Virus record (IMG/VR): IMGVR_UViG_3300019458_000020
Location: 62,001 to 126,000 of that record
Strand: one strand, 5' to 3'
DNA length: 64,000 nt
The number at the start of each line of letters is the position of its first letter. The first letter of the stretch is position 1. This document shows, one piece after another, positions 1 through 64,000 of this stretch. The notes under the pieces are model-generated. The model had not been told where the DNA came from. It made no database searches and worked only from the letters and a program-made list of their open reading frames with translations. The position numbers and the translations under genes are program-made.

Positions 1-759
1 CCACACTGTTCCTGATGTGGCTGTTATATATCGGGAACCACTTTCCCCGAGTGCTAATCCAGTTTCCCAAGCAAATCTCCATGTTCGGATGAATCGTTTA
101 TTGAGCTTATTTCCCATTCCGAATGCCAAATCATCAATGGTAATATATTCAAAAGAATTATAAATAGTTCTATTTATAGTTGCAACGGTAATGATATTTG
201 TTCCTGTAATTCCTGCTCGATTATCCAGTATATCAAATCGGGGATTGCCGCTATTATAGTCCGCAACTATAAAATAGGTACTTCCTGTCATTGATGCGCT
301 TAGGGATGCACTCTGAAGGAAATAATTCTTTAGAGTTCCATTCGCTGTAGGTGTGTCAAACAACTGAGCGGAAGCAGAAGATACTAAAATGATGTTACCT
401 GTTAATTCAAGAGTTGGTTGGTTAGTTAATCCTGCATTAATCAATAATACCGGTCCAGGAATAATGTGAGAAGATGATAATGCATACGATGCCGACAACG
501 ACGTAGGTGAAAACGTAGAGTATGATGATGAAATAGATAAACTTGATGTCGTGGAGAAACTAGATGATACAGAAATTAAAGTATTACTTGAAGTACCAAA
601 AAGAGACGATGTTATAGATGTAGCATAAATATTTCTCCAATTTAGAGAAGAAGAACCAAAGTCAAAAGCATTATTAACCGTTGGTATCAAAGATCCCGAA
701 CGGTTTAATACGTTCCTTTGTAAATTATCTCTATAAGATGCTGTATTTACATTCGACAT
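1..759 (-). CDS. Ser/Thr-rich tail fibre/spike-like virion protein (runs off window start)
   Basis: Not in ORF track. ATG at 759, open to position 1: MSNVNTASYRDNLQRNVLNRSGSLIPTVNNAFDFGSSSLNWRNIYA... The FDFGSSSLNWRNIY motif parallels YDLGTSSLQWRNIF in the adjacent ORF. Confidence 0.7.
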   Translation of the reverse strand, partial: MSNVNTASYRDNLQRNVLNRSGSLIPTVNNAFDFGSSSLNWRNIYATSITSSLFGTSSNTLISVSSSFSTTSSLSISSSYSTFSPTSLSASYALSSSHIIPGPVLLINAGLTNQPTLELTGNIILVSSASAQLFDTPTANGTLKNYFLQSASLSASMTGSTYFIVADYNSGNPRFDILDNRAGITGTNIITVATINRTIYNSFEYITIDDLAFGMGNKLNKRFIRTWRFAWETGLALGESGSRYITATSGTVW

Positions 760-807
760 AGATGTTATAAAATGATATTAATATATAGGTAATTCCTAAA
801 ACATTTA

Positions 808-1737
808 TTATGCTATTGAACAAGATCCCATAATATCATATACCAATATGGCACTAGGAATATCATAATTTCCAGAAAGAATAAATTGTAAACCAAAATT
901 AGCACTTCCTGTAGCAACACCAGGGTCAAATATCTGTGATGAAATTGTCCGTCCACCAGCGTTATTATTAGTTTCATTTATAATAACGCCCGGTTGAGTA
1001 GAGGCAGTATCAAACGTTCCTTTCTGTAAAAGGAAATCAGCAACATATCCAATAGGTCCAACTCCCGGCCAAGCATTACCACAGATAGATAATTTTATAT
1101 AAGCACTTTGATTTGCTGCTAAACTAATCGTCAAAGCATTTGTATAAGATGATGTCGTTAAAGAAATTGTCTTAAATCCTCTTTGTGTATATTGATTGAA
1201 TAATACCGATGCTGTATTTGATAAATTAGAACTGCCAGCTGATGTAGCAAATAAAGCAAAACTTGAAGATAATGCATTTACTGAATGACTTGATGTTAGA
1301 GAATTAATTGCGTGACTTGCAGTTAAAGCATTTACCGCATGGCTAGAGGATAGAGACCCGATGGCATGAGACGCTGTGATTGCCCAACTTGCGGTAACTT
1401 GATAAGTTCCTGGAATAAGATAGGAAGCCGTATAAGCACTTGTTGCAAAGGATGACGATGTTGCGGTTTGGGAATGAACGGCATTACTTGCGGATTGTGC
1501 CCAACTTGAAGTAATAGCATACGTTCCTGGTATTAAATAAGATGCCGTGGCAGAAGTTGCAACACTTCCACTAATCTGTCCTGTTACAAAGACACTTTGA
1601 ACAAAAATATTTCTCCACTGCAAACTCGAAGTACCTAAATCATAAACTTGGTCTTGGGCCGGATTTAACGAACTCGAAAATCTCGACGAAGAAAGTGGTA
1701 TGTTATTTGAAAAAATTGGTCGATTTACATTTGCCAT
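808..1737 (-). CDS. Ser/Thr-rich tail fibre-like protein
   Basis: ASYLIPGTY(A/Q)(I/V)T(S/A)SWA repeats; C-terminal domain paralogous to 1752-2672 (LQKGT...TQPGVII.E.NNN). Confidence 0.65.
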   Translation of the reverse strand: MANVNRPIFSNNIPLSSSRFSSSLNPAQDQVYDLGTSSLQWRNIFVQSVFVTGQISGSVATSATASYLIPGTYAITSSWAQSASNAVHSQTATSSSFATSAYTASYLIPGTYQVTASWAITASHAIGSLSSSHAVNALTASHAINSLTSSHSVNALSSSFALFATSAGSSNLSNTASVLFNQYTQRGFKTISLTTSSYTNALTISLAANQSAYIKLSICGNAWPGVGPIGYVADFLLQKGTFDTASTQPGVIINETNNNAGGRTISSQIFDPGVATGSANFGLQFILSGNYDIPSAILVYDIMGSCSIA

Positions 1738-1751
1738 ATTTAACCTTTATT

Positions 1752-2672
1752 TTATAAAATTGAATTAATTTCCCCTCTTATCTCATACGCTATTATAGCA
1801 TTATTGAAATTAAAATTACCCTCTACAATGTATTGAATAATAATATCCGCTGCACCAGCTACAGGTCCAGGGTCAACAATCTGTGATAAAATTCTTCTTG
1901 CACCTTTATTATTGTTATCTTCTCTAATAATTACGCCGGGTTGAGTTTCGGTATCTGTCAACGTTCCTTTCTGAAGGAAATATTCCGATACATAACCAAC
2001 GGGAGCAGAACCACTCCAAGGCCCATGAATACTTGTTTTTACATAAACGCTTTGAGTATCATTCAAGGAAATAACCAAACCATCAACATAAGATGAAGAT
2101 AAAATATTTATTCTTTTGTGGCCAAATCTTATATGAGGACTTGATAATTTATCAACAAATACTTCCGATCCCGTAACATAAGATGCTGTAGATGCATTCC
2201 TAGAAGTTAAAGCATACGATGCAGAAATCGATGATGAGGCCCATGATGATGATACAGATGTAAAAGAAAAGAGTGACGACGATGCCCAAGAAGCCGATAT
2301 GGCCGTATTGGACTGTGTTACTATCAATAATGATGCCGTCGATGTAAACGAAGCGGTTATTGCAAATAAAGCCCAACTGGACGTTATGGGGTATGTAGAG
2401 CCTGTGATGAGACTTGTTCCACCAGCAGCATTTAAAGCGAACGAAGCCGTCTGGGCAAATGAAGTTGATAATGATTGAGATGCCCAACTTGCAGAAAGAC
2501 AGTTTATACCAGTAAAAAAAGAAGAAGTCTTATCCGCAGTGACACGTCCGTTTGTATCTGTATAGAAAATTAGATTGGAACCGGATATATGAACCTCTTC
2601 ATAGAAGTTATTTCCGGGCCCACCACGTTGTATAAAAACAACATCCCTACTATTTGGCGTACCAACCGGCAT
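1752..2672 (-). CDS. Ser/Thr-rich tail fibre-like protein
   Basis: SASWAS repeats; C-terminal domain shared with 808-1737; stalk modules shared with 16440-17348. Confidence 0.65.
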   Translation of the reverse strand: MPVGTPNSRDVVFIQRGGPGNNFYEEVHISGSNLIFYTDTNGRVTADKTSSFFTGINCLSASWASQSLSTSFAQTASFALNAAGGTSLITGSTYPITSSWALFAITASFTSTASLLIVTQSNTAISASWASSSLFSFTSVSSSWASSSISASYALTSRNASTASYVTGSEVFVDKLSSPHIRFGHKRINILSSSYVDGLVISLNDTQSVYVKTSIHGPWSGSAPVGYVSEYFLQKGTLTDTETQPGVIIREDNNNKGARRILSQIVDPGPVAGAADIIIQYIVEGNFNFNNAIIAYEIRGEINSIL

Positions 2673-2742
2673 GAGTTAATTGATTTATATCATCGAATAT
2701 AAATATGACCCACAACGGAGTTTACCAATCAATTGTATTATA

Positions 2743-2922
2743 TTATCCTTGACTAGAACGGTCTGGTGGAGTATTATTTCTGGTATTCAATTCCGAATAA
2801 ATCAAATTTAATTGATTATTAAAATTTACTAACTGTTGTTGGTGGAATGTAATTTGTTGAATAATATCAAAACCAATGACTTTTAAATTGTCTGTGGACA
2901 TGTTTTTTAAATCATTATTCAT
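2743..2922 (-). CDS. small (59 aa) helical hypothetical protein, possible fibre chaperone
   Basis: Read manually: MNNDLKNMSTDNLKVIGFDIIQQITFHQQQLVNFNNQLNLIYSELNTR...; fills an intergenic gap on the same strand as its neighbours. Confidence 0.5.
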   Translation of the reverse strand: MNNDLKNMSTDNLKVIGFDIIQQITFHQQQLVNFNNQLNLIYSELNTRNNTPPDRSSQG

Positions 2923-2956
2923 ATTCTTTATATATCATTATTAATGAAATTAGGAT

Positions 2957-3901
2957 TTATTTTAAATCAGAATTTGGGTCAACAACAATCGGTGGTGGAG
3001 GAATTTCTTCCGACTTTGGAAGATTTGGATAATTCTGATTTCTAATTTTTTCTGAATTGTTTTCTATATTAGAAAAATCAAATTCACTGCCAACTACTTC
3101 AGTCCCCATAACAATTTTCTTTGGTGACAACATTTTTTCTGTTGTCATCTTTTCATTTTGCATAGTAGTATATGCATCAGGTAACAAGTAGCCATTAACA
3201 ACTAAATTAAATTCTGTTTTTACAACTCTATCTCCATCGACCGGTAATTCAATTGTATGAGCAAAGGAATCAATTTTGGTCCTGAATCTAAAACCTTTTT
3301 CTTCTCCCCAATAATCCTCAGTTTCAAAATTAATTTTTTCAACAATAGAATTCATCTGTTCGACATATTCCGTCCATATAATGAATTGATATGTGAATAC
3401 CATGTGGTCAGGCATAACCACATTGTATATTTCATTAATTGGAACGTTTTTACCCATCAAAACATTGAAAGGGGTGTATCTATTTTTGGTTGAATATTTT
3501 TTCAACACGGAATATCTAAGATAACGATTAAACGTTATTCTTGTATTGTCTTTTTCAGAACCAGTTCGTTTAAAAACGATACCAGGCAATATCAATTTAC
3601 CATTATAATCACGAAGAACGCCGTCTTTTTGGATGGATTTCCATTTTTCAGGACTGGCATAGTGAACAGGAACTTTTATCTTATTTCCATCATCAACAAC
3701 TTGAATATCGAATTTCTCTAATTGTTTGAGAACTGTTGTATCTATATCAATTAATTTTACTGTAAAATCTTTTTGTGTATCGGTATCTCGTCTGATTTGT
3801 TCTTCACGTTTTATGGACGTAAGCTCAGACCCTCTATTATCTCCTTCGTGTTTAGGAGAGTAATTCGGTGCAGGGTTTTCTGGATTTCCTTTCCAAGCCA
3901 T
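2957..3901 (-). CDS. tail terminator / sheath stabiliser (T4 gp15-like)
   Basis: KVPVHYASPEKW, LILPGI, EQMNSIVEKI motifs; lies downstream of gp13/gp14-like neck genes. Confidence 0.65.
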   Translation of the reverse strand: MAWKGNPENPAPNYSPKHEGDNRGSELTSIKREEQIRRDTDTQKDFTVKLIDIDTTVLKQLEKFDIQVVDDGNKIKVPVHYASPEKWKSIQKDGVLRDYNGKLILPGIVFKRTGSEKDNTRITFNRYLRYSVLKKYSTKNRYTPFNVLMGKNVPINEIYNVVMPDHMVFTYQFIIWTEYVEQMNSIVEKINFETEDYWGEEKGFRFRTKIDSFAHTIELPVDGDRVVKTEFNLVVNGYLLPDAYTTMQNEKMTTEKMLSPKKIVMGTEVVGSEFDFSNIENNSEKIRNQNYPNLPKSEEIPPPPIVVDPNSDLK

Positions 3902-3906
3902 AAAAA

Positions 3907-4263
3907 TTAAACCTCTTCGCCACGTTCAATTGGAATTCCACCAAAATGATGAACCAATTCATCATACAACATTTCGGCCAATCCACCTTCACCCTCTACA
4001 CTATTACGCATTGGACCGGGACTATAAGGAGACGTGCTTAAAACAGAATAAAGATTAGATGCTTGGCCGGCATGATGATCGTGAGCATACCAATACATAG
4101 CAACTTCAACGTCATCCTTAAATCCATCTTCGTGAGCATGAGGAAGAGAAGATAAATAACCAATCATCTCTTCTCTATCAGGGTCTTGACTTTTACTTTC
4201 GGCCAATACTTCCTTAATACATTCTTTTATTATCTTCTTAAATTCAACTTTACTTATTTTCAT
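3907..4263 (-). CDS. hypothetical protein with IKECIKEVLAE leader (putative internal head protein)
   Basis: N-terminus MKISKVEFKKIIKECIKEVLAE, similar to the N-termini of the ORFs starting at 4567 and 43473. Confidence 0.6.
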   Translation of the reverse strand: MKISKVEFKKIIKECIKEVLAESKSQDPDREEMIGYLSSLPHAHEDGFKDDVEVAMYWYAHDHHAGQASNLYSVLSTSPYSPGPMRNSVEGEGGLAEMLYDELVHHFGGIPIERGEEV

Positions 4264-4264
4264 A

Positions 4265-4567
4265 TTATGCTGTTTCCTTTACCCTATCAAACGATTTAAT
4301 AGCCGATTCTAAATTCTTTTTTATCTCTCCATATCTATGAGTGGCACACCAATACCATATTTTACCATTTATTACTGCTTTTTGAACTGCGGGAGATGGT
4401 TCTCCCTTCGGCCCGTGATGCCAAACAGCTCCAGCGTTCATTACCTGTTTTCTTTCTTCGTCGGTTAATGGAACTTTATTCTTTTTTAATGTTTTAAAAG
4501 TAGGAGACTCAATCAATACTTCCCTTATACATTCTTTAATCAAGAGTTGTAATTCTACACCATTCAT
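4265..4567 (-). CDS. hypothetical protein with LIKECIREVLIE leader (putative internal head protein)
   Basis: Likely start ATG 4567 (MNGVELQLLIKECIREVLIE), overlapping the upstream stop codon. Confidence 0.6.
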   Translation of the reverse strand: MNGVELQLLIKECIREVLIESPTFKTLKKNKVPLTDEERKQVMNAGAVWHHGPKGEPSPAVQKAVINGKIWYWCATHRYGEIKKNLESAIKSFDRVKETA

Positions 4568-5298
4568 ATTATTTTTCCTAAACATTTCCATCCCATATAT
4601 GATTTCCTTACACCATTACATATAAGTGGTATTTTACTTTGTTTTAATCCATACTTTCTTATAAGTTCACACTGGCCTAATATTTCTTCCCCATATTCAT
4701 CATGAAAAAACCTATATCTTCCAGAAAACATTTTGTTTTTTTCTCCTCGATTTAAACCAATATGAGAAATTGATAAATTTTTTCGATGTTCTTCGGTTCT
4801 TACAGGTTTTGGTATTCCCTTTTTGGATTCACTTAATTTTCTTTTTGTTTCATTTGTATGTTTTTTTCCATACATAGGATTTCCGGAACCACATCTTAAT
4901 TTACTTAAATACGGACCAAACCAATCCGGCATTTTAGTGTTTTTGTGTGACTCTTTCATCCGTTTTTTGGTTTCTTCTGTATGTTTTCTACCAACGTTTA
5001 TTATACCCAACGGTCTATCTATCGGTGCAATATTATATTCAGCACCCAATTTATTTTTATAAAAAATTTCTCGTTCAATTAAAATGACTCTTGTAGGAAT
5101 TTGAATGTCCTCTACAATCTCAAAAATAAAATTAGATTCTCCATATTTATTCCACGCACGTTGTAAATATTTATTTTTATGAATATTTCTTCTTAACGTA
5201 CTTTTGTGACAATTCCATCTTCTATTAAATTTTGACACGGTAGAACCCACATATATCTTATTATTTATAATATTTGTGATTTTATATATGCCACCCAT
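4564..5298 (-). mobile_element. GIY-YIG homing endonuclease with NUMOD3 repeats
   Basis: GIYKITNIINNKIYVGS; HKNKYLQRAWNKYG; GNPMYGKKHTNETK. Confidence 0.9.
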
Positions 5299-5299
5299 A

Positions 5300-5773
5300 T
5301 TACTTTTGTCTTTCTACTAATGAAATTTTTGACAATCTTGTATAGTGAGTATTAACTATTATCGAATGGCTCTTTGAATCTATGCCTCCCAAAAATTGTT
5401 CCTGAACAACATTGTCAATTTCATGATAACGTTCATTAAATAGAATCAAATCACCAACCTCAGGGTAAACATTGACTAGCTGCAACATCTTCTCACGCAT
5501 CTTGAATACGACATTCTGTGCTCGGTCAGGACCGAAATCATCATAATCCGTTGCGATTTCTGCACGATCTATTAAAGCAGTTATTTCAACCCCAGGCCAA
5601 TATACCTTACCGGTATTTGGTGAAGACTCACCATATACATTCACCTGTGTTTGTTGAGCACACAATTTATGTATCAATACTTCAGTCTGTATGATATCAC
5701 CCATAAGTTCTCCGTTAAAAGAATTTATTAAATTAACATCTCTATTACTAAAAAATCTTCCTGGCAATCCCAT
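5300..5773 (-). CDS. head completion / neck protein (T4 gp14-like)
   Basis: VNVYGES, YPEVGDLILFNERYHEIDNV motifs; near gp13-like gene. Confidence 0.65.
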   Translation of the reverse strand: MGLPGRFFSNRDVNLINSFNGELMGDIIQTEVLIHKLCAQQTQVNVYGESSPNTGKVYWPGVEITALIDRAEIATDYDDFGPDRAQNVVFKMREKMLQLVNVYPEVGDLILFNERYHEIDNVVQEQFLGGIDSKSHSIIVNTHYTRLSKISLVERQK

Positions 5774-5803
5774 ATTATTTAATGATTTTTAAAAGTTCTT
5801 TTA

Positions 5804-6283
5804 TTAACGCAATACCTTAGATTTTATAAGCACCGTCAAAGCTTCTTTACAAGCTTTATCAAACATTTCCCTACTTGGAGCCTCTGCTCTAAAATTTGTT
5901 TTCAACAAATCGTATGCCCTACCAATGTCTCCACCCACAAAATCATATTCTTCTTCTACATTTTGAACCATACTGTTTACCCAAAGTTTCCAATTTTCAT
6001 CCGATTCCTTTATGTGAGAAGGTTTCAACCAATCAGCTACCTTACTCCAGTCTGGTTCAGGATATTTAATAGCTCCACCACAATCAGAATGATGGGTGGT
6101 ATGTTCTCCTAAAAAATCGCCTTCTATATATGTATGTTTTTCATATATTTCTTTATTACAATGTGGGCATTCATGATATTTAATTTTTCTTTCACGAACA
6201 ATCACATCCTTCAGTTCCATATATGAAGGATTCATTTCACTTACCGATTCGACAATCAAATCTTTTAATTTGTAAATCTTCAT
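5804..6283 (-). CDS. hypothetical Zn-ribbon protein with KLKDLIVE leader
   Basis: MKIYKLKDLIVE; CPHC...HSDC. Confidence 0.55.
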   Translation of the reverse strand: MKIYKLKDLIVESVSEMNPSYMELKDVIVRERKIKYHECPHCNKEIYEKHTYIEGDFLGEHTTHHSDCGGAIKYPEPDWSKVADWLKPSHIKESDENWKLWVNSMVQNVEEEYDFVGGDIGRAYDLLKTNFRAEAPSREMFDKACKEALTVLIKSKVLR

Positions 6284-6286
6284 AAA

Positions 6287-7456
6287 TTATCCGATGTAAA
6301 TTGCCATAGGGACACGCTTTAAAGTATCTTGTAAATATTCTGCTTCTCTCGCACGATCTTCTATTTGTTGCTTCTTACCAACGGCTTCCAATGTTTCTCT
6401 TAGTTCAGTAATATACTTTTCTTTTTCCTGTTGAGCTTCATTTCTTAATTCAGCACCATCAAGAGTTACCTCACCGCCAGGAATAGGAATCGTTTGATAC
6501 TTTTGACGAATTGCACCGAGAAGTTCCTTACACAAGGCAAGAAAATATTTTCGAATCCATTGTTTACCCACATCATTAATAGTTCCGTAAGTAATGTTAT
6601 TGTAAGGAATGTTAGAATAATCAGATACATATTGACCGGCCGAACCAGATTGAAATGAACCACTATACCTTTCGTTCTTAACCATGTAATCAAAATAAAC
6701 TCTAAAACCGTCTTGTGGTATTGGAAATATTTTTAGTTTATTATTGACTATTTCAAATGAATAGGCAGACTTACGAACCATATCATTGAATTCGATTGCT
6801 TGACCTCGAAGCAAATCTTCAAAGATTGGAGTCATAAGAAATTGAACTGCTGGGGAATACGCACCGAATCCTAGTTCGTTAAGAACGTTAGAATAACTCA
6901 TACCCGTCATAGAAAACGGGTCATAAATTCTGGCAAAAGCCGGAGTTCTTTCATTAAACACCCTCATGATTTCAATTCGATTGAAACTTTCTGATATATT
7001 TCCCCACAAAGATTGAAGGTCGTAGGTTTGTTGATATGGGACGGTTGTAATGTAACCCCTTTTCCAGTCGGTATTTCCACCTACACCGACTTCGGTTCCG
7101 TATGCCTTCGCTAAATCAACAATGACCGACATTGGTGTTCCTGTTACATTCTGTCCTGAAAGATTTCCAATTTGTTGAATGTTTTGTCCTTGAAATACTT
7201 GAATGTAATTTCTTATATTAAACTGATTTATTTGGGCACCGTATTCATTAACAGCTTCTTCAAAACATGCATAGAAGTTTCTGTCAATCATTTCAATATC
7301 CACGATAGGATGACCCAATCTCAGTGCTGCCCACACCGCAGCACCCATCGCATCCGACTGAAATTCTATGTCGTTATCATAAAAGCCGAATGGGGTGCTG
7401 CCGCTCACGGCAGAACCAGACCCGGGCCACCGTACACGGTCTTGGTCGATTAACAC
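6287..7456 (-). CDS. neck protein (T4 gp13-like)
   Basis: WPGSGS..TPFGFYD, LRLGHPIVDIEM, QWIRKYFLALCKELLG..RQKY..IPIPGGEVTLDG; GTG start preceded by AAGGAGG at 7461-7467. Confidence 0.8.
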   Translation of the reverse strand: MLIDQDRVRWPGSGSAVSGSTPFGFYDNDIEFQSDAMGAAVWAALRLGHPIVDIEMIDRNFYACFEEAVNEYGAQINQFNIRNYIQVFQGQNIQQIGNLSGQNVTGTPMSVIVDLAKAYGTEVGVGGNTDWKRGYITTVPYQQTYDLQSLWGNISESFNRIEIMRVFNERTPAFARIYDPFSMTGMSYSNVLNELGFGAYSPAVQFLMTPIFEDLLRGQAIEFNDMVRKSAYSFEIVNNKLKIFPIPQDGFRVYFDYMVKNERYSGSFQSGSAGQYVSDYSNIPYNNITYGTINDVGKQWIRKYFLALCKELLGAIRQKYQTIPIPGGEVTLDGAELRNEAQQEKEKYITELRETLEAVGKKQQIEDRAREAEYLQDTLKRVPMAIYIG

Positions 7457-8412
7457 GTAACCTCCTTATTATTAGATATATACATAAATTTTTTAATAGG
7501 GAAAGTTTTTAATTTTTTCTTATTCCAGTCTTCCCAATCACGTTCCCACATATAATAAATATGATATCCTAACTGATTAAGTTTATTAAACTTTTCGATT
7601 GTTTTGTTATATAATTCACCAAAAGTCTTTTTACATTTTTTATTAAAATCTTTTGGGTGGTATATTTTGGGATTGCCGTGATAGTAATCACCTAAAAATT
7701 CAAAAATCTTACCCCTCTTTATACCATCAACCTTAAATTTTAGTATTATTTTTTGTCTATTACATGAAGAATCGGGTATTCCTAAAATATCTAAAAATTT
7801 CATTTCTGGTTTGGATATTTGATGACAACAGATTGGACATCCTTTTCCTGATAAATGACCATATACTCTTTGTTTAAAACTACCGTGTAACGGACAAACA
7901 ATTTCTATTTTACTTCTATTATTGATATACATCGACTTAGAATAGTTATATTTTTCTCCATGAACAGACTTGGCAGAAATAATAAACTTATTCAAATTTT
8001 GTTTTAATGTTCCCCCACATTCTGGACACCCACATCCGTTTAAATGGTCGTTTGGAGACTGTAGAAATTCACCGTGTAATTTACAAATAATCGTAACCTT
8101 ATCTCTATTGCGTTTTCCATATTCTACTAAAGAATAATCATATTTGTCTCCATGAAACAATCTAGCCTTTTTTACAAAAGACTCCGTTGTATCACGAAAT
8201 ATTTCCGATAACTTTATATTCCTACAATTGGAACATCCCGACTTTTTAGAACAATGGTTATCCGGAGTCACTAAAAATAAACCATGTTCTTTACATATTA
8301 CTTCAATTTTTGATTTTGCATTTATATAAACCACTTGAGAATAATCATATTTTTCTCTATGAATGTGTTTAGCTCTTTTTATAAAATCGTCTGTAGATAT
8401 CTTCGGTTTCAT
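7450..8412 (-). mobile_element. free-standing homing endonuclease: three Zn-binding repeats plus a C-terminal PD-(D/E)xK/Vsr-like nuclease
   Basis: Three KYDYS...IC..HG.F......H..G.GC..C repeats; FKVDG, FEFLGDYYHG, MWERDW. Confidence 0.8.
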
Positions 8413-8468
8413 CCACAAATAAGTAGTTTATCCCAATCAGTCATAATATTTATTTTTATACTTAAAAT

Positions 8469-10649
8469 ATGCGCTACGAGCTTTCCCAATTAAATGATTT
8501 AGACGACGAGGTAAGAGAAAAGTTGTCGGCTCTTAGTTTAGATACAGGAATGATGAATTCTATAGCGTCGGAACCAACCATTGAACATCGACCAGTTAGT
8601 GTGGCATATACCGAAGCCGGAGAACCTATAGGATGGGCGACGATATTAGAAACTGGACTCAAAACAATTGGTGCAGAAAGAAGAAAATCAGCATATATCG
8701 GAGTTTACGTTCATCAAGATTATCGAAGATTAGGTGTAGGAACAAAATTGGTCAAAGAATTATTTAAATTATTAAAACGAGAATATGAATATATAGTTGT
8801 TTCTCCACATGACGAAAAAAGCCATCACTTCTTTAAAAATCACGACATCGACAGTTGGGAAGACCGCTCAAAATATTTTGATACAGGAAATTACAAACAA
8901 GGATTAATTAAATTAAAAGAAATTATCTATGAATCCAAAGAAAGCTTCTTTGTTTTAGGTAGAGTTTCGGAGGATGGTGAGGTTGACAAATACGAATTTC
9001 GTGACACAATTACAGACGTACACCCGAGTTCTTGGCGTTCCTCTCATTATAAACTGTGGAGATACTGGAATGTCACTAAAATAGTGTATTGGTGGGAATC
9101 TCCAACCGATGTAGAGAAAGAGGGTGTAGAGTATTTCTTGGGTAGAAAAGGGTACGATATTCAAGGAAATAAATACATGATTCACATGACGCCGGATTTT
9201 AACAAATTATCAGGACATAAGGTTATGGAAACTAAATTGAATGAAGGAAAAAAAGAGAAAGCAGCAGAAGATTTCATTAGGAATATTATTAAAGGAACCG
9301 AATGGGAAGGAAAAGTCTTTATTGCTGGTGGATATGTCCGTGATGAATTTATGGGTAAAGATCCAAAGGATTTAGACCTTCTCGTAAATGCACCTAACGG
9401 CGGAATTGAATTTGCAAATTGGATAACCAAGAAAATTGGTGCCCATTCTGACGGCAATCCGGTTACATTCCCCCGATTCGGAACAGCCAAATTCAATCTC
9501 CGTGGAGTAATCCACGATGGTATTGATTTGAGTGGAATGGATATCGAAGCTGTAATGCCAAGAAAAGAACAATATACCGCTGGAAGTAGAAAACCTGATG
9601 TCACCGGTGGAGATTTAAAAGATGATGTTGAAAGACGAGATTTTACTGTTAATTCGCTATTAAAGGATTTAAGTAGTGGAGAAATTTTGGATTTAACTGG
9701 AATGGGTAAAGATGATATTCGTAAGGGAATTGTTAGAACTCCATTAAATCCAGATAAAATTTTTACTGATGATCCTCTTCGAATGTTAAGAGCTGTACGG
9801 TTTGCAATGAAATATAAATGGAAACTTCCGATGTTTATGTTACGTGGATTGAAGAAAAACGCGGAACAACTTAAAAACATTTCTCAAGAAAGAATCAGAG
9901 ATGAATTGGATAAAATGTTAATGACATCGAATCCACATGGAGCCATCAAATTGATGAAAGTAGTAGGATTACTAAAATACGTTATTCCAGAACTACAAGC
10001 TGCAATCAAAATGACTCAGAACGTTCATCATAAAGATGACGTATTCGACCATATTCTTGATGTTCTATCGAAATCGAATCCCGTATTGGTTCAACGATTA
10101 ATGGCCTTATTTCACGATATTGGAAAGACGGTTACAAAGAGTGTAACACCAACAGGTGTTCATTTTTATGGTCATGAGATGGCCGGTGCAGATATGGTTG
10201 AAACCATCATGACACGATTAAAATATCCTAGAGAATTAATTGATGCAGTAAAACTTGGTGTAAGAAACCACATGAGATTAAAATCAGCTGGTGATACAGG
10301 TGTTAATATTTCCGACAAAGCACTTAGAAAGTTTAAGACAGAAATCGGTGACGAACTTGAAAACGTATTAAGTGTTATTCATGCAGATAATATTGCACAC
10401 GCCGATGCATCATCAATGCCTAATCAGATTAATAATCTAAAAAAGAGATTAGATAATCTAAACATGAATGTTTCTGCTCAAGGAAAACCAAAACTTCCTA
10501 TTAGTGGAAAAGACTTACAAGATATAGGTCTAAAACCAGGACCAATATATAGTGAAATTATGAAGGCAGTCACGGAATCTTGGTTCGAAAATCCAAATAT
10601 AACTAAAGAACAAGCTATTCAAATTGCTAAGTCGATGGCAGGAATATGA
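8469..10649 (+). CDS. cca: GNAT + unknown domain + CCA-adding tRNA nucleotidyltransferase with HD domain (fusion or polyprotein)
   Basis: GNAT motif A VHQDYRRLGVGTKL; class II NTase motifs IAGGYVRD, KDLD, ERRDFTVN, DDPLRMLRAVRF, SQERIRDEL; HD domain DVFDH...LFHDIGK. Confidence 0.85.
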   Translation: MRYELSQLNDLDDEVREKLSALSLDTGMMNSIASEPTIEHRPVSVAYTEAGEPIGWATILETGLKTIGAERRKSAYIGVYVHQDYRRLGVGTKLVKELFKLLKREYEYIVVSPHDEKSHHFFKNHDIDSWEDRSKYFDTGNYKQGLIKLKEIIYESKESFFVLGRVSEDGEVDKYEFRDTITDVHPSSWRSSHYKLWRYWNVTKIVYWWESPTDVEKEGVEYFLGRKGYDIQGNKYMIHMTPDFNKLSGHKVMETKLNEGKKEKAAEDFIRNIIKGTEWEGKVFIAGGYVRDEFMGKDPKDLDLLVNAPNGGIEFANWITKKIGAHSDGNPVTFPRFGTAKFNLRGVIHDGIDLSGMDIEAVMPRKEQYTAGSRKPDVTGGDLKDDVERRDFTVNSLLKDLSSGEILDLTGMGKDDIRKGIVRTPLNPDKIFTDDPLRMLRAVRFAMKYKWKLPMFMLRGLKKNAEQLKNISQERIRDELDKMLMTSNPHGAIKLMKVVGLLKYVIPELQAAIKMTQNVHHKDDVFDHILDVLSKSNPVLVQRLMALFHDIGKTVTKSVTPTGVHFYGHEMAGADMVETIMTRLKYPRELIDAVKLGVRNHMRLKSAGDTGVNISDKALRKFKTEIGDELENVLSVIHADNIAHADASSMPNQINNLKKRLDNLNMNVSAQGKPKLPISGKDLQDIGLKPGPIYSEIMKAVTESWFENPNITKEQAIQIAKSMAGI

Positions 10650-11359
10650 TAAAATTAAAATCTCTCATAAAAGAAGACACAGCATCATGGAAAGATATAA
10701 CCATAGATGATGTCGAAAGTTTATTGTCTTCAAGATGGGTAGATAGAGATTATTCATCTACGTTACGAACCATACAGGATTTTTATTACGATGATGATAA
10801 AAGTAAACAACAACTCATTGTGGAATACTTTGAGTTATTAAATTCGGTGGCTAAATTAGTAATTTCATTGACAAGAAATATTCCACATGTAGATGATAAA
10901 TATATAAAAAGATATCTCTTATCTCAGAATGAATTTCATACATCTCCAGAAGAATTTTTTCCTTTTCCTGTATATGTTTCGGCAACTCCTGGTGACGAAG
11001 ATACTATAGGTATAATGATTGATAAGAATGGAAAAGTATTAGAAATACATGAGGGCAACGATGAATCTTCCTCGGAAACAATCAATATGGTAAATAGAAT
11101 GGTCAATCCTTCCGGAAAAAAAGTAAGGATATATGGGTCACACGATACCAGACTTATTCACGATATTGATGAAAAGGGATACCTACCAAAAAATTTGTAT
11201 GTTTCTCCGGATAAAAATCATGCATCAGGGCATTTGGATTTAAAAGGAGAACGGTCGATGTTTTCGGGAATAATAGATATTAACGGAGTGAGTCAAGAAA
11301 GTGATTTGGATTGGAGAACAATGGATAAAATTAAAATTGAAAAGTTTAGATGGATATGA
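10646..11359 (+). CDS. MIKLK-leader protein; C-terminus possibly a degenerate ADP-ribosyltransferase fold
   Basis: MIKLKSLIKE; RIYGSHD...IDEKGYLP..LYVSPD resembles the ART H/G-G-Y/S strand pattern. Confidence 0.5.
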   Translation: MIKLKSLIKEDTASWKDITIDDVESLLSSRWVDRDYSSTLRTIQDFYYDDDKSKQQLIVEYFELLNSVAKLVISLTRNIPHVDDKYIKRYLLSQNEFHTSPEEFFPFPVYVSATPGDEDTIGIMIDKNGKVLEIHEGNDESSSETINMVNRMVNPSGKKVRIYGSHDTRLIHDIDEKGYLPKNLYVSPDKNHASGHLDLKGERSMFSGIIDINGVSQESDLDWRTMDKIKIEKFRWI

Positions 11360-12558
11360 TTAAGTTAAAAAACATTATACAAGAGGTTCACGAATATCAA
11401 CTCGGAGATGTAATAGTCGGATATATTGATGAAGATGGACACATTATTGCATCAGACAAAGTGAAGGGTCATTCGGTATTATTAGATAAACATCCTTCTT
11501 GGGGGTCGAGAAGAACATATCCTTGGAGATTTAATAAAATCATAAATACTTTGTTCTTTTGGTTTGATAACACACCTGAAAGTATAAAAGAAATGGTTGT
11601 AGATTACTTAAATACAAAAAAATTCAAAGTTAAATCTATTACAACAATTGATGATTTTTGGAGCGATGATCCAAGAAGAAAAAGGTCACTATATCATTCT
11701 CATGGTGGGTCCGGAACATTTGACATTTATAAAGATTTTGCAGAAGAAAATATAAAAGAGGCACCAATTGATACATTTCAAACGATAGGTGATTTTTCAA
11801 AGGGGTCATCTTTTACAAGTAAAGCAGATAGAGCATTGGTTACACATCCTGTAGCAGTGCAAAAAGTAAAAGATTTCTTTAAAAACACTACGGCTAATTT
11901 TGATTTTTATTTCGTTAATACTAAGGATGCAAGAAAATTTACCGAAGTTGGTGAAGTTAAGGAAGACTTCATTTATAAAGACCTTAAAATTCAACCATCT
12001 CAACTAAAAGATGGTAAGATAAATAAAGACAACATAACTGTATTTTTTACCAATAATAAGGGTGCCGAGCGTGCTCCACTAACGCCTTGGATAATGGGCC
12101 ATAGATTTGGTCATGTTGTAAGAAATCTATATTCGTGGAAAGAAGAACTCTCTCCTTGGGTAGAAAGACTATCAGAATATATTCTTGAAGATTATGGAAT
12201 CAAAAAAACTCACAAATGGCATAGCCGGGGGTCTTCAGTAAATAGAGAATATCAAATAGCCATGAGACATCTTTATGAAACCATAGGAACATTCAAAAGT
12301 GCCAGAGATAAAAATCTAAGAGATTATTTTGAATTTCATTATGAATTATTTACGCAGTATTTGAAAGATGGTTCGATAAAATTTAATTCTCTTCCTGATG
12401 TATTGATTGTGGGTCACGGATCATACGGTTCTAAAAAACAAAGACGGCTTTTGAATAGAGAATCAGCCGAAGAAAACTTAGATGAATTGTCTCGTGATTA
12501 TCATTATTATGCCGAAAATGTTTTAAGTGATTGTGTCGGGAAAATTTTTGTCATGTAA
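11356..12558 (+). CDS. MIKLK-leader two-domain hypothetical protein
   Basis: MIKLKNIIQE (ATGA overlap with upstream stop); N-terminal domain paralogous to the middle domain of the CCA ORF; internal IKE/APID junction; HRFGH motif. Confidence 0.6.
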   Translation: MIKLKNIIQEVHEYQLGDVIVGYIDEDGHIIASDKVKGHSVLLDKHPSWGSRRTYPWRFNKIINTLFFWFDNTPESIKEMVVDYLNTKKFKVKSITTIDDFWSDDPRRKRSLYHSHGGSGTFDIYKDFAEENIKEAPIDTFQTIGDFSKGSSFTSKADRALVTHPVAVQKVKDFFKNTTANFDFYFVNTKDARKFTEVGEVKEDFIYKDLKIQPSQLKDGKINKDNITVFFTNNKGAERAPLTPWIMGHRFGHVVRNLYSWKEELSPWVERLSEYILEDYGIKKTHKWHSRGSSVNREYQIAMRHLYETIGTFKSARDKNLRDYFEFHYELFTQYLKDGSIKFNSLPDVLIVGHGSYGSKKQRRLLNRESAEENLDELSRDYHYYAENVLSDCVGKIFVM

Positions 12559-12898
12559 TGAAACCAAAGTATGCAAAAACTAAGTGGGGAAGAATACAAT
12601 TTGGATACCACGAAGACACTGAAACCAGTAATTCGGTAAATGAAGGATGGGTTGTTGATAAAGTTACTGCACACTTAGAATGTTGAACCACCTTTTAGGA
12701 GTGGTGGAGTAGGTTTTGGTTTATATATTGCCGGAGCAAAGTGGAGGGCCGAACGGGGATGGTGTTACACGCATCGTCTCTTCAAAGCACTGAAGCAAAA
12801 AATCTTGGGATAGAATGAAAAGGTTGGGATTGCCGGTAAAAGAATATACGCCAAAATTGGATGTAAAAAAAATATGTCCGGATTATAGAGGAAAATAA
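12558..12898 (+). pseudogene. frameshifted GNAT acetyltransferase remnant
   Basis: Segments in successive frames join into a GNAT: MKPKYAKT...VTAHL / NVEPPFRSGGVGFGLY / GMVLHASSLQSTEAKNL / WDRMKRLGLPV...RGK*. Confidence 0.6.
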
Positions 12899-12900
12899 GT

Positions 12901-13305
12901 ATGATTAAACTTAAAACATTAATAACCAAAGACATCAAAAAGAGATATTCTGGAATTGAATTGGACAGTGAATCTCACGATCGATTGAAAGAGAAATTTG
13001 CGAAATACATTCCCGAAGGGTGGAAGGTTATTGCCCATCACATGACCATAGACCCGTCCAAAACTTTACCTGAAGAAGAGATTGGAAAAGAAGCAAAATT
13101 AAAGGTGACTCATATAGGAAAGAATGATAAAGCCATGGCCGTAAAAGTTTCAGGTTATGAAGGTAAAACCAATAACAAGTTTCCTCATGTTACATTGGCT
13201 GTTAATGATAAGGCCGGCGGAAAACCAAAAGATTCCAACGAAATAACGGAGTGGGATGATGTAAAAGAAGATATTTATCTTACGGGTATTATAAATAATC
13301 TATGA
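12901..13305 (+). CDS. 2H phosphoesterase (RNA-repair / cyclic phosphodiesterase type) with MIKLK leader
   Basis: Two HxT motifs: AHHMTID and FPHVTLAVN. Confidence 0.75.
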   Translation: MIKLKTLITKDIKKRYSGIELDSESHDRLKEKFAKYIPEGWKVIAHHMTIDPSKTLPEEEIGKEAKLKVTHIGKNDKAMAVKVSGYEGKTNNKFPHVTLAVNDKAGGKPKDSNEITEWDDVKEDIYLTGIINNL

Positions 13306-13595
13306 TTAAACTAAATCATATAATAAATGAGGATAAACGACTATATCGTGGAGATTGTCGAACGATATTAGGTCAAGATGACTTATTTAATGATGCTACT
13401 CAAATGTCTGGTGCTATAGAAAATAGTGATAAAATAGACTATCATACTTTTGGGAATGAAGCCAATTTAACAGGTGCCCCAAGAATGTTTAAATTGAGAC
13501 TCCGAAGAAATACCGATAAATTTGATTTTGGAAAATATAAAGATTTGGTTTGGGCATACGATACAGAAACAGATATTCATTATTTCTTTTTATGA
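13302..13595 (+). CDS. MIKL-leader hypothetical protein
   Basis: MIKLNHIINE; ATGA overlaps on both sides. Confidence 0.6.
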   Translation: MIKLNHIINEDKRLYRGDCRTILGQDDLFNDATQMSGAIENSDKIDYHTFGNEANLTGAPRMFKLRLRRNTDKFDFGKYKDLVWAYDTETDIHYFFL

Positions 13596-14512
13596 TAAAA
13601 TTGTCAACATTATTAGAAGAAATAGAACAAGAAAAGGTCATTGCTGACAAAGTAAAACAATTGGAAGCAGACTTGGAAGCCCAATTTCCGCAAATTCAAG
13701 ACTTGCATTTATTTATTAAATCCAATGGTTCACTTTATATTCAATCGATTCGGATTAAACCAGAAGAAAGAAGAAAAGGAATAGGAAGTCAAATTATAGA
13801 TAAAATTAAAAAATTTGCTGACGGCCATAACTTAACTATTTCTCTAGCTCCTGAACCGGAGCCAAGATATAAAGAAAAACTTCACAAATTTTATAAGAGA
13901 CATGGATTCATTTTTAATAAAGGAAGACATAAAGATTGGCAATTATCAGAACCATTTTCATCTACAATGTATCGAAGACCCCAAAAGGAAGCTATGGATA
14001 CCTCTACTGTAATATCTTCACCAATGATACAACAATCGTTTGATCGTTCTTTCCTGAATTACATGAAAAATGTGGAAAATGGAATTCTTAAAGGATATGA
14101 TAGGAGTAAAAATCTGTGGTTTCCACACGAGTCTTATGAAGGCGGGCTTCCAACAATAGGGTATGGCCATAAGATAAAAACCAAAAACGAATTAAATAGA
14201 ATGAATCGTGGAGTAACCGATTCAGAAATAAATAGGATGTTGACACAAGATTTGGAAACTGCTAAAAAATCTGTCGAAGACTATATTGAAAAAAGATATA
14301 AAGTAAAGCTAATGTTGGAAAAAAATCAACAAGAAATGTTAGTTGATTTTGCATTCCATTTAGGTAGTCTTGATAAGTTCCCTGAATTTACTGAGGCTGT
14401 ATTAAAAAAAGATTGGAATACAGTAAAAAAAGAATATAAACGGCATGCTCGTGGAAAAGAGTTGACTGGTAGAAATGACTCGTTTTACCAACGATACCTT
14501 AAAAATTTATGA
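13592..14512 (+). CDS. GNAT + phage lysozyme (GH24-like) fusion with MIKL leader
   Basis: Likely start ATG 13592 (MIKLSTLLEE); IKPEERRKGIGSQII, KFYKRHGF (GNAT); KNVENG, PTIGYGHK, MLVDFAFHLG (lysozyme). Confidence 0.75.
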   Translation: MIKLSTLLEEIEQEKVIADKVKQLEADLEAQFPQIQDLHLFIKSNGSLYIQSIRIKPEERRKGIGSQIIDKIKKFADGHNLTISLAPEPEPRYKEKLHKFYKRHGFIFNKGRHKDWQLSEPFSSTMYRRPQKEAMDTSTVISSPMIQQSFDRSFLNYMKNVENGILKGYDRSKNLWFPHESYEGGLPTIGYGHKIKTKNELNRMNRGVTDSEINRMLTQDLETAKKSVEDYIEKRYKVKLMLEKNQQEMLVDFAFHLGSLDKFPEFTEAVLKKDWNTVKKEYKRHARGKELTGRNDSFYQRYLKNL

Positions 14513-15045
14513 TACACATTGCAAAATTAGTAACCGAAAAACGAAGTGAATCTTCCATAGATAAAGGATGTTTAATGGCTGATGTATCTCCTGAAATTTG
14601 TAAAAAGTTGGTAGAATTCGGGAAGAAAATTATTCCCGAATCCGATTTATATGTAGAGGGAGACGAGTTTGGAAGAGAATTAGAATGTCATATAACCGTT
14701 TTGTATGGTTTTACTAGAAACCTGACCGAATTAGAAGTTCGTAGAATAATAAACGGTGTAAAACCATTTACTATTAAACTTTCCGGTCTTAGTAAGTTTA
14801 CTCCACCTGAAAAATTTGAAGTAGTAAAGTTTGATGTAGAAAGTGAAATTCTTACTTCCTTAAATAAAAAATGTCAAGAACTTCCTTTTGAAAGTGATTT
14901 TCCAGATTATCATCCCCACTTGACTATAGCATACGTAAAAAAGGGAAAATTCAATCACACCAAAGAAGGATTATCTATAGAAATACCAATTAATAGATTT
15001 ACATATTCAACCGCCACAAAAGAAAAAACCTACTATAATTTATGA
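14509..15045 (+). CDS. 2H phosphoesterase, T4 gp57B/Acb1-like (putative anti-CBASS nuclease)
   Basis: GCLMA, GRELECHITVLYG and DYHPHLTIAYVKKG; leader MIHIAKLVTE. Confidence 0.75.
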   Translation: MIHIAKLVTEKRSESSIDKGCLMADVSPEICKKLVEFGKKIIPESDLYVEGDEFGRELECHITVLYGFTRNLTELEVRRIINGVKPFTIKLSGLSKFTPPEKFEVVKFDVESEILTSLNKKCQELPFESDFPDYHPHLTIAYVKKGKFNHTKEGLSIEIPINRFTYSTATKEKTYYNL

Positions 15046-15452
15046 TACTACTAAAAAATATAGTAGAAGATATTGAAGGCCCAATACCAGACGTGTTGTA
15101 TCATGCAACATTTAACGCATTAATTCCGTCTATATACAAAAAAGGAATAGTACCGTGTGGAGTAAAATATCAGAATTTTGAAGGATGTGAACGTGGTGTT
15201 TACATTTCCGATGATTACGGGTTTGCTGGAAGTATGATTGAAGGTGGGTCGGAAAATGAAGATATACCAGATGAGTGGTTCGATGAAATCGTAGTAATTA
15301 TTATAGACCCACAGAAAATTGATATGTCTAAATTAGAAAAAGACCCACATATTAATTTATCTGCCACGGAGGATGAAATAATTCCAAGGTCGTTTATTTA
15401 TAGGGGAATCATACCGTCGAATTCGTTTATTGAAGTCGTTGATTATCGTTAA
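15042..15452 (+). CDS. ADP-ribosyltransferase-fold protein (Tpt1/KptA-like) with leader
   Basis: LYHATF...SIYKKGIVP...GVYISDD...FIYRGIIP; leader MILLKNIVE. Confidence 0.65.
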   Translation: MILLKNIVEDIEGPIPDVLYHATFNALIPSIYKKGIVPCGVKYQNFEGCERGVYISDDYGFAGSMIEGGSENEDIPDEWFDEIVVIIIDPQKIDMSKLEKDPHINLSATEDEIIPRSFIYRGIIPSNSFIEVVDYR

Positions 15453-15499
15453 CATTGTCAAATATATAAATATTCTTATTTGAAAATTTATATTTATTC

Positions 15500-15874
15500 A
15501 TGAGTACTATTTGCTATAGATGGGGTTCTACAAACATATTGTGGAAAAATGCTAATTGGAAATGGTCGGAGTGTCAATTAGTAGTAGATATTATAGAGTA
15601 TCTACTGCCCGGTGTGGATGCTAGCAGTTTACTTTCTCCGTGGATGAGGAATAGGGAACAAGTAGTTGATGATGTTCCACCTTGGGAAAAGAGTAAAGAA
15701 AAGAAAGAGAGATTAATAAGATTAATCTGTAAAGTACAAGGTCAAGAAATAAATGAATCAAAAAAGGTAAACACCGACATCAAGATAAAAGCTAAAGATA
15801 TAAAGATGGTCATAAAAGCTATGTTGGATATTGACGTAGATGTAAACCGTTTGGAGAAAGACGACGATGTATAA
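15500..15874 (+). CDS. hypothetical (probably virion) protein
   Basis: Intact ORF, Trp-rich N-terminus, directly after a TATTTAT motif. Confidence 0.55.
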   Translation: MSTICYRWGSTNILWKNANWKWSECQLVVDIIEYLLPGVDASSLLSPWMRNREQVVDDVPPWEKSKEKKERLIRLICKVQGQEINESKKVNTDIKIKAKDIKMVIKAMLDIDVDVNRLEKDDDV

Positions 15875-16424
15875 ACTATATACCGATAAAAATGAATTGT
15901 TTGAGTGTGAAGTTTCCGTAAAGAATGCATCTCTCAAAAACTCCAAAGCCAGACTTATAATCGAATCTGAGGATTTAAACCTCGTTTTCAATGGAGAAAT
16001 AAAAGATGGTAAATGCCAAGTTCCTATTCGCAAATTGAATGGTATTTTACAAGAAAATACAAAAGGTAAAATGTCGTTGGAAATTATAGTAGAAAACACA
16101 TATTTTATTCCCTGGGAATCGAATTTTACTGTCGAAGAACATACATCCATTAAAGTTCAAGTAAAGGAACAAACAAGTTCTAAAAAACCTCTTGTAGAAA
16201 TAAAAATGAAGGAAGAAAAAGAAGAAAAAGTTTCTACCCCTCCAAATTTATCGAAGGTGGCAATCAACGAAGTATCGGTAATATGTGAAAGATTAGGAAT
16301 AACCAAATCAAATGTAAAAGATAAACGATCTGATTTTATCCAAATATTAAGAGAATATTTTAAATCTAATCCGGAATTTACTCAATACAGAAAGGAAATT
16401 GTTGCCACATATCTTTGTTCTTAA
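15867..16424 (+). CDS. hypothetical protein with beta-sandwich-like N-terminus
   Basis: MYKLYTDKNELFECEV...LEIIVENTYFIPW; translationally coupled to upstream ORF. Confidence 0.55.
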   Translation: MYKLYTDKNELFECEVSVKNASLKNSKARLIIESEDLNLVFNGEIKDGKCQVPIRKLNGILQENTKGKMSLEIIVENTYFIPWESNFTVEEHTSIKVQVKEQTSSKKPLVEIKMKEEKEEKVSTPPNLSKVAINEVSVICERLGITKSNVKDKRSDFIQILREYFKSNPEFTQYRKEIVATYLCS

Positions 16425-16439
16425 TAAGTTATATGCAAT

Positions 16440-17348
16440 ATGCCGCAATTTCCTTTAAGAGACTTCACTAATCAGTACATCTCGAATAGTTACCAAGATG
16501 TATTACAACAGTATTTGCCGAGTGGAGACACCCTCTATATCTTAGATGGATTAGGTAATGTAATTTTTTCTTTTCCTTCTTCTTCTTATGGTCAAGATGT
16601 ATTGACCAGTGACCGAAGTAGTTCCATGTCAGTAGCAACGGCATCTTATGCTTTATTTGCAGTAAGTTCTTCATTTACATCTACATCATCCTTAACATTA
16701 TTAACACAATCCAATGTAGCCATATCAGCATCATGGGCGTCTCAATCTTTAGTATCCATCAGTAGTAGTTGGGCTTCCCATTCATTATCATCCATAAGCA
16801 GTAGTTGGTCAGCGTTTTCGGTTTCTTCTAGTTTTGCATCGACAGGACCATTTACTACATTATTCACATCGTCAACATATCAAATTACATCCAGTTGGTC
16901 AAATAATTCAATATCATCTTCTTATGCGTTGACATCATCATTTGCTTTAAATGCTGCTGGTGGAACAAATTTAATAACAGGTTCGACCTATCCAATTACA
17001 TCTTCGTGGTCAAATAATGCAATTACGGCTAGTTATTTGATTTATCCTTCATCGTTAGTTTTGGCCCCAACGAACGGAACCGTGTCTATAGTTCAACAAA
17101 CAGCTAGTTTATTTAATAGTATATTCATAAATTACAATACGAATGATGGAAGAAATTTCAGAGCAGGTCAAGTAGTTGTAATATACAACACATCATCAGC
17201 AAATTTGAATGAAACTACTACCATAGATATAGGTAATAGTACTGGATTAACAATAGTAACAAATGTAAGTAATTCATTTGTAAATGTTTTGGCATCAAAT
17301 GCAACAGCAAATAATTACAATATAAAATTTCATTATGACATCCTGTAA
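16440..17348 (+). CDS. Ser/Thr-rich tail fibre-like protein
   Basis: SASWAS and STYQITSSW repeats; C-terminal domain (NFRAGQV) paralogous to 17381-18148. Confidence 0.65.
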   Translation: MPQFPLRDFTNQYISNSYQDVLQQYLPSGDTLYILDGLGNVIFSFPSSSYGQDVLTSDRSSSMSVATASYALFAVSSSFTSTSSLTLLTQSNVAISASWASQSLVSISSSWASHSLSSISSSWSAFSVSSSFASTGPFTTLFTSSTYQITSSWSNNSISSSYALTSSFALNAAGGTNLITGSTYPITSSWSNNAITASYLIYPSSLVLAPTNGTVSIVQQTASLFNSIFINYNTNDGRNFRAGQVVVIYNTSSANLNETTTIDIGNSTGLTIVTNVSNSFVNVLASNATANNYNIKFHYDIL

Positions 17349-17380
17349 AGATATTTAACTAAAGAGAATAGAATACAAAT

Positions 17381-18148
17381 ATGAATGAGTTTAAAGTAAA
17401 AAATGGTCTTATAGTAGAAGGACAAGCGGTTGCTCAAGGAGTAACGTCTTCTTTATTTGGAACGGCTAGTTGGGCACAACATACCATCTCATCATCCTAT
17501 TCCGAATTTGCAGTAACTTCGTCATTTGCTTTAAATTTTAACCCAAATGCTACAGCCTCTTACGCGATATTTGCTCAGACGGCTTCCTATCTAACTCCAG
17601 GAACTTATCAAATAACATCATCTTGGTCACTTAACGCAATTACTGCAAGTTTTCTCAATGGTAATGCTACAGGTTCTTTCTTTGGAACGGCTAGTTGGGC
17701 AACAAACGCAGTCAATACACAAACAGCAACCTCAGCATCATTTGCTTTATTTTCTAATGCATCATTATCGTCATCATGGGCCTCAGCCTCGATCAGTTCA
17801 TCCTTTGCATCAACATCAAGTTTCTTGAATGGATTTAATTTTGATAATACATCGTCGGTTTTACCACAAACATCATCATTGTTTGTTGTGGCACAAAAAC
17901 CAACGGGGTCATTTTTAGCAGCATTTTTCGATTACGCAGCAAACAGTGGAAGTAATATAAGAGCCGGAACAGTGTTCGGTGCATGGACAGACAATACAGC
18001 ATCGTATGCAGAGTATTGCACGGTTGATAGAGGAGACACGTCACAAGTAACTATGTCGTTAATTGTGACACAAAGTTTAGTTCAATTATTATCAACAGTA
18101 TCAACATCAGCAAATTGGACGATTAGAACTTTAGTGAGATATATCTAA
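17381..18148 (+). CDS. Ser/Thr-rich tail fibre-like protein
   Basis: MNEFKVKNGL N-terminus; FGTASWA repeats; FFDY...NIRAGTV C-terminal domain. Confidence 0.65.
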   Translation: MNEFKVKNGLIVEGQAVAQGVTSSLFGTASWAQHTISSSYSEFAVTSSFALNFNPNATASYAIFAQTASYLTPGTYQITSSWSLNAITASFLNGNATGSFFGTASWATNAVNTQTATSASFALFSNASLSSSWASASISSSFASTSSFLNGFNFDNTSSVLPQTSSLFVVAQKPTGSFLAAFFDYAANSGSNIRAGTVFGAWTDNTASYAEYCTVDRGDTSQVTMSLIVTQSLVQLLSTVSTSANWTIRTLVRYI

Positions 18149-18156
18149 AAAATAGA

Positions 18157-18186
18157 TATAAATTCTGGATAGTGAAGGAATTTATA
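18157..18186 (+). promoter_or_regulatory. conserved RNA hairpin (loop UGGAUAGUGAAG) just upstream of a start codon, copy 1
   Basis: Perfect 9-bp stem TATAAATTC/GAATTTATA, 4 nt before ATG 18191; 11 of the 12 loop nt recur at 20232. Confidence 0.6.
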
Positions 18187-18190
18187 AAAT

Positions 18191-18823
18191 ATGGCATTTG
18201 AATTCGTAGCCAAAAATGGTATAGTTAGTAAAGGAAATGTACAAGTTACAGGTTCCGTTACCGCTAATTCGTTTACAGGTTCCTTATTAGGTACTGCCTC
18301 CAACGCTATAAGTTCTTCTTACGCTTTGACCGCTTCTTTTGCTTTGACTTCTCCGGGAGGGTCGGGAACAACGTTATTTACTGCATCCACTTATCAAATA
18401 ACATCAAGTTGGTCAGAAAAATCGGTTGCTGCAATTTCTTCTTCATGGGCATCGGCCAGTTTATCAGCTAGTTGGGCACCCCCAATTCCATCCACGACTG
18501 CTATATCAGCAAGTTGGGCATCATCATCATTAAGTTCTTCTTTTGCAAACAGTATAGCTGGTAATAGCGGAATAGCCACAGTATTATTTACAACTAAGAC
18601 AAATAATATAGTTAGTGCCTCAGTAATAGGTCAAACAAATATTACAACAAATGCTATCATTCAAGCTACAATATATGCTAGTAATGATGATTTATTAGCA
18701 ACAGAATGGTCGCCGCCGGTTATTTATAATGTCATAAATGGGGTGGGTTTTTCTATTTATATTAGACCATTATACGGAATACATTCTGGATCAGTAGATG
18801 TATATTGGAGCTGGCGACCATAA
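18191..18823 (+). CDS. tail fibre-like protein, cassette 1 gene A
   Basis: MAFEFVAKNG; paralog of 20254-20703. Confidence 0.65.
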   Translation: MAFEFVAKNGIVSKGNVQVTGSVTANSFTGSLLGTASNAISSSYALTASFALTSPGGSGTTLFTASTYQITSSWSEKSVAAISSSWASASLSASWAPPIPSTTAISASWASSSLSSSFANSIAGNSGIATVLFTTKTNNIVSASVIGQTNITTNAIIQATIYASNDDLLATEWSPPVIYNVINGVGFSIYIRPLYGIHSGSVDVYWSWRP

Positions 18824-18830
18824 AATAATT

Positions 18831-19433
18831 ATGAGTATTAAAATAAACGGAGCAACATCCAATGCAAATGCAGAAGTAGATGCAATATCTAAAGCATTAA
18901 GAGTTACACTTTATGATGTTAATGGTGTCGCCATCGGACCTCGTGCAACATACGATGCAGCATCATCAGCATTCACGCCTGGAGCAACACCAACAGATGT
19001 ATTTACTCTAACCGGTTCAGGAACAAAAACGATACGTGTAACGAGAATAAGAGTTTCCGGCATCCAAACAACAACAGGAAATAATGCATTTTTCCTAATA
19101 AAAAGATCTTCCGCAAATACTGGTGGAACATCTGCTTCTGTAACTGCTGTACCTAGAGATAGTACAAATGCCGCTGCGACAGGCACAGTCTTACAATATA
19201 CAGCAAATCCAACATTAGGTGGAACGATTGGGTCAGTAAGATGTTCAAGACTATTTACGCCAGCCGCTGCCGCAGTAGCTGCTTCAGACACTATTATCTG
19301 GGACTTTGATGATTTTCAAACCGGTCCAGTCATACTTCGAGGAACCGGTCAAGTTTTAGCGGTTAATTTTAACGGTGCAGCATTACCAGCAGGTCTATCG
19401 TTACTCTGTTCAATTACTTGGACAGAGGAATAA
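18831..19433 (+). CDS. beta-rich virion protein, cassette 1 gene B
   Basis: Likely start 18831 (MSIKINGATSNANAEVD); ends ITWTEE; close paralog of 20713-21312. Confidence 0.65.
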   Translation: MSIKINGATSNANAEVDAISKALRVTLYDVNGVAIGPRATYDAASSAFTPGATPTDVFTLTGSGTKTIRVTRIRVSGIQTTTGNNAFFLIKRSSANTGGTSASVTAVPRDSTNAAATGTVLQYTANPTLGGTIGSVRCSRLFTPAAAAVAASDTIIWDFDDFQTGPVILRGTGQVLAVNFNGAALPAGLSLLCSITWTEE

Positions 19434-19436
19434 TTT

Positions 19437-20159
19437 ATGAGTGTTACAGTAGTAGGTTATGATAATACTAAGTTATTGAATACCACAGTCAGTGGTTCTT
19501 CATTATCTGGTTCTCTAAATATTACTCAATATGACATATTAGGATATCCACAAGGCGGCGGAGGATTCGATTTTGATACTACAATGGTAGCAAATACACC
19601 GCCCGCAACACCAACGGATATATGTTGCATACAAGGTTCTAATTTTTCCACTATTTATGTTACTCGATTAAGATTACATACAACACAAAATACAGGAAGT
19701 ACAACAGCATGGTTCTTAATAAAAAGAAGAACACCGAATGTGGGAGGAACATTATTTTATCTGACTTCATCATTATTAGGAAATAATGAAATGGGTATTC
19801 GAAGAGAAAGTAATGCAAGTAGCCAAAGCTTTGATAATTTAACAGGAAGTTTTTCAATTAACTGTGCTCAACCCCAGGCAACAGTATGGAGATATACAGC
19901 CAACCCATCCACATTAGGCAATGCTGTAGGGATCGTTAGAAATAGATATATGTTTAGTGCTCCGGTAACAGCAGGGAGCGGAAGTGTAACAACTATATGG
20001 GATTTTGACGATTTTCAATCAAATCCTATAGTATTACGAGGAAGTAATGAAAGCCTGTGTCTAAATTTTAATGGTGCAACGTTACCGGCTGGATTGAGTG
20101 TCACGTTTAATATAACGTGGAAAGAACTTCCACCAAATAAAAGTTTTTTCCCTATATAA
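19437..20159 (+). CDS. beta-rich virion protein, cassette 1 gene C
   Basis: IWDFDDFQSNPIVLRG..E.LCLNFNGATLPAG; paralog of the B genes and 21316-21930. Confidence 0.65.
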   Translation: MSVTVVGYDNTKLLNTTVSGSSLSGSLNITQYDILGYPQGGGGFDFDTTMVANTPPATPTDICCIQGSNFSTIYVTRLRLHTTQNTGSTTAWFLIKRRTPNVGGTLFYLTSSLLGNNEMGIRRESNASSQSFDNLTGSFSINCAQPQATVWRYTANPSTLGNAVGIVRNRYMFSAPVTAGSGSVTTIWDFDDFQSNPIVLRGSNESLCLNFNGATLPAGLSVTFNITWKELPPNKSFFPI

Positions 20160-20220
20160 AATCTCTCTTTGATTTTCTCCGAACTATATATCCACAACAA
20201 ACAGGTTATGATATTGCATC

Positions 20221-20255
20221 ATATTAAATTCTGGATAGTGAAAGAATTGAAATAT
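20221..20255 (+). promoter_or_regulatory. conserved RNA hairpin (loop UGGAUAGUGAAA) overlapping a start codon, copy 2
   Basis: AATTC/GAATT stem, extendable with ATATT/AATAT that covers the AT of ATG 20254. Confidence 0.55.
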
Positions 20256-20703
20256 GTCGTTAGAATTCGTTGCTCGAACAGGCATAAAGAGTCTCGGTAA
20301 TGTAACAGTCACCGGATCGGTTTTAGCATACAACTTTACAGGTTCTCTTCAAGGAACATCGAGTTGGTCAATAAATTCGGTATCTGCTTCTCATGCCCAA
20401 ATCTCCGATTTCTCCCTAAATAGCATACCTGTTTATTCTGGGCAAATTGATATACCATTCGACGATTGGAAAACAGAAGACAGCGCTTCTGTCACAGGAC
20501 AGTTAAATTTATCAAGTAGTAGTCATATATTTTGTTCGATTTACGTCGATAATAATGACGATGTTTATTCAGAAGATTGGCAACCGCCTGCGGTAAAAAC
20601 TATTATAACTGGGTCCGGATTTTTAGTATATCTTAGAGCAAAATCAGGTACACACAAAGGACCAGTTAAAATAAATTGGCAATGGAAACATGATACAATA
20701 TAG
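20254..20703 (+). CDS. tail fibre-like protein, cassette 2 gene A
   Basis: MSLEFVARTG; shares W.PP...I..G.GF..Y.R...G.H.G.V...W.W with 18191. Confidence 0.65.
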   Translation: MSLEFVARTGIKSLGNVTVTGSVLAYNFTGSLQGTSSWSINSVSASHAQISDFSLNSIPVYSGQIDIPFDDWKTEDSASVTGQLNLSSSSHIFCSIYVDNNDDVYSEDWQPPAVKTIITGSGFLVYLRAKSGTHKGPVKINWQWKHDTI

Positions 20704-20712
20704 TAATGTGTC

Positions 20713-21312
20713 ATGAGTGTCAAAATTGCCGGTGCAACTTCGAATGTCGAAGCCGAAGTGGATTCGGCATCGCGTGCATTACGTGTCACTCTTTATGATA
20801 TAAATGGTATCGCCGTTGGTCCCCGATATACTTATGATGCGGCTACATTTGCTTTTACTCCCGGTGCAACTCCACAAGATGTATTTACTATATCCGGGTC
20901 AAACACAAAGATAATTAGAATAACAAGAATAAGAATGTCAGGTGTTCAAAACACAGCGGGCATCAATTCTTGGTATTTGTTAAGACGTTCTTCTTTAAAT
21001 ACAGGAGGAATCTCTACAGTGGTGACGGCAGTTTCAAGAGACAGCACTCAACCTTCAGCAACGGCAATAATACGGCAATATACAGCAAATCCTACGGCCG
21101 GAACATCAGTTGGATTAGTTAGGTCGGGGAAGCTTCTAATCCCGGCCGCCAATTCGCTTGCATCTGATAATTTGATTTGGGATTTTGATGACATTCAAAC
21201 GAATCCACTGGTATTAAGTAATGATAATGAACTTATAGCTATAAATTTTAATGGTGTAGCGTTGCCAGCAGGATTATCTATTCATTGTGTAATTACTTGG
21301 ACAGAAGAATAA
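20713..21312 (+). CDS. beta-rich virion protein, cassette 2 gene B
   Basis: MSVKIAGATSNVEAEVD...ITWTEE. Confidence 0.65.
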   Translation: MSVKIAGATSNVEAEVDSASRALRVTLYDINGIAVGPRYTYDAATFAFTPGATPQDVFTISGSNTKIIRITRIRMSGVQNTAGINSWYLLRRSSLNTGGISTVVTAVSRDSTQPSATAIIRQYTANPTAGTSVGLVRSGKLLIPAANSLASDNLIWDFDDIQTNPLVLSNDNELIAINFNGVALPAGLSIHCVITWTEE

Positions 21313-21315
21313 TTT

Positions 21316-21930
21316 ATGAGTGTAAGAATTATAGGCAAAAGCCAATCTGAAGTAGATGTTTTACTGGGTTCGATGAAAATGGTACGTTATAAACCAAAGG
21401 ACAATACCGATCCGGTAAGATACACTTACGATGCAGCAACACCTGCATTTTTACCCGATTCATCTCCAAGAGATATAGTAGTAATAAGAGGATCTTCATC
21501 AAAGATAATAAAGATAACAAGAATAAGACTCACAACGACACAAAATTCAAACGGATTAAATTCTTGGTATCTTTTAAAGAGAAATACTCCAAACGAACTT
21601 GGTTCTGGAGATTTTGTTTATGTCAATCCAATACCGAGAGTATTGGATGGAAGTCAGCCAGGAGCCACGGCAACATTTGGTTATTTTACGGATAATCCAG
21701 CGAGGGATGGTCGATTGGTAGGATTAATTCGTTCTGTAAAACTTAGAAGTCCATCCCTTTCCTCTTTATTGCCAATATCCGAAACAAATGTAATTTGGGA
21801 TTGCGACGATTATCAATCGTCGCCATTAATATTAAGAGGACCATACGAAAGTATAGCGTTGAATTTCAATGGGGCGTCAAGACCGGCAGGCATATCTGTT
21901 CAATCACATTTTACTTGGATAGAAGAATAA
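21316..21930 (+). CDS. beta-rich virion protein, cassette 2 gene C
   Basis: RYTYDAAT...IWDCDDYQSSPLILRG...FTWIEE. Confidence 0.65.
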   Translation: MSVRIIGKSQSEVDVLLGSMKMVRYKPKDNTDPVRYTYDAATPAFLPDSSPRDIVVIRGSSSKIIKITRIRLTTTQNSNGLNSWYLLKRNTPNELGSGDFVYVNPIPRVLDGSQPGATATFGYFTDNPARDGRLVGLIRSVKLRSPSLSSLLPISETNVIWDCDDYQSSPLILRGPYESIALNFNGASRPAGISVQSHFTWIEE

Positions 21931-21932
21931 TA

Positions 21933-22595
21933 TTACTTGAAATGAAGTTTTTCTTCATTCGCTCTATACCACTCCCATACATTTCGTAACACTTCGGAAT
22001 CATTGTATGATTCTATCAATTTAATTACATCATATTCGTCAGCGATTTTTCCTTGTGAAATACCATCCATTATTATTTCGGCTATAACTTCTTCTTCCAA
22101 CCTTGGAGTAAAATTAATGGGATCAACAATGGGTGCTTGGCTACCTATCTTTCCTTCACCGGATTTGTTTATAAAAGATTTAACTCTAGGATTTTCCAAA
22201 GCTTCCTTGAAGGCTTCTGTCCAAGACCGCATAATTAAATTTCCACATTCCGTGACCCGTTTTGGTTCCTTATGAAGTTTTCTGGCCGCCGATACCCAAG
22301 CTCTCTTAGCAGATTCCGTTCGTTTACGAATTCTTTCGTGATAAATACGAGTAGTGTCATTTGGTTTTCGTAACCCCTTTGTTCTAATAGTCGCCCAATA
22401 ATTTACTGGTTTTTCTGTTTCGGTTATGGTAACAGAACAATAAGATTCTCCGACATTATGATGATTGTTTCCAGCATAAGCAAACCAATCATTTCCTTCT
22501 GTCACTCCGTTCCAAGGAACTAATTCGTGGTCACCAGAAGTCAACGACCCTGGAACACTGAATTCATTCAATAGAATTAGAGTTTTTAATTTCAT
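21933..22595 (-). CDS. MKLK-leader hypothetical protein containing an MCP-like DPINFTPR motif
   Basis: Likely start 22595 (MKLKTLILLNE), 3 nt after TATTTATA. Confidence 0.6.
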   Translation of the reverse strand: MKLKTLILLNEFSVPGSLTSGDHELVPWNGVTEGNDWFAYAGNNHHNVGESYCSVTITETEKPVNYWATIRTKGLRKPNDTTRIYHERIRKRTESAKRAWVSAARKLHKEPKRVTECGNLIMRSWTEAFKEALENPRVKSFINKSGEGKIGSQAPIVDPINFTPRLEEEVIAEIIMDGISQGKIADEYDVIKLIESYNDSEVLRNVWEWYRANEEKLHFK

Positions 22596-22616
22596 GTCTA
22601 TAAATATCAATTCGTC

Positions 22617-23006
22617 TTACCTTCCCTCAAACAATTCAACTTCAACATTATCGGTATCGTTAAATAATCCTTTTGCTTCAGACTCTATCGCCAAATTTTT
22701 GATTTCTCTAGCTTGTTTATTGCTAGGCAATTTACCACTATAATAATCAAAATGTAATATTGAGTCTCTATAATAATTGAAAGTTATTCTTATCCACCCT
22801 CTTTTTAATAATACTTGTCCTGGACTTTCTTCATTATCTATCGTCCAGTGTATATTTGATTTTTTAAGATAATCTCTTGCCCAATTAAAATGTCCATATT
22901 GAGGATTATCCGTATAAACTTGATGAAGCTTTCCGTCCGGATCCATCCACCAAGCTTTAAAAAACTGACCCCAAGTTTCTACAACTATGTTTTTTAGCTT
23001 TATCAT
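22617..23006 (-). CDS. MIKLK-leader hypothetical protein
   Basis: MIKLKNIVVE; WWMDPDG...GH...LLKRGWIRI. Confidence 0.6.
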   Translation of the reverse strand: MIKLKNIVVETWGQFFKAWWMDPDGKLHQVYTDNPQYGHFNWARDYLKKSNIHWTIDNEESPGQVLLKRGWIRITFNYYRDSILHFDYYSGKLPSNKQAREIKNLAIESEAKGLFNDTDNVEVELFEGR

Positions 23007-25108
23007 CAGTCAAAATACTCCACATTAAATGTAGGAGTTTTAGTTAATGCGTCTAAAGACTCCGAAATTCTCTGTTTACTGCTATTATCTATTTTCGTTT
23101 TTAGATAATCCTTTAATGCTATAAGATGTTTACACATTCCGGGAATTTCTCTAGGATTTCTAACGGCCGGTCTTCTGTTGATACATTTGTTTAGACTATT
23201 ATTTCCTATCTGACTGGCATCTTGTTTTGCATCGGCATAAGCAAACCTATATTTAAAATCCGGACAACTACAATCGACCTGACAATCTATATCGGCTGCA
23301 TTATCGGTTGTAGATTCTTTAAAGAATTTTATATTTCCCTGATGAGGATTTCCCGTTCGGCTGGGATTTGATTTATATCGGAAGTTCCAACTTTCTTTGT
23401 TATTTTCCGTTGATACAGGCAAACTTCTTGCTCTTACTGTTTTTGCTCGATTTTTTCTTCCATCCTCACTGGAACGAAGAAGGTCATTATAAGACATTCT
23501 TTCTGTAACAGTTTCTTCTTTTTGTAAAGAAGATTCTGCAACATTTCTTCCTAACAAATTCTTTAATTGAATAACGGGCATATTCAATTTATCAGCAACG
23601 ACCGCCAATTTATTCACCGGAAGTTTTAAAATTTTATGTTTTAATTCTGGGTTCAAATGTAATTGTTGAAGGATTCGTAGTTCTTCATCGGAAGTAGTTT
23701 GTTCTTTATCTACTCCAGTTTTAAAGATTTGGTCATAAGTGAAAAATTCTCCATTATGACCACCGACTTCATATAATATTTCTCTCGGGTTAATTCTTGC
23801 GTGTTTTAGTAAAGCGAACAAATCACGTCTATGAAGTTCAATCATTGATAATTTTTCCCAACACGACATTATTAATTGACCACGAACATTAAATACTCTT
23901 CCGTGTATTAATCTTCTCGACTTTATCGGAGGATAATTTGTATAAAAAGTAAATCCCAAGAGGTTTTCTATGTAACCGAGAATATTTCCGTGAGTAGTTA
24001 AATAATCATCAAGAGAAGGAGGGTCATTGTCTAATATTTCTTGATACGTTTTATTATTTGTAATGATTTTACTACGTTCTGGAATGTAACCAAAATAGGT
24101 ATTACGACCTTCGATGTCTGCTAATATAAACACCATTTCTACTTGGTCGCTGTTTTCCCAAATATCAATTGTTACACCATCAAATTCAAATCCATCAGGG
24201 TCTTCGGTTAAACTCTTTTTGACTGGTTTAAAAACCAAAATTTGTTTATCTCTACGAAGTTTTGCAGCAGCAAGTCTATGTCCACCGTCTATAATAGAAC
24301 CCTGATCGTCAATTACAATCGGAGGAAATTGTTTGTCGGATTGTGATAAAGATTGAACTTTAGTATCACTTATTGACCATTCACTATCTTCAATGGAATT
24401 AGGGTCAACAGCAATTAATTGAAAATTACCATCAACTCTATCATCATCTTCAAATTCATCATGTTGAGAGTGTATATAATTCAAAACATCACCATCCTGA
24501 TAAACACCATTCAATTTAAATTTTTTCCAATCAGGTTCACCACGAACAGAATACCCTCCTTTATTCATCATTGGGTAATCTATTTTTTCTACTTCGTTAA
24601 TTTCATCGTCATCAATGATTTCTCCATCCCATTCTCCATGATATATACCTTCGGATAATTCTTTGGTTAATTCTCTCCAATGACCTGTTTTTTCATTAAA
24701 CCATGTATCACCGTTAGAATCATAACGAGTTTTGGTGTCTTCATTATAAACAAAAATTTCTATTGGAACGGTTATTTCGGATTCACTATAAAAATCTCCT
24801 GATGATTGTTGGTCCGGAGTCAAAAGATTAATGTCATATTTAATTCTTAAAATAGGACGATATCTATTTGGATGGTTATTTCTCCATAAAATATTTCCGT
24901 AATAATTTGCAGAACGAAATTTAGAAGCAAGGAATATCTTTCCAAAACTCCATTTACCCAACTCTCCACCCCAATTTGTTTCTTCAGATGGTTGTAGCCC
25001 ATTTTTTTGAATAGAAGGAAGGCGGTCAGCCAATGTGGCATGATAAAAATAATGAATATTTTTATTTTCTTCCAGTATTTCATTAAGAATAGAGGACAAT
25101 TTAATCAT
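23006..25108 (-). CDS. multidomain leader protein: ART-like + ParB/Srx-like + unknown + SWIM Zn finger
   Basis: Likely start 25108 (MIKLSSILNE); FYHATL..IQKNGLQP..KIFLA; FPPIVID..IIDGGHRLAAA; VDCSCPDF...MCKHL. Confidence 0.7.
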   Translation of the reverse strand: MIKLSSILNEILEENKNIHYFYHATLADRLPSIQKNGLQPSEETNWGGELGKWSFGKIFLASKFRSANYYGNILWRNNHPNRYRPILRIKYDINLLTPDQQSSGDFYSESEITVPIEIFVYNEDTKTRYDSNGDTWFNEKTGHWRELTKELSEGIYHGEWDGEIIDDDEINEVEKIDYPMMNKGGYSVRGEPDWKKFKLNGVYQDGDVLNYIHSQHDEFEDDDRVDGNFQLIAVDPNSIEDSEWSISDTKVQSLSQSDKQFPPIVIDDQGSIIDGGHRLAAAKLRRDKQILVFKPVKKSLTEDPDGFEFDGVTIDIWENSDQVEMVFILADIEGRNTYFGYIPERSKIITNNKTYQEILDNDPPSLDDYLTTHGNILGYIENLLGFTFYTNYPPIKSRRLIHGRVFNVRGQLIMSCWEKLSMIELHRRDLFALLKHARINPREILYEVGGHNGEFFTYDQIFKTGVDKEQTTSDEELRILQQLHLNPELKHKILKLPVNKLAVVADKLNMPVIQLKNLLGRNVAESSLQKEETVTERMSYNDLLRSSEDGRKNRAKTVRARSLPVSTENNKESWNFRYKSNPSRTGNPHQGNIKFFKESTTDNAADIDCQVDCSCPDFKYRFAYADAKQDASQIGNNSLNKCINRRPAVRNPREIPGMCKHLIALKDYLKTKIDNSSKQRISESLDALTKTPTFNVEYFD

Positions 25109-25163
25109 ATAATCACACGACAATATGATTATAAATATTAAAAATGATGTCTATTATTATGAT

Positions 25164-25991
25164 TTACTTGCCTATGTAGTATTTATATTCCACAAGTTCA
25201 GAAACCTTATCAACGATGTCTTTCTTATTGCAAGAATACAGCCCACATGAGGAAAAAGCATTATATTCCATGAAGTAGAACATACCATCAACTCCTTGAC
25301 AAATATCGATGGCAAACGCTAAATCAGGGAAGTAACCGTTTTTTAATATTTGTTCGCACAATTCTCTGGCACCAGTGGGAGCAGACGGTATATAGGTTCT
25401 TTGACCTTGATAAATGTAAGTGGAACATCCTATAATTTCTCTCAATTTAGAACAAATGAATCTCCATTCGCCCTGAATGTTCTTGGGTGTCGAAACAACA
25501 ACTAAATCATCATCCTTTACATTAAACTGTGTATTTTGTGTACCACCCCAAACCCTGTCAAAATCTTGAAGGTCAATGGTCTGTCCAGTAAAGGTCTTTA
25601 TTCCATTATCCGGCCGAACAAATATCAAGGCTTCTTTCCCGTATTTTTCATACATTTCCCACTTTCTTTCTCTTAACTGAGACGCAGAAATAATCTCATA
25701 CTTGTCATTAAAAAGATAATCCTTAACAAGAGGGTAAAACTTGGAACACAGATAATTTTCCGGCGTCAATAACACCCAATCAGGATTTTTCTCTTCACGC
25801 AGTTGAATTGCCATCTGTATAGACCCATGAAAGACGCAACAATTATCTTTATGAAATTGGAGACATAACCCTTGACGGAAGGGTTTATAAGTGGTCAAAT
25901 CGAGACACCTTCCAGATTCCTTGATTGCGGATACAAGGTCTTTGGTAAAGGTATCGTCGTTAAAGTCTTCGACTATCCATTTACAGTTCAT
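25164..25991 (-). CDS. ATP-grasp protein (R2K/DUF4343-like)
   Basis: IFVRPD..KTFTG, GEWRF, AIDIC, EYNAFSSCGLY. Confidence 0.75.
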   Translation of the reverse strand: MNCKWIVEDFNDDTFTKDLVSAIKESGRCLDLTTYKPFRQGLCLQFHKDNCCVFHGSIQMAIQLREEKNPDWVLLTPENYLCSKFYPLVKDYLFNDKYEIISASQLRERKWEMYEKYGKEALIFVRPDNGIKTFTGQTIDLQDFDRVWGGTQNTQFNVKDDDLVVVSTPKNIQGEWRFICSKLREIIGCSTYIYQGQRTYIPSAPTGARELCEQILKNGYFPDLAFAIDICQGVDGMFYFMEYNAFSSCGLYSCNKKDIVDKVSELVEYKYYIGK

Positions 25992-25999
25992 AGACAGTC

Positions 26000-26058
26000 A
26001 AGGTAACATGGAATTGGAGGAAAGTCAATCTTGACTTATTATCCAATTGTGTTATATT
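26000..26058. promoter_or_regulatory. back-to-back sigma70-like promoters
   Basis: Minus: TTGACT(26028-23)-17-TACCTT(26005-00) with TGn extension. Plus: TTGACT(26031-36)-16-TATATT(26053-58) with TGn extension. The two -35 boxes form the inverted repeat AGTCAA-TC-TTGACT. Confidence 0.6.
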
Positions 26059-26064
26059 ATGAAG

Positions 26065-26634
26065 ATGAAGAGTGGAGTTTATAAAATTACCAATATAGTC
26101 AATGGGATGTTTTACATTGGCAGTTCGGATGATGTCTATCAGAGATGGAATGAACACAAGAGCAAACTTCGAAGAAACGTTCATCACAATCCAAAACTCC
26201 AACATGCATGGAATTTCTATGGGGGGGATAAATTCACGTTTGAAATCATAGAAGAAACGGTGTATGACGTTGTTTTCATTTTGGAGAGAGAACAACATTA
26301 TCTTGACACATTGAAACCATGTATTCGTGAGATTGGGTATAATTTAGCCGGAAAAGCCGGTGGGGGTGATAATTTCACAAATAATCCACGCAGAGAAGAG
26401 ATAAGACAGAAGCTTAGAGAATTATCGTTGGGACAGAATAATGGAATGTATGGAAGGAAACACACCACTGGTGCTGTAAACAAACAGAAGGAAAAAGCAA
26501 AAGGTAGATATACTCTTGAATGGTTTATAGAACGGAACGGTAAGAGGAAGGGAACAAAGATGTATAAGGAGCGATGTTTGTTCTTGAAGAACCGTAAGAT
26601 AAATTACTCTCACCCAAAAAACAAAAACCCCTGA
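26065..26634 (+). mobile_element. GIY-YIG homing endonuclease
   Basis: MKSGVYKITNIVNGMFYIGSS; HHNPKLQHAWNFYG; NGMYGRKHT (NUMOD3); convergent with the MCP gene. Confidence 0.85.
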
Positions 26635-26653
26635 CCGATTTCTCAGTCAGGGG
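26616..26653 (-). terminator. intrinsic terminator of the MCP transcript
   Basis: CCCCTGAC/GTCAGGGG stem followed on the minus strand by TTTTTGTTTTTT. Confidence 0.75.
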
Positions 26654-26679
26654 GGTGATTATTTAGTATCAGTTACCGA

Positions 26680-28395
26680 TTAGACTTGGTCCAAATCAGC
26701 AATCAACACACGGCCATAAAATTCCGGCCTTACCATCTTCTTGGCATAACGTGTCATTACGCCCCGGCGGGGAGTAAAGTTCACCGGGTCATAGACCAAC
26801 GGCGTTTGCACCAATGGAATATAAGGAGCGTAAACAGCACCAGTTTCGAGGAAGTTATTTCCACGGAAACCGACGAGGATTACGTTATCCGTCATGTATG
26901 GGTTCTTGTAAACTTGGAATCGGGACGCGAACGTTCCGACACGGCTTACACCCATTGCGAACTTGGCTTGGTCGCCATCCGTGCTGACCACGTATCCAGG
27001 GATGGATTCGAGAATCGTAGCAACGTCTGGGGAACAAACGAGGAAGTTAGCACCACCACGAAGAGTCAATTGGTGAATCCTGTTGGATACCTTTTGAATC
27101 TTGTTACCGAGGGTTTGATACCAAGTTGACTTGGTGTAGTAACCACCGGTTCCAGCAGTCGTTTGATCAACAGCTTGGAAGGTACCACCGACACGAACGA
27201 TTTCACGGTTGAGGCGTGCGCTCCAACGTTCAGTCGTTACAGCTGGTGCATTCGTCAATAGCATGTCGAGGATTTCGAGGTCGATTTCCATCGAGACGTA
27301 TTCAGACAATAATGCAGTCAATTCTGCTTCTGCGTCGATGCTGTGGTAAGCATTCAAGTCTTGAGCGAGCTCAGGGGTCCAAGCAGCTTTCAACTTACGA
27401 GTCTTAGCAACGATAGGTTCGCTCTTGAGTTCGAGGTTGACTTCAGGAATACCGATGTCTTTGTTAAGACCAGTATCCGTAGCAGTCGTCGAAGCACCAA
27501 GATTGTCTTCAAAGTCGCCACGAGCATTATCACGAGGTTGTACCGAGTAGGTGATAGCAAGACCACCGACTGAACCTGTCGTTGAGAATGGGTTCGTTGT
27601 GGTCGAGGCCGATACAACGAATACAACTTCCGAACCGTTAACTTTCGTCAAGGCTGGGAACCAGGTTCCAATGCTTGAACCAGAAACGGTGAACGAGCGA
27701 ACACCGTTAAGATCGATTGGATTACCAGCAGCCAACGATGCCGAGTAAAGGTTTGTGGTAGTAATCTTGTAAAGATGACCAGCAGCCAACGATGCCGAAA
27801 TGACTACCATTTCAGGTGAGGCGTTACCAGTATTCCAGTTGATATCTTCGGCCGAAGCAGAAGCTACCGTGCTGGAGACGCTAGGAGCACCCTTGTCGTT
27901 GATAGAATATCCGAAGCGACCAGCGCCATAAAGACCGCCGGTTGCCGAATCAGTAGAACCGAGCTTGGTGCCCGTACCACCGAACAACGAAGAATAGACA
28001 GAACCACCGAGCGAGCCCGTGGTATCTCTCTGGAACAAACCTTGGGTCGTACCATACTTGAAGTCCAAGTAGAATACCAATCCGGAAGGAAGGTTCATAG
28101 GTTGAACGGAGACGAACTCCTTAGCAGCGAATTCTGCGAATACACGACGAACGAGTGGGAGAGCTACGCCTGCCCATTGTTCGCTGTTTGCCGAAGTACC
28201 AGTGTTGGTAACTTCATCAATGAGTTGCTTTGCTTGGTTTTCAAGCAAAACAGCCATGTTCGACTTTTCAATGTCGTTTTTCAATCCATCGAGAAGACCG
28301 GTTTTGTCCCAACGGGTCACAAGACCACGGGTTTCTTGCATCAGTCTAGCTTGTGGATTGAGAGTATTGGTTAACAGTTGTTTAACGTTTTCCAT
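26680..28395 (-). CDS. gp23: major capsid protein (T4 gp23 family)
   Basis: LLENQ, LPLVRRVF, VSVQPMNLPSGLVFYLDF, AKTRKLKAAWTPELAQDLNAYHSIDAEAEL, VYAPYIPL, FTPRRGVMTRY. Confidence 0.97.
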   Translation of the reverse strand: MENVKQLLTNTLNPQARLMQETRGLVTRWDKTGLLDGLKNDIEKSNMAVLLENQAKQLIDEVTNTGTSANSEQWAGVALPLVRRVFAEFAAKEFVSVQPMNLPSGLVFYLDFKYGTTQGLFQRDTTGSLGGSVYSSLFGGTGTKLGSTDSATGGLYGAGRFGYSINDKGAPSVSSTVASASAEDINWNTGNASPEMVVISASLAAGHLYKITTTNLYSASLAAGNPIDLNGVRSFTVSGSSIGTWFPALTKVNGSEVVFVVSASTTTNPFSTTGSVGGLAITYSVQPRDNARGDFEDNLGASTTATDTGLNKDIGIPEVNLELKSEPIVAKTRKLKAAWTPELAQDLNAYHSIDAEAELTALLSEYVSMEIDLEILDMLLTNAPAVTTERWSARLNREIVRVGGTFQAVDQTTAGTGGYYTKSTWYQTLGNKIQKVSNRIHQLTLRGGANFLVCSPDVATILESIPGYVVSTDGDQAKFAMGVSRVGTFASRFQVYKNPYMTDNVILVGFRGNNFLETGAVYAPYIPLVQTPLVYDPVNFTPRRGVMTRYAKKMVRPEFYGRVLIADLDQV

Positions 28396-28435
28396 ATTTT
28401 TATCTCTTTTCTCTTTCAGTTAGTTATACTCGCTA

Positions 28436-29815
28436 TTACTTTTTTGGTGGCTGAGTCTTGATTCCTGCGAGTTTCTTGAATCGAGATGCCATGTCTGCTC
28501 CTTCCGAAAGAATTTCTTTCGATGGAGCGGTTGACGCCACCGGCTTGGATGCAAGTCCTTCGGTGATCTTAGCGACTTGAGCAGGAGCTTTCACTACTGG
28601 CTTCTTGTCTGCTGCCTTAGGGGCAGTTTTTGCACCGAAACTTAGGGACTCAGCCAAAACGGCATAAGCCAATTTCACTTCACGAACAGTCTTCGTAAGG
28701 TCAAAGTGTTCTACGATCTTCATTCTCATTTCACGATCGAGAGAGCCTGCGTATTCTTTAAATAGCTTGTTCGTGTAAAGCAATTTAGCATTCAACAGGT
28801 TGACCTCATTAATTTGTCCTTGTAGGAATTCAACGGTGTCGCTGTGTTCCTTTAAGGATGCCTTGAGTTGAGCATTTTCGTTTTTCAACGTTTCAACTTC
28901 GTGCATCTTGTGGGTACCGTCCAAGTCAGAGCCGCCGTGATTCTTATCACCGACTTTGGCCTTGGCCATGTCTGCGGAATCTTTAGCTTGTCCTTTATCT
29001 GGAGCTGGCATACCTTCCTTAGCACCTTCCGACATATCTTCCTTATCCTTTTTGTCATCCTTCTTCTCTTCATCCTTGTCGTCTTTCTTGTCTTTTTTGA
29101 GCCAAGGTGGGAGCTTTCCTTCGGTGACTTCCTCTTCAACTTCGTTCAACGAAGCGATGAGTTCTTCAAGGTTAATATCTTCTTCTCCTTCTGGTGCTGG
29201 AGCATCTGCTGGAGGCATTTCTCCGACAGGTGGGGCAACAGGAGGCATTTGAGCTGGTGGAACGTCTCCTGCAACAGGAGGCATTACTGGTGCGGGTGCT
29301 GGGCATCCACAATCACCGGCTGCTGGTGGAATTACTGGAGCAGGGGCTGCAGCGACATCAGGAACAGGTTCTCCTTCAGCATCATCAGCAACTTCGGCTT
29401 CTAATTCTGCAATAATTTTATTTAAATCTTCAGAAGTAAGTCCAGCTTCTTCAACATTTTCATCAACTGGGACTTCTTCGGTTTCACATACAGGCTGGCT
29501 AAGCTTTCCAACTCCGTCTGGACCAACACCAGCTTGAACTGGCTTCATTGGGGTTCCGCTGCTCATCTTCTTTGGTTGTCCCTTTGAGACATCCTTGGTT
29601 GATACGGCTTTGGATACGTTATGGGGAGCTTCAACTTCAGCAACTGGTTCAGCTGCTTCCTGTTGTTCTTCTGCTTCTTCCTTTAGTTTATCAGCAAACA
29701 TTGCGTGAAAACGAGGAGCGAAGGCTTCTTCGAGAGCAATCTTAGCATTGGCGAGAGCAGTGGCTCTTATTGCCTTTGCATCAGCAATTGCTTCTTTCAA
29801 CATATCGCTTGTCAT
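28436..29815 (-). CDS. prohead core scaffolding protein (gp22-like)
   Basis: Directly upstream of MCP; acidic, Pro/Ala-rich; LKEAIADAKA, INEVNLLNAKLLYTNKLF, C-terminal RFKKLAGI; likely start 29815. Confidence 0.75.
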   Translation of the reverse strand: MTSDMLKEAIADAKAIRATALANAKIALEEAFAPRFHAMFADKLKEEAEEQQEAAEPVAEVEAPHNVSKAVSTKDVSKGQPKKMSSGTPMKPVQAGVGPDGVGKLSQPVCETEEVPVDENVEEAGLTSEDLNKIIAELEAEVADDAEGEPVPDVAAAPAPVIPPAAGDCGCPAPAPVMPPVAGDVPPAQMPPVAPPVGEMPPADAPAPEGEEDINLEELIASLNEVEEEVTEGKLPPWLKKDKKDDKDEEKKDDKKDKEDMSEGAKEGMPAPDKGQAKDSADMAKAKVGDKNHGGSDLDGTHKMHEVETLKNENAQLKASLKEHSDTVEFLQGQINEVNLLNAKLLYTNKLFKEYAGSLDREMRMKIVEHFDLTKTVREVKLAYAVLAESLSFGAKTAPKAADKKPVVKAPAQVAKITEGLASKPVASTAPSKEILSEGADMASRFKKLAGIKTQPPKK

Positions 29816-30026
29816 AATAGTTATAGGTTTCCTATGGGTTTCTGAAGTCATTAAAAAACTTCAATGAAGTCTATCGTAAATCGATTAGCCATTCAGCTAA
29901 ATCGTTAGGCGGCAAATGGGGTTGCTGCATTTCTATTAGATAAATAGTGCGAAAAATCAAAAAATACAAAAAATCTTTATAAAATCAAAACATACTTATA
30001 GTATGGATGTAATTTTTTAATCTATT

Positions 30027-30650
30027 ATGCCTAGCAAATCTAAAGCTCAAAGAAAATTTTTTGGTTTAATTCATGCCTTACAAAGCGGAAAAGTTCATCC
30101 ATCAAAAGTATCACCTACCGTTCGTAAAGCAGCAAAACGGATTAGTAGTAAAGATGTAAAGGATTTCGCAAAAACTCCCGAAGGTCATCTACCATATAAG
30201 GTTAAGAAGGAAATTATATCAGTATTAAAAGAACTGGTAGAACCTATGTATTTGAACGAAGAAGGGGCAAAAGACTCAGTGGCAAAGACTTTCAACACAA
30301 AAGGTAATTTTGAACAATATGTTCAAAAATTCTTAGGTTCCGAGTTTCTTCCAAAGGAATTGGATACCATCCATAGTCACAAAGAACAGAAACCAACAAA
30401 AATTCAAAAAAATGAAGTTCGATATGAAACGACCGGGGATTTTGCAAACAGCACCATCACGGTATTAAAAAAACTCAAAGACGGAAATTCGTTCGCTTAT
30501 ACCGCCTTTACTAAATATTTAAAAAATTCTGAACCAGAAACACCAGAACAAACTGAAGATACCATCGTTGTAACAAAATCACAAGTATTCAACGAAGAAA
30601 TCGATGGTGCAGCAATACTAGCCAATTTTCTAAAAAAACTCGACCTATGA
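30027..30650 (+). CDS. hypothetical protein with DUF3008-like N-terminus
   Basis: MPSKSKAQRKFFG...VKDFAKTP..HLP. Confidence 0.6.
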   Translation: MPSKSKAQRKFFGLIHALQSGKVHPSKVSPTVRKAAKRISSKDVKDFAKTPEGHLPYKVKKEIISVLKELVEPMYLNEEGAKDSVAKTFNTKGNFEQYVQKFLGSEFLPKELDTIHSHKEQKPTKIQKNEVRYETTGDFANSTITVLKKLKDGNSFAYTAFTKYLKNSEPETPEQTEDTIVVTKSQVFNEEIDGAAILANFLKKLDL

Positions 30651-30946
30651 TAAAATTGATGGAGATATATCATACCGTTGAAGAAGAAGACCGAACAGGA
30701 ATGGTTCCTGTGGAAGAATGGAAACTTCAACACACAGAACATCTAAATGATATTGGATTTTTAGATGATGGTATGTATCACATGTCTCTAAAAAGTCCTT
30801 CGATGAAGGTATCATATAAAAAGGGTAAAGGATTCATGTTGGAAGATAAAAAGAAGAAAAAATCACACGTATTCCCACGATTCAGTTCATTATGTCAACA
30901 TCTTGAAGATTATGACCAGCAGTGGGACTCACAACCATACCTATGA
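30647..30946 (+). CDS. MIKL-leader hypothetical protein
   Basis: MIKLMEIYHTVEE. Confidence 0.55.
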   Translation: MIKLMEIYHTVEEEDRTGMVPVEEWKLQHTEHLNDIGFLDDGMYHMSLKSPSMKVSYKKGKGFMLEDKKKKKSHVFPRFSSLCQHLEDYDQQWDSQPYL

Positions 30947-31329
30947 CCAGCTTAGAAAGAAAAGAATACAATAGAAATTACCGCCAGAAAAATAGGTCGA
31001 GGTTATTAGAAGATAAAAAACAGTGGTATCAGAAAAATAAAAACAATCCCGGATACAAAGAAAGAAATTACGCTAGTGGAATACGATTTAAATATAGTAT
31101 TTCAGTAGAAGAAGTTAATCGAATGTTAGAAAAACAATCCAATAGATGTGCTATTTGTGAACGAGAATTTACAACTAGAAAAACCACTCACATCGACCAT
31201 TGTCATTTGACTGGTAAAGTCAGAGGAATACTATGTGAAGGTTGTAATGTCGGCATTGGCTGTTTTGAAGACGATGTTAAAAAATTAAAAAAAGCAATAA
31301 ATTACCTATCAATTTTAGATGGTGTTTAA
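30943..31329 (+). mobile_element. Endonuclease VII-like (HNH/Zn) homing endonuclease
   Basis: QSNRCAIC, HIDHCHLTGKVRGILCEGCNVGIG; likely start ATG 30943. Confidence 0.85.
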
Positions 31330-31352
31330 GGAAATCAATCATATTTATAATC

Positions 31353-31931
31353 ATGAACAAAGAAAATCTAACAGTAAAAGAATTTAGTCTCAAACGTATC
31401 GTTGAGAATATGGATAAGATTCCAAACAACGGTAAGTTCGGAGACGAGCTTAAAAAGCTCACTCCAGAAGAAAAGAAAAAATTGATGGAGATGGTTGCGA
31501 AGTATAACGAATATGGAAACGTATTGCGTTGTGAACAAGCATTAATGGAAACCGCCAAAACATTGGAAGAGATTGCTCGTATGGCTGAAACTTATGCCGT
31601 GACCGAATCATCTGATTGGTTTCAATCCAAGGTTGTTGAGAGGGATTTCAAACAAGTTCGTGGTATTGCTGGAGATTTCAAAAAACTTACAAAGGAATGT
31701 TTCGGAAAACTTCAACAGTTAAATGCTTTGTATGAAGACATGGGACATGTTCTTGGTCGTTATTATGAGATTTCAACGATGAAAGAAATGGCACAGTCTG
31801 CTGGATTAGATTCTACCCAACCTTCTATTCCTATGGAAGAAAAACAAATCATGGATGAAGTAGAAGAAGATGTAGATGTTGTGGCTCCGGTCAGAACAAA
31901 TCCTCCGGTTCAAACGTCGAGAGTGTCTTAA
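31353..31931 (+). CDS. helical hypothetical (probable head) protein
   Basis: LNALYEDMGHVLGRYYEI; preceded by TATTTATA; SLKRIVE leader-like segment. Confidence 0.6.
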   Translation: MNKENLTVKEFSLKRIVENMDKIPNNGKFGDELKKLTPEEKKKLMEMVAKYNEYGNVLRCEQALMETAKTLEEIARMAETYAVTESSDWFQSKVVERDFKQVRGIAGDFKKLTKECFGKLQQLNALYEDMGHVLGRYYEISTMKEMAQSAGLDSTQPSIPMEEKQIMDEVEEDVDVVAPVRTNPPVQTSRVS

Positions 31932-31950
31932 TTTATGTTCGGAATGGGAG

Positions 31951-31981
31951 AGAGGGCAATCGAAAGATTATCCTCTTTTTT
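31951..31981 (+). terminator. intrinsic terminator
   Basis: AGAGGGCAATC-GAAA-GATTATCCTCT followed by a T run. Confidence 0.7.
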
Positions 31982-31988
31982 ATGTACA

Positions 31989-32015
31989 GAAAAAAGGAAG
32001 GTCGAAAGACCTTCC
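31989..32015 (-). terminator. intrinsic terminator of the SPFH gene
   Basis: Perfect GGAAGGTC/GACCTTCC stem with a T7 tail on the minus strand. Confidence 0.75.
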
Positions 32016-32043
32016 CTCGTGTGTAGTTAAACAAACAATTTAA

Positions 32044-33285
32044 TTACTTGGTGGATGATGGTGCCGGTGATGCGCCCATATTCATCAACAACGGACTATT
32101 AGATGGAAGGATGTTGGAAGGCATTTGTCCATTCCATTTCTTTGCCATTTCCAATCTGGCTTGAGCTTCCATCATTTGTATTTCCAGATTGTTCTTCATG
32201 GCTGCTGCTTCACGGGCCTTGAACAGTTCCTCTGCTGACCTACGTTCTGTTTCAGCCGAAGCGAATATCTTCAAGTTACGTTGGTCCTGTGCCAACTTTT
32301 CTTGATGAGCAGTCTTATTATCTTGTTCTGCAATAAATGTGGCATTAAGAGCTTTCTGAATGTCATCACGTTTGAATTCATAACCTTCAGCGTTACCCAT
32401 CTGAATGATGGAGATACCCTTTGTTTTGAAGAATTCTTTTGCGTCAACGAACACCTTTTGGAAAATAGCTGGGAAATTCGTTTGAGCTTGCTGAAGGTCC
32501 ATTTGACCATAAGCTTTAGTTAATTCAGATACACACCAATTACGAACGTTATTGTCCATAACGGTAGCCAGTGGAGTTTCGCCGTGGTAATAAAGATATT
32601 CGGCTGCATCTTCCTCTTCGATGAAGGCGGTGACAGCACAACCAACACCCAATTGAATAGAATCACGAGTCACAACAGGAATGCTAGTGTCGGCTTCTCC
32701 CTTATTAGACGGCGGCGACCACTCACGGCTCACCATAGCACGATTGACCTTAATGACACGAACAGCATCAATCCATTCAATTTCATAATCCCAACGACCG
32801 ACTTTCTTTTCAGTCTGAGGAATCAAAATTCGTTTAGCGGCAACCTTCTTGGTGTTCAAGTATTCGGCACTATCAAACTTTCCTTGAGAAGTCTTGTTAT
32901 CACCCTGTAACGGAATCACAAAAACGGTTTCATTAGGACCAACTTCGACGAATTTATCCAACTTAGGTGGTTTGAGACATCCGGTGGTTCCCATTGCTAA
33001 AAAGGCAACAATAGTAGCCGTAAATAGTGGCGCCGCGGTCTTTCTACGAGGCAACCAAATTGAAATGAGAGTGACAACACCCAATACCCAAACAATCGGC
33101 GTAACAATTCCACTTGTGACAGACGGTTTTGTAGTCTGAACAATGTAAGCCGAATCGGAGGATTTGAGTGTTTCCGCAGCCAATCTTCCGTCAATGAGAG
33201 TATCGGTGGCTTGGAAGGTTCGTGTAACGAGGCCGATGAAGGCCACGAGTAAGATACTTAGTATCAATTTTGTTTTTAGTTTCAT
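32044..33285 (-). CDS. membrane-anchored SPFH/Band 7 (prohibitin-like) protein
   Basis: Three hydrophobic segments, then VEVGPNETVFVIP, VVTRDSIQLGV, coiled coil and C-terminal KWNGQMP. Confidence 0.75.
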   Translation of the reverse strand: MKLKTKLILSILLVAFIGLVTRTFQATDTLIDGRLAAETLKSSDSAYIVQTTKPSVTSGIVTPIVWVLGVVTLISIWLPRRKTAAPLFTATIVAFLAMGTTGCLKPPKLDKFVEVGPNETVFVIPLQGDNKTSQGKFDSAEYLNTKKVAAKRILIPQTEKKVGRWDYEIEWIDAVRVIKVNRAMVSREWSPPSNKGEADTSIPVVTRDSIQLGVGCAVTAFIEEEDAAEYLYYHGETPLATVMDNNVRNWCVSELTKAYGQMDLQQAQTNFPAIFQKVFVDAKEFFKTKGISIIQMGNAEGYEFKRDDIQKALNATFIAEQDNKTAHQEKLAQDQRNLKIFASAETERRSAEELFKAREAAAMKNNLEIQMMEAQARLEMAKKWNGQMPSNILPSNSPLLMNMGASPAPSSTK

Positions 33286-33357
33286 AGATTTTCTATTAAT
33301 TTGTTGTTGTTTTACTACTGTTGAGAACTAACTTACATCGTTCTATAAAAAAGTCAA

Positions 33358-33876
33358 TTACAAATTTGTGGTTTGGATATAATTCCTTGTGGCCATTAAA
33401 ATTTTTCCTAATTTGTTCTTACCAATTTCCTTACAAACACCCCAATAAACATCGCCCCAAGAATTTGTTTCTTCGAGATATTTATCTTCGGTTTCTAACA
33501 AAAGAAATTTAAGGTCCAGATTATTGGTGAACTTTTGAAATACGACCTGAGCCATTACAGTATCTTTTACTTTTGACCACATTTCATCATTGAAAAGAGT
33601 TGGGTAGGATTTTATAATTTCATCAGCCAACTTCTTAGATTCACTAGCAGTAATATCAATAAATTCCTTATGATATTTTTTTGGAAATTTTGCTGCTTGA
33701 TAAGCATGTTCGGTAGAAGGAAATAACGTTCCCAACCAAAATGTTCCGATTTTGGTTGGATAAAAATTAGAAAGGAATCGGTTTCTACCAAAGAATCCAC
33801 AAATGGCATAATCGGTCACTGATGCATATTTAGGGATGGTCGTTTCGTCGGTTTCAACATTTACATGATACTTCAT
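33358..33876 (-). CDS. NADAR (YbiA-like) ADP-ribose/N-glycosidase
   Basis: FLSNFY, FPSTEHAYQAAKF, KFTNN..L...LLET, WGDVYWG, GKNKLGKILM. Confidence 0.9.
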   Translation of the reverse strand: MKYHVNVETDETTIPKYASVTDYAICGFFGRNRFLSNFYPTKIGTFWLGTLFPSTEHAYQAAKFPKKYHKEFIDITASESKKLADEIIKSYPTLFNDEMWSKVKDTVMAQVVFQKFTNNLDLKFLLLETEDKYLEETNSWGDVYWGVCKEIGKNKLGKILMATRNYIQTTNL

Positions 33877-33879
33877 AAA

Positions 33880-34041
33880 TCAATAATAATGTAATCCAAA
33901 TCGTTTATAAACATTCTTTGATCTCTTCATTGTTTTAATACGTTTTTTTCTATTAAGAAACATATTTTTATGCATTCTGTATAATAATCCTGATGAACTA
34001 TAATAATAAATCTCTCTTAAATTACAGTATTCAGTAGTCAT
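33880..34041 (-). CDS. small hypothetical protein (53 aa)
   Basis: Read manually: MTTEYCNLREIYYYSSSG...; fills gap, abuts neighbours. Confidence 0.35.
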   Translation of the reverse strand: MTTEYCNLREIYYYSSSGLLYRMHKNMFLNRKKRIKTMKRSKNVYKRFGLHYY

Positions 34042-34371
34042 TTAATCCCATCCGTAACATCCACAATAAAATTCATCATATTCCCTTGTTGGATTATGTT
34101 GAAAAAATGCTAAATTGGTATTTGATGGTTTTTCACAGAGACAAAAATTTCCTTTCTTACATCCATCCCGTTCCGGTCCTTCGTGATTTCTTCCTTTTGG
34201 AAGAGTGTTATAATAAGAACATCTAGCCATTCTTCCTAAGAACAATGGTGGAGTTTCGTTCACAATTAAAGCATCAGGAGTAAGACCTGCACAAATTACA
34301 CAAGAGGGTTTGCCATCGCCCGTCGTAGCATTAGCAGCGTGACCACACATCATCATTGGCTTATCATTCAT
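34042..34371 (-). CDS. Cys-rich hypothetical protein
   Basis: CGH, CVIC, C-terminal YDEFYCGCYGWD. Confidence 0.6.
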   Translation of the reverse strand: MNDKPMMMCGHAANATTGDGKPSCVICAGLTPDALIVNETPPLFLGRMARCSYYNTLPKGRNHEGPERDGCKKGNFCLCEKPSNTNLAFFQHNPTREYDEFYCGCYGWD

Positions 34372-34379
34372 ATTAAGTA

Positions 34380-34544
34380 TTAATTTTCTAAAGCCCTCGA
34401 CTTCGATTTTAATTTTTGATATCTCTTGTAGAGAGATAGATATTCCTTTGCAAGATATTCTACACCATAATATATTTCCAGATCTCTTTTTTGGAACATC
34501 TCCAACATCTCCTTTAATTCATCTCTTTGGTCTTGATTTATCAT
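34380..34544 (-). CDS. small hypothetical protein (54 aa)
   Basis: Read manually: MINQDQRDELKEMLEMFQKRD...; ATGA overlap with the upstream stop. Confidence 0.45.
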   Translation of the reverse strand: MINQDQRDELKEMLEMFQKRDLEIYYGVEYLAKEYLSLYKRYQKLKSKSRALEN

Positions 34545-35662
34545 AACTGAGCATACTTCTCGTAGAGTCGATGATATAAAGCATTTAGCTTTTCAAAATC
34601 CACCGAACGAGGAATTTTTGTTGTCTTGTAGGCTTCATCCATTTTGGATTGAATATTCTTAGCGTGAGTCATTACCTTTTCATAATCCCAACCACCGTTT
34701 TTAATGTGTAAGATTTCTTCAGCATCAGGACGCTTAACGATGACTTTTCCTTCTGTAAGAATTTCATATCCCATTCTCATGAGACGAACCAAATGTGAGG
34801 CGTGTTTCGTATCATATCCACTCTTTACTTCGAGTTTATGACGGTCAACATTACGATTCTTTTTCCAGTTCAACCAAGAACTATATTGTTCTTTAGCCTT
34901 CTTATATTGACGTTCACGATTAAGCAAATCAACGACTTCATCCTTTAAGTCATATTCTTTTGCCAATCTATCAACTACGGCAGCCTCATAGGCTCCTGGC
35001 CAATTATCCCAACCAACATGTAATTGAGAAACATTATCCACCAATTCCCAAATGGTTTCTTTTAGTTCACTTCGTTCCATTTCTTCCATTGGAAACTTGG
35101 ACAAATTCCACCGTTCAACTTCACTCTTGATGAAGCCAAATACTTCATCTAGTTGACGAGCACGAACATCGGGAAGACCATACTCTGAACGAGTAGGTTC
35201 CTTTAATTCACCCAAAACAATCCACTTACGATGACGTTCAATTTTGGCAGCCTGTGACATAGCATATCCTGAAAATGTATATTTGGCTTTGGAACTAAGA
35301 AATAAATCTCTATTTTCCATTAAAGAAACAATGGCAGGCTTGAAAATCAAATGATCTTGTGGTTCAGTCCATAACAATTCAATGATATTTGGATTAACGT
35401 TTGCAGCCAATACCATGAATTTTTTAAGTGAATAAATAACCGATTCGAATTTTGGATTGTTTGGATTTTTATATAATTCCCATTGATTTTCCACATCGAT
35501 ATTATTTTCAGCTTGTTCAAATTTATGAAATAAATTATACTCTACACTCTTAGGTGGAATAACAATACCTTTTACATCGCAATCTGACAGTTCATTTGAA
35601 AGTCCGTAACATCGGCTTCCATGAAGAGTCAAATAAATTGTATTTTTTGTTAACCATTCCAT
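34541..35662 (-). CDS. Pol-beta-superfamily nucleotidyltransferase (YcgL/RlaP-like)
   Basis: HGSRCYGLSNELSDCDVKG, NPNIIELLW, FSGYA, GYDTKHASHLVRL. Confidence 0.8.
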   Translation of the reverse strand: MEWLTKNTIYLTLHGSRCYGLSNELSDCDVKGIVIPPKSVEYNLFHKFEQAENNIDVENQWELYKNPNNPKFESVIYSLKKFMVLAANVNPNIIELLWTEPQDHLIFKPAIVSLMENRDLFLSSKAKYTFSGYAMSQAAKIERHRKWIVLGELKEPTRSEYGLPDVRARQLDEVFGFIKSEVERWNLSKFPMEEMERSELKETIWELVDNVSQLHVGWDNWPGAYEAAVVDRLAKEYDLKDEVVDLLNRERQYKKAKEQYSSWLNWKKNRNVDRHKLEVKSGYDTKHASHLVRLMRMGYEILTEGKVIVKRPDAEEILHIKNGGWDYEKVMTHAKNIQSKMDEAYKTTKIPRSVDFEKLNALYHRLYEKYAQL

Positions 35663-36522
35663 AATATTTTATCTAAATTTTTAAGTTCCTTTTCGGTCAC
35701 AACCATGTATTTATATCCGTTATCATTACAATATTTTCTTCCATTGTCTATTTTTAATTTATTGTTTCCAACACTTAACAATGATTGTGGTTTTATTTCA
35801 ATCACTACCCGTTGATTAATAACAAAATCAGGAAAATAATTTCTATCTTTTCCGGCGCTGTCAATGTAAGATACCACGAAATTTGGTTTTTGTAAAGCAG
35901 TTATTTTATTTGACGACTCACAAAATTTCAAGAACAATTTTTCATACGAACTTTGATAATAAAGTTTGAGATTAAATTTATTACTCACAAACCATCCAGT
36001 TTCACAATTGGAATAGGGATGATGATTACCATTTAACATTGATTTTATTACGTTTTGTACATTTCTTTTACACAACTTTTCGTATTGAATTGGATCTTTG
36101 CATTTTTCTTTCCAAGATTCGGATAGTCTTTGAGAATATCTCCGTCTATTTTTTGGGTCTTTATTTAACCATTTAACTAATGGATTTTTATCCCCAGTAA
36201 AATCAGCATGATTGACTGACATTTTCTTTCTTGTTTTTTGAGTGTGAGTTTTTCCGAAGAATGGATTTCTTTCTCCAGAATTCATTTTCTGATATTGTTT
36301 TTTTCTTTCTTTTGTAAACTCATATCCTTTCATCCATTTTCCACAACCTGACCGTTTACATGATTTCGATACAATATTTTTAATTGAATCCAAAACAAGT
36401 GTGGTATTTGGATACTTACTAAGAAATTCTTTAGTAGAAAGTTTATGTTTGAAATGAATATGAGAATTCAACGTTTGAAATTGATTCTGACAGATTGGAC
36501 AGACTAAAAGCTCTTTTTTCAT
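35650..36522 (-). mobile_element. homing endonuclease: C2H2 + NUMOD3 + TnsA-like PD-(D/E)xK
   Basis: CPIC..HIHFKH; GERNPFFGKTH; YQSSYE, RNYFPDF, IEIKP. Confidence 0.8.
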
Positions 36523-36561
36523 ACACTTATAAATATATAAGCATATTCAGAAAAGGTCAAT

Positions 36562-36813
36562 TCATTTTTGTATAGATTTCATTCTATCCATAAGATATTC
36601 ATATTTCCATTTCGAGTAAGAATATATAATTTTTCGTTTTCCATTTGACAAATATTTAATAAAAACGTTTCTTTTGCTGTGGTATTCCCATGTTTCCGAC
36701 CCATTTTTGAATTGATAAACACCGTTTTGACATTTTGGACAATCCAAATCTTTCCAAGAATCAAATTCTTCTCCACAATCTTTACATTTTGTATCTGGAT
36801 TGTAAAAATTCAT
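36562..36813 (-). CDS. small Zn-ribbon hypothetical protein
   Basis: Likely start 36813 (MNFYNPDTKCKDC...CPKC). Confidence 0.5.
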   Translation of the reverse strand: MNFYNPDTKCKDCGEEFDSWKDLDCPKCQNGVYQFKNGSETWEYHSKRNVFIKYLSNGKRKIIYSYSKWKYEYLMDRMKSIQK

Positions 36814-36829
36814 AACATTAAAGTCAACT

Positions 36830-37222
36830 TCAAACTTTGTTGGTGAGTAGAAACCAAATAGAAGATACCCAATCCATCGCCCACTTTTTAAATCGTTGCC
36901 AACATGTCGGTTTGATTTTAACAAAATCCATATAAAACGTATTGGCCGAAGGTTCATTCATTGGCTGACACGATATCAAATCAGTGATGTGTAAGTTTTC
37001 TGGTATATTTTTTATTATAGGAAAAATAAACGATTCAAGTTTTCTTAATTTTCTTTTAACGAATAGTCTTTTAAACCATCGTTTAATTCTCTGCCAACGT
37101 GTGAGTGGTTTAGGAACATCAATGATACACTGGGGAGTAATATACAATGGTATATAGGGAGCATACACAACAATCTTATGTTTTGTTGATTCCGGTCTAT
37201 TCATGTACCAATAAAAACTCAT
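36830..37222 (-). CDS. small protein made of two major-capsid-protein-derived motifs (putative capsid mimic)
   Basis: VYAPYIPLYITP vs MCP VYAPYIPLVQTP; FPII...ISCQPMNEPSANTFYMDF vs MCP LPLV...VSVQPMNLPSGLVFYLDF. Confidence 0.7.
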   Translation of the reverse strand: MSFYWYMNRPESTKHKIVVYAPYIPLYITPQCIIDVPKPLTRWQRIKRWFKRLFVKRKLRKLESFIFPIIKNIPENLHITDLISCQPMNEPSANTFYMDFVKIKPTCWQRFKKWAMDWVSSIWFLLTNKV

Positions 37223-37224
37223 AA

Positions 37225-37749
37225 TTATTTTATCTCTTCAAACGGCTTATCACAAAGTAAATCAACAAATCTCATTATTCTTTTATAAACATCATCATCC
37301 TTGGTGAAATTCCACTTTTTAGTTGCAGAATCATCGATCCATTCTTTCAAAGATGTACCAAATTCTTCGCTCCGCGATTTGATATCACATACAAATTCAG
37401 CAAGATATACTTCAGGCATATCATTTATACCTCCTGACCAATTTTCCGGATGATGTGGATTAGTAGAATTGTGCTGTTGTATCGCAAGTTTAAGTTTCAT
37501 TTTTGCACCATCGGCGTCAGCATCAATACCGGGAGACATAAACTCAAATTCAATTCCGTGAAATTTACTTGCGTCATGAACGAATCCATTCGCGATAAGT
37601 TGCTTTCCCAACTCAATTTCACCAGACATTATCAATTTCTCTCCTAATAAAAGACAATTATCTTCTACATTTCTAATATGTCTAGTGATACCACGTATTT
37701 TTTCCATAGTTGCGGTAGCATCCCTTTTAAGTTTCTCGGATTTTTTCAT
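37225..37749 (-). CDS. HD-superfamily phosphohydrolase (DUF5662-like)
   Basis: RHIRNV, HDASKF, HNSTNPHHPE, EFVCD. Confidence 0.7.
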   Translation of the reverse strand: MKKSEKLKRDATATMEKIRGITRHIRNVEDNCLLLGEKLIMSGEIELGKQLIANGFVHDASKFHGIEFEFMSPGIDADADGAKMKLKLAIQQHNSTNPHHPENWSGGINDMPEVYLAEFVCDIKSRSEEFGTSLKEWIDDSATKKWNFTKDDDVYKRIMRFVDLLCDKPFEEIK

Positions 37750-37764
37750 AATGTATCTATTAAT

Positions 37765-37792
37765 AAGATACCATTTTTATACTTGTTGTCAA
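37765..37792 (-). promoter_or_regulatory. sigma70-like early promoter
   Basis: TTGACA-16-TATCTT with TGn extension, upstream of the HD gene and the capsid-mimic gene. Confidence 0.55.
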
Positions 37793-37809
37793 CTTTCGTT
37801 GGTGAAATC

Positions 37810-38055
37810 TTACGATTTCTCCGGTTCATTAAACGACTCTTTATATTTGCGCATCCAACGCATGAACAACAAGGCTTTATCACTAGCAAGTAAAGATACT
37901 TTAGAATTCCTCACTTCTTCCAATGATATAGGAAATCTATAACCTTTTTCGGTTTCATACCAAAATTGGTCATCTCTGAACAATACAAAATGAACCTTTT
38001 GTCCATCTCTTACATGTTCTTTAAAATCTACTGTTTTTGGGTCAACGTAATTCAT
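37810..38055 (-). CDS. small hypothetical protein
   Basis: WYETEKGYRFPI...LLASDKALLFMRWMRK. Confidence 0.6.
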   Translation of the reverse strand: MNYVDPKTVDFKEHVRDGQKVHFVLFRDDQFWYETEKGYRFPISLEEVRNSKVSLLASDKALLFMRWMRKYKESFNEPEKS

Positions 38056-38564
38056 ACAATTTTTCCATCGGTTACTAACACTCTGACAGCTTCTTTAGTC
38101 TTGACTCTAAGATTTCGAGACTTCAAAAACTTACCCTTCAATCCTTCAAAAACTTGAATCATATTGGTAAGAGTGGATTTTTTTCTTTTGGCTCCTTCAT
38201 TTTGATCTTTTGCTGCATCGCATAATTTTGCTAATGCTTTTCCTGCGTCATCGCCTTCTCTTTGTTGGATTACCCAACCCATCAATTCGTTTCCATCCAA
38301 TACATTATCAGGGTCATTAACAATAATTAAATATTCCATCTTTTCCTTTGGAGTAGATTCTGCTCCGGGGTCGGAAGGAAGACCATCTTCGTCGATTTGA
38401 TTTCCTATTCCGTCAGTAGGAGCACCTGCTGCCTCCCTTGCATTATCTACAGCCACTTCTTCGACAATCTCTTGTAATTCTCGAATAATTTCTGCGACCT
38501 TCTTGGGGTCAATTTTCTTTTGTAATAATACTGTTTCTACTTCGGTTATATCAATTTTCATCAT
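38052..38564 (-). CDS. hypothetical protein
   Basis: Intact ORF downstream of a sigma70-like promoter. Confidence 0.6.
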   Translation of the reverse strand: MMKIDITEVETVLLQKKIDPKKVAEIIRELQEIVEEVAVDNAREAAGAPTDGIGNQIDEDGLPSDPGAESTPKEKMEYLIIVNDPDNVLDGNELMGWVIQQREGDDAGKALAKLCDAAKDQNEGAKRKKSTLTNMIQVFEGLKGKFLKSRNLRVKTKEAVRVLVTDGKIV

Positions 38565-38621
38565 TTTTATTAATTGTCAGTAAATTATTTACTGAGTTGT
38601 ATTTTGTATCTTCATATACAA

Positions 38622-38650
38622 AATTTATCATTTCTACTCAGAGTTGTCAA
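38622..38650 (-). promoter_or_regulatory. sigma70-like early promoter
   Basis: TTGACA-17-TAAATT with TGn extension. Confidence 0.6.
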
Positions 38651-38689
38651 TATGTATTAACACCAACATAGGTAATCGATGAGGTATGT

Positions 38690-39388
38690 ATGAAATTTAA
38701 AAGAAATTGTCCTAAATGTAAAGTTCCTATTTTTTACAATAGAAAAGACTCCTTACAACGAGCCATCAATCAGAAACGGATGTGTTTTAATTGTAATACT
38801 CCTAAAGGAAATAAACATTATCGATTTGGAAAACATTGCAGTCAAGAAATTAAAGATAAAATACGTAAAACTAAGATGGGTGTGCCGATTCATACTATAG
38901 AAGAAAAGGAGAAACGAAGACTTCTTTGGTGTGGAGATAAAAATCCTAATGTAAAATATGGTCCATCATTTTTAGGAAGACATCATACAGAAGAAACTAA
39001 AGAGAAGATGAGAATTTCTTATGTTAAAACAGTCATAAAAAATGGTGGGAGAAATCCAAGATTCAATTTAAATGCAATAAACTATTTTAAAAAGTTGGAA
39101 TTGGAATTTAATTGGAATGGAATTTATGCCACTAAAAATTCGGAATATTTCATCGAAAGTTTGGGATATTTTGTTGATTATTATGAACCCCATTTAAATA
39201 TTGTAGTAGAATATGATGAACCTAGACATTATTATGCAAATGGAACTTTAAAACAGAAAGATATTAAAAGAATGGAAAAAATAATATCTAAAATTGATTG
39301 TAAATTTTATAGATATGATGAGAAAAGAAATCTACTTAAAGAATATTTCATTGATTCGGGTGTATTCGTTCCCACTTTACACCACTGA
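38690..39388 (+). mobile_element. homing endonuclease: Zn ribbon + NUMOD3 + Vsr/DUF559-like nuclease
   Basis: CPKC..CFNC, GRHHTEETKEKMR, GYFVDYY, VVEYDEPRH; antisense to its neighbours, 3' end overlaps guaC. Confidence 0.8.
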
Positions 39389-40295
39389 AAGCAGAAAGGT
39401 CTGTACCTCCGGAATATGATATTGCACTTTGCAATGATTCTTGAATTTCACGAAGACGTTCGTGATAAGTAAACCCCTCTTCGAGAGCCAATGTTCTGCC
39501 TTCAATGTGTTTGTGTTCTCCCTTCGAATCAAACGATGTTGATCCACGATAAATCTTTTTTCCATTTTCTATTTTTGCTGGAGAATCTATACAAGATGCG
39601 AACCATCCACCTGACATAACCATCGTCGCTCCAAACGTCAAAGCTTTAGCAATATCTCCAAAGTGTCTTGCTCCACCATCAGCAATAATAGGAATATTTA
39701 ATCCTGCTGATGCTGCTTCATACACCGAATGAAGTGTTGGTAAATGGAATCCAGTTTTAAACCGCGTTGTACAAATACTTCCGCCACCTATACCAACTTT
39801 TACGGCATCGGCTCCACACTCACATAAAAATTTATATCCATCAGCAGTTGCTACATTTCCAAGTATAAGTTTTGATGTGGGCGTCATTTTTTTAATGAAA
39901 TTTACCATCTCTTCTGTTTTCTTATGATGTCCGTGGGCGACATCAATGGTAATAAAATCCGGAATACCAATAGTAAGAAGAGCGTGTAAATCTTCTTTTG
40001 AATCATCATTTACACCCAAACTGATACTTTTTAAAGTAATATCTCGTTCCCTAGCATGCAACATGAAATTTGTTGGAGCATCATTAAATCGATGCATAAT
40101 ATAAAAACACCCAAGTTTATCCAATAATTGTGCATTATCAAATGATATAACATCTTCCATATTCGCGGGAATAACCGGAACTTTGAAGGTCTTACCCAAG
40201 AACTCAACCCTTGTGTCAGCTTTTGACCGAGAGGGTAATTCAGAATACTTAGGACGCAAACATACAGTATTATAGGAAAATAAAAAATCACTCAT
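39348..40295 (-). CDS. guaC: GMP reductase
   Basis: PVIPANM, IMHRF, ITIDVAHGH, GNVAT, KVGIGGGSICTTR, IIADGG..HFGDIAKAL, LQSAISYSG; no CBS domains. Confidence 0.9.
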   Translation of the reverse strand: MSDFLFSYNTVCLRPKYSELPSRSKADTRVEFLGKTFKVPVIPANMEDVISFDNAQLLDKLGCFYIMHRFNDAPTNFMLHARERDITLKSISLGVNDDSKEDLHALLTIGIPDFITIDVAHGHHKKTEEMVNFIKKMTPTSKLILGNVATADGYKFLCECGADAVKVGIGGGSICTTRFKTGFHLPTLHSVYEAASAGLNIPIIADGGARHFGDIAKALTFGATMVMSGGWFASCIDSPAKIENGKKIYRGSTSFDSKGEHKHIEGRTLALEEGFTYHERLREIQESLQSAISYSGGTDLSAFSGVKWERIHPNQ

Positions 40296-40342
40296 AACCA
40301 ATCAACGTAACCTATCGTATCCTTCAGGTAAACTAATTTTAA

Positions 40343-41380
40343 TTAGATGGTGTAATCAATCGGTTCTTGGGGTTTAGAATTGACTACTTGGGAAGATAAT
40401 TTTCTTATACGAGAAAGATTCTTAATGATGATTCGGAGTTTTGTAAAAATGTCATGAAAGTCATTTTTGATTGGGTATTTTCCAACTTTATCTTTTATAA
40501 GATTGACAATTTCTCCGATATCCTTGTTTGAGATGTCTATTCCTAACGCATGTGCCGTATTTCTTAAAACCTTTATAATAGGATTATACGTAGTATTTAA
40601 GAAGGATTGTAACATTCTAGCAATCGTCTGTTTCTCTTCGTCTGTTAAATTGGCTATAGTCTTAGGAAGAACAATTCTTGGTGTTTCTTCTCCGATATTT
40701 AAATCTTCCAATGATGCTTTAAGATCAGCTGGCAAATGGTCTAAAACGATCTTTAGATTTTTATTTTTACTCGAAATTAAATTATCAAAATAAGACTTCA
40801 AATATTTTCCCATTTTGAGAACATCTTCCGAAGGTTGTTGCACATTGGATTTTGGCATACCTGCTGGAGCTGATGGTTTTGGAGAATTCATCTGATTGAT
40901 GTATGTGATTACATCATCATAGTCTTTATAGAAATCGGTTAATGCCTGTAATCCATTATTAGTTAATTCGATTTCAGGATGATATCCATTCTGTTTTAAT
41001 TTTATGGCAGCCTTGGTAGGGTCATCCTTTATACCAAAATAATCAAGAATTTCTTGAGTTGCGTTTTGCCACTCTTTAGAAAGTTGATTGGCGAATTTAG
41101 AAACGTTTGCGTCTTTCCAATCGGTATGAATTTCTTTAGCTTTCTTTTTAATGTCATCAAACCAACCTTCGTATAAGGATTCGGTTATATGAATCTGTTT
41201 TAAAATATTATCAACCACCGACTCAAGAGGACGATATTCTGGTTTTGATTTGATGTATTTTTGAAGCTTCTGTAGAATATCAATTTTTTTGCGGTTGTAT
41301 TTATTAATAATCTGTGTTACAACCACATCTTCATGTTGAACTTCTTGAAGTCTTGCCTTCATTTTATTCCATGTTTCCAA
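40343..41380 (-). CDS. hypothetical helical protein (possible internal head protein)
   Basis: Overlaps the protease gene end; RLQE and SLYE/GWFD are candidate cleavage sites. Confidence 0.55.
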   Translation of the reverse strand: METWNKMKARLQEVQHEDVVVTQIINKYNRKKIDILQKLQKYIKSKPEYRPLESVVDNILKQIHITESLYEGWFDDIKKKAKEIHTDWKDANVSKFANQLSKEWQNATQEILDYFGIKDDPTKAAIKLKQNGYHPEIELTNNGLQALTDFYKDYDDVITYINQMNSPKPSAPAGMPKSNVQQPSEDVLKMGKYLKSYFDNLISSKNKNLKIVLDHLPADLKASLEDLNIGEETPRIVLPKTIANLTDEEKQTIARMLQSFLNTTYNPIIKVLRNTAHALGIDISNKDIGEIVNLIKDKVGKYPIKNDFHDIFTKLRIIIKNLSRIRKLSSQVVNSKPQEPIDYTI

Positions 41381-41990
41381 GAATGTCTCGAATGATGGTT
41401 TCGGTCTTTTCCCATTTTCCGGTTATAGGATTCTTAACTTGACTGACTCCTTCATTCAGACTTCCTTCTGGATACAGAAATGCACCACGAGTAGATGGAT
41501 TAGAAACGAAATCAAAAGCAATAAGTTCAAAATCAGGTTGAACTACATCCACATCTTCAGACATGTTTTTCTTAACCGTTCCAAGTCCACGACTGGAAAT
41601 ACCTAATCTAATATTTGAACGGAAGAGTTCTTTTAAGATGTTTCCATTGGGTGTAGGTAATACTTCTACAGTTCCAACCAAATCATCATTTTCCCAATGC
41701 ATTTCAACAATGTTATGAGAAACGTTTTGAAGATTGACAACGGAAGATTCTGGATGGTCTAATTCTCCTAATGCTCTACGTTCTTTAATAAAATTCTCTT
41801 CATATTTTCCTGCTTCACGAAGAAGAATTTCACGAGTATAAACACGACCGTTTTGATTTTTCTTTCCGGCACGTTGTAGAACACCTTTGACGATCAATCT
41901 TCGGTTCATGTCGCCTGCGGCTTGTTCAAAGAGGGTATCTCTTACGAAATCGAATGGGATACAATCTACTAATAGTCTCTTATCATTCAT
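41364..41990 (-). CDS. gp21: prohead protease (T4 gp21 family)
   Basis: KGVLQRA..KNQNGRVY, ALGELDHP, NVSH, TPNGNIL, GISSRGLG, FDFVSNPSTRGA. Confidence 0.95.
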   Translation of the reverse strand: MNDKRLLVDCIPFDFVRDTLFEQAAGDMNRRLIVKGVLQRAGKKNQNGRVYTREILLREAGKYEENFIKERRALGELDHPESSVVNLQNVSHNIVEMHWENDDLVGTVEVLPTPNGNILKELFRSNIRLGISSRGLGTVKKNMSEDVDVVQPDFELIAFDFVSNPSTRGAFLYPEGSLNEGVSQVKNPITGKWEKTETIIRDILGNME

Positions 41991-42997
41991 ACAAGTTCCT
42001 TTGTAATAGTAAAGAGATAATTTCTACCAATAGATTCTATTTCTACAATATTTTTAGATGGTTGATTGTGATTTCTTAATCCATTGACTAGATTCAACTT
42101 CATCTCTTTTAAATCGACATTGTTTTTGAATTCTTTCTTTGGTATTTCCATGATGAATTCCAATACTCTATTTTTTGATTCGTTGACGGATGTTTTTGGT
42201 CCCTTTATAAAAGGAGATAAATTTAATGATTCATTTACTAAGAATTCTTCCAAAGCCAATTTCAATTCTTTTATAGTTTTGGTTTTTTTTGATTCTCCGA
42301 GTTTTTTATTCTCTTCATCATCCGGATTTTCTTGACCAGGCAATTCAGCAGGCTTCTTTACAGCAACTGCTGCAGTTGATGGTTCTGGTTCTGGTTCCGG
42401 TGCCGGCGAGGGTGGTGTCGGTTCGTCAGGAGATTGTGTTTGTGCCGGAGCCGGTGCTGGTGATGGTTCAGGACCTTCTGGCTTCGATGGTGCAGCTGAA
42501 GGAACAGGAGATTCTGGTTTATCAGGTTGTTCGGGAGCACCAGCAGCCTCTATTTTAATATTTACACCCGGTGTTAGAAAGTATTCTTTTCCATTTGCGT
42601 CGCTTAGTACCACAACATTTTTGTTGTAATACCAATCAACACTGGCTTTGGATACATTATCAATAGTATAATCTTTTTGTGGTTGTCCATATCCACGAGA
42701 AGCATTGACGGTTACTTTTTTACCTACAACTGATGCATTCATTTTATCTAAGAATTTTTTCTTGGCATCAGCTTTTGCTTTATTTACACTATCTTCAAAT
42801 TCTTTAAAATCCTTTGTGAAATCATAATCACCAGTACCAGCCGCAGCTGGTTCTGGAGCGGCAGAAGTTGGGTCAGGAGTTGGTGTAGTCTTTGCTGCAA
42901 CTACAGCCGTATCTTGTGCAGGTGGAACCGTTTCTCCTTCAGGAGAAGGGGTCGGTGATGCTTCTTGAATCTTGATTAAGTTTTTTAATCTTATCAT
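41987..42997 (-). CDS. MIRLK-leader Pro/Ala-rich head-associated protein
   Basis: Likely start 42997 (MIRLKNLIKIQE); ASRGYGQPQKDY core; P/A/E-rich linkers. Confidence 0.6.
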   Translation of the reverse strand: MIRLKNLIKIQEASPTPSPEGETVPPAQDTAVVAAKTTPTPDPTSAAPEPAAAGTGDYDFTKDFKEFEDSVNKAKADAKKKFLDKMNASVVGKKVTVNASRGYGQPQKDYTIDNVSKASVDWYYNKNVVVLSDANGKEYFLTPGVNIKIEAAGAPEQPDKPESPVPSAAPSKPEGPEPSPAPAPAQTQSPDEPTPPSPAPEPEPEPSTAAVAVKKPAELPGQENPDDEENKKLGESKKTKTIKELKLALEEFLVNESLNLSPFIKGPKTSVNESKNRVLEFIMEIPKKEFKNNVDLKEMKLNLVNGLRNHNQPSKNIVEIESIGRNYLFTITKELV

Positions 42998-42999
42998 AT

Positions 43000-43473
43000 T
43001 TATTCCCAATCTTTTTTGACCGGAGTATATCCGATACTTTTACTTCCTTCGATACCTTTTTTACTTCCTTTTTTATTCTTACTGAAAGCAAAAGGGGTAT
43101 TATATCCCGCAACTCCGCCGGTGGTTGACATCTCACTCAAATATTCATCAGCAGGAACGAATTTTGAATCCGCCCCGCTTCCCTTACCATAAAACCATTT
43201 TCCGTGTTCATCTTTATACATCCAATGTCTGTCACCCGAAGCCGAATGCAGTAATACTTCAAAAAATTTCGTTTTACCATCTAAGCTAGTAGAATGAAAT
43301 CTGGTAAGATGCACCGGCTGCCAAATTTTACTAGCAACGGTTTTTGCTTCTTCCATTTCTTCATCACTTATCTTAGCATCATGTTTTGGAAGTTTTTTAC
43401 CATTAAATTCGTTTTCTTTCAACACTTCCTCTACACACTCTTTGATAAGAGCATATAATTTTACTTTATCCAT
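43000..43473 (-). CDS. LIKECVEEVLKE-leader head-associated protein
   Basis: MDKVKLYALIKECVEEVLKE; C-terminal LSE/MSTTGGVAGYNTPFAF. Confidence 0.6.
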   Translation of the reverse strand: MDKVKLYALIKECVEEVLKENEFNGKKLPKHDAKISDEEMEEAKTVASKIWQPVHLTRFHSTSLDGKTKFFEVLLHSASGDRHWMYKDEHGKWFYGKGSGADSKFVPADEYLSEMSTTGGVAGYNTPFAFSKNKKGSKKGIEGSKSIGYTPVKKDWE

Positions 43474-43474
43474 A

Positions 43475-44353
43475 TTACTTTTTATTTACACATTGATTCT
43501 TTACTTCTTTTAATAATTCATAAGAAAGAAGAACCACCATAACATGATTATCTTTTATTTTCCTTTCAGGACTTACTCTATCGAGTTGTTTTACAACTTC
43601 AGTAATTTTTATTTTAACTACCTCGGAATCAATGGATTCACTTAATGTTGATAATTCCGATTTAATAGAGTGTATTTGTTTTGCCAAATAACTTCCTAAA
43701 GAATTTGTATTCGAAACGTTATTGATATATTCTCTCAATACTGCCTTTTGATTATCATCCATCGAAGAATATTTTTTATTCATTTTTTCGACCAACATTT
43801 TATATGTCAAAAGTCTAATATCTTCACTTTGAGACTCATAAAACGAAAGTAATTCTTGACTTTCAGTAGTCTTCTTTGGCTTACCGGCAATATGTTCAAC
43901 AATACATGAACGTGCTTGAAAAACTTCTTCTACATCAAACTTAGAATCACAGCTAGTAACATCTTCGAAGAGTTTGAAAATAGATGCCAATGCTCTGTAG
44001 TTTTTAATGTTTGATTTTAGAAATTCCTCAATCGGATACAAATTCTTTATTTCTTTAATTAAGCTATATTTTTCCTTTAATAACCTGTTGTTATTCAGTT
44101 TCTTCCTTTGTTCCAGAATAACGGATAAAAATCTTTCGGCGTGGTGTAAATCTTTTACTTTTTCTTGTAGAAGGAGTCCGTATAATCTCCATTCATGACC
44201 TATCTCGGTGGTTTCTTTGAAGTATTTGAAGAGCAATTTTTTTGCCTCCGATTCTTCCGTGCCAGTAATAATATCTGCAGTGATTTGACGTGTCAAAAGC
44301 TCAAACAGAATACCTGTATTTCTAAACTTAGAATGACGCATTTTCTTAGGCAT
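43475..44353 (-). CDS. head-module protein between portal and protease (putative prohead core protein)
   Basis: HSKFRNTGILFELLTRQIT, EKYSLIKEIK, QKAVLREYIN; position in the head module. Confidence 0.6.
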   Translation of the reverse strand: MPKKMRHSKFRNTGILFELLTRQITADIITGTEESEAKKLLFKYFKETTEIGHEWRLYGLLLQEKVKDLHHAERFLSVILEQRKKLNNNRLLKEKYSLIKEIKNLYPIEEFLKSNIKNYRALASIFKLFEDVTSCDSKFDVEEVFQARSCIVEHIAGKPKKTTESQELLSFYESQSEDIRLLTYKMLVEKMNKKYSSMDDNQKAVLREYINNVSNTNSLGSYLAKQIHSIKSELSTLSESIDSEVVKIKITEVVKQLDRVSPERKIKDNHVMVVLLSYELLKEVKNQCVNKK

Positions 44354-44419
44354 ATATTTCAAACTCTTCTCTTAATTTATAAATATTACATAAAGACTTG
44401 AAAATCTATAATTTTGAAC

Positions 44420-47400
44420 TTACTCGTCAATTATATTACTTTCATCCATTAATGATGGTGTATTTTCGGTTTCTTTAATTAACTCCTTCTTTTCCTTGAC
44501 TGCTCTTTTTCCAGAAAGATGTGTATCCAAAGATTTTATAATTTGTTGATTCATTACGAATTTTGCGGATTTCGGAAGGACATTTTCTAAATTTAATGGA
44601 GAAGTCTTGTTCCGAAGAGATTTCAACTTCTTTTGTTTTTCTATTTCTAATTTTAATGCAGAATTCATTTCCAAGGTGCCTCTTGGGTCTTCGCCGAATC
44701 TAAAATCTCGTCTGGCATTTTTTACTCCCTTTTGGGATGGTCGTTCATAATCCTCTGCGTGTTCTCCATGACCCTCCTTTACATCTTCCGATTCTGTTAG
44801 ACCGGTATCCTTTCCAGCCGGTTCACCCAGAGCCGCTGCTAAATCAGCTTCATCTCCTTCACCACCCGGACCTCCCTCGTCGCCCATATCTGGCCCTCCA
44901 CCTAAATCCGGTCCTCCGCCGGGCCCGCCTTCATCACCACCTGGCTCTCCGCCAGGTCCACCCTCTGGATTAATTTTATTAAATGGTTTTGCTGGGTCAT
45001 TACCATCTTCTTCTATTTGCTTTATTCTCCAAGCTTGGATAGCGTCTTCTATAACCGCCTTCGCAATTTCATCGGTATCATCATCCGAAAGATTGAAAAT
45101 ATTTTTATAAATCCAAGATTTAGAAAATAATTTAGCTTCCATCATGTTCGATGCAACATCAACCTTATTACCCCACAATTCGATTTTCTCCTTTTCAAAG
45201 ATTGTGGATGGGTTGGTTAGTTCTAATCTAAAGTTAACTAATTTTTCATCTCTATATCCCTGTGAATAAAGATGAAGAATAGAAATTTTTTCCAATTCTG
45301 ATACGATAATTCCTTGAATTCTTTGAATTGTCTTTGCGAAACGAATATCTTCGGAAGCCAAGGTGGCTTTTCCGGATAATTCGTCTTCATAACCCAAAAA
45401 TGCTTTAGGAATTTTTAAAGCAGCCATCATCTTATTTCTAAGATATTCAATATCTTCAATTCCTGTGAATTCCATTCCACCCAACGTATCAATAGAGGAT
45501 CCACTATCACTTCCACGAACAGGTAGATAAAAATCTTCTACCATGTTTTGAAGATTGAATCGAAGGTTATAATCTCCGGTTTGTGGGTCTAAATAAGGGA
45601 CTTTCTTCATTTTGGAGATTACTTTTTCCATGTATGCATCTACTTCTCCGGGTGGAATATTTCCTACATCCATCTTAAAAATACGTTTTTCAGGAGCACG
45701 CATGATTCTGTGAATCAACATAGCGTCTTCCATCAAACTTAATTGTTTCCAAATACGTCGAGCACTTTCTATCATAGATTTTCCATAAGGAAGAAAATTA
45801 GAATCAGAAATTAATCGAAAGTGTGCCAATTCAAAAGACTCCAAAGTTTCTACAGCAGAAGTATCGGTAGGACGAATTTGAAACTTTACGTAGTTTTTAT
45901 TCATCGGGTCGGAATTTTCAATTCGTTCTACATTATATGCAGAAACAGGCTCGATTTGATAAACACCGTATTCTGGAGAGATATAAGTTCTAAGATAGAA
46001 ATCTCCGTATTTACATAAATTTCTTGTCCAAGACCAAAGATTAAATTCAATATTAAGAATATCATAATGAAGATTATGAAGCACTTCTTTTATATTATCA
46101 TCTTCAGTATGAACGGTAAGAATTTTACCCATTTCATTTTTTGTAACACATTCATCAGCGTAAATATCTAAAGCAGAGGCTAATATGGGGTCCATATCCA
46201 TTGTATTTGAAACAAAACAACTATCTGTAGAAAAGTTTTTATACTTCTCTACAGTTACATCATAAACATCAACTTCACCAATACTTTCAATGGATACTAT
46301 TTTATGGTTTAAAGTTGATTCTACTTCTTGCTTAAAAGATTTCCAGTCATGACCTTCTTTTTTCAGACGGTTTTGAAGAGTAGAATGATCACATCGAATA
46401 TGTTTAATAAAATCCCATAGATTTATCTTGGAGTTTTCTTTGTAGAATTCCAACGCTTTTTCTTTTACATTAGAAAAGGTTATATCTCCACGATATTTTG
46501 GATTACGTTCTTCCGTTTGATTTCTATCCTTGAACACTTCTTTAAGAGTTTCAGAACGAGTTTTATTTGATTTTTCAGAATGGGTTTTTCCAAAAAAAGG
46601 ATTATTTTCACCAACTCGTTCTCCATCCCAATGATGAAATTTACGGTTAATATAGTTTGGGTGCGATTTTAATTTATTGAGTTGATTTTCATAATTTTCA
46701 TCCCCCCACAATATATTTTTACTATAATTAGAATGAAATTGTATATGTTCATCCTTCGTCATTATTTGTAAATTGTCGGGGGAATTATCATAACCGTTGA
46801 AGTTTTTATGATGAACCACTTCGTTGTCATTCAATGATCGGTCAAATTGTTCCGCAACTACAACGTGTTCAGATTGCCAACCTTTAGAAAAGTTATACAG
46901 TTTTTTATATTTATTATATTTACAGTTATAATCCTTTTGATAGAAAGGCATCACAGAATCGCCTACACGAAGTTCATATATCATTTTATACGAACCATCT
47001 CGCATCATAAACGGATGTTTCAAACTTCCAACGACATACTGTCCGTTATCAAATATTACCTTGTAACCAATGCGTTTACCTTTTTTCTTTCTAGGATGAT
47101 ACGCTTTACCTAATTTAATAGAATCTGTTTCGTGGTCATAGGAAAATACATAAAACCGTTCTTGTGGTTTATCTTTATATTTTTCAGCAAGTTCTGATAT
47201 TGTTGGTCGAGAACCATCTGGCAACGGAATGATGGTATCTGGACCGACACAATCGTAATCCCTGAACAAATCGATGCGAGCAGCTTGATAAGATAAAGCA
47301 AAATCTCTTGTATATGCATTATACGCAGTAGAACGGACACGATTGAATCTATCTCGAAGGCTGTTTCTATCTGTTGCGTATCCTAACTGACTGGTATCCT

Positions 47401-47539
47401 TTACTTTTAATTTTTTTCCACCTACGTTACGAACTACCGCACCAGAGGATAAAAGTCTTTTTAATCTAGCATACAGCGACTTTTGCTTTACATCTATTTC
47501 GTCTTCGTTTCCGAATGGTTTTAAGTTATTTACCGGCAT
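44420..47539 (-). CDS. gp20: portal vertex protein (T4 gp20 family), intein-containing
   Basis: DPILASALDIYADE, RNLCKYGDFY, LPYGKSMIESARRIWKQL.LMEDAMLIHRIMRAPEKRIF, EDFYLPVRG, ALKIPKAFLG. Confidence 0.93.
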   Translation of the reverse strand: MPVNNLKPFGNEDEIDVKQKSLYARLKRLLSSGAVVRNVGGKKLKVKDTSQLGYATDRNSLRDRFNRVRSTAYNAYTRDFALSYQAARIDLFRDYDCVGPDTIIPLPDGSRPTISELAEKYKDKPQERFYVFSYDHETDSIKLGKAYHPRKKKGKRIGYKVIFDNGQYVVGSLKHPFMMRDGSYKMIYELRVGDSVMPFYQKDYNCKYNKYKKLYNFSKGWQSEHVVVAEQFDRSLNDNEVVHHKNFNGYDNSPDNLQIMTKDEHIQFHSNYSKNILWGDENYENQLNKLKSHPNYINRKFHHWDGERVGENNPFFGKTHSEKSNKTRSETLKEVFKDRNQTEERNPKYRGDITFSNVKEKALEFYKENSKINLWDFIKHIRCDHSTLQNRLKKEGHDWKSFKQEVESTLNHKIVSIESIGEVDVYDVTVEKYKNFSTDSCFVSNTMDMDPILASALDIYADECVTKNEMGKILTVHTEDDNIKEVLHNLHYDILNIEFNLWSWTRNLCKYGDFYLRTYISPEYGVYQIEPVSAYNVERIENSDPMNKNYVKFQIRPTDTSAVETLESFELAHFRLISDSNFLPYGKSMIESARRIWKQLSLMEDAMLIHRIMRAPEKRIFKMDVGNIPPGEVDAYMEKVISKMKKVPYLDPQTGDYNLRFNLQNMVEDFYLPVRGSDSGSSIDTLGGMEFTGIEDIEYLRNKMMAALKIPKAFLGYEDELSGKATLASEDIRFAKTIQRIQGIIVSELEKISILHLYSQGYRDEKLVNFRLELTNPSTIFEKEKIELWGNKVDVASNMMEAKLFSKSWIYKNIFNLSDDDTDEIAKAVIEDAIQAWRIKQIEEDGNDPAKPFNKINPEGGPGGEPGGDEGGPGGGPDLGGGPDMGDEGGPGGEGDEADLAAALGEPAGKDTGLTESEDVKEGHGEHAEDYERPSQKGVKNARRDFRFGEDPRGTLEMNSALKLEIEKQKKLKSLRNKTSPLNLENVLPKSAKFVMNQQIIKSLDTHLSGKRAVKEKKELIKETENTPSLMDESNIIDE
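46205..47251 (-). mobile_element. intein (349 aa) with HNH endonuclease in the portal protein
   Basis: N-junction RDYD/CVGPDTII.L.DG; block B SLKHPFM; HNH VVHHKNFNGYDNSPDNL; block F VYDVTV; C-junction FVSN/T; exteins rejoin as RDYD-TMDMDPIL. Confidence 0.9.
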
Positions 47540-47590
47540 AAAAATCTATAAATACGTATGTAAGTTTCAGTATAATACATATAATTATAT

Positions 47591-49198
47591 TTACAACAAC
47601 CAGTCTAATTTTTCTATTTCATCCGGCCCTTTTCCTATTTTCATCTGCCAATATTTTTGGGCCGCACCAGTAGAGTTAGAAGTATAAATAGGGGAAGAAT
47701 TATCAGGTTTCTGTGGTACACCTATGGTATCTAACATTTTTTTAGTTAAATAGATACCTTCCTGTCTTAATTTTAAAGCCGTATCTCTTACCCAAAGACC
47801 TAACCCCAAAGACAGAACTAAATCGTCGTTATAATTGTCCGCTGCTTGAGCTTTACCGTTCTTCCAAATAAACGTCTTTAATTCGTTTATCGTTCTTATA
47901 GAGTGAATTTTTATCGCCTTTTCTCTAAAGTATGCTTCCAATTTAGAAATAACCAACGGTCGTGTCGATATTGTCGTCGAAAAACCAGGCAACAACTTTT
48001 TATCCTCACTGTAATATTTGGTCTTCAACTGACGTTCTACTTCGATGTATTTTAAGTCTGCTGAACAATAAAAGGTATTTTGATATTTTCTATCAACAAT
48101 TTGTTGTAATACCGCCCATCCTATATTTTCTCTTTCAACAATAAGCAACGCATCGTTATACTCTGTAGCCAAATTTACCAAAGAATTACCATAATCTTTT
48201 GTTCCTGGCTGGTCAACGTATTCAGCTACTTGTTCCAATGATTCCAAATCTAATACATGAAATGCACTATAATCTAATCCGTCACCACGAGCAACGTCAG
48301 CACACACGATATAATCTTTGGAATAATCAGGAGGAGCAAATACCCACAATCCGCCGCCCAAGCGAATCTCCAATGGGTCACGAACTAAATTCTCTTCATA
48401 CCATTTTAGAATATTCAAATCAACCACGTTTGTACCAGATGTCAAAAAGTCGCAATCACATTCTTGGTTTGCATCTTTTTCTCCGAGATTTTTAGTTTGT
48501 AAATCTCTCCAAGCCTGATCTCGTTCAGGATGTAAATGCCAAGGAAGGGTTATAGTTTTAAAATCATTCTTTTTCTTCTCGGCTTCTATCCACATTTTAT
48601 GAAACCAATTACCAACACCATTTGGTGTAGATAATACGATTGCATTTCCACCGGTAGATAGGGTTGATTGTGCAGAAGTCCAAATATCATCAGCACAATC
48701 TATGAATGCGGCTTCGTCCAAAACTAGAAGACTCAGTGCCATAGAACGTCCCGCATCACTAGAAGATGATGTAGCTTTGATTGCTGACCCATTCTTTAAT
48801 CGTAATGAAAGTCTATTATCTTCAGTAGCCACTACTTTTAACCAAGAAGGAAGATGGTCATTAGCAAATCTAACCTTGGTTACTATTTCTTTGGAAACTT
48901 CTTGTTTAATGGAAATAATCAAGACGTTTTTATCTTGATGAAATATCATTAACCAAAGAGAATATGCAGCGACCAAAGTCGTTATACCCATTTGACGAGA
49001 TTTCAATACGAGATTGAATCGATTATCACAAAAGGTTTGTAGTGTGTCTTCTTGGAATGGGTATAGTTCAAATGGAATGGTTCCCCTATGTGGATGTTGA
49101 ATCTTAACATACTTCTTCATGAAGTAAATTGGGTCTAACAGACATTTCTTGTATTCTTCCTTAATTATGTCTCTAAGATTTGGTTGACCATTAGCCAT
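47591..49198 (-). CDS. gp17: terminase large subunit (T4 gp17 family)
   Basis: DPIYF, FELYPFQ, LKSRQMGITT, LVLDEAAF, LSTPNG, QECDCDF, ADVARGDGLDYS, NDDLV; likely start 49198. Confidence 0.95.
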   Translation of the reverse strand: MANGQPNLRDIIKEEYKKCLLDPIYFMKKYVKIQHPHRGTIPFELYPFQEDTLQTFCDNRFNLVLKSRQMGITTLVAAYSLWLMIFHQDKNVLIISIKQEVSKEIVTKVRFANDHLPSWLKVVATEDNRLSLRLKNGSAIKATSSSSDAGRSMALSLLVLDEAAFIDCADDIWTSAQSTLSTGGNAIVLSTPNGVGNWFHKMWIEAEKKKNDFKTITLPWHLHPERDQAWRDLQTKNLGEKDANQECDCDFLTSGTNVVDLNILKWYEENLVRDPLEIRLGGGLWVFAPPDYSKDYIVCADVARGDGLDYSAFHVLDLESLEQVAEYVDQPGTKDYGNSLVNLATEYNDALLIVERENIGWAVLQQIVDRKYQNTFYCSADLKYIEVERQLKTKYYSEDKKLLPGFSTTISTRPLVISKLEAYFREKAIKIHSIRTINELKTFIWKNGKAQAADNYNDDLVLSLGLGLWVRDTALKLRQEGIYLTKKMLDTIGVPQKPDNSSPIYTSNSTGAAQKYWQMKIGKGPDEIEKLDWLL

Positions 49199-49203
49199 AA
49201 GTT

Positions 49204-50160
49204 TTAATATTCTATTGCACCAATCATCATATACCACTCGTCGCCATATTTATCTAAATTTTTACGAACCGTGGATGGTCTATATTTCACCCACTTTTCA
49301 TTCATTTGTTGATAAATATAAACCCATTGTATGTGATTTGGTAATATAGTTCCGCTATATCCGAACTTACCCAGTTCTTTAGACAATGACAGTGGTTTCA
49401 TTTCGGATGTATCGTCTTCTGACCTATCAGATGGGTGGTCATAATATTTTTGATGTTTAGATGTTATTTCTGCATCATAATCAGGAGCAATCAAACTTTT
49501 ATCTGGTATAGAAATTTGGAGGATTACTTGTCCTCCGCCGTGGTTATGGACTGCTTGAGACGAATAAAATTTTGATTGGTCAAATCTAGCGGCAAAGAAA
49601 ATTTCGTTATAGTGTTCAACTCCCCTGTCACCAAAATTTCCTCCTGTCTGTGCAGGCCTCAATCCCTTTTTCAAAATTCCATCAAGAAATTCTGTACTAG
49701 TTCCATGAAACCCAATAGACGGAACTTCTCCTGTTATCTTTTTCTTGGCCAAATTAATTGTTTCGGAATCCTCATCATCACTTTTACTAACTTGTTTTAT
49801 TCCCAAATCTTTTACAATTTTCCTGATGATAATAGACGTAGATGGATTTGATTTATCAATACCATGAACGAATAATCTTTTATTTTTTTTGTCTAAATCG
49901 CCGGTTACTACATCCGGAGGAAGTTCTCCGGAAAGACTTACAATATCATAAACACTTTCAGCAGACTCTAGTGATTCTTTGGAATATTTACTCTTTTGAA
50001 TATATGGATGTTGACGTAGGTGGGCCTTCAACTCCGATATATCACTGTCAGTATCCAAGATAAACAATTTGTCTTTCCAAACGACAACAACGGAGTGTTC
50101 TTTTCCGGTCGTCAAGTCTTTGACAATGTATTCTTGTAATAATGACTTCAAACGTATCAT
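49204..50160 (-). CDS. MIRLK-leader protein with ADP-ribosyltransferase-like domain
   Basis: Likely start 50160 (MIRLKSLLQE); GFHGTS...ILKKGLRP...IFFAA...YSGTILP. Confidence 0.65.
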   Translation of the reverse strand: MIRLKSLLQEYIVKDLTTGKEHSVVVVWKDKLFILDTDSDISELKAHLRQHPYIQKSKYSKESLESAESVYDIVSLSGELPPDVVTGDLDKKNKRLFVHGIDKSNPSTSIIIRKIVKDLGIKQVSKSDDEDSETINLAKKKITGEVPSIGFHGTSTEFLDGILKKGLRPAQTGGNFGDRGVEHYNEIFFAARFDQSKFYSSQAVHNHGGGQVILQISIPDKSLIAPDYDAEITSKHQKYYDHPSDRSEDDTSEMKPLSLSKELGKFGYSGTILPNHIQWVYIYQQMNEKWVKYRPSTVRKNLDKYGDEWYMMIGAIEY

Positions 50161-50161
50161 A

Positions 50162-50761
50162 TTATTTTCCCAATTTTGATAGTGCCTCTTCCAGTTGTTC
50201 AATTCCCTCGTTGACTTTTACTAAATCTGATTTTGCTGATTCCAAAAGAACCTCCAATGGGTCGGCTTCCCAAGTTGTTATACTTCCATCGGCGTGAACT
50301 ATTTCCGTTTTGGTGTCACTCTTTTTAGAAAGAACCTCCAACGTTTCTTCTATATGTTTCTTCATGTCTTTTAAATAAGACAACTGATTAGACCAAACAA
50401 CTTTCTGTTCATATTCCTTTATACCACCGTTTATTCTTAATTTGGTGTGATCGTCTATCATACAATCATAACATTTGCCTGTTTTACCAAATACTTTTTC
50501 GTCATATCTGTCACCACACAAATGAACATCTTTTTTACAAATAGAACAAACCTGTTTCAACATGTCACGAATGGATTCAACTTGAACATTGATTCTAGCC
50601 TTGTAGCCCTTTCTTTGTTCCCACGTAATTCCTTTTACGTCAGTCCATCGTTCGCCAACCTTCCTTTGAACTTCGGTTGGTTTGTAACCCATTTGTATGA
50701 ACGGCTGTTCATCATTTAAAATTTGACTAATTGATTCTTTATTCCAACGTCTGCGAGCCAT
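50162..50761 (-). CDS. hypothetical protein (CxxC pairs, coiled coil)
   Basis: RKVGERWTD.KG.TWEQRKGYK, CSIC, KCYDC. Confidence 0.55.
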   Translation of the reverse strand: MARRRWNKESISQILNDEQPFIQMGYKPTEVQRKVGERWTDVKGITWEQRKGYKARINVQVESIRDMLKQVCSICKKDVHLCGDRYDEKVFGKTGKCYDCMIDDHTKLRINGGIKEYEQKVVWSNQLSYLKDMKKHIEETLEVLSKKSDTKTEIVHADGSITTWEADPLEVLLESAKSDLVKVNEGIEQLEEALSKLGK

Positions 50762-50765
50762 AACA

Positions 50766-51416
50766 TTATACCTTTCCTAAACAAATCCACCTTTTACAAT
50801 TATTTACTTTTTTATTACACAGCCTATAAACAAAAGACCTATCAATTCCATATTCGTCCGCAAATTTAAATTTTGGAAGATGAATAGACACTCCCGTTTC
50901 AATATTTAAAAATTTATAATATCCAGAAAATCGTCCACCATTTCCATTTTTAAGTTTTCCAAATTTTCCCCATAATATTTCTTTTACTTTTTGTTTATGT
51001 ATTTGAGATTTTGGTTTACCTTTCAATGATAAGGATATTTTCTTTTTTGTTTCTATATCCAACTTTCTTCCTATAAGAGATTTTGATATTTTGTTTCTTG
51101 TTTCTTGTGTTACAATTCTTCCTTTTGGACTCCCAGCAATTTTATATAAATTATATTCAGGAAGAAGAGTATTCAAATAATGTTGTTCTTTTATTAAACA
51201 TTGACCTTTATTACATAACTCCAAAATTTCAAAAGAAAAATTTTTTTCTCCATATTTGTTCCATGCTCTCTGTAAATGTTTGTTAATATGAGTATTTTTT
51301 CTTAATTGATTTCTATGTTTTCTCCATCTTCCTTGTATCCCGGTTTTATAAGAAGAACTACCAATATATAAATGATTATTTAATATATTTCTTATTTGAT
51401 ATACTCCTGTATTCAT
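50766..51416 (-). mobile_element. GIY-YIG homing endonuclease
   Basis: TGVYQIRNILNNHLYIGSS; HINKHLQRAWNKYG; paralog of 4564-5298 (shared FSG.Y.F and W.CLGK). Confidence 0.9.
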
Positions 51417-51467
51417 AACAATTAGTTCTTATTTACATAGTAATTTGTTTTTCGGTTCACAAATATA

Positions 51468-53756
51468 TTAATTGCTTCCGTCATCCGTCTGTTTTGTATT
51501 TCCTAAGAAATATACTAACCTTCCATGACCGGAATCATATTCCGACGCAATAGATTTTCTTGTTTTTATAAAATTATCAAATAGAACGGCGTTTTGGTCA
51601 TCGGACCCTGTTGATACGAACAAATATTCATCATTGTGTGTAACGTCTGCTAATTTAGACAAACAAATAACTCCTGTTGTTGCCCTCCATCTTGTAAATC
51701 TACTTCCACTTATATTAAAACCAGAACCAGTACATGCGGTAATATTTGGAATGAAAAGGTTATTCTGCTGAATAACAATATCTCCGGTCTGAACAAATAT
51801 ACTTTTTGATACCACCAATTTTCCAGCAACAAATAAATCGCCTGGTTCAGAAGAACCGCTTCCGATAAAAGGAATTAGAGATTCACCCGACGCATCAAAA
51901 CTTTGAAATACTTCAAGATTTGAATATACCAATGCTGAATTGACATCAAATAATTCGGACCTGATTTCAAAATTTTCATTAGCAACAGATATACCCCAAG
52001 GAATTCTTGTCGTATAAGAATCCGGAGAAACACCATCATCACCGAATGTTCTAAAAGATAAATCTTGAAGAGTGACCTTACATTTATACGGAACCACTAC
52101 CATTGTTCCGTTCATATCTTGTTGTGGAGTATAAAAAAATAATTGATTTGGTAAATTCTTCGTTGGTCCCAAATTCGACGCACTAACTTCTGCTAATTTT
52201 ACTCCGAATGTGGAAGAGAATCCCTGTTCTTTTGGAATCGTTGCTGTAGAACCTGTCAAGTAAAAGGAAACCCTTGCATCTATGTCTGTAGGATTCTTTT
52301 CTATAAAAATGTTGCCGGCCAAGAGATATTTAACATCTTGTTTTAATGAGATAAAATTAGAATCATAGGATGAACCAGATGTACTGTTGAATTCTAATAA
52401 ATTGAATGGGACATACTGTGCATTTCTATTAGTAGTCGTGGAATCACACTTGACCATGACATAAGACATTCCATCAACCGTTGACGGGTCGTTGGAATCT
52501 ATTTTCATGGAGTTAATATATTTATCGGGGGTATGGGTTAGAAATATGTTATTTGAGCTGGTAAACCAATACCTATTCATGTGTATTTTGTTATAAAATA
52601 CACCCAATTTATCGTAAGAAATATTTTTTGTATTATTGTCTATCAATAATTCATTTGGTAATATTGGTTCATCTAATATAAGTTCGAATCCTCTCTTTTG
52701 AAACAAACTTTTTCGATATACTTTATGTCTTGCAACGAAACCAGAAAAGGTTCTAAGGTTTCTGTATGTAATATCTGCATAAGATGCTTTGATGGTTACG
52801 GTATTTCCGGCAAAACTTGTTGTGAGATAGGTAGTCGGTAAAGAATTATAACCTATAAATGGATACGTGATGGCAAAAGACCCGCTTGTGATGTTCGCAA
52901 CCAAATTATTTCCGTGACTATCTACATAAGAAAATGGGTCCAGTAACTTTAAAGTATGATTAGTTACTACATCTTTTATAGCAAATGATTGTGTTAATGG
53001 AGGGTTAAATGATAATTCTCTATTAGAGAATGGTTCCGAAATTTTATTGATAGATAGAGCGATGTTGGACTTTAACATCTGTGTGTTGAATGATGCACTA
53101 TTATCAGTATTTGCATTTATTGTTGTGCTTACATTTTCAATTTGGTAATTTATATCAACCGATCTTCGATTAACGGAATTGACCAATGTATCTCTTTGAG
53201 GATTTAAAGCAAATCCATTAAATAATCCTGAGAATAATAATTGAGAATTTTCAGAATTATCTGCGGTATCAAATTGAGGTAACAAAACAGAAGTAACCTC
53301 CAACGCCGGCCTTTGATAAAATCGAACCTTCGAGTCGTTCCTTTTAGTTTTATCAATGGTTATATTACTTACCCATCTAACTGACCTTCCATCGATTAAT
53401 GTTCCGAATAGTATCAATTTTCCTGGACCAGAAACGGTATCTCCAAAGACCTGAATTGATACGATTTGGGCATTTCCTTCCTTATATACTGAAAATTTTG
53501 GAGAATTTGATGTTTTAGCCATTTCCAAGAATAAAGCGTTTCCACTTGGGTCTAAGCATTCGACGAGTATTTCACTACCAGGTTTTAAAAAATTTGACCC
53601 ATTTATAGAAAATGAATTTTTTCCTGGCCCAAAGGTAGGATTAAAATTCGAGACTACAAAATATTTGGAAAGATACGACGTATCAACAATATCCACCTGT
53701 CGGGTGAGTAAATCGTATTTATTACCTTGTTTTCCGAAACTATCAAATAGGTTCAT
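51468..53756 (-). CDS. virion structural protein (baseplate/tail-associated)
   Basis: Beta-rich; GKNSFSING...EILVECLD; likely start 53756 after TATTTAT. Confidence 0.55.
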   Translation of the reverse strand: MNLFDSFGKQGNKYDLLTRQVDIVDTSYLSKYFVVSNFNPTFGPGKNSFSINGSNFLKPGSEILVECLDPSGNALFLEMAKTSNSPKFSVYKEGNAQIVSIQVFGDTVSGPGKLILFGTLIDGRSVRWVSNITIDKTKRNDSKVRFYQRPALEVTSVLLPQFDTADNSENSQLLFSGLFNGFALNPQRDTLVNSVNRRSVDINYQIENVSTTINANTDNSASFNTQMLKSNIALSINKISEPFSNRELSFNPPLTQSFAIKDVVTNHTLKLLDPFSYVDSHGNNLVANITSGSFAITYPFIGYNSLPTTYLTTSFAGNTVTIKASYADITYRNLRTFSGFVARHKVYRKSLFQKRGFELILDEPILPNELLIDNNTKNISYDKLGVFYNKIHMNRYWFTSSNNIFLTHTPDKYINSMKIDSNDPSTVDGMSYVMVKCDSTTTNRNAQYVPFNLLEFNSTSGSSYDSNFISLKQDVKYLLAGNIFIEKNPTDIDARVSFYLTGSTATIPKEQGFSSTFGVKLAEVSASNLGPTKNLPNQLFFYTPQQDMNGTMVVVPYKCKVTLQDLSFRTFGDDGVSPDSYTTRIPWGISVANENFEIRSELFDVNSALVYSNLEVFQSFDASGESLIPFIGSGSSEPGDLFVAGKLVVSKSIFVQTGDIVIQQNNLFIPNITACTGSGFNISGSRFTRWRATTGVICLSKLADVTHNDEYLFVSTGSDDQNAVLFDNFIKTRKSIASEYDSGHGRLVYFLGNTKQTDDGSN

Positions 53757-53784
53757 ATTGATAAATATGAACACTTACCGAAGT

Positions 53785-56700
53785 TTACTCAAATTTGACC
53801 GTCGAAAAACCGTTCTCCTTCTTTATTTCCAAGTGGTTATCTACCATATCTCTTAACGCATCCAAATGAGATACGATTATTATAAAATCGAAACTGTGTT
53901 TTAGATATGAAAACAAAATTTGAACCGATGGAAGATTTGCAGAATCGATGACACCGAACCCTTCATCAATTACCATGAAGTTCGGACGAGGTAAATTAGA
54001 AATATTTATCAATGCAACTCTAATTGCCAAGGATAAAACAAACTTTTCGAATCCACTGGTAAGACCCATAGGCCATTTCTTTTCATCATATACGATATAA
54101 GGGACCACATTCTTACCATCCATTTCAATCTTTGCAGTAAAATCGACAATTTGACTAAGAATGGTATTAATCTCACCCTCAATTTGTGGAATTGTATCAG
54201 AAATGATTTCGTATGGTACACCATCTCTACTAACAGACTTAACATATAGTTCGTATGCTTTGAATTCGGATTCCGTTTTTTCGGCATTAGCAATCTTCGT
54301 GTTTATTTCTTCGATTTGATTCTTATACACAGACATTTTACCATTTAAATCGAGAAGTAATTTGTTTTTTGACTTAATTTCTATATCCAAGTTCTTTATC
54401 TCTAACTTTAAGGTTTCAATTTCATTATTAACCAAATCATTATTTTGAAGAGATTGTTCGTTTTGAAGATACAATGCAATATTTTTGTCGGCATCCTTCA
54501 ACTTCTCACTATAAATCGATAGATTCGATTCTAATCTAACTATTTTATCTGTGACTGTGGTTATTTCGTTGTTCTTTTTATTTCGATTTTCTAATAGTTC
54601 ATTGTAATCATCTTGAGCTTGTTCCGACCAAGATAATTTCTCAACATTTTCTTTGATTTCATTGAGTTGTTTCACTAATTCGTCTGCCTCATTCTTATCT
54701 ATCTTTAGATTTTGATGTGCCGAAGCAGCTTCCTGAACAATAACGTCTGCATTTTTTATACAAAATTCACAATCTGGATTAAATTCATATCCCTTTGCTT
54801 TGTTTATTTTTTCAAATTTATGAGACACTTCTATTTTTTTCTTTTCAATTCGGCTTCGAATAAAATCTCTTTGTTTACACAAGGATTGAAACTCTTTATA
54901 TGATTCCTGAATGTTTTTTGCTGCTAATTCATCTACATTCTTGCTTATTACACTTAATTCTGACCGAAGAGTGTCTAATTTTGATTTTCCGTTCTGTATA
55001 TCTCTTTCTAAAGTCTGTATATTTGATTCGGCAGAAGATTTATTAGTCTTTGACGTATGAATCGGTGGAATTTTTTCGTCTAACCTAATCAATTTAGAAC
55101 TGACGGTTATTACTTCTTGTTGTATTTCTAATTGTCTTTGAGACATCTTTGTAACCTGTGAAGTGTAGTCATTAAATGCACTCTCCGACTGAGATAACGC
55201 ATTAGTAGTATCTACTAACTTCTGTGTAAAGTCATCATTTTTGTATTGTTTTCTTTGAATCGATAATTCCTTGAGTGTTTCTGCAGCGGTAGTATGTAAT
55301 TTATCAAATACATCCAATCCCATAAATTGTGCCAATAAGTCTTTCCTTTCGGTGTGTCCCATGTCTATAAAAGACCCAGCATTCTTTGTATTTTGAACGC
55401 TTAATGTGGTCAAAACAAAGTCTTCATAAGTACCTAAATATTCTCTGATTAATTTGCCTGTATCCCTCCGGTCATCTTCATTCAAATCAACTCGTTTATC
55501 ATTGACCGTTTTCCAAAATTCAACATCTACCTTGGCATTACCTTTTTTATCCAACTTGGCAGACTTCTCAATAAAGAAATCCACACCATCTATTTCAAAG
55601 TTGAACTTACATCTAAAGTTCATTTTTTGAACATTTATGATATTTGATGCTTTGAATTCTCTATCACATTTATCAAAAATACAAAATGAAAGAGCAGATA
55701 GCAATGTGGATTTACCGGATGTATTTGGAGCAAAAAGACCAACTACATCGTGAAGTTTAGTAAAATCGATAACATTCTCTTCTCCATAAGAGAACATATT
55801 ATCCCATTCAAATCGTTTTGCTTTCCAACGAATATTCTTGGAACAATCCTCCTTATTAATAATCTGATTAGTAGATTCGCTGATTTTTAACACCTTATTT
55901 ATTAATTCTTCATCTATTTCTTCGTGTTTTGTTTTTAGATACTGAGTAATAAGTTCGTTTTGATATGTGTGTGTCGATAGGTCTTTTAGAGAAATATTTC
56001 CTCCTGTCAACGGTTGTTTTACAACAGTATTGGTAGGAATATCCATTCTAATATATGACACTTCAACTACTTCGGTAAGTAACCTAATACCTGTTAATAC
56101 CGCCTTTACTTCGGTCGGCACACTCTCAAAACACTGCATTCTTAAACGTGTCTTTTTTGGAATATCAGCAAGGTCAGTATCAAGAACACCTTTATTAACT
56201 TGAACCGTAAAATATCCATAATCATTTGGAATTTCTATGTGAGTATATTTTCTTTTATTTAAATCCCACAATGATAATCCATGTTGATGTAAAGATTCTC
56301 CGTGATTTTGTTGAACTAAAGACCCACAATAATGAACAAAAGGTTTTCTTTCGGCGTCATTATATTCTTGTAAGTCTTGTTTCATGTGAATATCGCCCAG
56401 TAAAGCTAAATCATGACCATCAAATATGGTTACAGGAAAAGAAGTATTAACTATTTTGTATCCAAGATAGGTATTGGAATTATGTACCGCACCATGAAAT
56501 AGAACAATGAAATAGTCGTGTTGATTTCGATAGATACTTGGGATATCCGGTCCCTGTATGTATTTATCAGGGCCATCAAAAACACTATAATTGTTGAATA
56601 GAATATTTCCAATGGAATACAAACCCGATGATTTTAAGTAAAACAAATGGTCCTGCTTCATTGCATCAATGATTGGCGATAGACTGTCTAAACGACTTTT

Positions 56701-57000
56701 ATTGCTTAAATTAGTATCATGATTTCCCGCAGTCAAAATTGTAGGTCTTAGTTTAGCCAGAGATTGAAGGAAATCTTTTGCTTCCTGAACACATTCCGGA
56801 CTCAAATCCAATTTACTATGAACTACGTCACCAACTACACAAATTAAAGTGGATGATGGAGATTTCTTAATCTCTTCATAAAGATTTTCAAACACCACTT
56901 TATATTCATCATGCCGTTGTGTTAATCGAATATGAATATCGGCAATATGAATAATGTGAGTGAATTTCTGAATAGGAGAATGTAAAATTTGTATGGACAT
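53785..57000 (-). CDS. fused SbcD/Mre11 nuclease - SbcC/Rad50 ATPase (gp47-gp46 fusion)
   Basis: HIADIH, VGDVVH, AGNHD, LLGDIH, YCGSLVQQN (metallophosphoesterase); WDNMFSYG, APNTSGKST, CEFC hook, TSGFE, IDEGFG, IIVSH (Rad50). Confidence 0.9.
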   Translation of the reverse strand: MSIQILHSPIQKFTHIIHIADIHIRLTQRHDEYKVVFENLYEEIKKSPSSTLICVVGDVVHSKLDLSPECVQEAKDFLQSLAKLRPTILTAGNHDTNLSNKSRLDSLSPIIDAMKQDHLFYLKSSGLYSIGNILFNNYSVFDGPDKYIQGPDIPSIYRNQHDYFIVLFHGAVHNSNTYLGYKIVNTSFPVTIFDGHDLALLGDIHMKQDLQEYNDAERKPFVHYCGSLVQQNHGESLHQHGLSLWDLNKRKYTHIEIPNDYGYFTVQVNKGVLDTDLADIPKKTRLRMQCFESVPTEVKAVLTGIRLLTEVVEVSYIRMDIPTNTVVKQPLTGGNISLKDLSTHTYQNELITQYLKTKHEEIDEELINKVLKISESTNQIINKEDCSKNIRWKAKRFEWDNMFSYGEENVIDFTKLHDVVGLFAPNTSGKSTLLSALSFCIFDKCDREFKASNIINVQKMNFRCKFNFEIDGVDFFIEKSAKLDKKGNAKVDVEFWKTVNDKRVDLNEDDRRDTGKLIREYLGTYEDFVLTTLSVQNTKNAGSFIDMGHTERKDLLAQFMGLDVFDKLHTTAAETLKELSIQRKQYKNDDFTQKLVDTTNALSQSESAFNDYTSQVTKMSQRQLEIQQEVITVSSKLIRLDEKIPPIHTSKTNKSSAESNIQTLERDIQNGKSKLDTLRSELSVISKNVDELAAKNIQESYKEFQSLCKQRDFIRSRIEKKKIEVSHKFEKINKAKGYEFNPDCEFCIKNADVIVQEAASAHQNLKIDKNEADELVKQLNEIKENVEKLSWSEQAQDDYNELLENRNKKNNEITTVTDKIVRLESNLSIYSEKLKDADKNIALYLQNEQSLQNNDLVNNEIETLKLEIKNLDIEIKSKNKLLLDLNGKMSVYKNQIEEINTKIANAEKTESEFKAYELYVKSVSRDGVPYEIISDTIPQIEGEINTILSQIVDFTAKIEMDGKNVVPYIVYDEKKWPMGLTSGFEKFVLSLAIRVALINISNLPRPNFMVIDEGFGVIDSANLPSVQILFSYLKHSFDFIIIVSHLDALRDMVDNHLEIKKENGFSTVKFE

Positions 57001-57005
57001 ATCAA

Positions 57006-57938
57006 TCAACTATTGATTTTCATTAACACCATATCTTCATAATCCGTAGAAGTAGATGATTCAATAATTTCTGTAACTCTATTAAAACCTAACACCGAAG
57101 GGTCTTTCTGTTCAAGTTTTATTAATTTAGTTTTTATAGAATATGCGGTTAAAATACTATAAATCTCCATAGCCTTTTTGAAGGCATCATTATCTAATAG
57201 GATGTTTACTTCCACATTACTTTCTATAATTTTTAATAACAATTTATCGGAAATAGTATTTCCGAATAATGGAATACCATTCTTTCTAACGGCTATAGCA
57301 TCAAAACATCCTTCCACGATGGTTATAGGCTCACTCCAATTAATAAATAACTCATATCCTATTACGTTTTTATCCCAAGAAGGTAAAATATACGAGGGTT
57401 TTATGTGATTGTTATACGAACGGGCACAAAAGAAATTAAGGCGACCATCTAAATCGTATGAAGGCATTATTATCCTATTTTTATAATCTCCACCAACACA
57501 ATAACCGAGATTGTATCTTATAATATCTTCTCGTGTAATTTTTCTACTTCTAAGATAGTCTAAAGCGTTCACACATTCTACTGTTTTTTCTGCGTCAATT
57601 AATGATATAAATTCTGCTGGTAAGGAAAGATGTGTTTCTTTTGATTCGGATGATTGAGTATATTTTGTTGGCCCGCCGGCGTATTTTGCTAATTCAGTAA
57701 AAACGTGTCGGGGAGCTTTGAGTTTCCATAAAAGTGTATGAAGGGCTTTTCCTGATGTTCCACAAATCCAACAGTTATACGAACCAAAATCCTCTCCACC
57801 GACAGCAATTTCCAATTTCTTTTTTCGATGATTACAAAAAGGACAACGATAAACCGCTTGTTGTCCACCTTTTCTCAACCACGACGGGCCCAGTAATTGA
57901 TTGAAAATGGATATAATTTTAGTACTTTGATACACCAT
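57006..57938 (-). CDS. DNA primase (Zn finger + TOPRIM)
   Basis: CPFCNH, YNCWIC, RIIMPSY, VEGCFDAI, LLDNDA, KDPS. Confidence 0.8.
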   Translation of the reverse strand: MVYQSTKIISIFNQLLGPSWLRKGGQQAVYRCPFCNHRKKKLEIAVGGEDFGSYNCWICGTSGKALHTLLWKLKAPRHVFTELAKYAGGPTKYTQSSESKETHLSLPAEFISLIDAEKTVECVNALDYLRSRKITREDIIRYNLGYCVGGDYKNRIIMPSYDLDGRLNFFCARSYNNHIKPSYILPSWDKNVIGYELFINWSEPITIVEGCFDAIAVRKNGIPLFGNTISDKLLLKIIESNVEVNILLDNDAFKKAMEIYSILTAYSIKTKLIKLEQKDPSVLGFNRVTEIIESSTSTDYEDMVLMKINS

Positions 57939-57943
57939 GACTT

Positions 57944-57972
57944 ACGGTACAAATGAAGAAATGGATCGTCAA
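57944..57972 (-). promoter_or_regulatory. sigma70-like promoter, likely giving a leaderless primase mRNA
   Basis: TTGACG-17-TACCGT; the -10 box ends 5 nt before ATG 57938. Confidence 0.5.
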
Positions 57973-57989
57973 TTTAAAATAAGATTGAT

Positions 57990-58493
57990 TTAACCATAAA
58001 GTGACGCCACAATAGCATCATAGGTGTCGCCATTTCTTTTATCCCAGTTCCCTATTTTATTAATTTTTTCAAATTGATTTATGTTCGGAACAATTTTTGG
58101 TAAAAATTCCTTTACATAATCTTTACCTTTCATTCCTTTAATTCTAGCCTTACCTAAAACCTTTTTTCTAAGAGTAGAAACATTTAAAAGATTGACCGGT
58201 TTATTCCATCGTTCTGAAATAATATATTCAAACACGGCGTTAAATCTAGCTAAGAGTATAATTGTTTGTTGTTGTGTTCCGCCTCCCATGAATCCTGACA
58301 ATGCCGCTTCGAGATTAATATGTGTAACGTTTGTTAACAAACAATTCTTTTCTAATTCCGTTATTACAAAAAACGTTTTTTCTTTATTTGTTTTTTGTTT
58401 TGAAATATCTAAAAATCCAGCATCCATAACTTTTCCATTTTCTGAAAAAGCCCAACCACAAACAGAAGTTGATGCATCGATTCCTAAAATCAT
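57990..58493 (-). CDS. RuvC-like Holliday junction resolvase
   Basis: MILGIDASTSVCGWA, INLE, LARFN, DTYDAIVA; likely start 58493. Confidence 0.8.
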   Translation of the reverse strand: MILGIDASTSVCGWAFSENGKVMDAGFLDISKQKTNKEKTFFVITELEKNCLLTNVTHINLEAALSGFMGGGTQQQTIILLARFNAVFEYIISERWNKPVNLLNVSTLRKKVLGKARIKGMKGKDYVKEFLPKIVPNINQFEKINKIGNWDKRNGDTYDAIVASLYG

Positions 58494-58515
58494 AACCTTT
58501 TTGATAAGTAGTAAA

Positions 58516-59121
58516 TTAAGGGTCTGAAATTCCACTTAATCCTGAAAAATCTTGTGGACCACCTTTTCTGTATATCCAATTGATAGAATCATTATAAGTT
58601 TGTAATTTATGGCCGTTTAATCTATTTGAAACAGAATTTGAAACGATGGGTTTATCAAAACAATCTCCAGCAATTATGCCTCCTGATTTTATCTTAGGTA
58701 GCCACAATCTTATTGTTTTATCGACTTCTTCAGTAAAATGTTCAGAACTAATAAAACAAAAATCTATTTCACCAAAATGAAAAGATTTACATAAATTTGA
58801 TGGAACACCAATAGTCGTATTACAAATAGAATGAATAGATATGTCATGACTTCTTCGTTCAAAAATAAATTGGTCACGTCTATTTTTCAAAAGGTCTTCA
58901 GACAAAAGAGGGTCAAGATAATCTTCATCAAAATTTTCCGACGAAAATAGTTTAATAGGTTTGTTTAAATTAATTATTTCTACTCCTAAATAAGACGTGG
59001 ATTTTCCAGTCCAACCACCAACTTCAATAAAAATAGATGGATCTGAAAAATAATCTATAACATAATCATAAATTTTTATATGGTCGAATTTACCGTCTAT
59101 ATCTTGATAATAGTGTTGCAT
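58516..59121 (-). CDS. class I SAM-dependent methyltransferase (Methyltransf_24-like, degenerate)
   Basis: FIEVGGWTGKST, IDFCFISSEH, WLPKIKSGGIIAGD. Confidence 0.65.
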   Translation of the reverse strand: MQHYYQDIDGKFDHIKIYDYVIDYFSDPSIFIEVGGWTGKSTSYLGVEIINLNKPIKLFSSENFDEDYLDPLLSEDLLKNRRDQFIFERRSHDISIHSICNTTIGVPSNLCKSFHFGEIDFCFISSEHFTEEVDKTIRLWLPKIKSGGIIAGDCFDKPIVSNSVSNRLNGHKLQTYNDSINWIYRKGGPQDFSGLSGISDP

Positions 59122-59124
59122 AAA

Positions 59125-60357
59125 TTATTCGGAATACATTGCTATGCCTTCAAGGTTGAATATTAAACTTCCTGTTTTTGACGTAATTCTATATGCAGTA
59201 TTTGTTCCGGATGTATGAACAATCGGAGTATAAGTAAATTTTCCGACATAAACATTTAAAGGAACATCACTATTTGAATAAGACAAACCTAACAAACTCG
59301 TTAACCATCGACAACTGTTATTCATTGTTACTTCCAACCACTGAGAACCACTTGAACGTGTCACATCAACCTGTAAATTACTTAAAGAACCACTAAAAAA
59401 TCTTCCTATCATCAATACGTATGTTGATGCTGGATTGGAAGAGACAGGAACGAATTTAGAAGTTAATGAACCGGATGGTGGAGTTAAATTCTTATATACT
59501 TGATTTGATAGTTCGGCTACAGGTGGTATGAATGATGAACTATATACCGGCCAATTTCGAACAACTCTAACTTCATCTATATATCCTGTATAATAATCTG
59601 TATAAAATCTTCCTGTTCCAATTTTAAAAGATGTACCACCACAAGTCATGGCTTCATTGTATGACGTTTGCATTTCTGGTTCTCCGTCAAAATAAATGGT
59701 AAGATTATCAACATTACTTCCGCTTCTTACAATGGCCACATGATGCCAATCCTCATCAGCAACAATAGTATTTCCTATTAATGATACGTCTCCATAATTA
59801 GCTTCAAAAGTCAATTTATCGGAAGGATTAACATACATCGCATATCCACTAGAATCCGGGTCATTATCAGAATGATGAGACACCAATGCACGATATCCAC
59901 CGGAATTGGGTTGCATATTCATGAAATACTCTATAGTAAAGTTTTCATTGGCATTAATATTATATGCCAAATCATAAAATCCTTCCACTGTTGCTGAACC
60001 ATTGAAGTATCCTGATGATGACCCAAATTTTTTACTTTCTGTAGTAATCAGTAAATTAACTGAATTAATATCCACTAAAAAGGGGCCGTGGTCAAATGTC
60101 GTTGTACTTTCATGAACACCGTCAAAATGAAGAAGCGTTGTTAAACATGAAGACGAAGGAAGATTAACGGCTATTCCAGAAATAATGGAAGAATTGGAAC
60201 TCGTAATGAATGGGCCTATGGAGGATACTCCAGAATCATCATTAAAATCATCTACAAGACCATCAACAATTGGATACATCCCAATTTCTGGAGAATTAAT
60301 TTGGCCTTTTAAGAAAGATAATAATTTATTAAAAATCGTATTATCTGTTGCTGCCAT
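59125..60357 (-). CDS. LamG/concanavalin-like domain virion protein
   Basis: LLHFDG, KFGSSSGYFNG, FTIEYF, WHHVAIVR, GYIDEVRV. Confidence 0.8.
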   Translation of the reverse strand: MAATDNTIFNKLLSFLKGQINSPEIGMYPIVDGLVDDFNDDSGVSSIGPFITSSNSSIISGIAVNLPSSSCLTTLLHFDGVHESTTTFDHGPFLVDINSVNLLITTESKKFGSSSGYFNGSATVEGFYDLAYNINANENFTIEYFMNMQPNSGGYRALVSHHSDNDPDSSGYAMYVNPSDKLTFEANYGDVSLIGNTIVADEDWHHVAIVRSGSNVDNLTIYFDGEPEMQTSYNEAMTCGGTSFKIGTGRFYTDYYTGYIDEVRVVRNWPVYSSSFIPPVAELSNQVYKNLTPPSGSLTSKFVPVSSNPASTYVLMIGRFFSGSLSNLQVDVTRSSGSQWLEVTMNNSCRWLTSLLGLSYSNSDVPLNVYVGKFTYTPIVHTSGTNTAYRITSKTGSLIFNLEGIAMYSE

Positions 60358-60359
60358 TA

Positions 60360-60587
60360 TTAACCTTTGTATTTTTGAGTATTTAATCCACTAAGAAATA
60401 TTGAATCCTTCTTTGGAAGATTAGTATTCTGACCACCTTTGGTAAATCCGTTAGCAAATTCGTTAGAAAATCCATCCACCAAAGCATTCGGAATTAATTT
60501 GGCGTCAAAGGCACCGCCCGCACGTTGGTTCTTGTATCTGGTTTCCAGATTTGTTGTTATTGAAGGTCTTTCAACTGGTATAGGCAT
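60360..60587 (-). CDS. small hypothetical virion protein
   Basis: Preceded by TACTTAT; co-oriented in a structural cluster. Confidence 0.5.
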   Translation of the reverse strand: MPIPVERPSITTNLETRYKNQRAGGAFDAKLIPNALVDGFSNEFANGFTKGGQNTNLPKKDSIFLSGLNTQKYKG

Positions 60588-60617
60588 AATATTTTATCTC
60601 CATATAATAAGTATCAA

Positions 60618-63344
60618 TTAGAAATCTATTTTCACAATAAAATTAATTGGAAAATCAGGAGTTAGTTTAATTGGGGAACCCAATTTAGCAATGGCAACAA
60701 GTTCCGAGTCTTGGTATAATCCAATAGATGTTACGTATGGTGCCAAATATGACCCGGTAGGGTCGGTTTTAGATAAAGTCTTATAATCCAAGAAGTTGGA
60801 TTTTATCATTTTCGGTTCGGTAATTTTGGTTCTTTCATCAATGAAATCCAAAATTTCATTCAAAAACTTCTTACTAGAGTTTGGAGTAATGTAAGTTTCA
60901 TAATTCTTTTGAGTCAGTCTCTTAGAGAAATATTTCCACATGATACTCATGTCATTTCTATCGATTTTATTATCTTGGTTAAAATCCAAATCATCAAAGA
61001 AGTTATTGTTTATCATTGAAAAGCTCTGAGAAAAAAGAAATGCAGTATCTTGATAGCTCGATGAATAAAAGTTATATAAACTCTCTTCGTCCGGTATCAC
61101 CAATTCCGTGTTTGGATCTCTTAATAATGATGCTGACCAGTTCGTATCAATTACATCATCATTTTCCGTCGATTTATATCTCATATATCTCAATAAAACG
61201 TCGGCATCTTGAAAATCAAATATTCCATTTTTATTAATATCAAATGAAGACGTTATAAATTCTATAGCCGTTGGGTTGGTGCTTACATTGAATTCTCCTG
61301 GTTCTACAGGACAAATGATTTGTTTTTCATAAAGAGTTTGTTTCGATTTAAAATTGATAGTATATTGATATTCTTCTCCTGGTACATTACTTAGTAATAA
61401 TCCATCGAATGCAGAACCAGAAGTCATTACAACTATTTTACCATTTCTATAAAATACATTCCCTACATAAAATCTGTCTTTTAAATTAGCAAGGTTATAG
61501 ATATATGCTTTTCCAGAAAAATCTCCTATGTCGCTTAAACTTCCAGTAAAACTTCCTGACCCAGCACTCATATCCACAGACCGGTCTGAACCCGAAATTG
61601 GCATCGGTGCTCCTACAACGACGAAACTTTCACAAACACTAACATCAAATCCATAACTTCTATATGGATTCAAAAATCGTTTCTTAACTTGATATACATT
61701 TCTTAAATCCCAATCTATCGATTCGGTATTCTTTTGAAATAAGATGAACTGTCCATTAATATCACTTTCTTCGTCGTCTCCACAATAATGCTGTTGAAAT
61801 AAGGAACCACGAAGATAACACAAAGACATTCCATTCAAATTCGCTTTAGGACAGCCGATAGCCACATAATTACCCCACACATCAACCGACCATCCAAGTT
61901 TGTTATCTTTTAAAGTCTTTTCATTTCCATAAGTTTTTTCTACGAGATAATATCCTTTTGCTCTATCAGGACAACGTTCAAATATGTATCCAGCACCTTG
62001 TCTATATGCTTCGGAACCAGAATATTCAAAAATTACTCTATCTGTAGGCGCACCAACTACAGCAGTGTCTCCCCAAATACTAACGGAATATCCAAATGAA
62101 TCAGTTCGAGAACTTGTATAGGATGCAGAAACTTGAGGATATACAGTGTCAAAATTTAATTGATATAGATTCAAGTCAGGATACAAAGTATATTTTAATT
62201 CCCAACCAGAACCAGTTGTATATTCATAAACAAATGCTAATGATGCACTAGGTTTGAGTGAACCTATTATCATACTTCCAGTAAATGAACCTGTGGCCTT
62301 ATTTAATTCAATAGAATGACCAAAGTAATCACGAGTACCTATTCCCAATACAGAACTTCCACTAATAACTTGCTGTAACGACCAACTAGCATCATTACCG
62401 AATGGTCCTCCACTCTTCTTATACATGTAAACGGCGCCAAACTGATTAAGTTCGTAAATTGAGCCGATGGCTAACCACTCATCGTTTATAGATACCGAAT
62501 ATCCGAATGAACCTGTTAATGTTGGATTTGGATTTTGTATTGTTACCAAATATGGATTGGTAGAAACTATTCCACTTACTCTAATATTCGGAGCAACATT
62601 TGAGTCGGTATTAAGAGATGCCGTAACTATATATCCGATAGTAGTAGAATCAGAGGTTATAGTGAACACCACATTTCCACCATCACTGGTAACAGGAGTA
62701 ATTTGCAATTTCTGATATGGATTGGATGATGTAATAAATCTACCTTCCAATAAAGCGAATCCAAATCCTTGTCCTCCGGGAACAAATGCGGTAATATTTG
62801 CTACAGTGGCCGAAGACGTTGTTACGGAAGTTATGAATGGATTAGAAGTGACAGCAAATGGGTCAAGATTTAATTTAGCTAAATCAAATAAGCTCACTTC
62901 TCCTGAACCACTAAATACAAACGATGCCGTGTCAATCAAAATTTCACTTCTAAAGTATCTATTTCCTACTGCTAACAAATTTCTATTTAAATCAATTGCA
63001 TGACCATAATCATCTTCTGATGCAGTGAAATATGTTCCGGGGTCGATAATAATATCTAAATCGGATGTAAGAGGAACCGTTCCGGTTAATTCGGTATGAA
63101 GAATTTGGTCGGTTTCCGTGGTCAACCAAACAAATTCTGCAGCAGAAATAGGTCTATAAATCGTTGTTTTTAAATCGTGACTATCTCTATTAAGATTATA
63201 TCTAAAAACTTCCAAAGAGCCTGTTTGAGATAAACTTGCTGAGGCTGCTAACCATCGAACGGTTGCCGGATTTCCTACCACAGCCCATCGGTCGTAACAT
63301 GTAACGGTCGAACCGTATCCTTCATTATGTATGTTCGATATCAT
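60618..63344 (-). CDS. tail/baseplate protein with FG-GAP beta-propeller, dockerin-like Ca-binding pair and C-terminal tail domain
   Basis: FGYSVSI...AIG/VVGAP...GA.Y repeats; DINKNGIFDFQD and DFNQDNKIDRND; PYVTSIGLY..ELVAIAKL..PIK. Confidence 0.7.
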   Translation of the reverse strand: MISNIHNEGYGSTVTCYDRWAVVGNPATVRWLAASASLSQTGSLEVFRYNLNRDSHDLKTTIYRPISAAEFVWLTTETDQILHTELTGTVPLTSDLDIIIDPGTYFTASEDDYGHAIDLNRNLLAVGNRYFRSEILIDTASFVFSGSGEVSLFDLAKLNLDPFAVTSNPFITSVTTSSATVANITAFVPGGQGFGFALLEGRFITSSNPYQKLQITPVTSDGGNVVFTITSDSTTIGYIVTASLNTDSNVAPNIRVSGIVSTNPYLVTIQNPNPTLTGSFGYSVSINDEWLAIGSIYELNQFGAVYMYKKSGGPFGNDASWSLQQVISGSSVLGIGTRDYFGHSIELNKATGSFTGSMIIGSLKPSASLAFVYEYTTGSGWELKYTLYPDLNLYQLNFDTVYPQVSASYTSSRTDSFGYSVSIWGDTAVVGAPTDRVIFEYSGSEAYRQGAGYIFERCPDRAKGYYLVEKTYGNEKTLKDNKLGWSVDVWGNYVAIGCPKANLNGMSLCYLRGSLFQQHYCGDDEESDINGQFILFQKNTESIDWDLRNVYQVKKRFLNPYRSYGFDVSVCESFVVVGAPMPISGSDRSVDMSAGSGSFTGSLSDIGDFSGKAYIYNLANLKDRFYVGNVFYRNGKIVVMTSGSAFDGLLLSNVPGEEYQYTINFKSKQTLYEKQIICPVEPGEFNVSTNPTAIEFITSSFDINKNGIFDFQDADVLLRYMRYKSTENDDVIDTNWSASLLRDPNTELVIPDEESLYNFYSSSYQDTAFLFSQSFSMINNNFFDDLDFNQDNKIDRNDMSIMWKYFSKRLTQKNYETYITPNSSKKFLNEILDFIDERTKITEPKMIKSNFLDYKTLSKTDPTGSYLAPYVTSIGLYQDSELVAIAKLGSPIKLTPDFPINFIVKIDF

Positions 63345-63402
63345 TCTATAAAATAAGTAGTATTTTTATTGGTTTGTTGGTTGTTATAATTGATATTCGT
63401 GG

Positions 63403-64000
63403 TTAATTTTCGTCTTCCCATAACACAGTCCAGCCACGGCCTTGAAGAGTTGCAATATTGGCTAAATCTTGTGCTGTCTCATTTTGGTCAAATGGTGTCA
63501 ATTGACCACGTACTACCACCAATCCGTTATTTACTCCATTATCTACCAATTGTTGTAAAATATCTCCTACATCCGTTGGACTAAAATTGTCAAATTCAAT
63601 ACTTATTTCATTAATTAATGGAGGTAATAATAGTGGACCGGTCAATCCACTGTTATTATTTAATGATAATACTAATAAATTAGTTAAGGTATGAACATCT
63701 GTAATAGAAGTAATTCCTTGGGATACTAGACTTACTGATGTCACACTTTCTGAATCAGTAGCATTTGCATAAAAATAATCCAAATCTCCAGAAAAGGGCC
63801 CAGCCACACCTTCAAACCACGTTATTATACCAGAGTCCGGTTCATAAGCAAAAGTAAAATTGCCTGGTTCGCTCGGAGTAAAATCAATAGATTGACTTGC
63901 ATAAGCAGAAATACCAAAAGTATTAAATGCATATACACGATAAAAATTGATAGTTTGTTCCGGCGTTGTATCAATATAAGTTCCAGTAGAACCACTGGGT
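63403..64000 (-). CDS. FN3 + LRR-like virion protein (5' end outside window)
   Basis: Frame stays open upstream of 63807 to the window end (TYIDTT...FYRVYAFNTFGISAY = FN3); LTNLLVLSLNNN (LRR-like). Confidence 0.6.
   Translation of the reverse strand, partial: PSGSTGTYIDTTPEQTINFYRVYAFNTFGISAYASQSIDFTPSEPGNFTFAYEPDSGIITWFEGVAGPFSGDLDYFYANATDSESVTSVSLVSQGITSITDVHTLTNLLVLSLNNNSGLTGPLLLPPLINEISIEFDNFSPTDVGDILQQLVDNGVNNGLVVVRGQLTPFDQNETAQDLANIATLQGRGWTVLWEDEN

What the first reader, a model, noticed from the sequence alone, without database searches (positions are those of the whole stretch)
14509..15045. Acb1/gp57B-like anti-CBASS phosphodiesterase carrying the packaging leader
Seen: HITVLYG and HPHLTIAY 2H motifs with the GRE.ECH context typical of gp57B-like proteins, behind a MIHIAKLVTE leader. 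Established: Acb1 degrades cyclic di- and trinucleotides. Inference: a version delivered from the virion.
Basis: partly seen in the sequence, partly recalled or inferred. Interest (0 to 1): 0.6.

Follow-up and report, generated by a model that had tools for sequence, protein, structure and literature searches.

The report
Address-tagged 2H phosphodiesterase in jumbo phage
A jumbo phage gene encodes a real two-histidine (2H) phosphodiesterase carrying a 10-residue tag, shared with at least 11 unrelated enzymes, that resembles the phage T4 signal for loading proteins into the capsid; its neighbours suggest RNA-end repair at least as strongly as destruction of CBASS immune signals.

Summary
Window 14509-15045 (+) is a 178-aa ORF with H61-I-T and H137-L-T motifs, a confident 2H fold, and the N-terminus MIHIAKLVTE.

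The genome is an uncultured T4-superfamily jumbo phage (about 341 kb, cave metagenome). It has a gp21-type prohead protease.

The leader matches the T4 capsid-targeting sequence in layout: hydrophobic residues at 4, 7 and 8, and Glu at 10. Twelve ORFs carry it, all within 40 kb around the head genes. They include a PARP-like ADP-ribosyltransferase (ART), a GNAT-lysozyme, a second 2H-like protein and a Tpt1/KptA-like ART. The tag is kept at the peptide level, not the DNA level. It is present, truncated or absent among orthologues, and leaderless forms start right after the predicted cleavage Glu. Packaging is therefore well supported but unproven.

Acb1 membership is borderline. Pfam Acb1 scores 29.9 bits (cut-off 27), below the generic 2H family at 41.8. 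Structure ties LigT with Acb1.

The clade is large (6,872 clusters). It is often fused or adjacent to CCA-adding enzyme, ART and CPD-like domains, the "polyvalent protein" 2H. Context favours cyclic-phosphate clean-up of RNA ends over anti-CBASS action, but neither is excluded.

The parts
14509..15045 (+). Target ORF, 178 aa: leader plus 2H phosphodiesterase
   Evidence: Pfam 2_5_RNA_ligase2 scores 41.8 bits, Acb1 29.9 and LigT_PEase 26.5. AF2 pLDDT is 89. VIA-align Z is 15.1 (1iuh) and 14.2 (7t26).
14509..14538 (+). 10-residue leader MIHIAKLVTE; the predicted protease site is V8-T9-E10, cut before K11
   Evidence: Residues 1-16 are disordered in the model. The same tag sits on 12 ORFs. Orthologues keep it. 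The layout matches the T4 capsid-targeting sequence (PMC9026906).
14689..14700 (+). First catalytic motif H61-I-T63-V
   Evidence: H61 and T63 are invariant in alignment A1.
14917..14928 (+). Second catalytic motif H137-L-T139-I, in the context F131-P-D-Y134-H-P-H137
   Evidence: H137 is invariant. hhalign to T4 Acb1 gives E 2e-5 over this 33-column block.
15042..15452 (+). Leader-tagged 136-aa ART resembling the NAD+ lobe of Tpt1/KptA; its start overlaps the target's stop (ATGA)
   Evidence: The five best PDB profile hits are all Tpt1, best E 0.008. AF2 pLDDT is 77. VIA-align Z is 12.2 to Tpt1, against 9.2 or less for other folds. Ten of 11 homologues keep the leader.
13592..14512 (+). Leader-tagged GNAT acetyltransferase plus phage lysozyme, 306 aa
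   Evidence: Pfam Phage_lysozyme 3.9e-11 and Acetyltransf_7 3.8e-8. It matches positions 2689-2916 of a 3925-position PHROG profile, a giant protein.
13302..13595 (+). Leader-tagged 97-aa protein of unknown function
   Evidence: Its domain is fused behind a target-like 2H in P0136 and L018.
12901..13305 (+). Second, unrelated 2H-like protein (134 aa) with a leader variant ending K10-D11
   Evidence: Pfam tRNA_lig_CPD scores 24.7 bits against a cut-off of 23. Residues 13-132 are found fused to target-like 2H in 8 large proteins, E 1e-21 to 1e-33. The L004 orthologue has E10.
11356..12558 (+). Leader-tagged 400-aa protein of unknown function
   Evidence: All 7 distinct homologues in related loci carry the leader.
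10646..11359 (+). Leader-tagged 237-aa protein of unknown function; first tagged gene of the string
8469..10649 (+). GNAT plus class II CCA-adding enzyme with HD domain (726 aa). It has no leader here and heads the same overlapping gene string.
   Evidence: Pfam PolyA_pol 7.7e-19, PolyA_pol_RNAbd 1.2e-15, HD 1.1e-6 and tRNA_NucTran2_2. This domain is fused to target-like 2H in 17 representatives.
41364..41990 (-). gp21-type prohead protease
   Evidence: Peptidase_S77 at 80 bits, E 2e-22.
41987..42997 (-). Leader-tagged 336-aa Pro/Ala/Glu-rich protein immediately upstream of the protease, in a prohead-core position
49204..50160 (-). Leader-tagged PARP-like ADP-ribosyltransferase next to the large terminase gene
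   Evidence: Pfam PARP scores 28.6 bits against a cut-off of 26.7, E 1.2e-6. The leader is MIRLKSLLQE.
21933..25108 (-). Three further leader-tagged ORFs: 220 aa (variant leader), 129 aa and 700 aa
30647..30946 (+). Leader-tagged 99-aa ORF
26680..29851 (-). gp23-like major capsid protein (26680-28395) and an acidic scaffold-like protein (28436-29851)
   Evidence: phrog_138 at 7.3e-71. The capsid protein has [LI]-x-E sites at E52 and E61. The scaffold-like protein has 12 such sites.

Best explanation
The ORF encodes a catalytically intact 2H (HxT/HxT) metal-independent phosphodiesterase. It belongs to a very large phage clade whose members elsewhere are domains of giant 'polyvalent' proteins.

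Its first 10 residues are not part of the enzyme. They are an address tag built like the T4 capsid-targeting sequence: hydrophobic at positions 4, 7 and 8, and Glu at 10. The inferred steps are these. The tag takes the precursor into the prohead core. The gp21-type protease (window 41364-41990) cuts after Glu10. The mature enzyme (about residues 11-178) stays in the head and enters the cell with the DNA. The other tagged enzymes travel with it: a Tpt1/KptA-like ART, a PARP-like ART, a GNAT-lysozyme and a second 2H-like protein.

In the cell it most likely opens cyclic phosphates, either 2',3'-cyclic-phosphate RNA ends or ADP-ribose 1'',2''-cyclic phosphate. It would work with the adjacent KptA-like ART and a CCA-adding enzyme, giving ligase-independent repair of tRNA 3' ends cut by host defence RNases.

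Shown here: the ORF, the motifs, the fold, the shared tag, the protease, and the conserved fusions and adjacencies. Inferred: packaging, cleavage, injection and substrate.
For: Enzyme. The two HxT motifs are invariant across 28 homologues. The model is confident. 2H folds match at Z 12-15.

Tag. Twelve ORFs carry it, all between window 10646 and 50160. Its codons vary synonymously and the upstream DNA is not conserved, so selection acts on the peptide. A 64%-identical relative keeps it on the whole syntenic cassette. Related IMG/VR loci carry it on up to 9 ORFs per 20 kb.

The tag is modular. The Maribacter phage Molly and LR756508 homologues lack it. Close orthologues occur with a full, truncated or absent tag. 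The leaderless form begins with Met plus the residues that follow the predicted cleavage Glu. Fusion proteins match ORF 12901 only from residue 13 onward.

Other leader classes are also shared between 2H homologues and their neighbours.

T4-type head machinery is present. TerL is 52.8% identical to that of Microcystis phage Mel-JY01, within a T4-type terminase family. There is a gp23-like capsid protein, a portal and a Peptidase_S77 protease. [LI]-x-E sites occur in the capsid propeptide region and in the scaffold-like protein.

T4 rules from the literature (PMC9026906; PMC3012670). Ten residues suffice for targeting. Positions 4 and 7 target, and positions 8 and 10 govern processing. gp21 cuts after L/I-x-E. 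Internal proteins share only the capsid-targeting sequence. Alt is a packaged ART.

Substrate context. The downstream gene is Tpt1/KptA-like. A CCA-adding enzyme heads the gene string. That enzyme lies within the fetched locus (up to 10 kb of flank) in 27 of 86 related loci, abuts the 2H in 9 and is fused to it in 3. It is fused in 17 of the 67 representatives of 300 aa or more, among the 146 top hits retrieved. A CPD-like domain is fused in 8. ART-PolyVal plus 2H fusions exist, as does a leader-2H-ART fusion in L073. The KptA-2H and CCA repair logic comes from PMC9503650 and PMC7824862.
Against: There is no direct evidence of packaging or cleavage. The phage is uncultured, and no RNA or proteome data were found.

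The target has Val, not Leu or Ile, at the position two residues before the cleavage Glu.

The CCA enzyme of this phage lacks the tag.

No shared late-promoter motif was found.

The KptA-like protein covers only the NAD+ lobe (Tpt1 residues about 84-181). It probably lacks most of the Tpt1 catalytic tetrad.

The RNA ligase genes lie more than 80 kb away.

By sequence profile, the nearest solved relatives are Acb1-group enzymes: 9q2g at 7e-6 and 7t26 at 1.5e-4, against LigT-like at 1.7e-4.

Iyer et al. 2017 proposed RNase or signal-degrading roles for this kind of 2H.
Confidence: 0.4

Rival explanations
1. One reading: an Acb1-like enzyme that degrades cyclic di- and trinucleotide immune signals (CBASS, possibly type III CRISPR). 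It would be pre-loaded in the virion, so the signal is destroyed from the first moment of infection.
For: Pfam Acb1 passes its cut-off, 29.9 against 27 bits, and 26 of 28 homologues hit it at E<=1e-3. The best solved-structure profile hits are Acb1-group enzymes. The block F131-P-D-Y-x-P-H-x-T-x-A-Y matches T4 Acb1 F107..Y118. Of the base-stacking residues of Acb1 (PMC9117128), F97 stands at W74 and is invariant, F131 stands at F107, and both are aromatic. FBB1 Acb1 gives the lowest rmsd, 2.6 A over 134 of 137 residues, Z 14.2. Phage 2H phosphodiesterases are diverse and many cleave immune messengers (Doherty 2025). Iyer 2017 proposed nucleotide-signal degradation for polyvalent-type 2H domains.
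Against: The generic 2H family outscores Acb1, whereas T4 Acb1 hits only Acb1, at 202.7 bits. P0016 and P0025 fall below the Acb1 cut-off. tblastn finds no T4-like Acb1. Tyr12 aligns with Leu22, and no C-terminal lid, Trp147 or Glu141 could be aligned. The C-terminus is modelled as an ordered strand. LigT-type structures score as high or higher. The conserved partners (CCA enzyme, KptA-like ART, CPD-like domain) have no known link to cyclic-oligonucleotide signalling.
Confidence: 0.3
2. The leader is not a capsid address. It could be a short amphipathic helix that brings the split enzymes together in the cytoplasm, replacing the covalent link of the polyvalent fusions. It could also be a translation or stability element. 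The enzyme would then act only after synthesis during infection. This rival concerns location only and is compatible with either substrate.
For: The same domains occur as single polypeptides elsewhere, so co-localisation seems to matter. The genes are translationally coupled through ATGA overlaps. Leaderless orthologues exist, so the tag is dispensable for catalysis. No late promoter was found.
Against: The tag also sits on a protein directly upstream of the prohead protease, and on an ART next to the terminase gene. Position-specific features match the T4 capsid-targeting sequence and the gp21 site. All tagged genes cluster around the head module. Leaderless forms begin exactly after the predicted cut.
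Confidence: 0.25
3. An offensive or other 2H activity. One option is a Usb1-like 3'-end RNase acting on host RNAs. Another is a 2'-5' oligoadenylate phosphodiesterase. Either would be injected as part of host takeover.
For: Usb1 structures match at Z 13.8-14.3, and viral 2'-5' phosphodiesterases at Z 11-12. Iyer 2017 favoured these roles because this kind of 2H never sits with RNA ligases.
Against: Sequence identity to Usb1 is only 7-8%. Association with a CCA-adding enzyme fits repair better than attack.
Confidence: 0.1

Closest known systems
T4 internal proteins IPI-III and Alt, with their capsid-targeting sequence (CTS)
   Same: A roughly 10-residue N-terminal tag is the only thing shared by otherwise unrelated proteins. 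Positions 4, 7 and 8 are hydrophobic and position 10 is Glu. A gp21-type (S77) protease is encoded nearby. One tagged protein is an ART, like Alt. The tagged genes form a variable cassette.
   Different: The tag sequence differs: MIKLKxLIxE here against MKTYQEFIAE in T4 (quoted from my own knowledge of the T4 literature; no tool result here printed it). At least 12 genes are tagged, far more than in T4. The cargo is enzymes (2H, ARTs, GNAT-lysozyme, and the CCA enzyme in relatives) rather than small inhibitor proteins. Packaging and cleavage have not been demonstrated.
Acb1 (T4 gp57B, Erwinia phage FBB1 Acb1, Burkholderia phage BCSR5 PDE-9)
   Same: 2H fold, the HxT/HxT tetrad, the F/Y-x-D-Y-x-P-H-x-T-x-x-Y block, and aromatic residues at the W74 and F107 positions.
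   Different: The HMM score is weak. There is no Tyr12 equivalent and no alignable C-terminal lid. The protein is about 25 residues longer, with an extra ordered C-terminal strand. The gene context is different. T4 Acb1 is not known to be packaged.
LigT/ThpR-type RNA 2',3'-cyclic phosphodiesterases and the KptA-2H end-healing route
   Same: These give the best structural Z scores (1iuh 15.1, 5h7e 14.9, LigT 14.1). A KptA-like ART is adjacent, there is a second CPD-like 2H, and a CCA-adding enzyme is in the operon.
   Different: No RNA ligase or polynucleotide kinase is nearby. The KptA-like partner lacks the RNA-binding N lobe. After the second motif the sequence has Tyr; my recollection that LigT-type enzymes have Arg there rests on my own knowledge and was not tested here.
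Polyvalent proteins of phages and conjugative elements (Iyer et al. 2017)
   Same: The same 2H clade and the same partner domains (ART, GNAT, peptidoglycan hydrolase, nucleotidyltransferase). Both are predicted to be delivered with the DNA at the start of infection.
   Different: Here the domains are separate genes, each with its own tag, instead of one giant polypeptide. Delivery would use the T4 route (CTS plus protease) rather than fusion to MuF or portal domains.

Membership tests
2H phosphoesterase superfamily | Two H-x-T/S-x motifs | tested here: met
   H61-I-T63 and H137-L-T139 are present. H61, T63 and H137 are invariant and T139 is conserved in at least 90% of the 28 homologues.
2H phosphoesterase superfamily | Two-lobed alpha+beta 2H fold | tested here: met
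   AF2 pLDDT is 89. 100 PDB chains match at Z>=8, and all 50 entries listed are 2H proteins.
Acb1 (Pfam PF23474) | Scores over the family's curated cut-off and as the best family | tested here: inconclusive
   Acb1 scores 29.9 bits against a cut-off of 27, but PF13563 scores 41.8. T4 Acb1 scores 202.7 on PF23474 alone. Two clade members fall below the cut-off.
Acb1 (Pfam PF23474) | Base-stacking aromatics Y12, W74, F107 and W147, and the adenine contact E141 (PMC9117128) | tested here: inconclusive
   W74 aligns with F97 and F107 with F131, both aromatic. Y12 aligns with L22. W147 and E141 are not alignable. This comes from a forced hhalign and is low-confidence outside the second motif.
Acb1 (Pfam PF23474) | Flexible C-terminal lid closing over the ligand | tested here: not met
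   The C-terminus (residues 173-177) is modelled as an ordered beta strand with pLDDT about 95. The only disordered segment is N-terminal residues 1-16.
Acb1 (Pfam PF23474) | [quoted passage not shown] | not testable with these tools
   This needs an enzyme assay.
LigT/ThpR RNA 2',3'-cyclic phosphodiesterase | Family HMM and fold match | tested here: met
   LigT_PEase scores 26.5 bits against a cut-off of 23.3, on a half-domain model. Z is 15.1 to 1iuh and 14.1 to E. coli LigT. This does not separate LigT from Acb1.
LigT/ThpR RNA 2',3'-cyclic phosphodiesterase | Genomic link to RNA repair partners | tested here: inconclusive
   A CCA-adding enzyme is adjacent or fused in many relatives, and a KptA-like ART is adjacent. 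However, RNA ligases lie more than 80 kb away and RtcB is absent.
T4-type CTS-bearing packaged proteins | Roughly 10-residue N-terminal tag shared by unrelated proteins of one phage | tested here: met
   Twelve ORFs carry it. Selection is at the peptide level. Orthologous cassettes conserve it.
T4-type CTS-bearing packaged proteins | Hydrophobic residues at 4 and 7; L/I-x-E at 8-10 | tested here: met
   The target has I4, L7 and V8-T9-E10. Most tagged ORFs have [LIV]-x-E ending at residues 9-12. The target's Val at residue 8 is a conservative departure.
T4-type CTS-bearing packaged proteins | gp21-type prohead protease in the genome | tested here: met
   Peptidase_S77 scores 80 bits at window 41364-41990.
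T4-type CTS-bearing packaged proteins | Presence in virions with the tag removed | not testable with these tools
   The phage is uncultured. Only DNA runs from a cave metagenome were found.
Polyvalent proteins (Iyer 2017) | Many disparate domains in one polypeptide | tested here: not met
   The window protein has a single domain. However, 67 of 146 top representatives of its clade are 300-2332 aa long, with CCA-nucleotidyltransferase, ART-PolyVal, CPD-like or GNAT domains.

The most novel reading that the evidence does not exclude
A large clade of uncultured T4-superfamily jumbo phages uses a simple, sequence-readable address code (MIKLKxLIxE and lineage-specific variants). With it they load a whole kit of enzymes into the capsid: 2H phosphodiesterases, KptA- and PARP-like ARTs, GNAT-lysozyme, and in relatives the CCA-adding enzyme. 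This would be the split equivalent of a polyvalent protein. The injected repertoire of such phages could then be read directly from genome sequence. It would also mean that tRNA-end repair or signal-degrading enzymes arrive ready-made with the DNA.
Probability: 0.35. Interest if true: 0.8.

Novelty: new variant of a known kind. Interest (0 to 1): 0.6.

Why it matters
If the tag is a capsid address, it predicts from sequence alone which proteins uncultured jumbo phages inject. It would link two known ideas, the T4 capsid-targeting sequence and polyvalent injected proteins, as alternative routes to the same end. It would also show that a widespread phage 2H clade acts at the moment of entry. That clade has 6,872 clusters, and its substrate is unknown. 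The cassette gives a defined set of enzymes whose joint activity can be rebuilt in vitro: the 2H, a CPD-like 2H, a KptA-like ART and a CCA enzyme. That experiment can decide between tRNA-end repair and immune-signal degradation. The finding also warns against naming every phage 2H enzyme "Acb1".

Tried and rejected
Structure could not settle Acb1 against LigT. Foldseek E-values are 7e-7 to 1e-6 for both, and VIA-align Z scores lie within 1 unit.

BLAST-level searches found no T4-like Acb1 relative. The annotated phage hits (Maribacter, Microbacterium, Rhodococcus) are labelled RNA ligase or 2'-5' RNA ligase superfamily; one Tunturiibacter hit lies under a Nudix gene and five uncultured records carry no annotation.

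The T4 late promoter TATAAATA occurs 18 times against 9.3 expected. It is not placed consistently before tagged or structural genes, and reading the upstream regions showed no shared motif. Expression timing is therefore unresolved.

A DNA-repeat origin of the leader is rejected. Codons differ and the upstream DNA is unrelated.

The leader as the enzyme's own N-terminal lid, as in PDE-9, is unlikely. The same peptide sits on unrelated proteins, and leaderless orthologues exist. Residues 11-19 could still act as a lid.

ORF 12901 is not a paralogue of the target (BLASTP E 0.35).

RtcB and Rnl1 families were not found in the record. Rnl2-type ligases are present but distant.

The search of sequencing runs gave only two DNA runs from a cave metagenome and no RNA. 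I did not lay reads.

The supplement of Doherty 2025 does not list Maribacter or flavobacterial phage proteins.

I did not run complex prediction. A 10-residue tag against a disordered scaffold would not give a usable answer.
Full report
**What is there**

Window 14509-15045 (+) is an intact 178-aa ORF. Its start overlaps the stop of the previous gene, and its stop overlaps the start of the next, in both cases through ATGA.
- MIHIAKLVTE at residues 1-10.
- G55-R-E-L-E-C-H61-I-T-V-L-Y-G.
- H135-P-H137-L-T-I-A-Y.

Pfam places the protein in the 2H clan: 2_5_RNA_ligase2 at 41.8 bits, Acb1 at 29.9 (cut-off 27) and LigT_PEase at 26.5. An AlphaFold model built on 28 homologues has pLDDT 89. Only residues 1-16 are disordered.

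**The genome**

The window is part of a 250,813-bp IMG/VR record. The identical protein also occurs on a 340,916-bp contig. GC content is 35%, and the DNA comes from cave metagenomes.

The large terminase is T4-type. It is 52.8% identical to that of Microcystis phage Mel-JY01, 52.6% to Flavobacterium phage immuto, and 46.8% to the 484-kb uncultured phage LR756508.

The window holds T4-like head genes:
- A gp23-like capsid protein and a portal.
- A Peptidase_S77 (gp21-type) prohead protease at 41364-41990.
- An acidic scaffold-like protein directly before the capsid gene. It has 12 [LI]-x-E sites.
- The capsid protein itself has such sites at E52 and E61, where T4 gp23 loses its propeptide.

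**The leader**

Twelve ORFs of the record begin with M-I-K/R-L-K-x-L/I-I/L/V-x-E, and all lie between window 10646 and 50160. The pattern hits 11 of 493 first ATGs. It hits 1 of 988 internal ATGs, and that one is a true start two codons into an ORF.

Seven of these ORFs are consecutive, overlapping genes (10646-15452), and the target is the sixth. Codons for the tag differ between genes and the DNA upstream is unrelated, so the peptide is what is conserved.

The tagged proteins are unrelated to one another:
- A PARP-like ART beside the terminase gene.
- A GNAT-lysozyme.
- A second 2H-like protein with a tRNA-ligase-CPD signature.
- A 336-aa Pro/Ala/Glu-rich protein immediately upstream of the prohead protease.
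- The gene after the target (see "What the neighbours say").

In T4, ten N-terminal residues suffice to load a protein into the head. Positions 4 and 7 govern targeting, and positions 8 and 10 govern processing. gp21 cuts after L/I-x-E. The internal proteins share nothing but this sequence, and the packaged ART Alt is processed by the same protease (PMC9026906; PMC3012670). The tag here has the same length and the same pattern: I4, L7 and V8-x-E10 in the target.

**Comparative evidence that the tag is a separable module**

- A relative with 64% identity keeps the whole cassette, each gene with its tag.
- Among 80 IMG/VR loci (at least 516 contigs encode a relative), the same tag sits on up to 9 ORFs per 20 kb.
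- The 2H orthologues occur with a full tag, with a stump (M-L-I-N-E, M-L-L-V-E, M-L-T-E) or with none. The leaderless form is Met followed by exactly the residues that come after the predicted cleavage Glu.
- The Maribacter phage Molly homologue and the LR756508 homologue start at the first strand of the fold.
- Fusion proteins match ORF 12901 only from residue 13 onward.
- More distant homologues carry other leaders (for example M-x-F-x-S-F-K-N-W-L-x-E) that they share with the gene upstream.
- In a crude test, 16 of 49 distinct loci had a neighbour whose N-terminus matched that of the 2H protein.
- Of 59 solo representatives of the clade, 43 have [LIVMF]-x-E ending at residues 7-16, against 34.5% of other ORFs in the same loci.

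None of this shows packaging directly. It does show a modular, lineage-specific N-terminal address with a boundary where a gp21-type protease would cut.

**Is it Acb1?**

The evidence does not decide.
- T4 Acb1 scores 202.7 bits on the Acb1 model and hits nothing else. The target scores 29.9 and is outscored by the generic family. P0016 and P0025, two of the three further clade members scanned singly, fall below the Acb1 cut-off.
- A profile of the clade finds Acb1-group structures first, but LigT-like proteins follow closely: 9q2g at 7e-6, 7t26 at 1.5e-4, then LigT-like at 1.7e-4.
- Structure comparison is a tie. Thermus LigT-like 1iuh gives Z 15.1, Deinococcus CPDase 14.9 and FBB1 Acb1 14.2, the last with the lowest rmsd (2.6 A over 134 residues).
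- hhalign against T4 Acb1 is significant only around the second motif (E 2e-5, 33 columns).
- In a forced alignment W74 and F107 have aromatic counterparts (F97, F131), but Y12 falls on L22. The lid residues W147 and E141 cannot be placed, and the C-terminus is modelled as an ordered strand.
- Doherty et al. 2025 show that phage 2H enzymes form several structural groups with different substrates, and that some cleave none of 18 messengers tested.

**What the neighbours say**

The gene after the target (15042-15452) also carries the tag, and it resembles the NAD+ lobe of Tpt1/KptA.
- The five best PDB profile hits are all Tpt1.
- The model matches Tpt1 at Z 12.2, against 9.2 or less for any other fold.
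- It lacks the RNA-binding lobe.

The gene string is headed by a GNAT plus a CCA-adding enzyme with an HD domain.

The clade as a whole is large: 6,872 representative clusters at E<=1e-3. Of the 146 top-listed representatives whose sequences I retrieved, 67 are 300-2332 aa long. In these, the target-like 2H is fused to:
- the CCA-adding nucleotidyltransferase in 17 proteins;
- the ORF 12901-like CPD domain in 8;
- GNAT in 4;
- the ORF 13302 domain in 1;
- ART-PolyVal in several.

In related loci the CCA enzyme lies within the fetched locus (up to 10 kb of flank) in 27 of 86. It abuts the 2H in 9 and is fused to it in 3. It often bears the tag itself. One relative (L073) has tag, 2H and ART in a single chain.

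This is the 2H type that Iyer et al. 2017 described in polyvalent proteins. They predicted that these are injected with the DNA, and noted that they never sit with RNA ligases.

The established KptA-2H route runs as follows. A 2H enzyme opens an RNA 2',3'-cyclic phosphate. KptA then removes the 2'-phosphate as ADP-ribose cyclic phosphate, which a 2H enzyme opens in turn (PMC9503650, PMC7824862). Together with a CCA-adding enzyme, this would make a ligase-free repair route for clipped tRNA 3' ends.

**Verdict**

The leader is best read as a capsid-targeting, protease-removed tag; I put this at about 0.65. The protein is one piece of a split, individually tagged version of a polyvalent effector.

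For the substrate I lean towards cyclic-phosphate clean-up with the KptA-like ART and the CCA enzyme (about 0.45). An Acb1-like signal-degrading role comes second (about 0.3), and RNase or 2'-5' activities trail.

I file it as a new variant of known kinds (T4 capsid-targeting-sequence cargo and polyvalent-type 2H), not as a demonstrated Acb1.

Noticed in passing
L006 (phage T4 NC_000866) 5592-6411: T4 gene 57B (Acb1) lies directly beside ipI. T4 Acb1 residues 1-8 (MMEFKDFS) lie outside the Pfam Acb1 model and resemble the N-terminus of IPI (MKTFKEFT), a capsid-targeting sequence. No L/I-x-E site follows before the catalytic core.
   Followed up: partly
window 12531-12898: This looks like a decayed gene inside the tagged cassette. 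A 51-aa fragment matches the start of a 230-aa gene that is intact in the relative L004 (2214-2906). The rest is broken into short frames.
   Followed up: partly
window 44420-47539 (-): The portal protein is 1039 aa long and has an HNH endonuclease segment (about residues 200-302) ahead of the portal domain (residues 400-844).
   Followed up: no
window 4564-5298 (-), 26059-26634 (+), 50766-51416 (-): Three ORFs have GIY-YIG-like N-termini (judged by eye). One lies on the opposite strand beside the capsid gene, and one lies between terminase-side genes. They are likely homing endonucleases.
   Followed up: no
window 3907-4263 (-), 4265-4591 (-), 43000-43473 (-): A second shared N-terminal motif class, [LI]-I-K-E-C-[IV]-x-E-V-L-x-E, appears on three small proteins. 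One of them lies between the portal and the protease, where T4 has the prohead core proteins gp67 and gp68.
   Followed up: no
window 16440-21930 (+): There are arrays of paralogous structural-looking genes with repeated N-termini (MSVKI.GATSN..AEVD and M.FEFVAKNGI.SKGNVQVTGSV). They are probably fibre or decoration proteins.
   Followed up: no
L048 9938-10013: Upstream of the 2H start (M-L-I-N-E...), the same frame reads K-I-K-L-F-D-N with no stop codon within the 20 in-frame codons read upstream and no ATG back to the previous stop. This looks like a leader whose start codon was lost.
   Followed up: partly
L014 (LR756508.1) 2181-11224: Five paralogous proteins of 250-283 aa start with M-K/R-L/F-K-x-L/V-L-x-E. 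They surround a leaderless 2H homologue that sits next to a 1017-aa ORF that by eye looks like a DNA polymerase carrying an inserted (possibly intein) segment. By eye they have Y-R-G and S-T-S motifs like Alt-type ARTs; this was not tested.
   Followed up: no
L005 8803-14107; L007 8654-10546; L009 6731-11166: A distant subfamily of the 2H clade sits in a conserved position in L005 and L007, after a gp5-like baseplate gene (Phage_base_V); in L005 and L009 it is followed by a protein of about 1100 aa. In L007 and L009 it shares a different leader (M-x-F-x-S-F-K-N-W-L-x-E) with the gene upstream.
   Followed up: partly
G000 161176-161643, 234631-235137, 211299-211745: Two Rnl2-type RNA ligase (PF09414) genes score above the family cut-off and a third match scores below it. 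All lie far from the cassette. RtcB and Rnl1 were not found.
   Followed up: no

Follow-up and report, generated by a model that had tools for sequence, protein, structure and literature searches.

Why would a large phage carry, in addition to its major capsid protein (MCP), a small separate gene assembled from pieces of the same protein? This question is raised by an ORF in a 64,000-nucleotide stretch of an uncultured phage (hereinafter, the window; positions 62,001 to 126,000 of IMG/VR record IMGVR_UViG_3300019458_000020). The initial annotation, made from the sequence alone, described the product as two permuted MCP fragments, each followed by the same basic tag, and proposed an early-expressed decoy for immune systems that sense capsids. 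We first asked whether the resemblance is genuine, then whether the gene is maintained by selection and how widespread it is, and finally which functions are compatible with the evidence.

A small protein with two permuted capsid protein segments

The relevant features of the locus, all on the minus strand, are as follows.
36830..37222, minus strand: gene for the 130-aa MCP-derived microprotein (pI 10.0, 7 Trp)
37133..37168, minus strand: C-type MCP motif, residues 19-30 (VYAPYIPLYITP), corresponding to the first strand of the MCP C-terminal P-domain hairpin
37061..37111, minus strand: tag 1 / helix 1, residues 38-54, a cationic, Trp-rich amphipathic helix (predicted)
36923..37024, minus strand: N-type (Gol-equivalent) MCP motif, residues 67-100, the end of the N-arm plus the first P-domain strand
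36842..36913, minus strand: tag 2 / helix 2 (predicted), residues 104-127, a repeat of the tag (KPxxWQRxKxW) followed by a hydrophobic Trp-rich tail
26680..28395, minus strand: gene for the Gp23-type MCP (571 aa), the source or model of both motifs, with donor segments at 28060-28161 (residues 79-112) and 26728-26883 (residues 505-556)
37225..37749, minus strand: upstream DUF5662 gene (Pfam E 1.2e-20), with its stop 2 bases before the microprotein ATG, so that the two are probably co-transcribed
36562..36813, minus strand: downstream small zinc-ribbon ORF, taken from the ATG at 36813, with weak Zn-ribbon/HypA hits; it is not conserved in the related contig L002 and is given for context only

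The observation in the initial annotation proved correct. The MCP is recognized by Pfam Gp23 (E 1.3e-76), is 54% identical to the MCPs of Microcystis phage Mel-JY01 and the Flavobacterium immuto phages, and aligns to T4 gp23 structures; its start lies 8,435 bases from the end of the small ORF. BLASTP of the small protein against the MCP yielded exactly the two reported matches, namely, residues 67-100 to MCP residues 79-112 (12/34 identical, E 5e-7) and residues 19-30 to MCP residues 521-532 (10/12 identical, E 3e-4), in reversed order relative to the MCP. The two tags, KPLTRWQRIKRWF at residues 38-50 and KPTCWQRFKKWA at residues 104-115, are real and conserved in the homologs described below.

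Several lines of evidence exclude chance. When the MCP was used as the query against all 109 ORFs of the window, this ORF was the only significant hit (E 9.5e-5; second match 0.06). None of 2000 shuffles of the small protein reached its score, and 1 of 2000 did so for the first 60 residues alone. Raw local alignment scores are not unique to this ORF, because longer Gly/Ser/Thr-rich proteins of the window score similarly, and we therefore relied on composition-corrected BLAST. Pfam Gp23 independently hits residues 65-102 against profile positions 7-44 only (E 3.9e-4, 20.4 bits), below the gathering cut-off of 24.4 bits, and tblastn finds the same segment in MCPs of distant phages such as RM378, Mel-JY01 and the immuto phages. 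A profile of the three homologs hits the window MCP in both segments (E 1e-6 and 4e-6); across the MCPs of the window and of the related contigs L002, L003, L004 and L005, both the N-terminal and the C-terminal conserved blocks are hit with E of 1e-6 to 1e-7 each.

The resemblance is held at the protein level. At the DNA level, the C-type and N-type segments are only 67% and 46% identical to the MCP gene, respectively, and few identical residues share a codon (4 of 10 in the C-type motif), which rules out recent gene conversion from the MCP. A gene-calling artifact was also considered and rejected, as was a homing-endonuclease footprint, because the flanking endonuclease genes differ between homologous loci while the gene stays.

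Homologs, gene neighborhood, and selection

A word-based search identified two full-length homologs, P0002 (148 aa) and P0003 (131 aa), and a profile search added a partial one, P0005, all at the same place in related phage contigs. The N-terminal MSFYWYMN is conserved in P0002, which supports the ATG at 37222, whereas the window copy lacks about 22-24 residues present in P0002. In the homologs, the C-type piece is longer, extending upstream (GYRGSTFMED.. against GFRGNNFLET.. ) and following the MCP in the same order through about 50 residues, including the region of the first tag, which aligns to the MCP C-terminal tail FTPRRGVMTRYAKKMV. Thus, the ordered duplication of motif plus tag, which the initial annotation took for a design, is partly explained by ancestry and is partly a family-wide feature (see below). 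The invariant positions are the two MCP motifs and the WQRxKxW tags, with TxWQRxKxW of the first tag conserved in the three homologs.

Gene order is conserved in the three contigs: terminase, portal, prohead protease, a roughly 345-aa protein, an IMPDH-like gene, DUF5662, the microprotein, RlaP nucleotidyltransferase, NADAR, a 471-aa protein, and the MCP. In the related contigs L001 and L002, 1-3 extra small genes lie between the DUF5662 and microprotein genes. The gene thus lies in an accessory block of about 11 kb that splits the head module; the closest cultured relatives, Mel-JY01 and immuto, have compact head modules with no such block between the protease and MCP genes. Against L001, the neighboring genes are 73-96% identical in protein, but the microprotein is only 46-58% identical, and its dN is 0.34 compared with 0.03-0.20 for the neighbors, that is, 2-4 times that of most of them. 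Because dS is saturated at 1.5 or more, dN/dS of roughly 0.1-0.2 is only a rough bound, but dN is well below dS. The gene evolves fast but is constrained, a pattern typical of accessory and counter-defense genes. Absence of homologs and neutral evolution had been named in advance as outcomes that would sink the decoy reading, and neither was observed.

The claim of early expression from a sigma70-like promoter is not supported. The site in question is one of 50 such sites in 9.5 kb, against 40 +/- 6 expected by chance, and it lies upstream of the DUF5662 gene rather than of the microprotein gene. T4 late-type TATAAATA yielded 18 sites against 9.3 expected, but none lies upstream of the DUF5662 gene and the microprotein gene, so that the sequence favors neither timing, and the position within a block that splits the head module does not show early expression either.

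A large family of small proteins with the capsid motif

Stand-alone ORFs with the MCP motif, the recurrence of which the initial annotation had proposed to examine, recur widely. A profile of the three proteins run against 1.84 billion representative proteins produced 346 hits at E of 0.001 or better; of the best 150, 68 are small proteins of 58-260 aa, and the rest are full-length MCPs hit in both blocks. A second search added more small members, several of them on contigs of 100-250 kb, for a total of about 90 distinct small proteins that share the core. Pfam sees only Gp23 in 43 of the 49 small members scanned, and PHROGs contains no family for the window microprotein.

The distribution is patchy. 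No near-identical DNA was found in GenBank phages, and tblastn with three family members (the window protein, P0028, and P0015) against 50,697 GenBank phage records, including Mel-JY01 and immuto, hit only MCP genes. The scan of 185,579 reference genomes gave one hit, on a 5-kb contig from a metagenome-assembled genome. Hits were few in IMG/VR or JGI contigs: in IMG/VR, the FYMD pattern returned 78 MCPs and 2 small proteins, and more specific alignments gave 7 and 3 loci, whereas the metagenome scan gave 10 loci, mostly short.

In the roughly 90 small members, Q, P, and M of VQPM, P+5, Y+11, and D+13 are 88-100% conserved; overall, VQPM, P+5, F+10, Y+11, and D+13 are kept at 80-100%, as strongly as or more strongly than in MCPs. 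By contrast, positions conserved in MCPs are relaxed, namely, R-15, the aromatic at -12, L-9, and A-7. This pattern fits conservation for a partner that binds from outside rather than for packing inside the capsid fold. Of the 90 members, 58 have a Trp/Lys/Arg-rich tag next to the core, and 17 have one on both sides, compared with only 1 of 77 MCPs. Eleven members have Cys-rich N-terminal domains, and 10 also carry the C-type motif, five before the core and five after it. A signal-like RRxF[LIV] N-terminus is present in 17 of 90; a true Tat signal would put the motif in the periplasm, but HMM support is weak (E 0.04-0.09 on TIGR01409, below the cut-off, in 2 of 10), and we report only a resemblance.

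Outside the window subfamily, the genes reside in accessory small-gene arrays or replication modules, for example, between the B-family DNA polymerase and the clamp loader, or next to RecA-like and 5'-3' exonuclease genes. In contig L010, a family member lies next to a truncated prohead-protease paralog that has lost its catalytic His and Ser, suggesting that non-functional copies of head proteins may be kept for another purpose.

Predicted structure and mapping onto T4 gp23

AlphaFold2, run with 49 family sequences, gave a mean pLDDT of 73 and pTM of 0.30. Two helices are confident, residues 42-54 (pLDDT about 95) and 107-127 (pLDDT 92-98), whereas the MCP-like motifs are coil with two short helices at pLDDT 55-70 (62-70 for the N-type motif), without a sheet or strand pairing. 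A fold search was not run on this model because, at such a pTM, matches would be meaningless. Helix 1 has a hydrophobic moment of 0.81, but no 19-residue stretch reaches transmembrane hydrophobicity (maximum Kyte-Doolittle value 1.19), and the window protein has no signal peptide. This looks like a linear epitope displayed between two interfacial helices; membrane binding is an inference from the helix properties.

The family profile aligns to residues 98-134 of T4 gp23 (6uzc), covering the N-arm, the Gol region, and the first P-domain strand, but does not detect gp24, which has the same fold, in the same PDB entries; hence, the fold alone does not dictate the motif. This overlaps the Gol region, which spans approximately residues 93-122 of gp23. 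Gol is described as a 29-residue stretch in the first quarter of gp23 and its most conserved part, which binds EF-Tu domains II/III and enables Lit cleavage of EF-Tu (PMC3014915). The label "Gol-equivalent" in the initial annotation is therefore justified by position. The C-type motif aligns to the gp23* segment GIYYAPYVAL. The mapping was made at the domain level from the T4 papers, and the spatial distance between the two segments was not measured. In T4, residues 66-105 are disordered inside the prohead and later form the N-fist and N-arm on the surface, whereas the P-loops and a positively charged P-domain strand contact a negatively charged helix of the neighboring capsomer (PMC9546572, PMC9958956).

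Possible functions of the microprotein

The interpretation offered in the initial annotation is partly supported: origin from two MCP segments, recurrence, and selection hold, whereas an immune function and early timing are not shown. We are highly confident that the gene encodes a real, selected, MCP-derived microprotein of a previously undescribed family in large uncultured phages. Our analysis demonstrates descent from the MCP, recurrence as a family, selection, lack of an autonomous fold, and the amphipathic helices, whereas membrane location, the partner, and an anti-defense outcome are inferences only.

Given that the near-invariant core survives in small proteins lacking the rest of the capsid fold and that the same-fold protein gp24 lacks the motif, the core appears to be kept for a partner that binds from outside. 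The protein most likely acts by mimicry, competing with newly made, unassembled MCP for whatever binds this most conserved linear segment, with the helices probably holding it on the inner face of the membrane or on another polyanionic surface. Our preferred partner, tentatively, is a host capsid-sensing pathway that reads a short MCP motif, of the Gol/EF-Tu/Lit type; the microprotein would occupy the sensor or its EF-Tu co-factor without triggering it. Lit and CapRel read short MCP motifs (PMC13581612), and the patchy distribution, fast divergence, and non-structural contexts, although not specific to decoys, favor a host-interaction role, as does the inactivated protease paralog in L010. However, in T4 Gol with Lit, the one characterized case of a short-motif capsid sensor of which we are aware, the free Gol peptide activates the sensor (PMC3014915), so that a plain copy should trigger rather than block, and a decoy would have to bind without triggering. 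EF-Tu is very abundant, which makes titration costly, and the signal-like N-termini of some members would place the motif in the periplasm if genuine. Neither binding to EF-Tu, Lit, CapRel, or another sensor nor any effect on Lit cleavage or on defense was assayed, and no host, host defense system, or sensor has been identified. The C-type motif, outside the Gol segment yet present in 10 of 90 members, fits recognition of a P-domain surface or binding to the MCP better.

Close behind is the possibility, likewise tentative, of a capsid-assembly modulator that binds MCP subunits or capsomers, of the same phage or of a co-infecting relative, through the elements that make contacts between capsomers (the N-arm, the P-domain strands, a P-loop-like segment, and a positively charged stretch), as a membrane-bound holdase or nucleator or as a dominant-negative inhibitor. 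Both motifs map to the P domain and N-arm, the C-type motif co-occurs with the core in either order, the window subfamily lies between the protease and MCP genes, and detection of gp23 but not gp24 fits hexamer-specific contacts. Nevertheless, the three family queries found no copy in the closest cultured relatives, other subfamilies sit in replication or accessory regions, the gene diverges fast relative to head genes, and no strand pairing between the two motifs is predicted. Moreover, the MCP motif is nearly invariant, so that the phage's own MCP would be as sensitive as that of a competitor.

Less likely, the protein could bind EF-Tu for the phage's own ends, independent of defense, for example, to tune translation or to use EF-Tu as a folding helper near a surface chosen by the helices. 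Gol binds EF-Tu-GDP and inhibits its GTPase, and gp23 of all T4-like phages may bind EF-Tu (PMC3014915); a core nearly invariant across members of very different amino-acid composition fits a universally conserved partner. However, EF-Tu binding is shown only for T4 gp23, this reading gives no reason for the C-type motif or the signal-like N-termini, and no context links the gene to translation genes.

A packaged internal protein is unlikely. In this view, the N-arm-like segment would be a capsid-targeting signal docking on the scaffold or shell interior, and the basic tags would bind DNA, with injection alongside the genome as for T4 internal proteins. The protein is small, basic, and fast-evolving, and the N-terminal region of the T4 MCP lies in the prohead interior before expansion (PMC9958956), but there is no conserved protease cleavage motif next to the segment in the homologs, most subfamilies are not in head-gene contexts, and 17 of 90 members have signal-like N-termini.

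A functionless remnant of MCP duplication or recombination, suggested by the permuted fragments, the residues missing relative to P0002, and the surrounding mobile elements (two homing-endonuclease genes and an intein), is largely refuted by the intact frame in the three full-length homologs at 46-58% identity with dN well below dS, the conservation of precisely the motifs and tags, the near-invariant core in about 90 distinct relatives, and the lack of DNA-level similarity to the MCP gene.

Capsid proteins are major triggers of bacterial immunity, sensed by Lit, CapRel, Avs7, Avs8, Avs10, and Dsr1 (PMC13581612, PMC9712102). If the tentative decoy reading is correct, large T4-like phages carry a dedicated gene family displaying a tethered, free-standing copy of the most conserved, immune-visible segment of their own capsid protein to blunt sensors of unassembled capsid protein (Lit/Gol-type or CapRel-type, possibly through EF-Tu). 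To our knowledge, this would be the first anti-defense protein made from the trigger itself, and it would imply that sensing of the Gol region is widespread well beyond E. coli e14. The family gives a direct handle on which partner reads this segment, whether the gp23-EF-Tu contact is general, and whether phages can compete with their own trigger. Even if the role lies in head assembly, these would be natural minimal peptides that bind Gp23-type capsomers, useful for studying or controlling assembly. The family is also a clean example of a microprotein born from fragments of a structural gene and then kept under selection.

Comparison with known systems

Literature searches, although not exhaustive in coverage, found no description of capsid-derived decoys or of free-standing small proteins with Gp23 motifs. 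Eukaryotic microProteins, small dominant-negative derivatives of larger proteins, likewise keep only an interaction segment of a larger parent and act by competition, but they come from a different domain of life, and the mechanism of the phage protein is unproven. Trigger-competitor anti-defense proteins, such as DSAD1 against DSR2, embody the same concept, in that a phage protein occupies the site where a defense sensor binds a phage structural protein; however, as far as we know, these are not sequence copies of the trigger, and no sensor is identified here. The core motif corresponds in position to the T4 Gol peptide and, like it, would be a free-standing linear peptide, but Gol is a laboratory fragment of gp23 rather than a separate gene, and it activates a defense system.

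The microprotein is homologous in two segments to the Gp23-type MCP (PF07068, HK97 fold), but it falls outside that family by both the Pfam cut-off and the fold: it covers about 90 of about 570 residues, in reversed order, lacks the spine helix, the A domain, and the insertion domain, is not predicted to fold on its own, and carries Trp/Arg/Lys helices that are rare in MCPs. We regard it as a drastically reduced and permuted derivative of Gp23. The T4 vertex protein gp24, an MCP paralog, is also a derivative of the capsid gene kept in the same genome, but gp24 is full length, folds as an HK97 protein, is structural, and detectably lacks the motif, whereas the microprotein keeps little else.

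Additional sequence features of the window and of the microprotein family

The following features of the window and of the locus L010, which carries another member of the microprotein family, are considered here:
44420-47539 (-), portal gene
35650-36522 (-) and 38690-39388 (+), two free-standing homing-endonuclease-like genes
21933-22610 (-), 225-aa ORF with no family match
L010:5594-6037 (+), truncated prohead protease paralogue, next to the family member at L010:6080-6346
about 29900-41400, accessory block

The portal gene encodes a protein of 1039 aa, compared with 690 aa in the close relative L001. Pfam analysis identified an intein splicing domain at residues 104-443, enclosing HNH and NUMOD3 endonuclease motifs, followed by Portal_T4 at residues 446-829; this is an intein with a homing endonuclease inside the portal protein. 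The two free-standing homing-endonuclease-like genes flank the block that holds DUF5662 and the microprotein; one has NUMOD3 plus a TnsA-like nuclease, whereas the other has NUMOD3 plus a weak PvuRts1I-like hit. In the homologous locus L002, a LAGLIDADG gene is present instead.

Several members of the microprotein family (P0008, P0015, P0035, and P0103) end in a shared acidic-aromatic motif, roughly DYxDYPDFxD[IW]K[DE], located after the Trp-rich tag, which may be a second short binding motif of unknown partner. In a further subgroup (P0026, P0071, P0074, P0097, P0102, P0120, P0124, and P0125), with Arg/Ala-rich composition suggesting high-GC genomes, a Cys-rich, zinc-ribbon-like N-terminal domain (two or more CxxC) is found in place of the Trp-rich tag. 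Within the window, the 225-aa ORF carries QAPIV-DPINFTPR, 10/14 identical to the MCP P-loop segment 530-543 (E-value of 0.001 pairwise and 0.09 against all window ORFs); it may represent a second protein with an MCP-like short motif, although the match may also be due to chance.

The truncated prohead protease paralogue of L010 is 148 aa long (blastp E-value of 7e-11 to the window protease) and is encoded directly upstream of the family member, which has a signal-like N-terminus. The residues at the conserved His (DHPES) and Ser (ISSRG) positions, which we take to be the catalytic residues, are replaced (TEPES and VRMCG, respectively).

The accessory block spans about 11 kb between the prohead protease and the 471-aa protein next to the MCP, and holds IMPDH/GMP-reductase-like, DUF5662, RlaP nucleotidyltransferase, NADAR, and lipoprotein-like genes. 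In Mel-JY01 and the immuto phages, the head genes on the two sides of the block lie close together.
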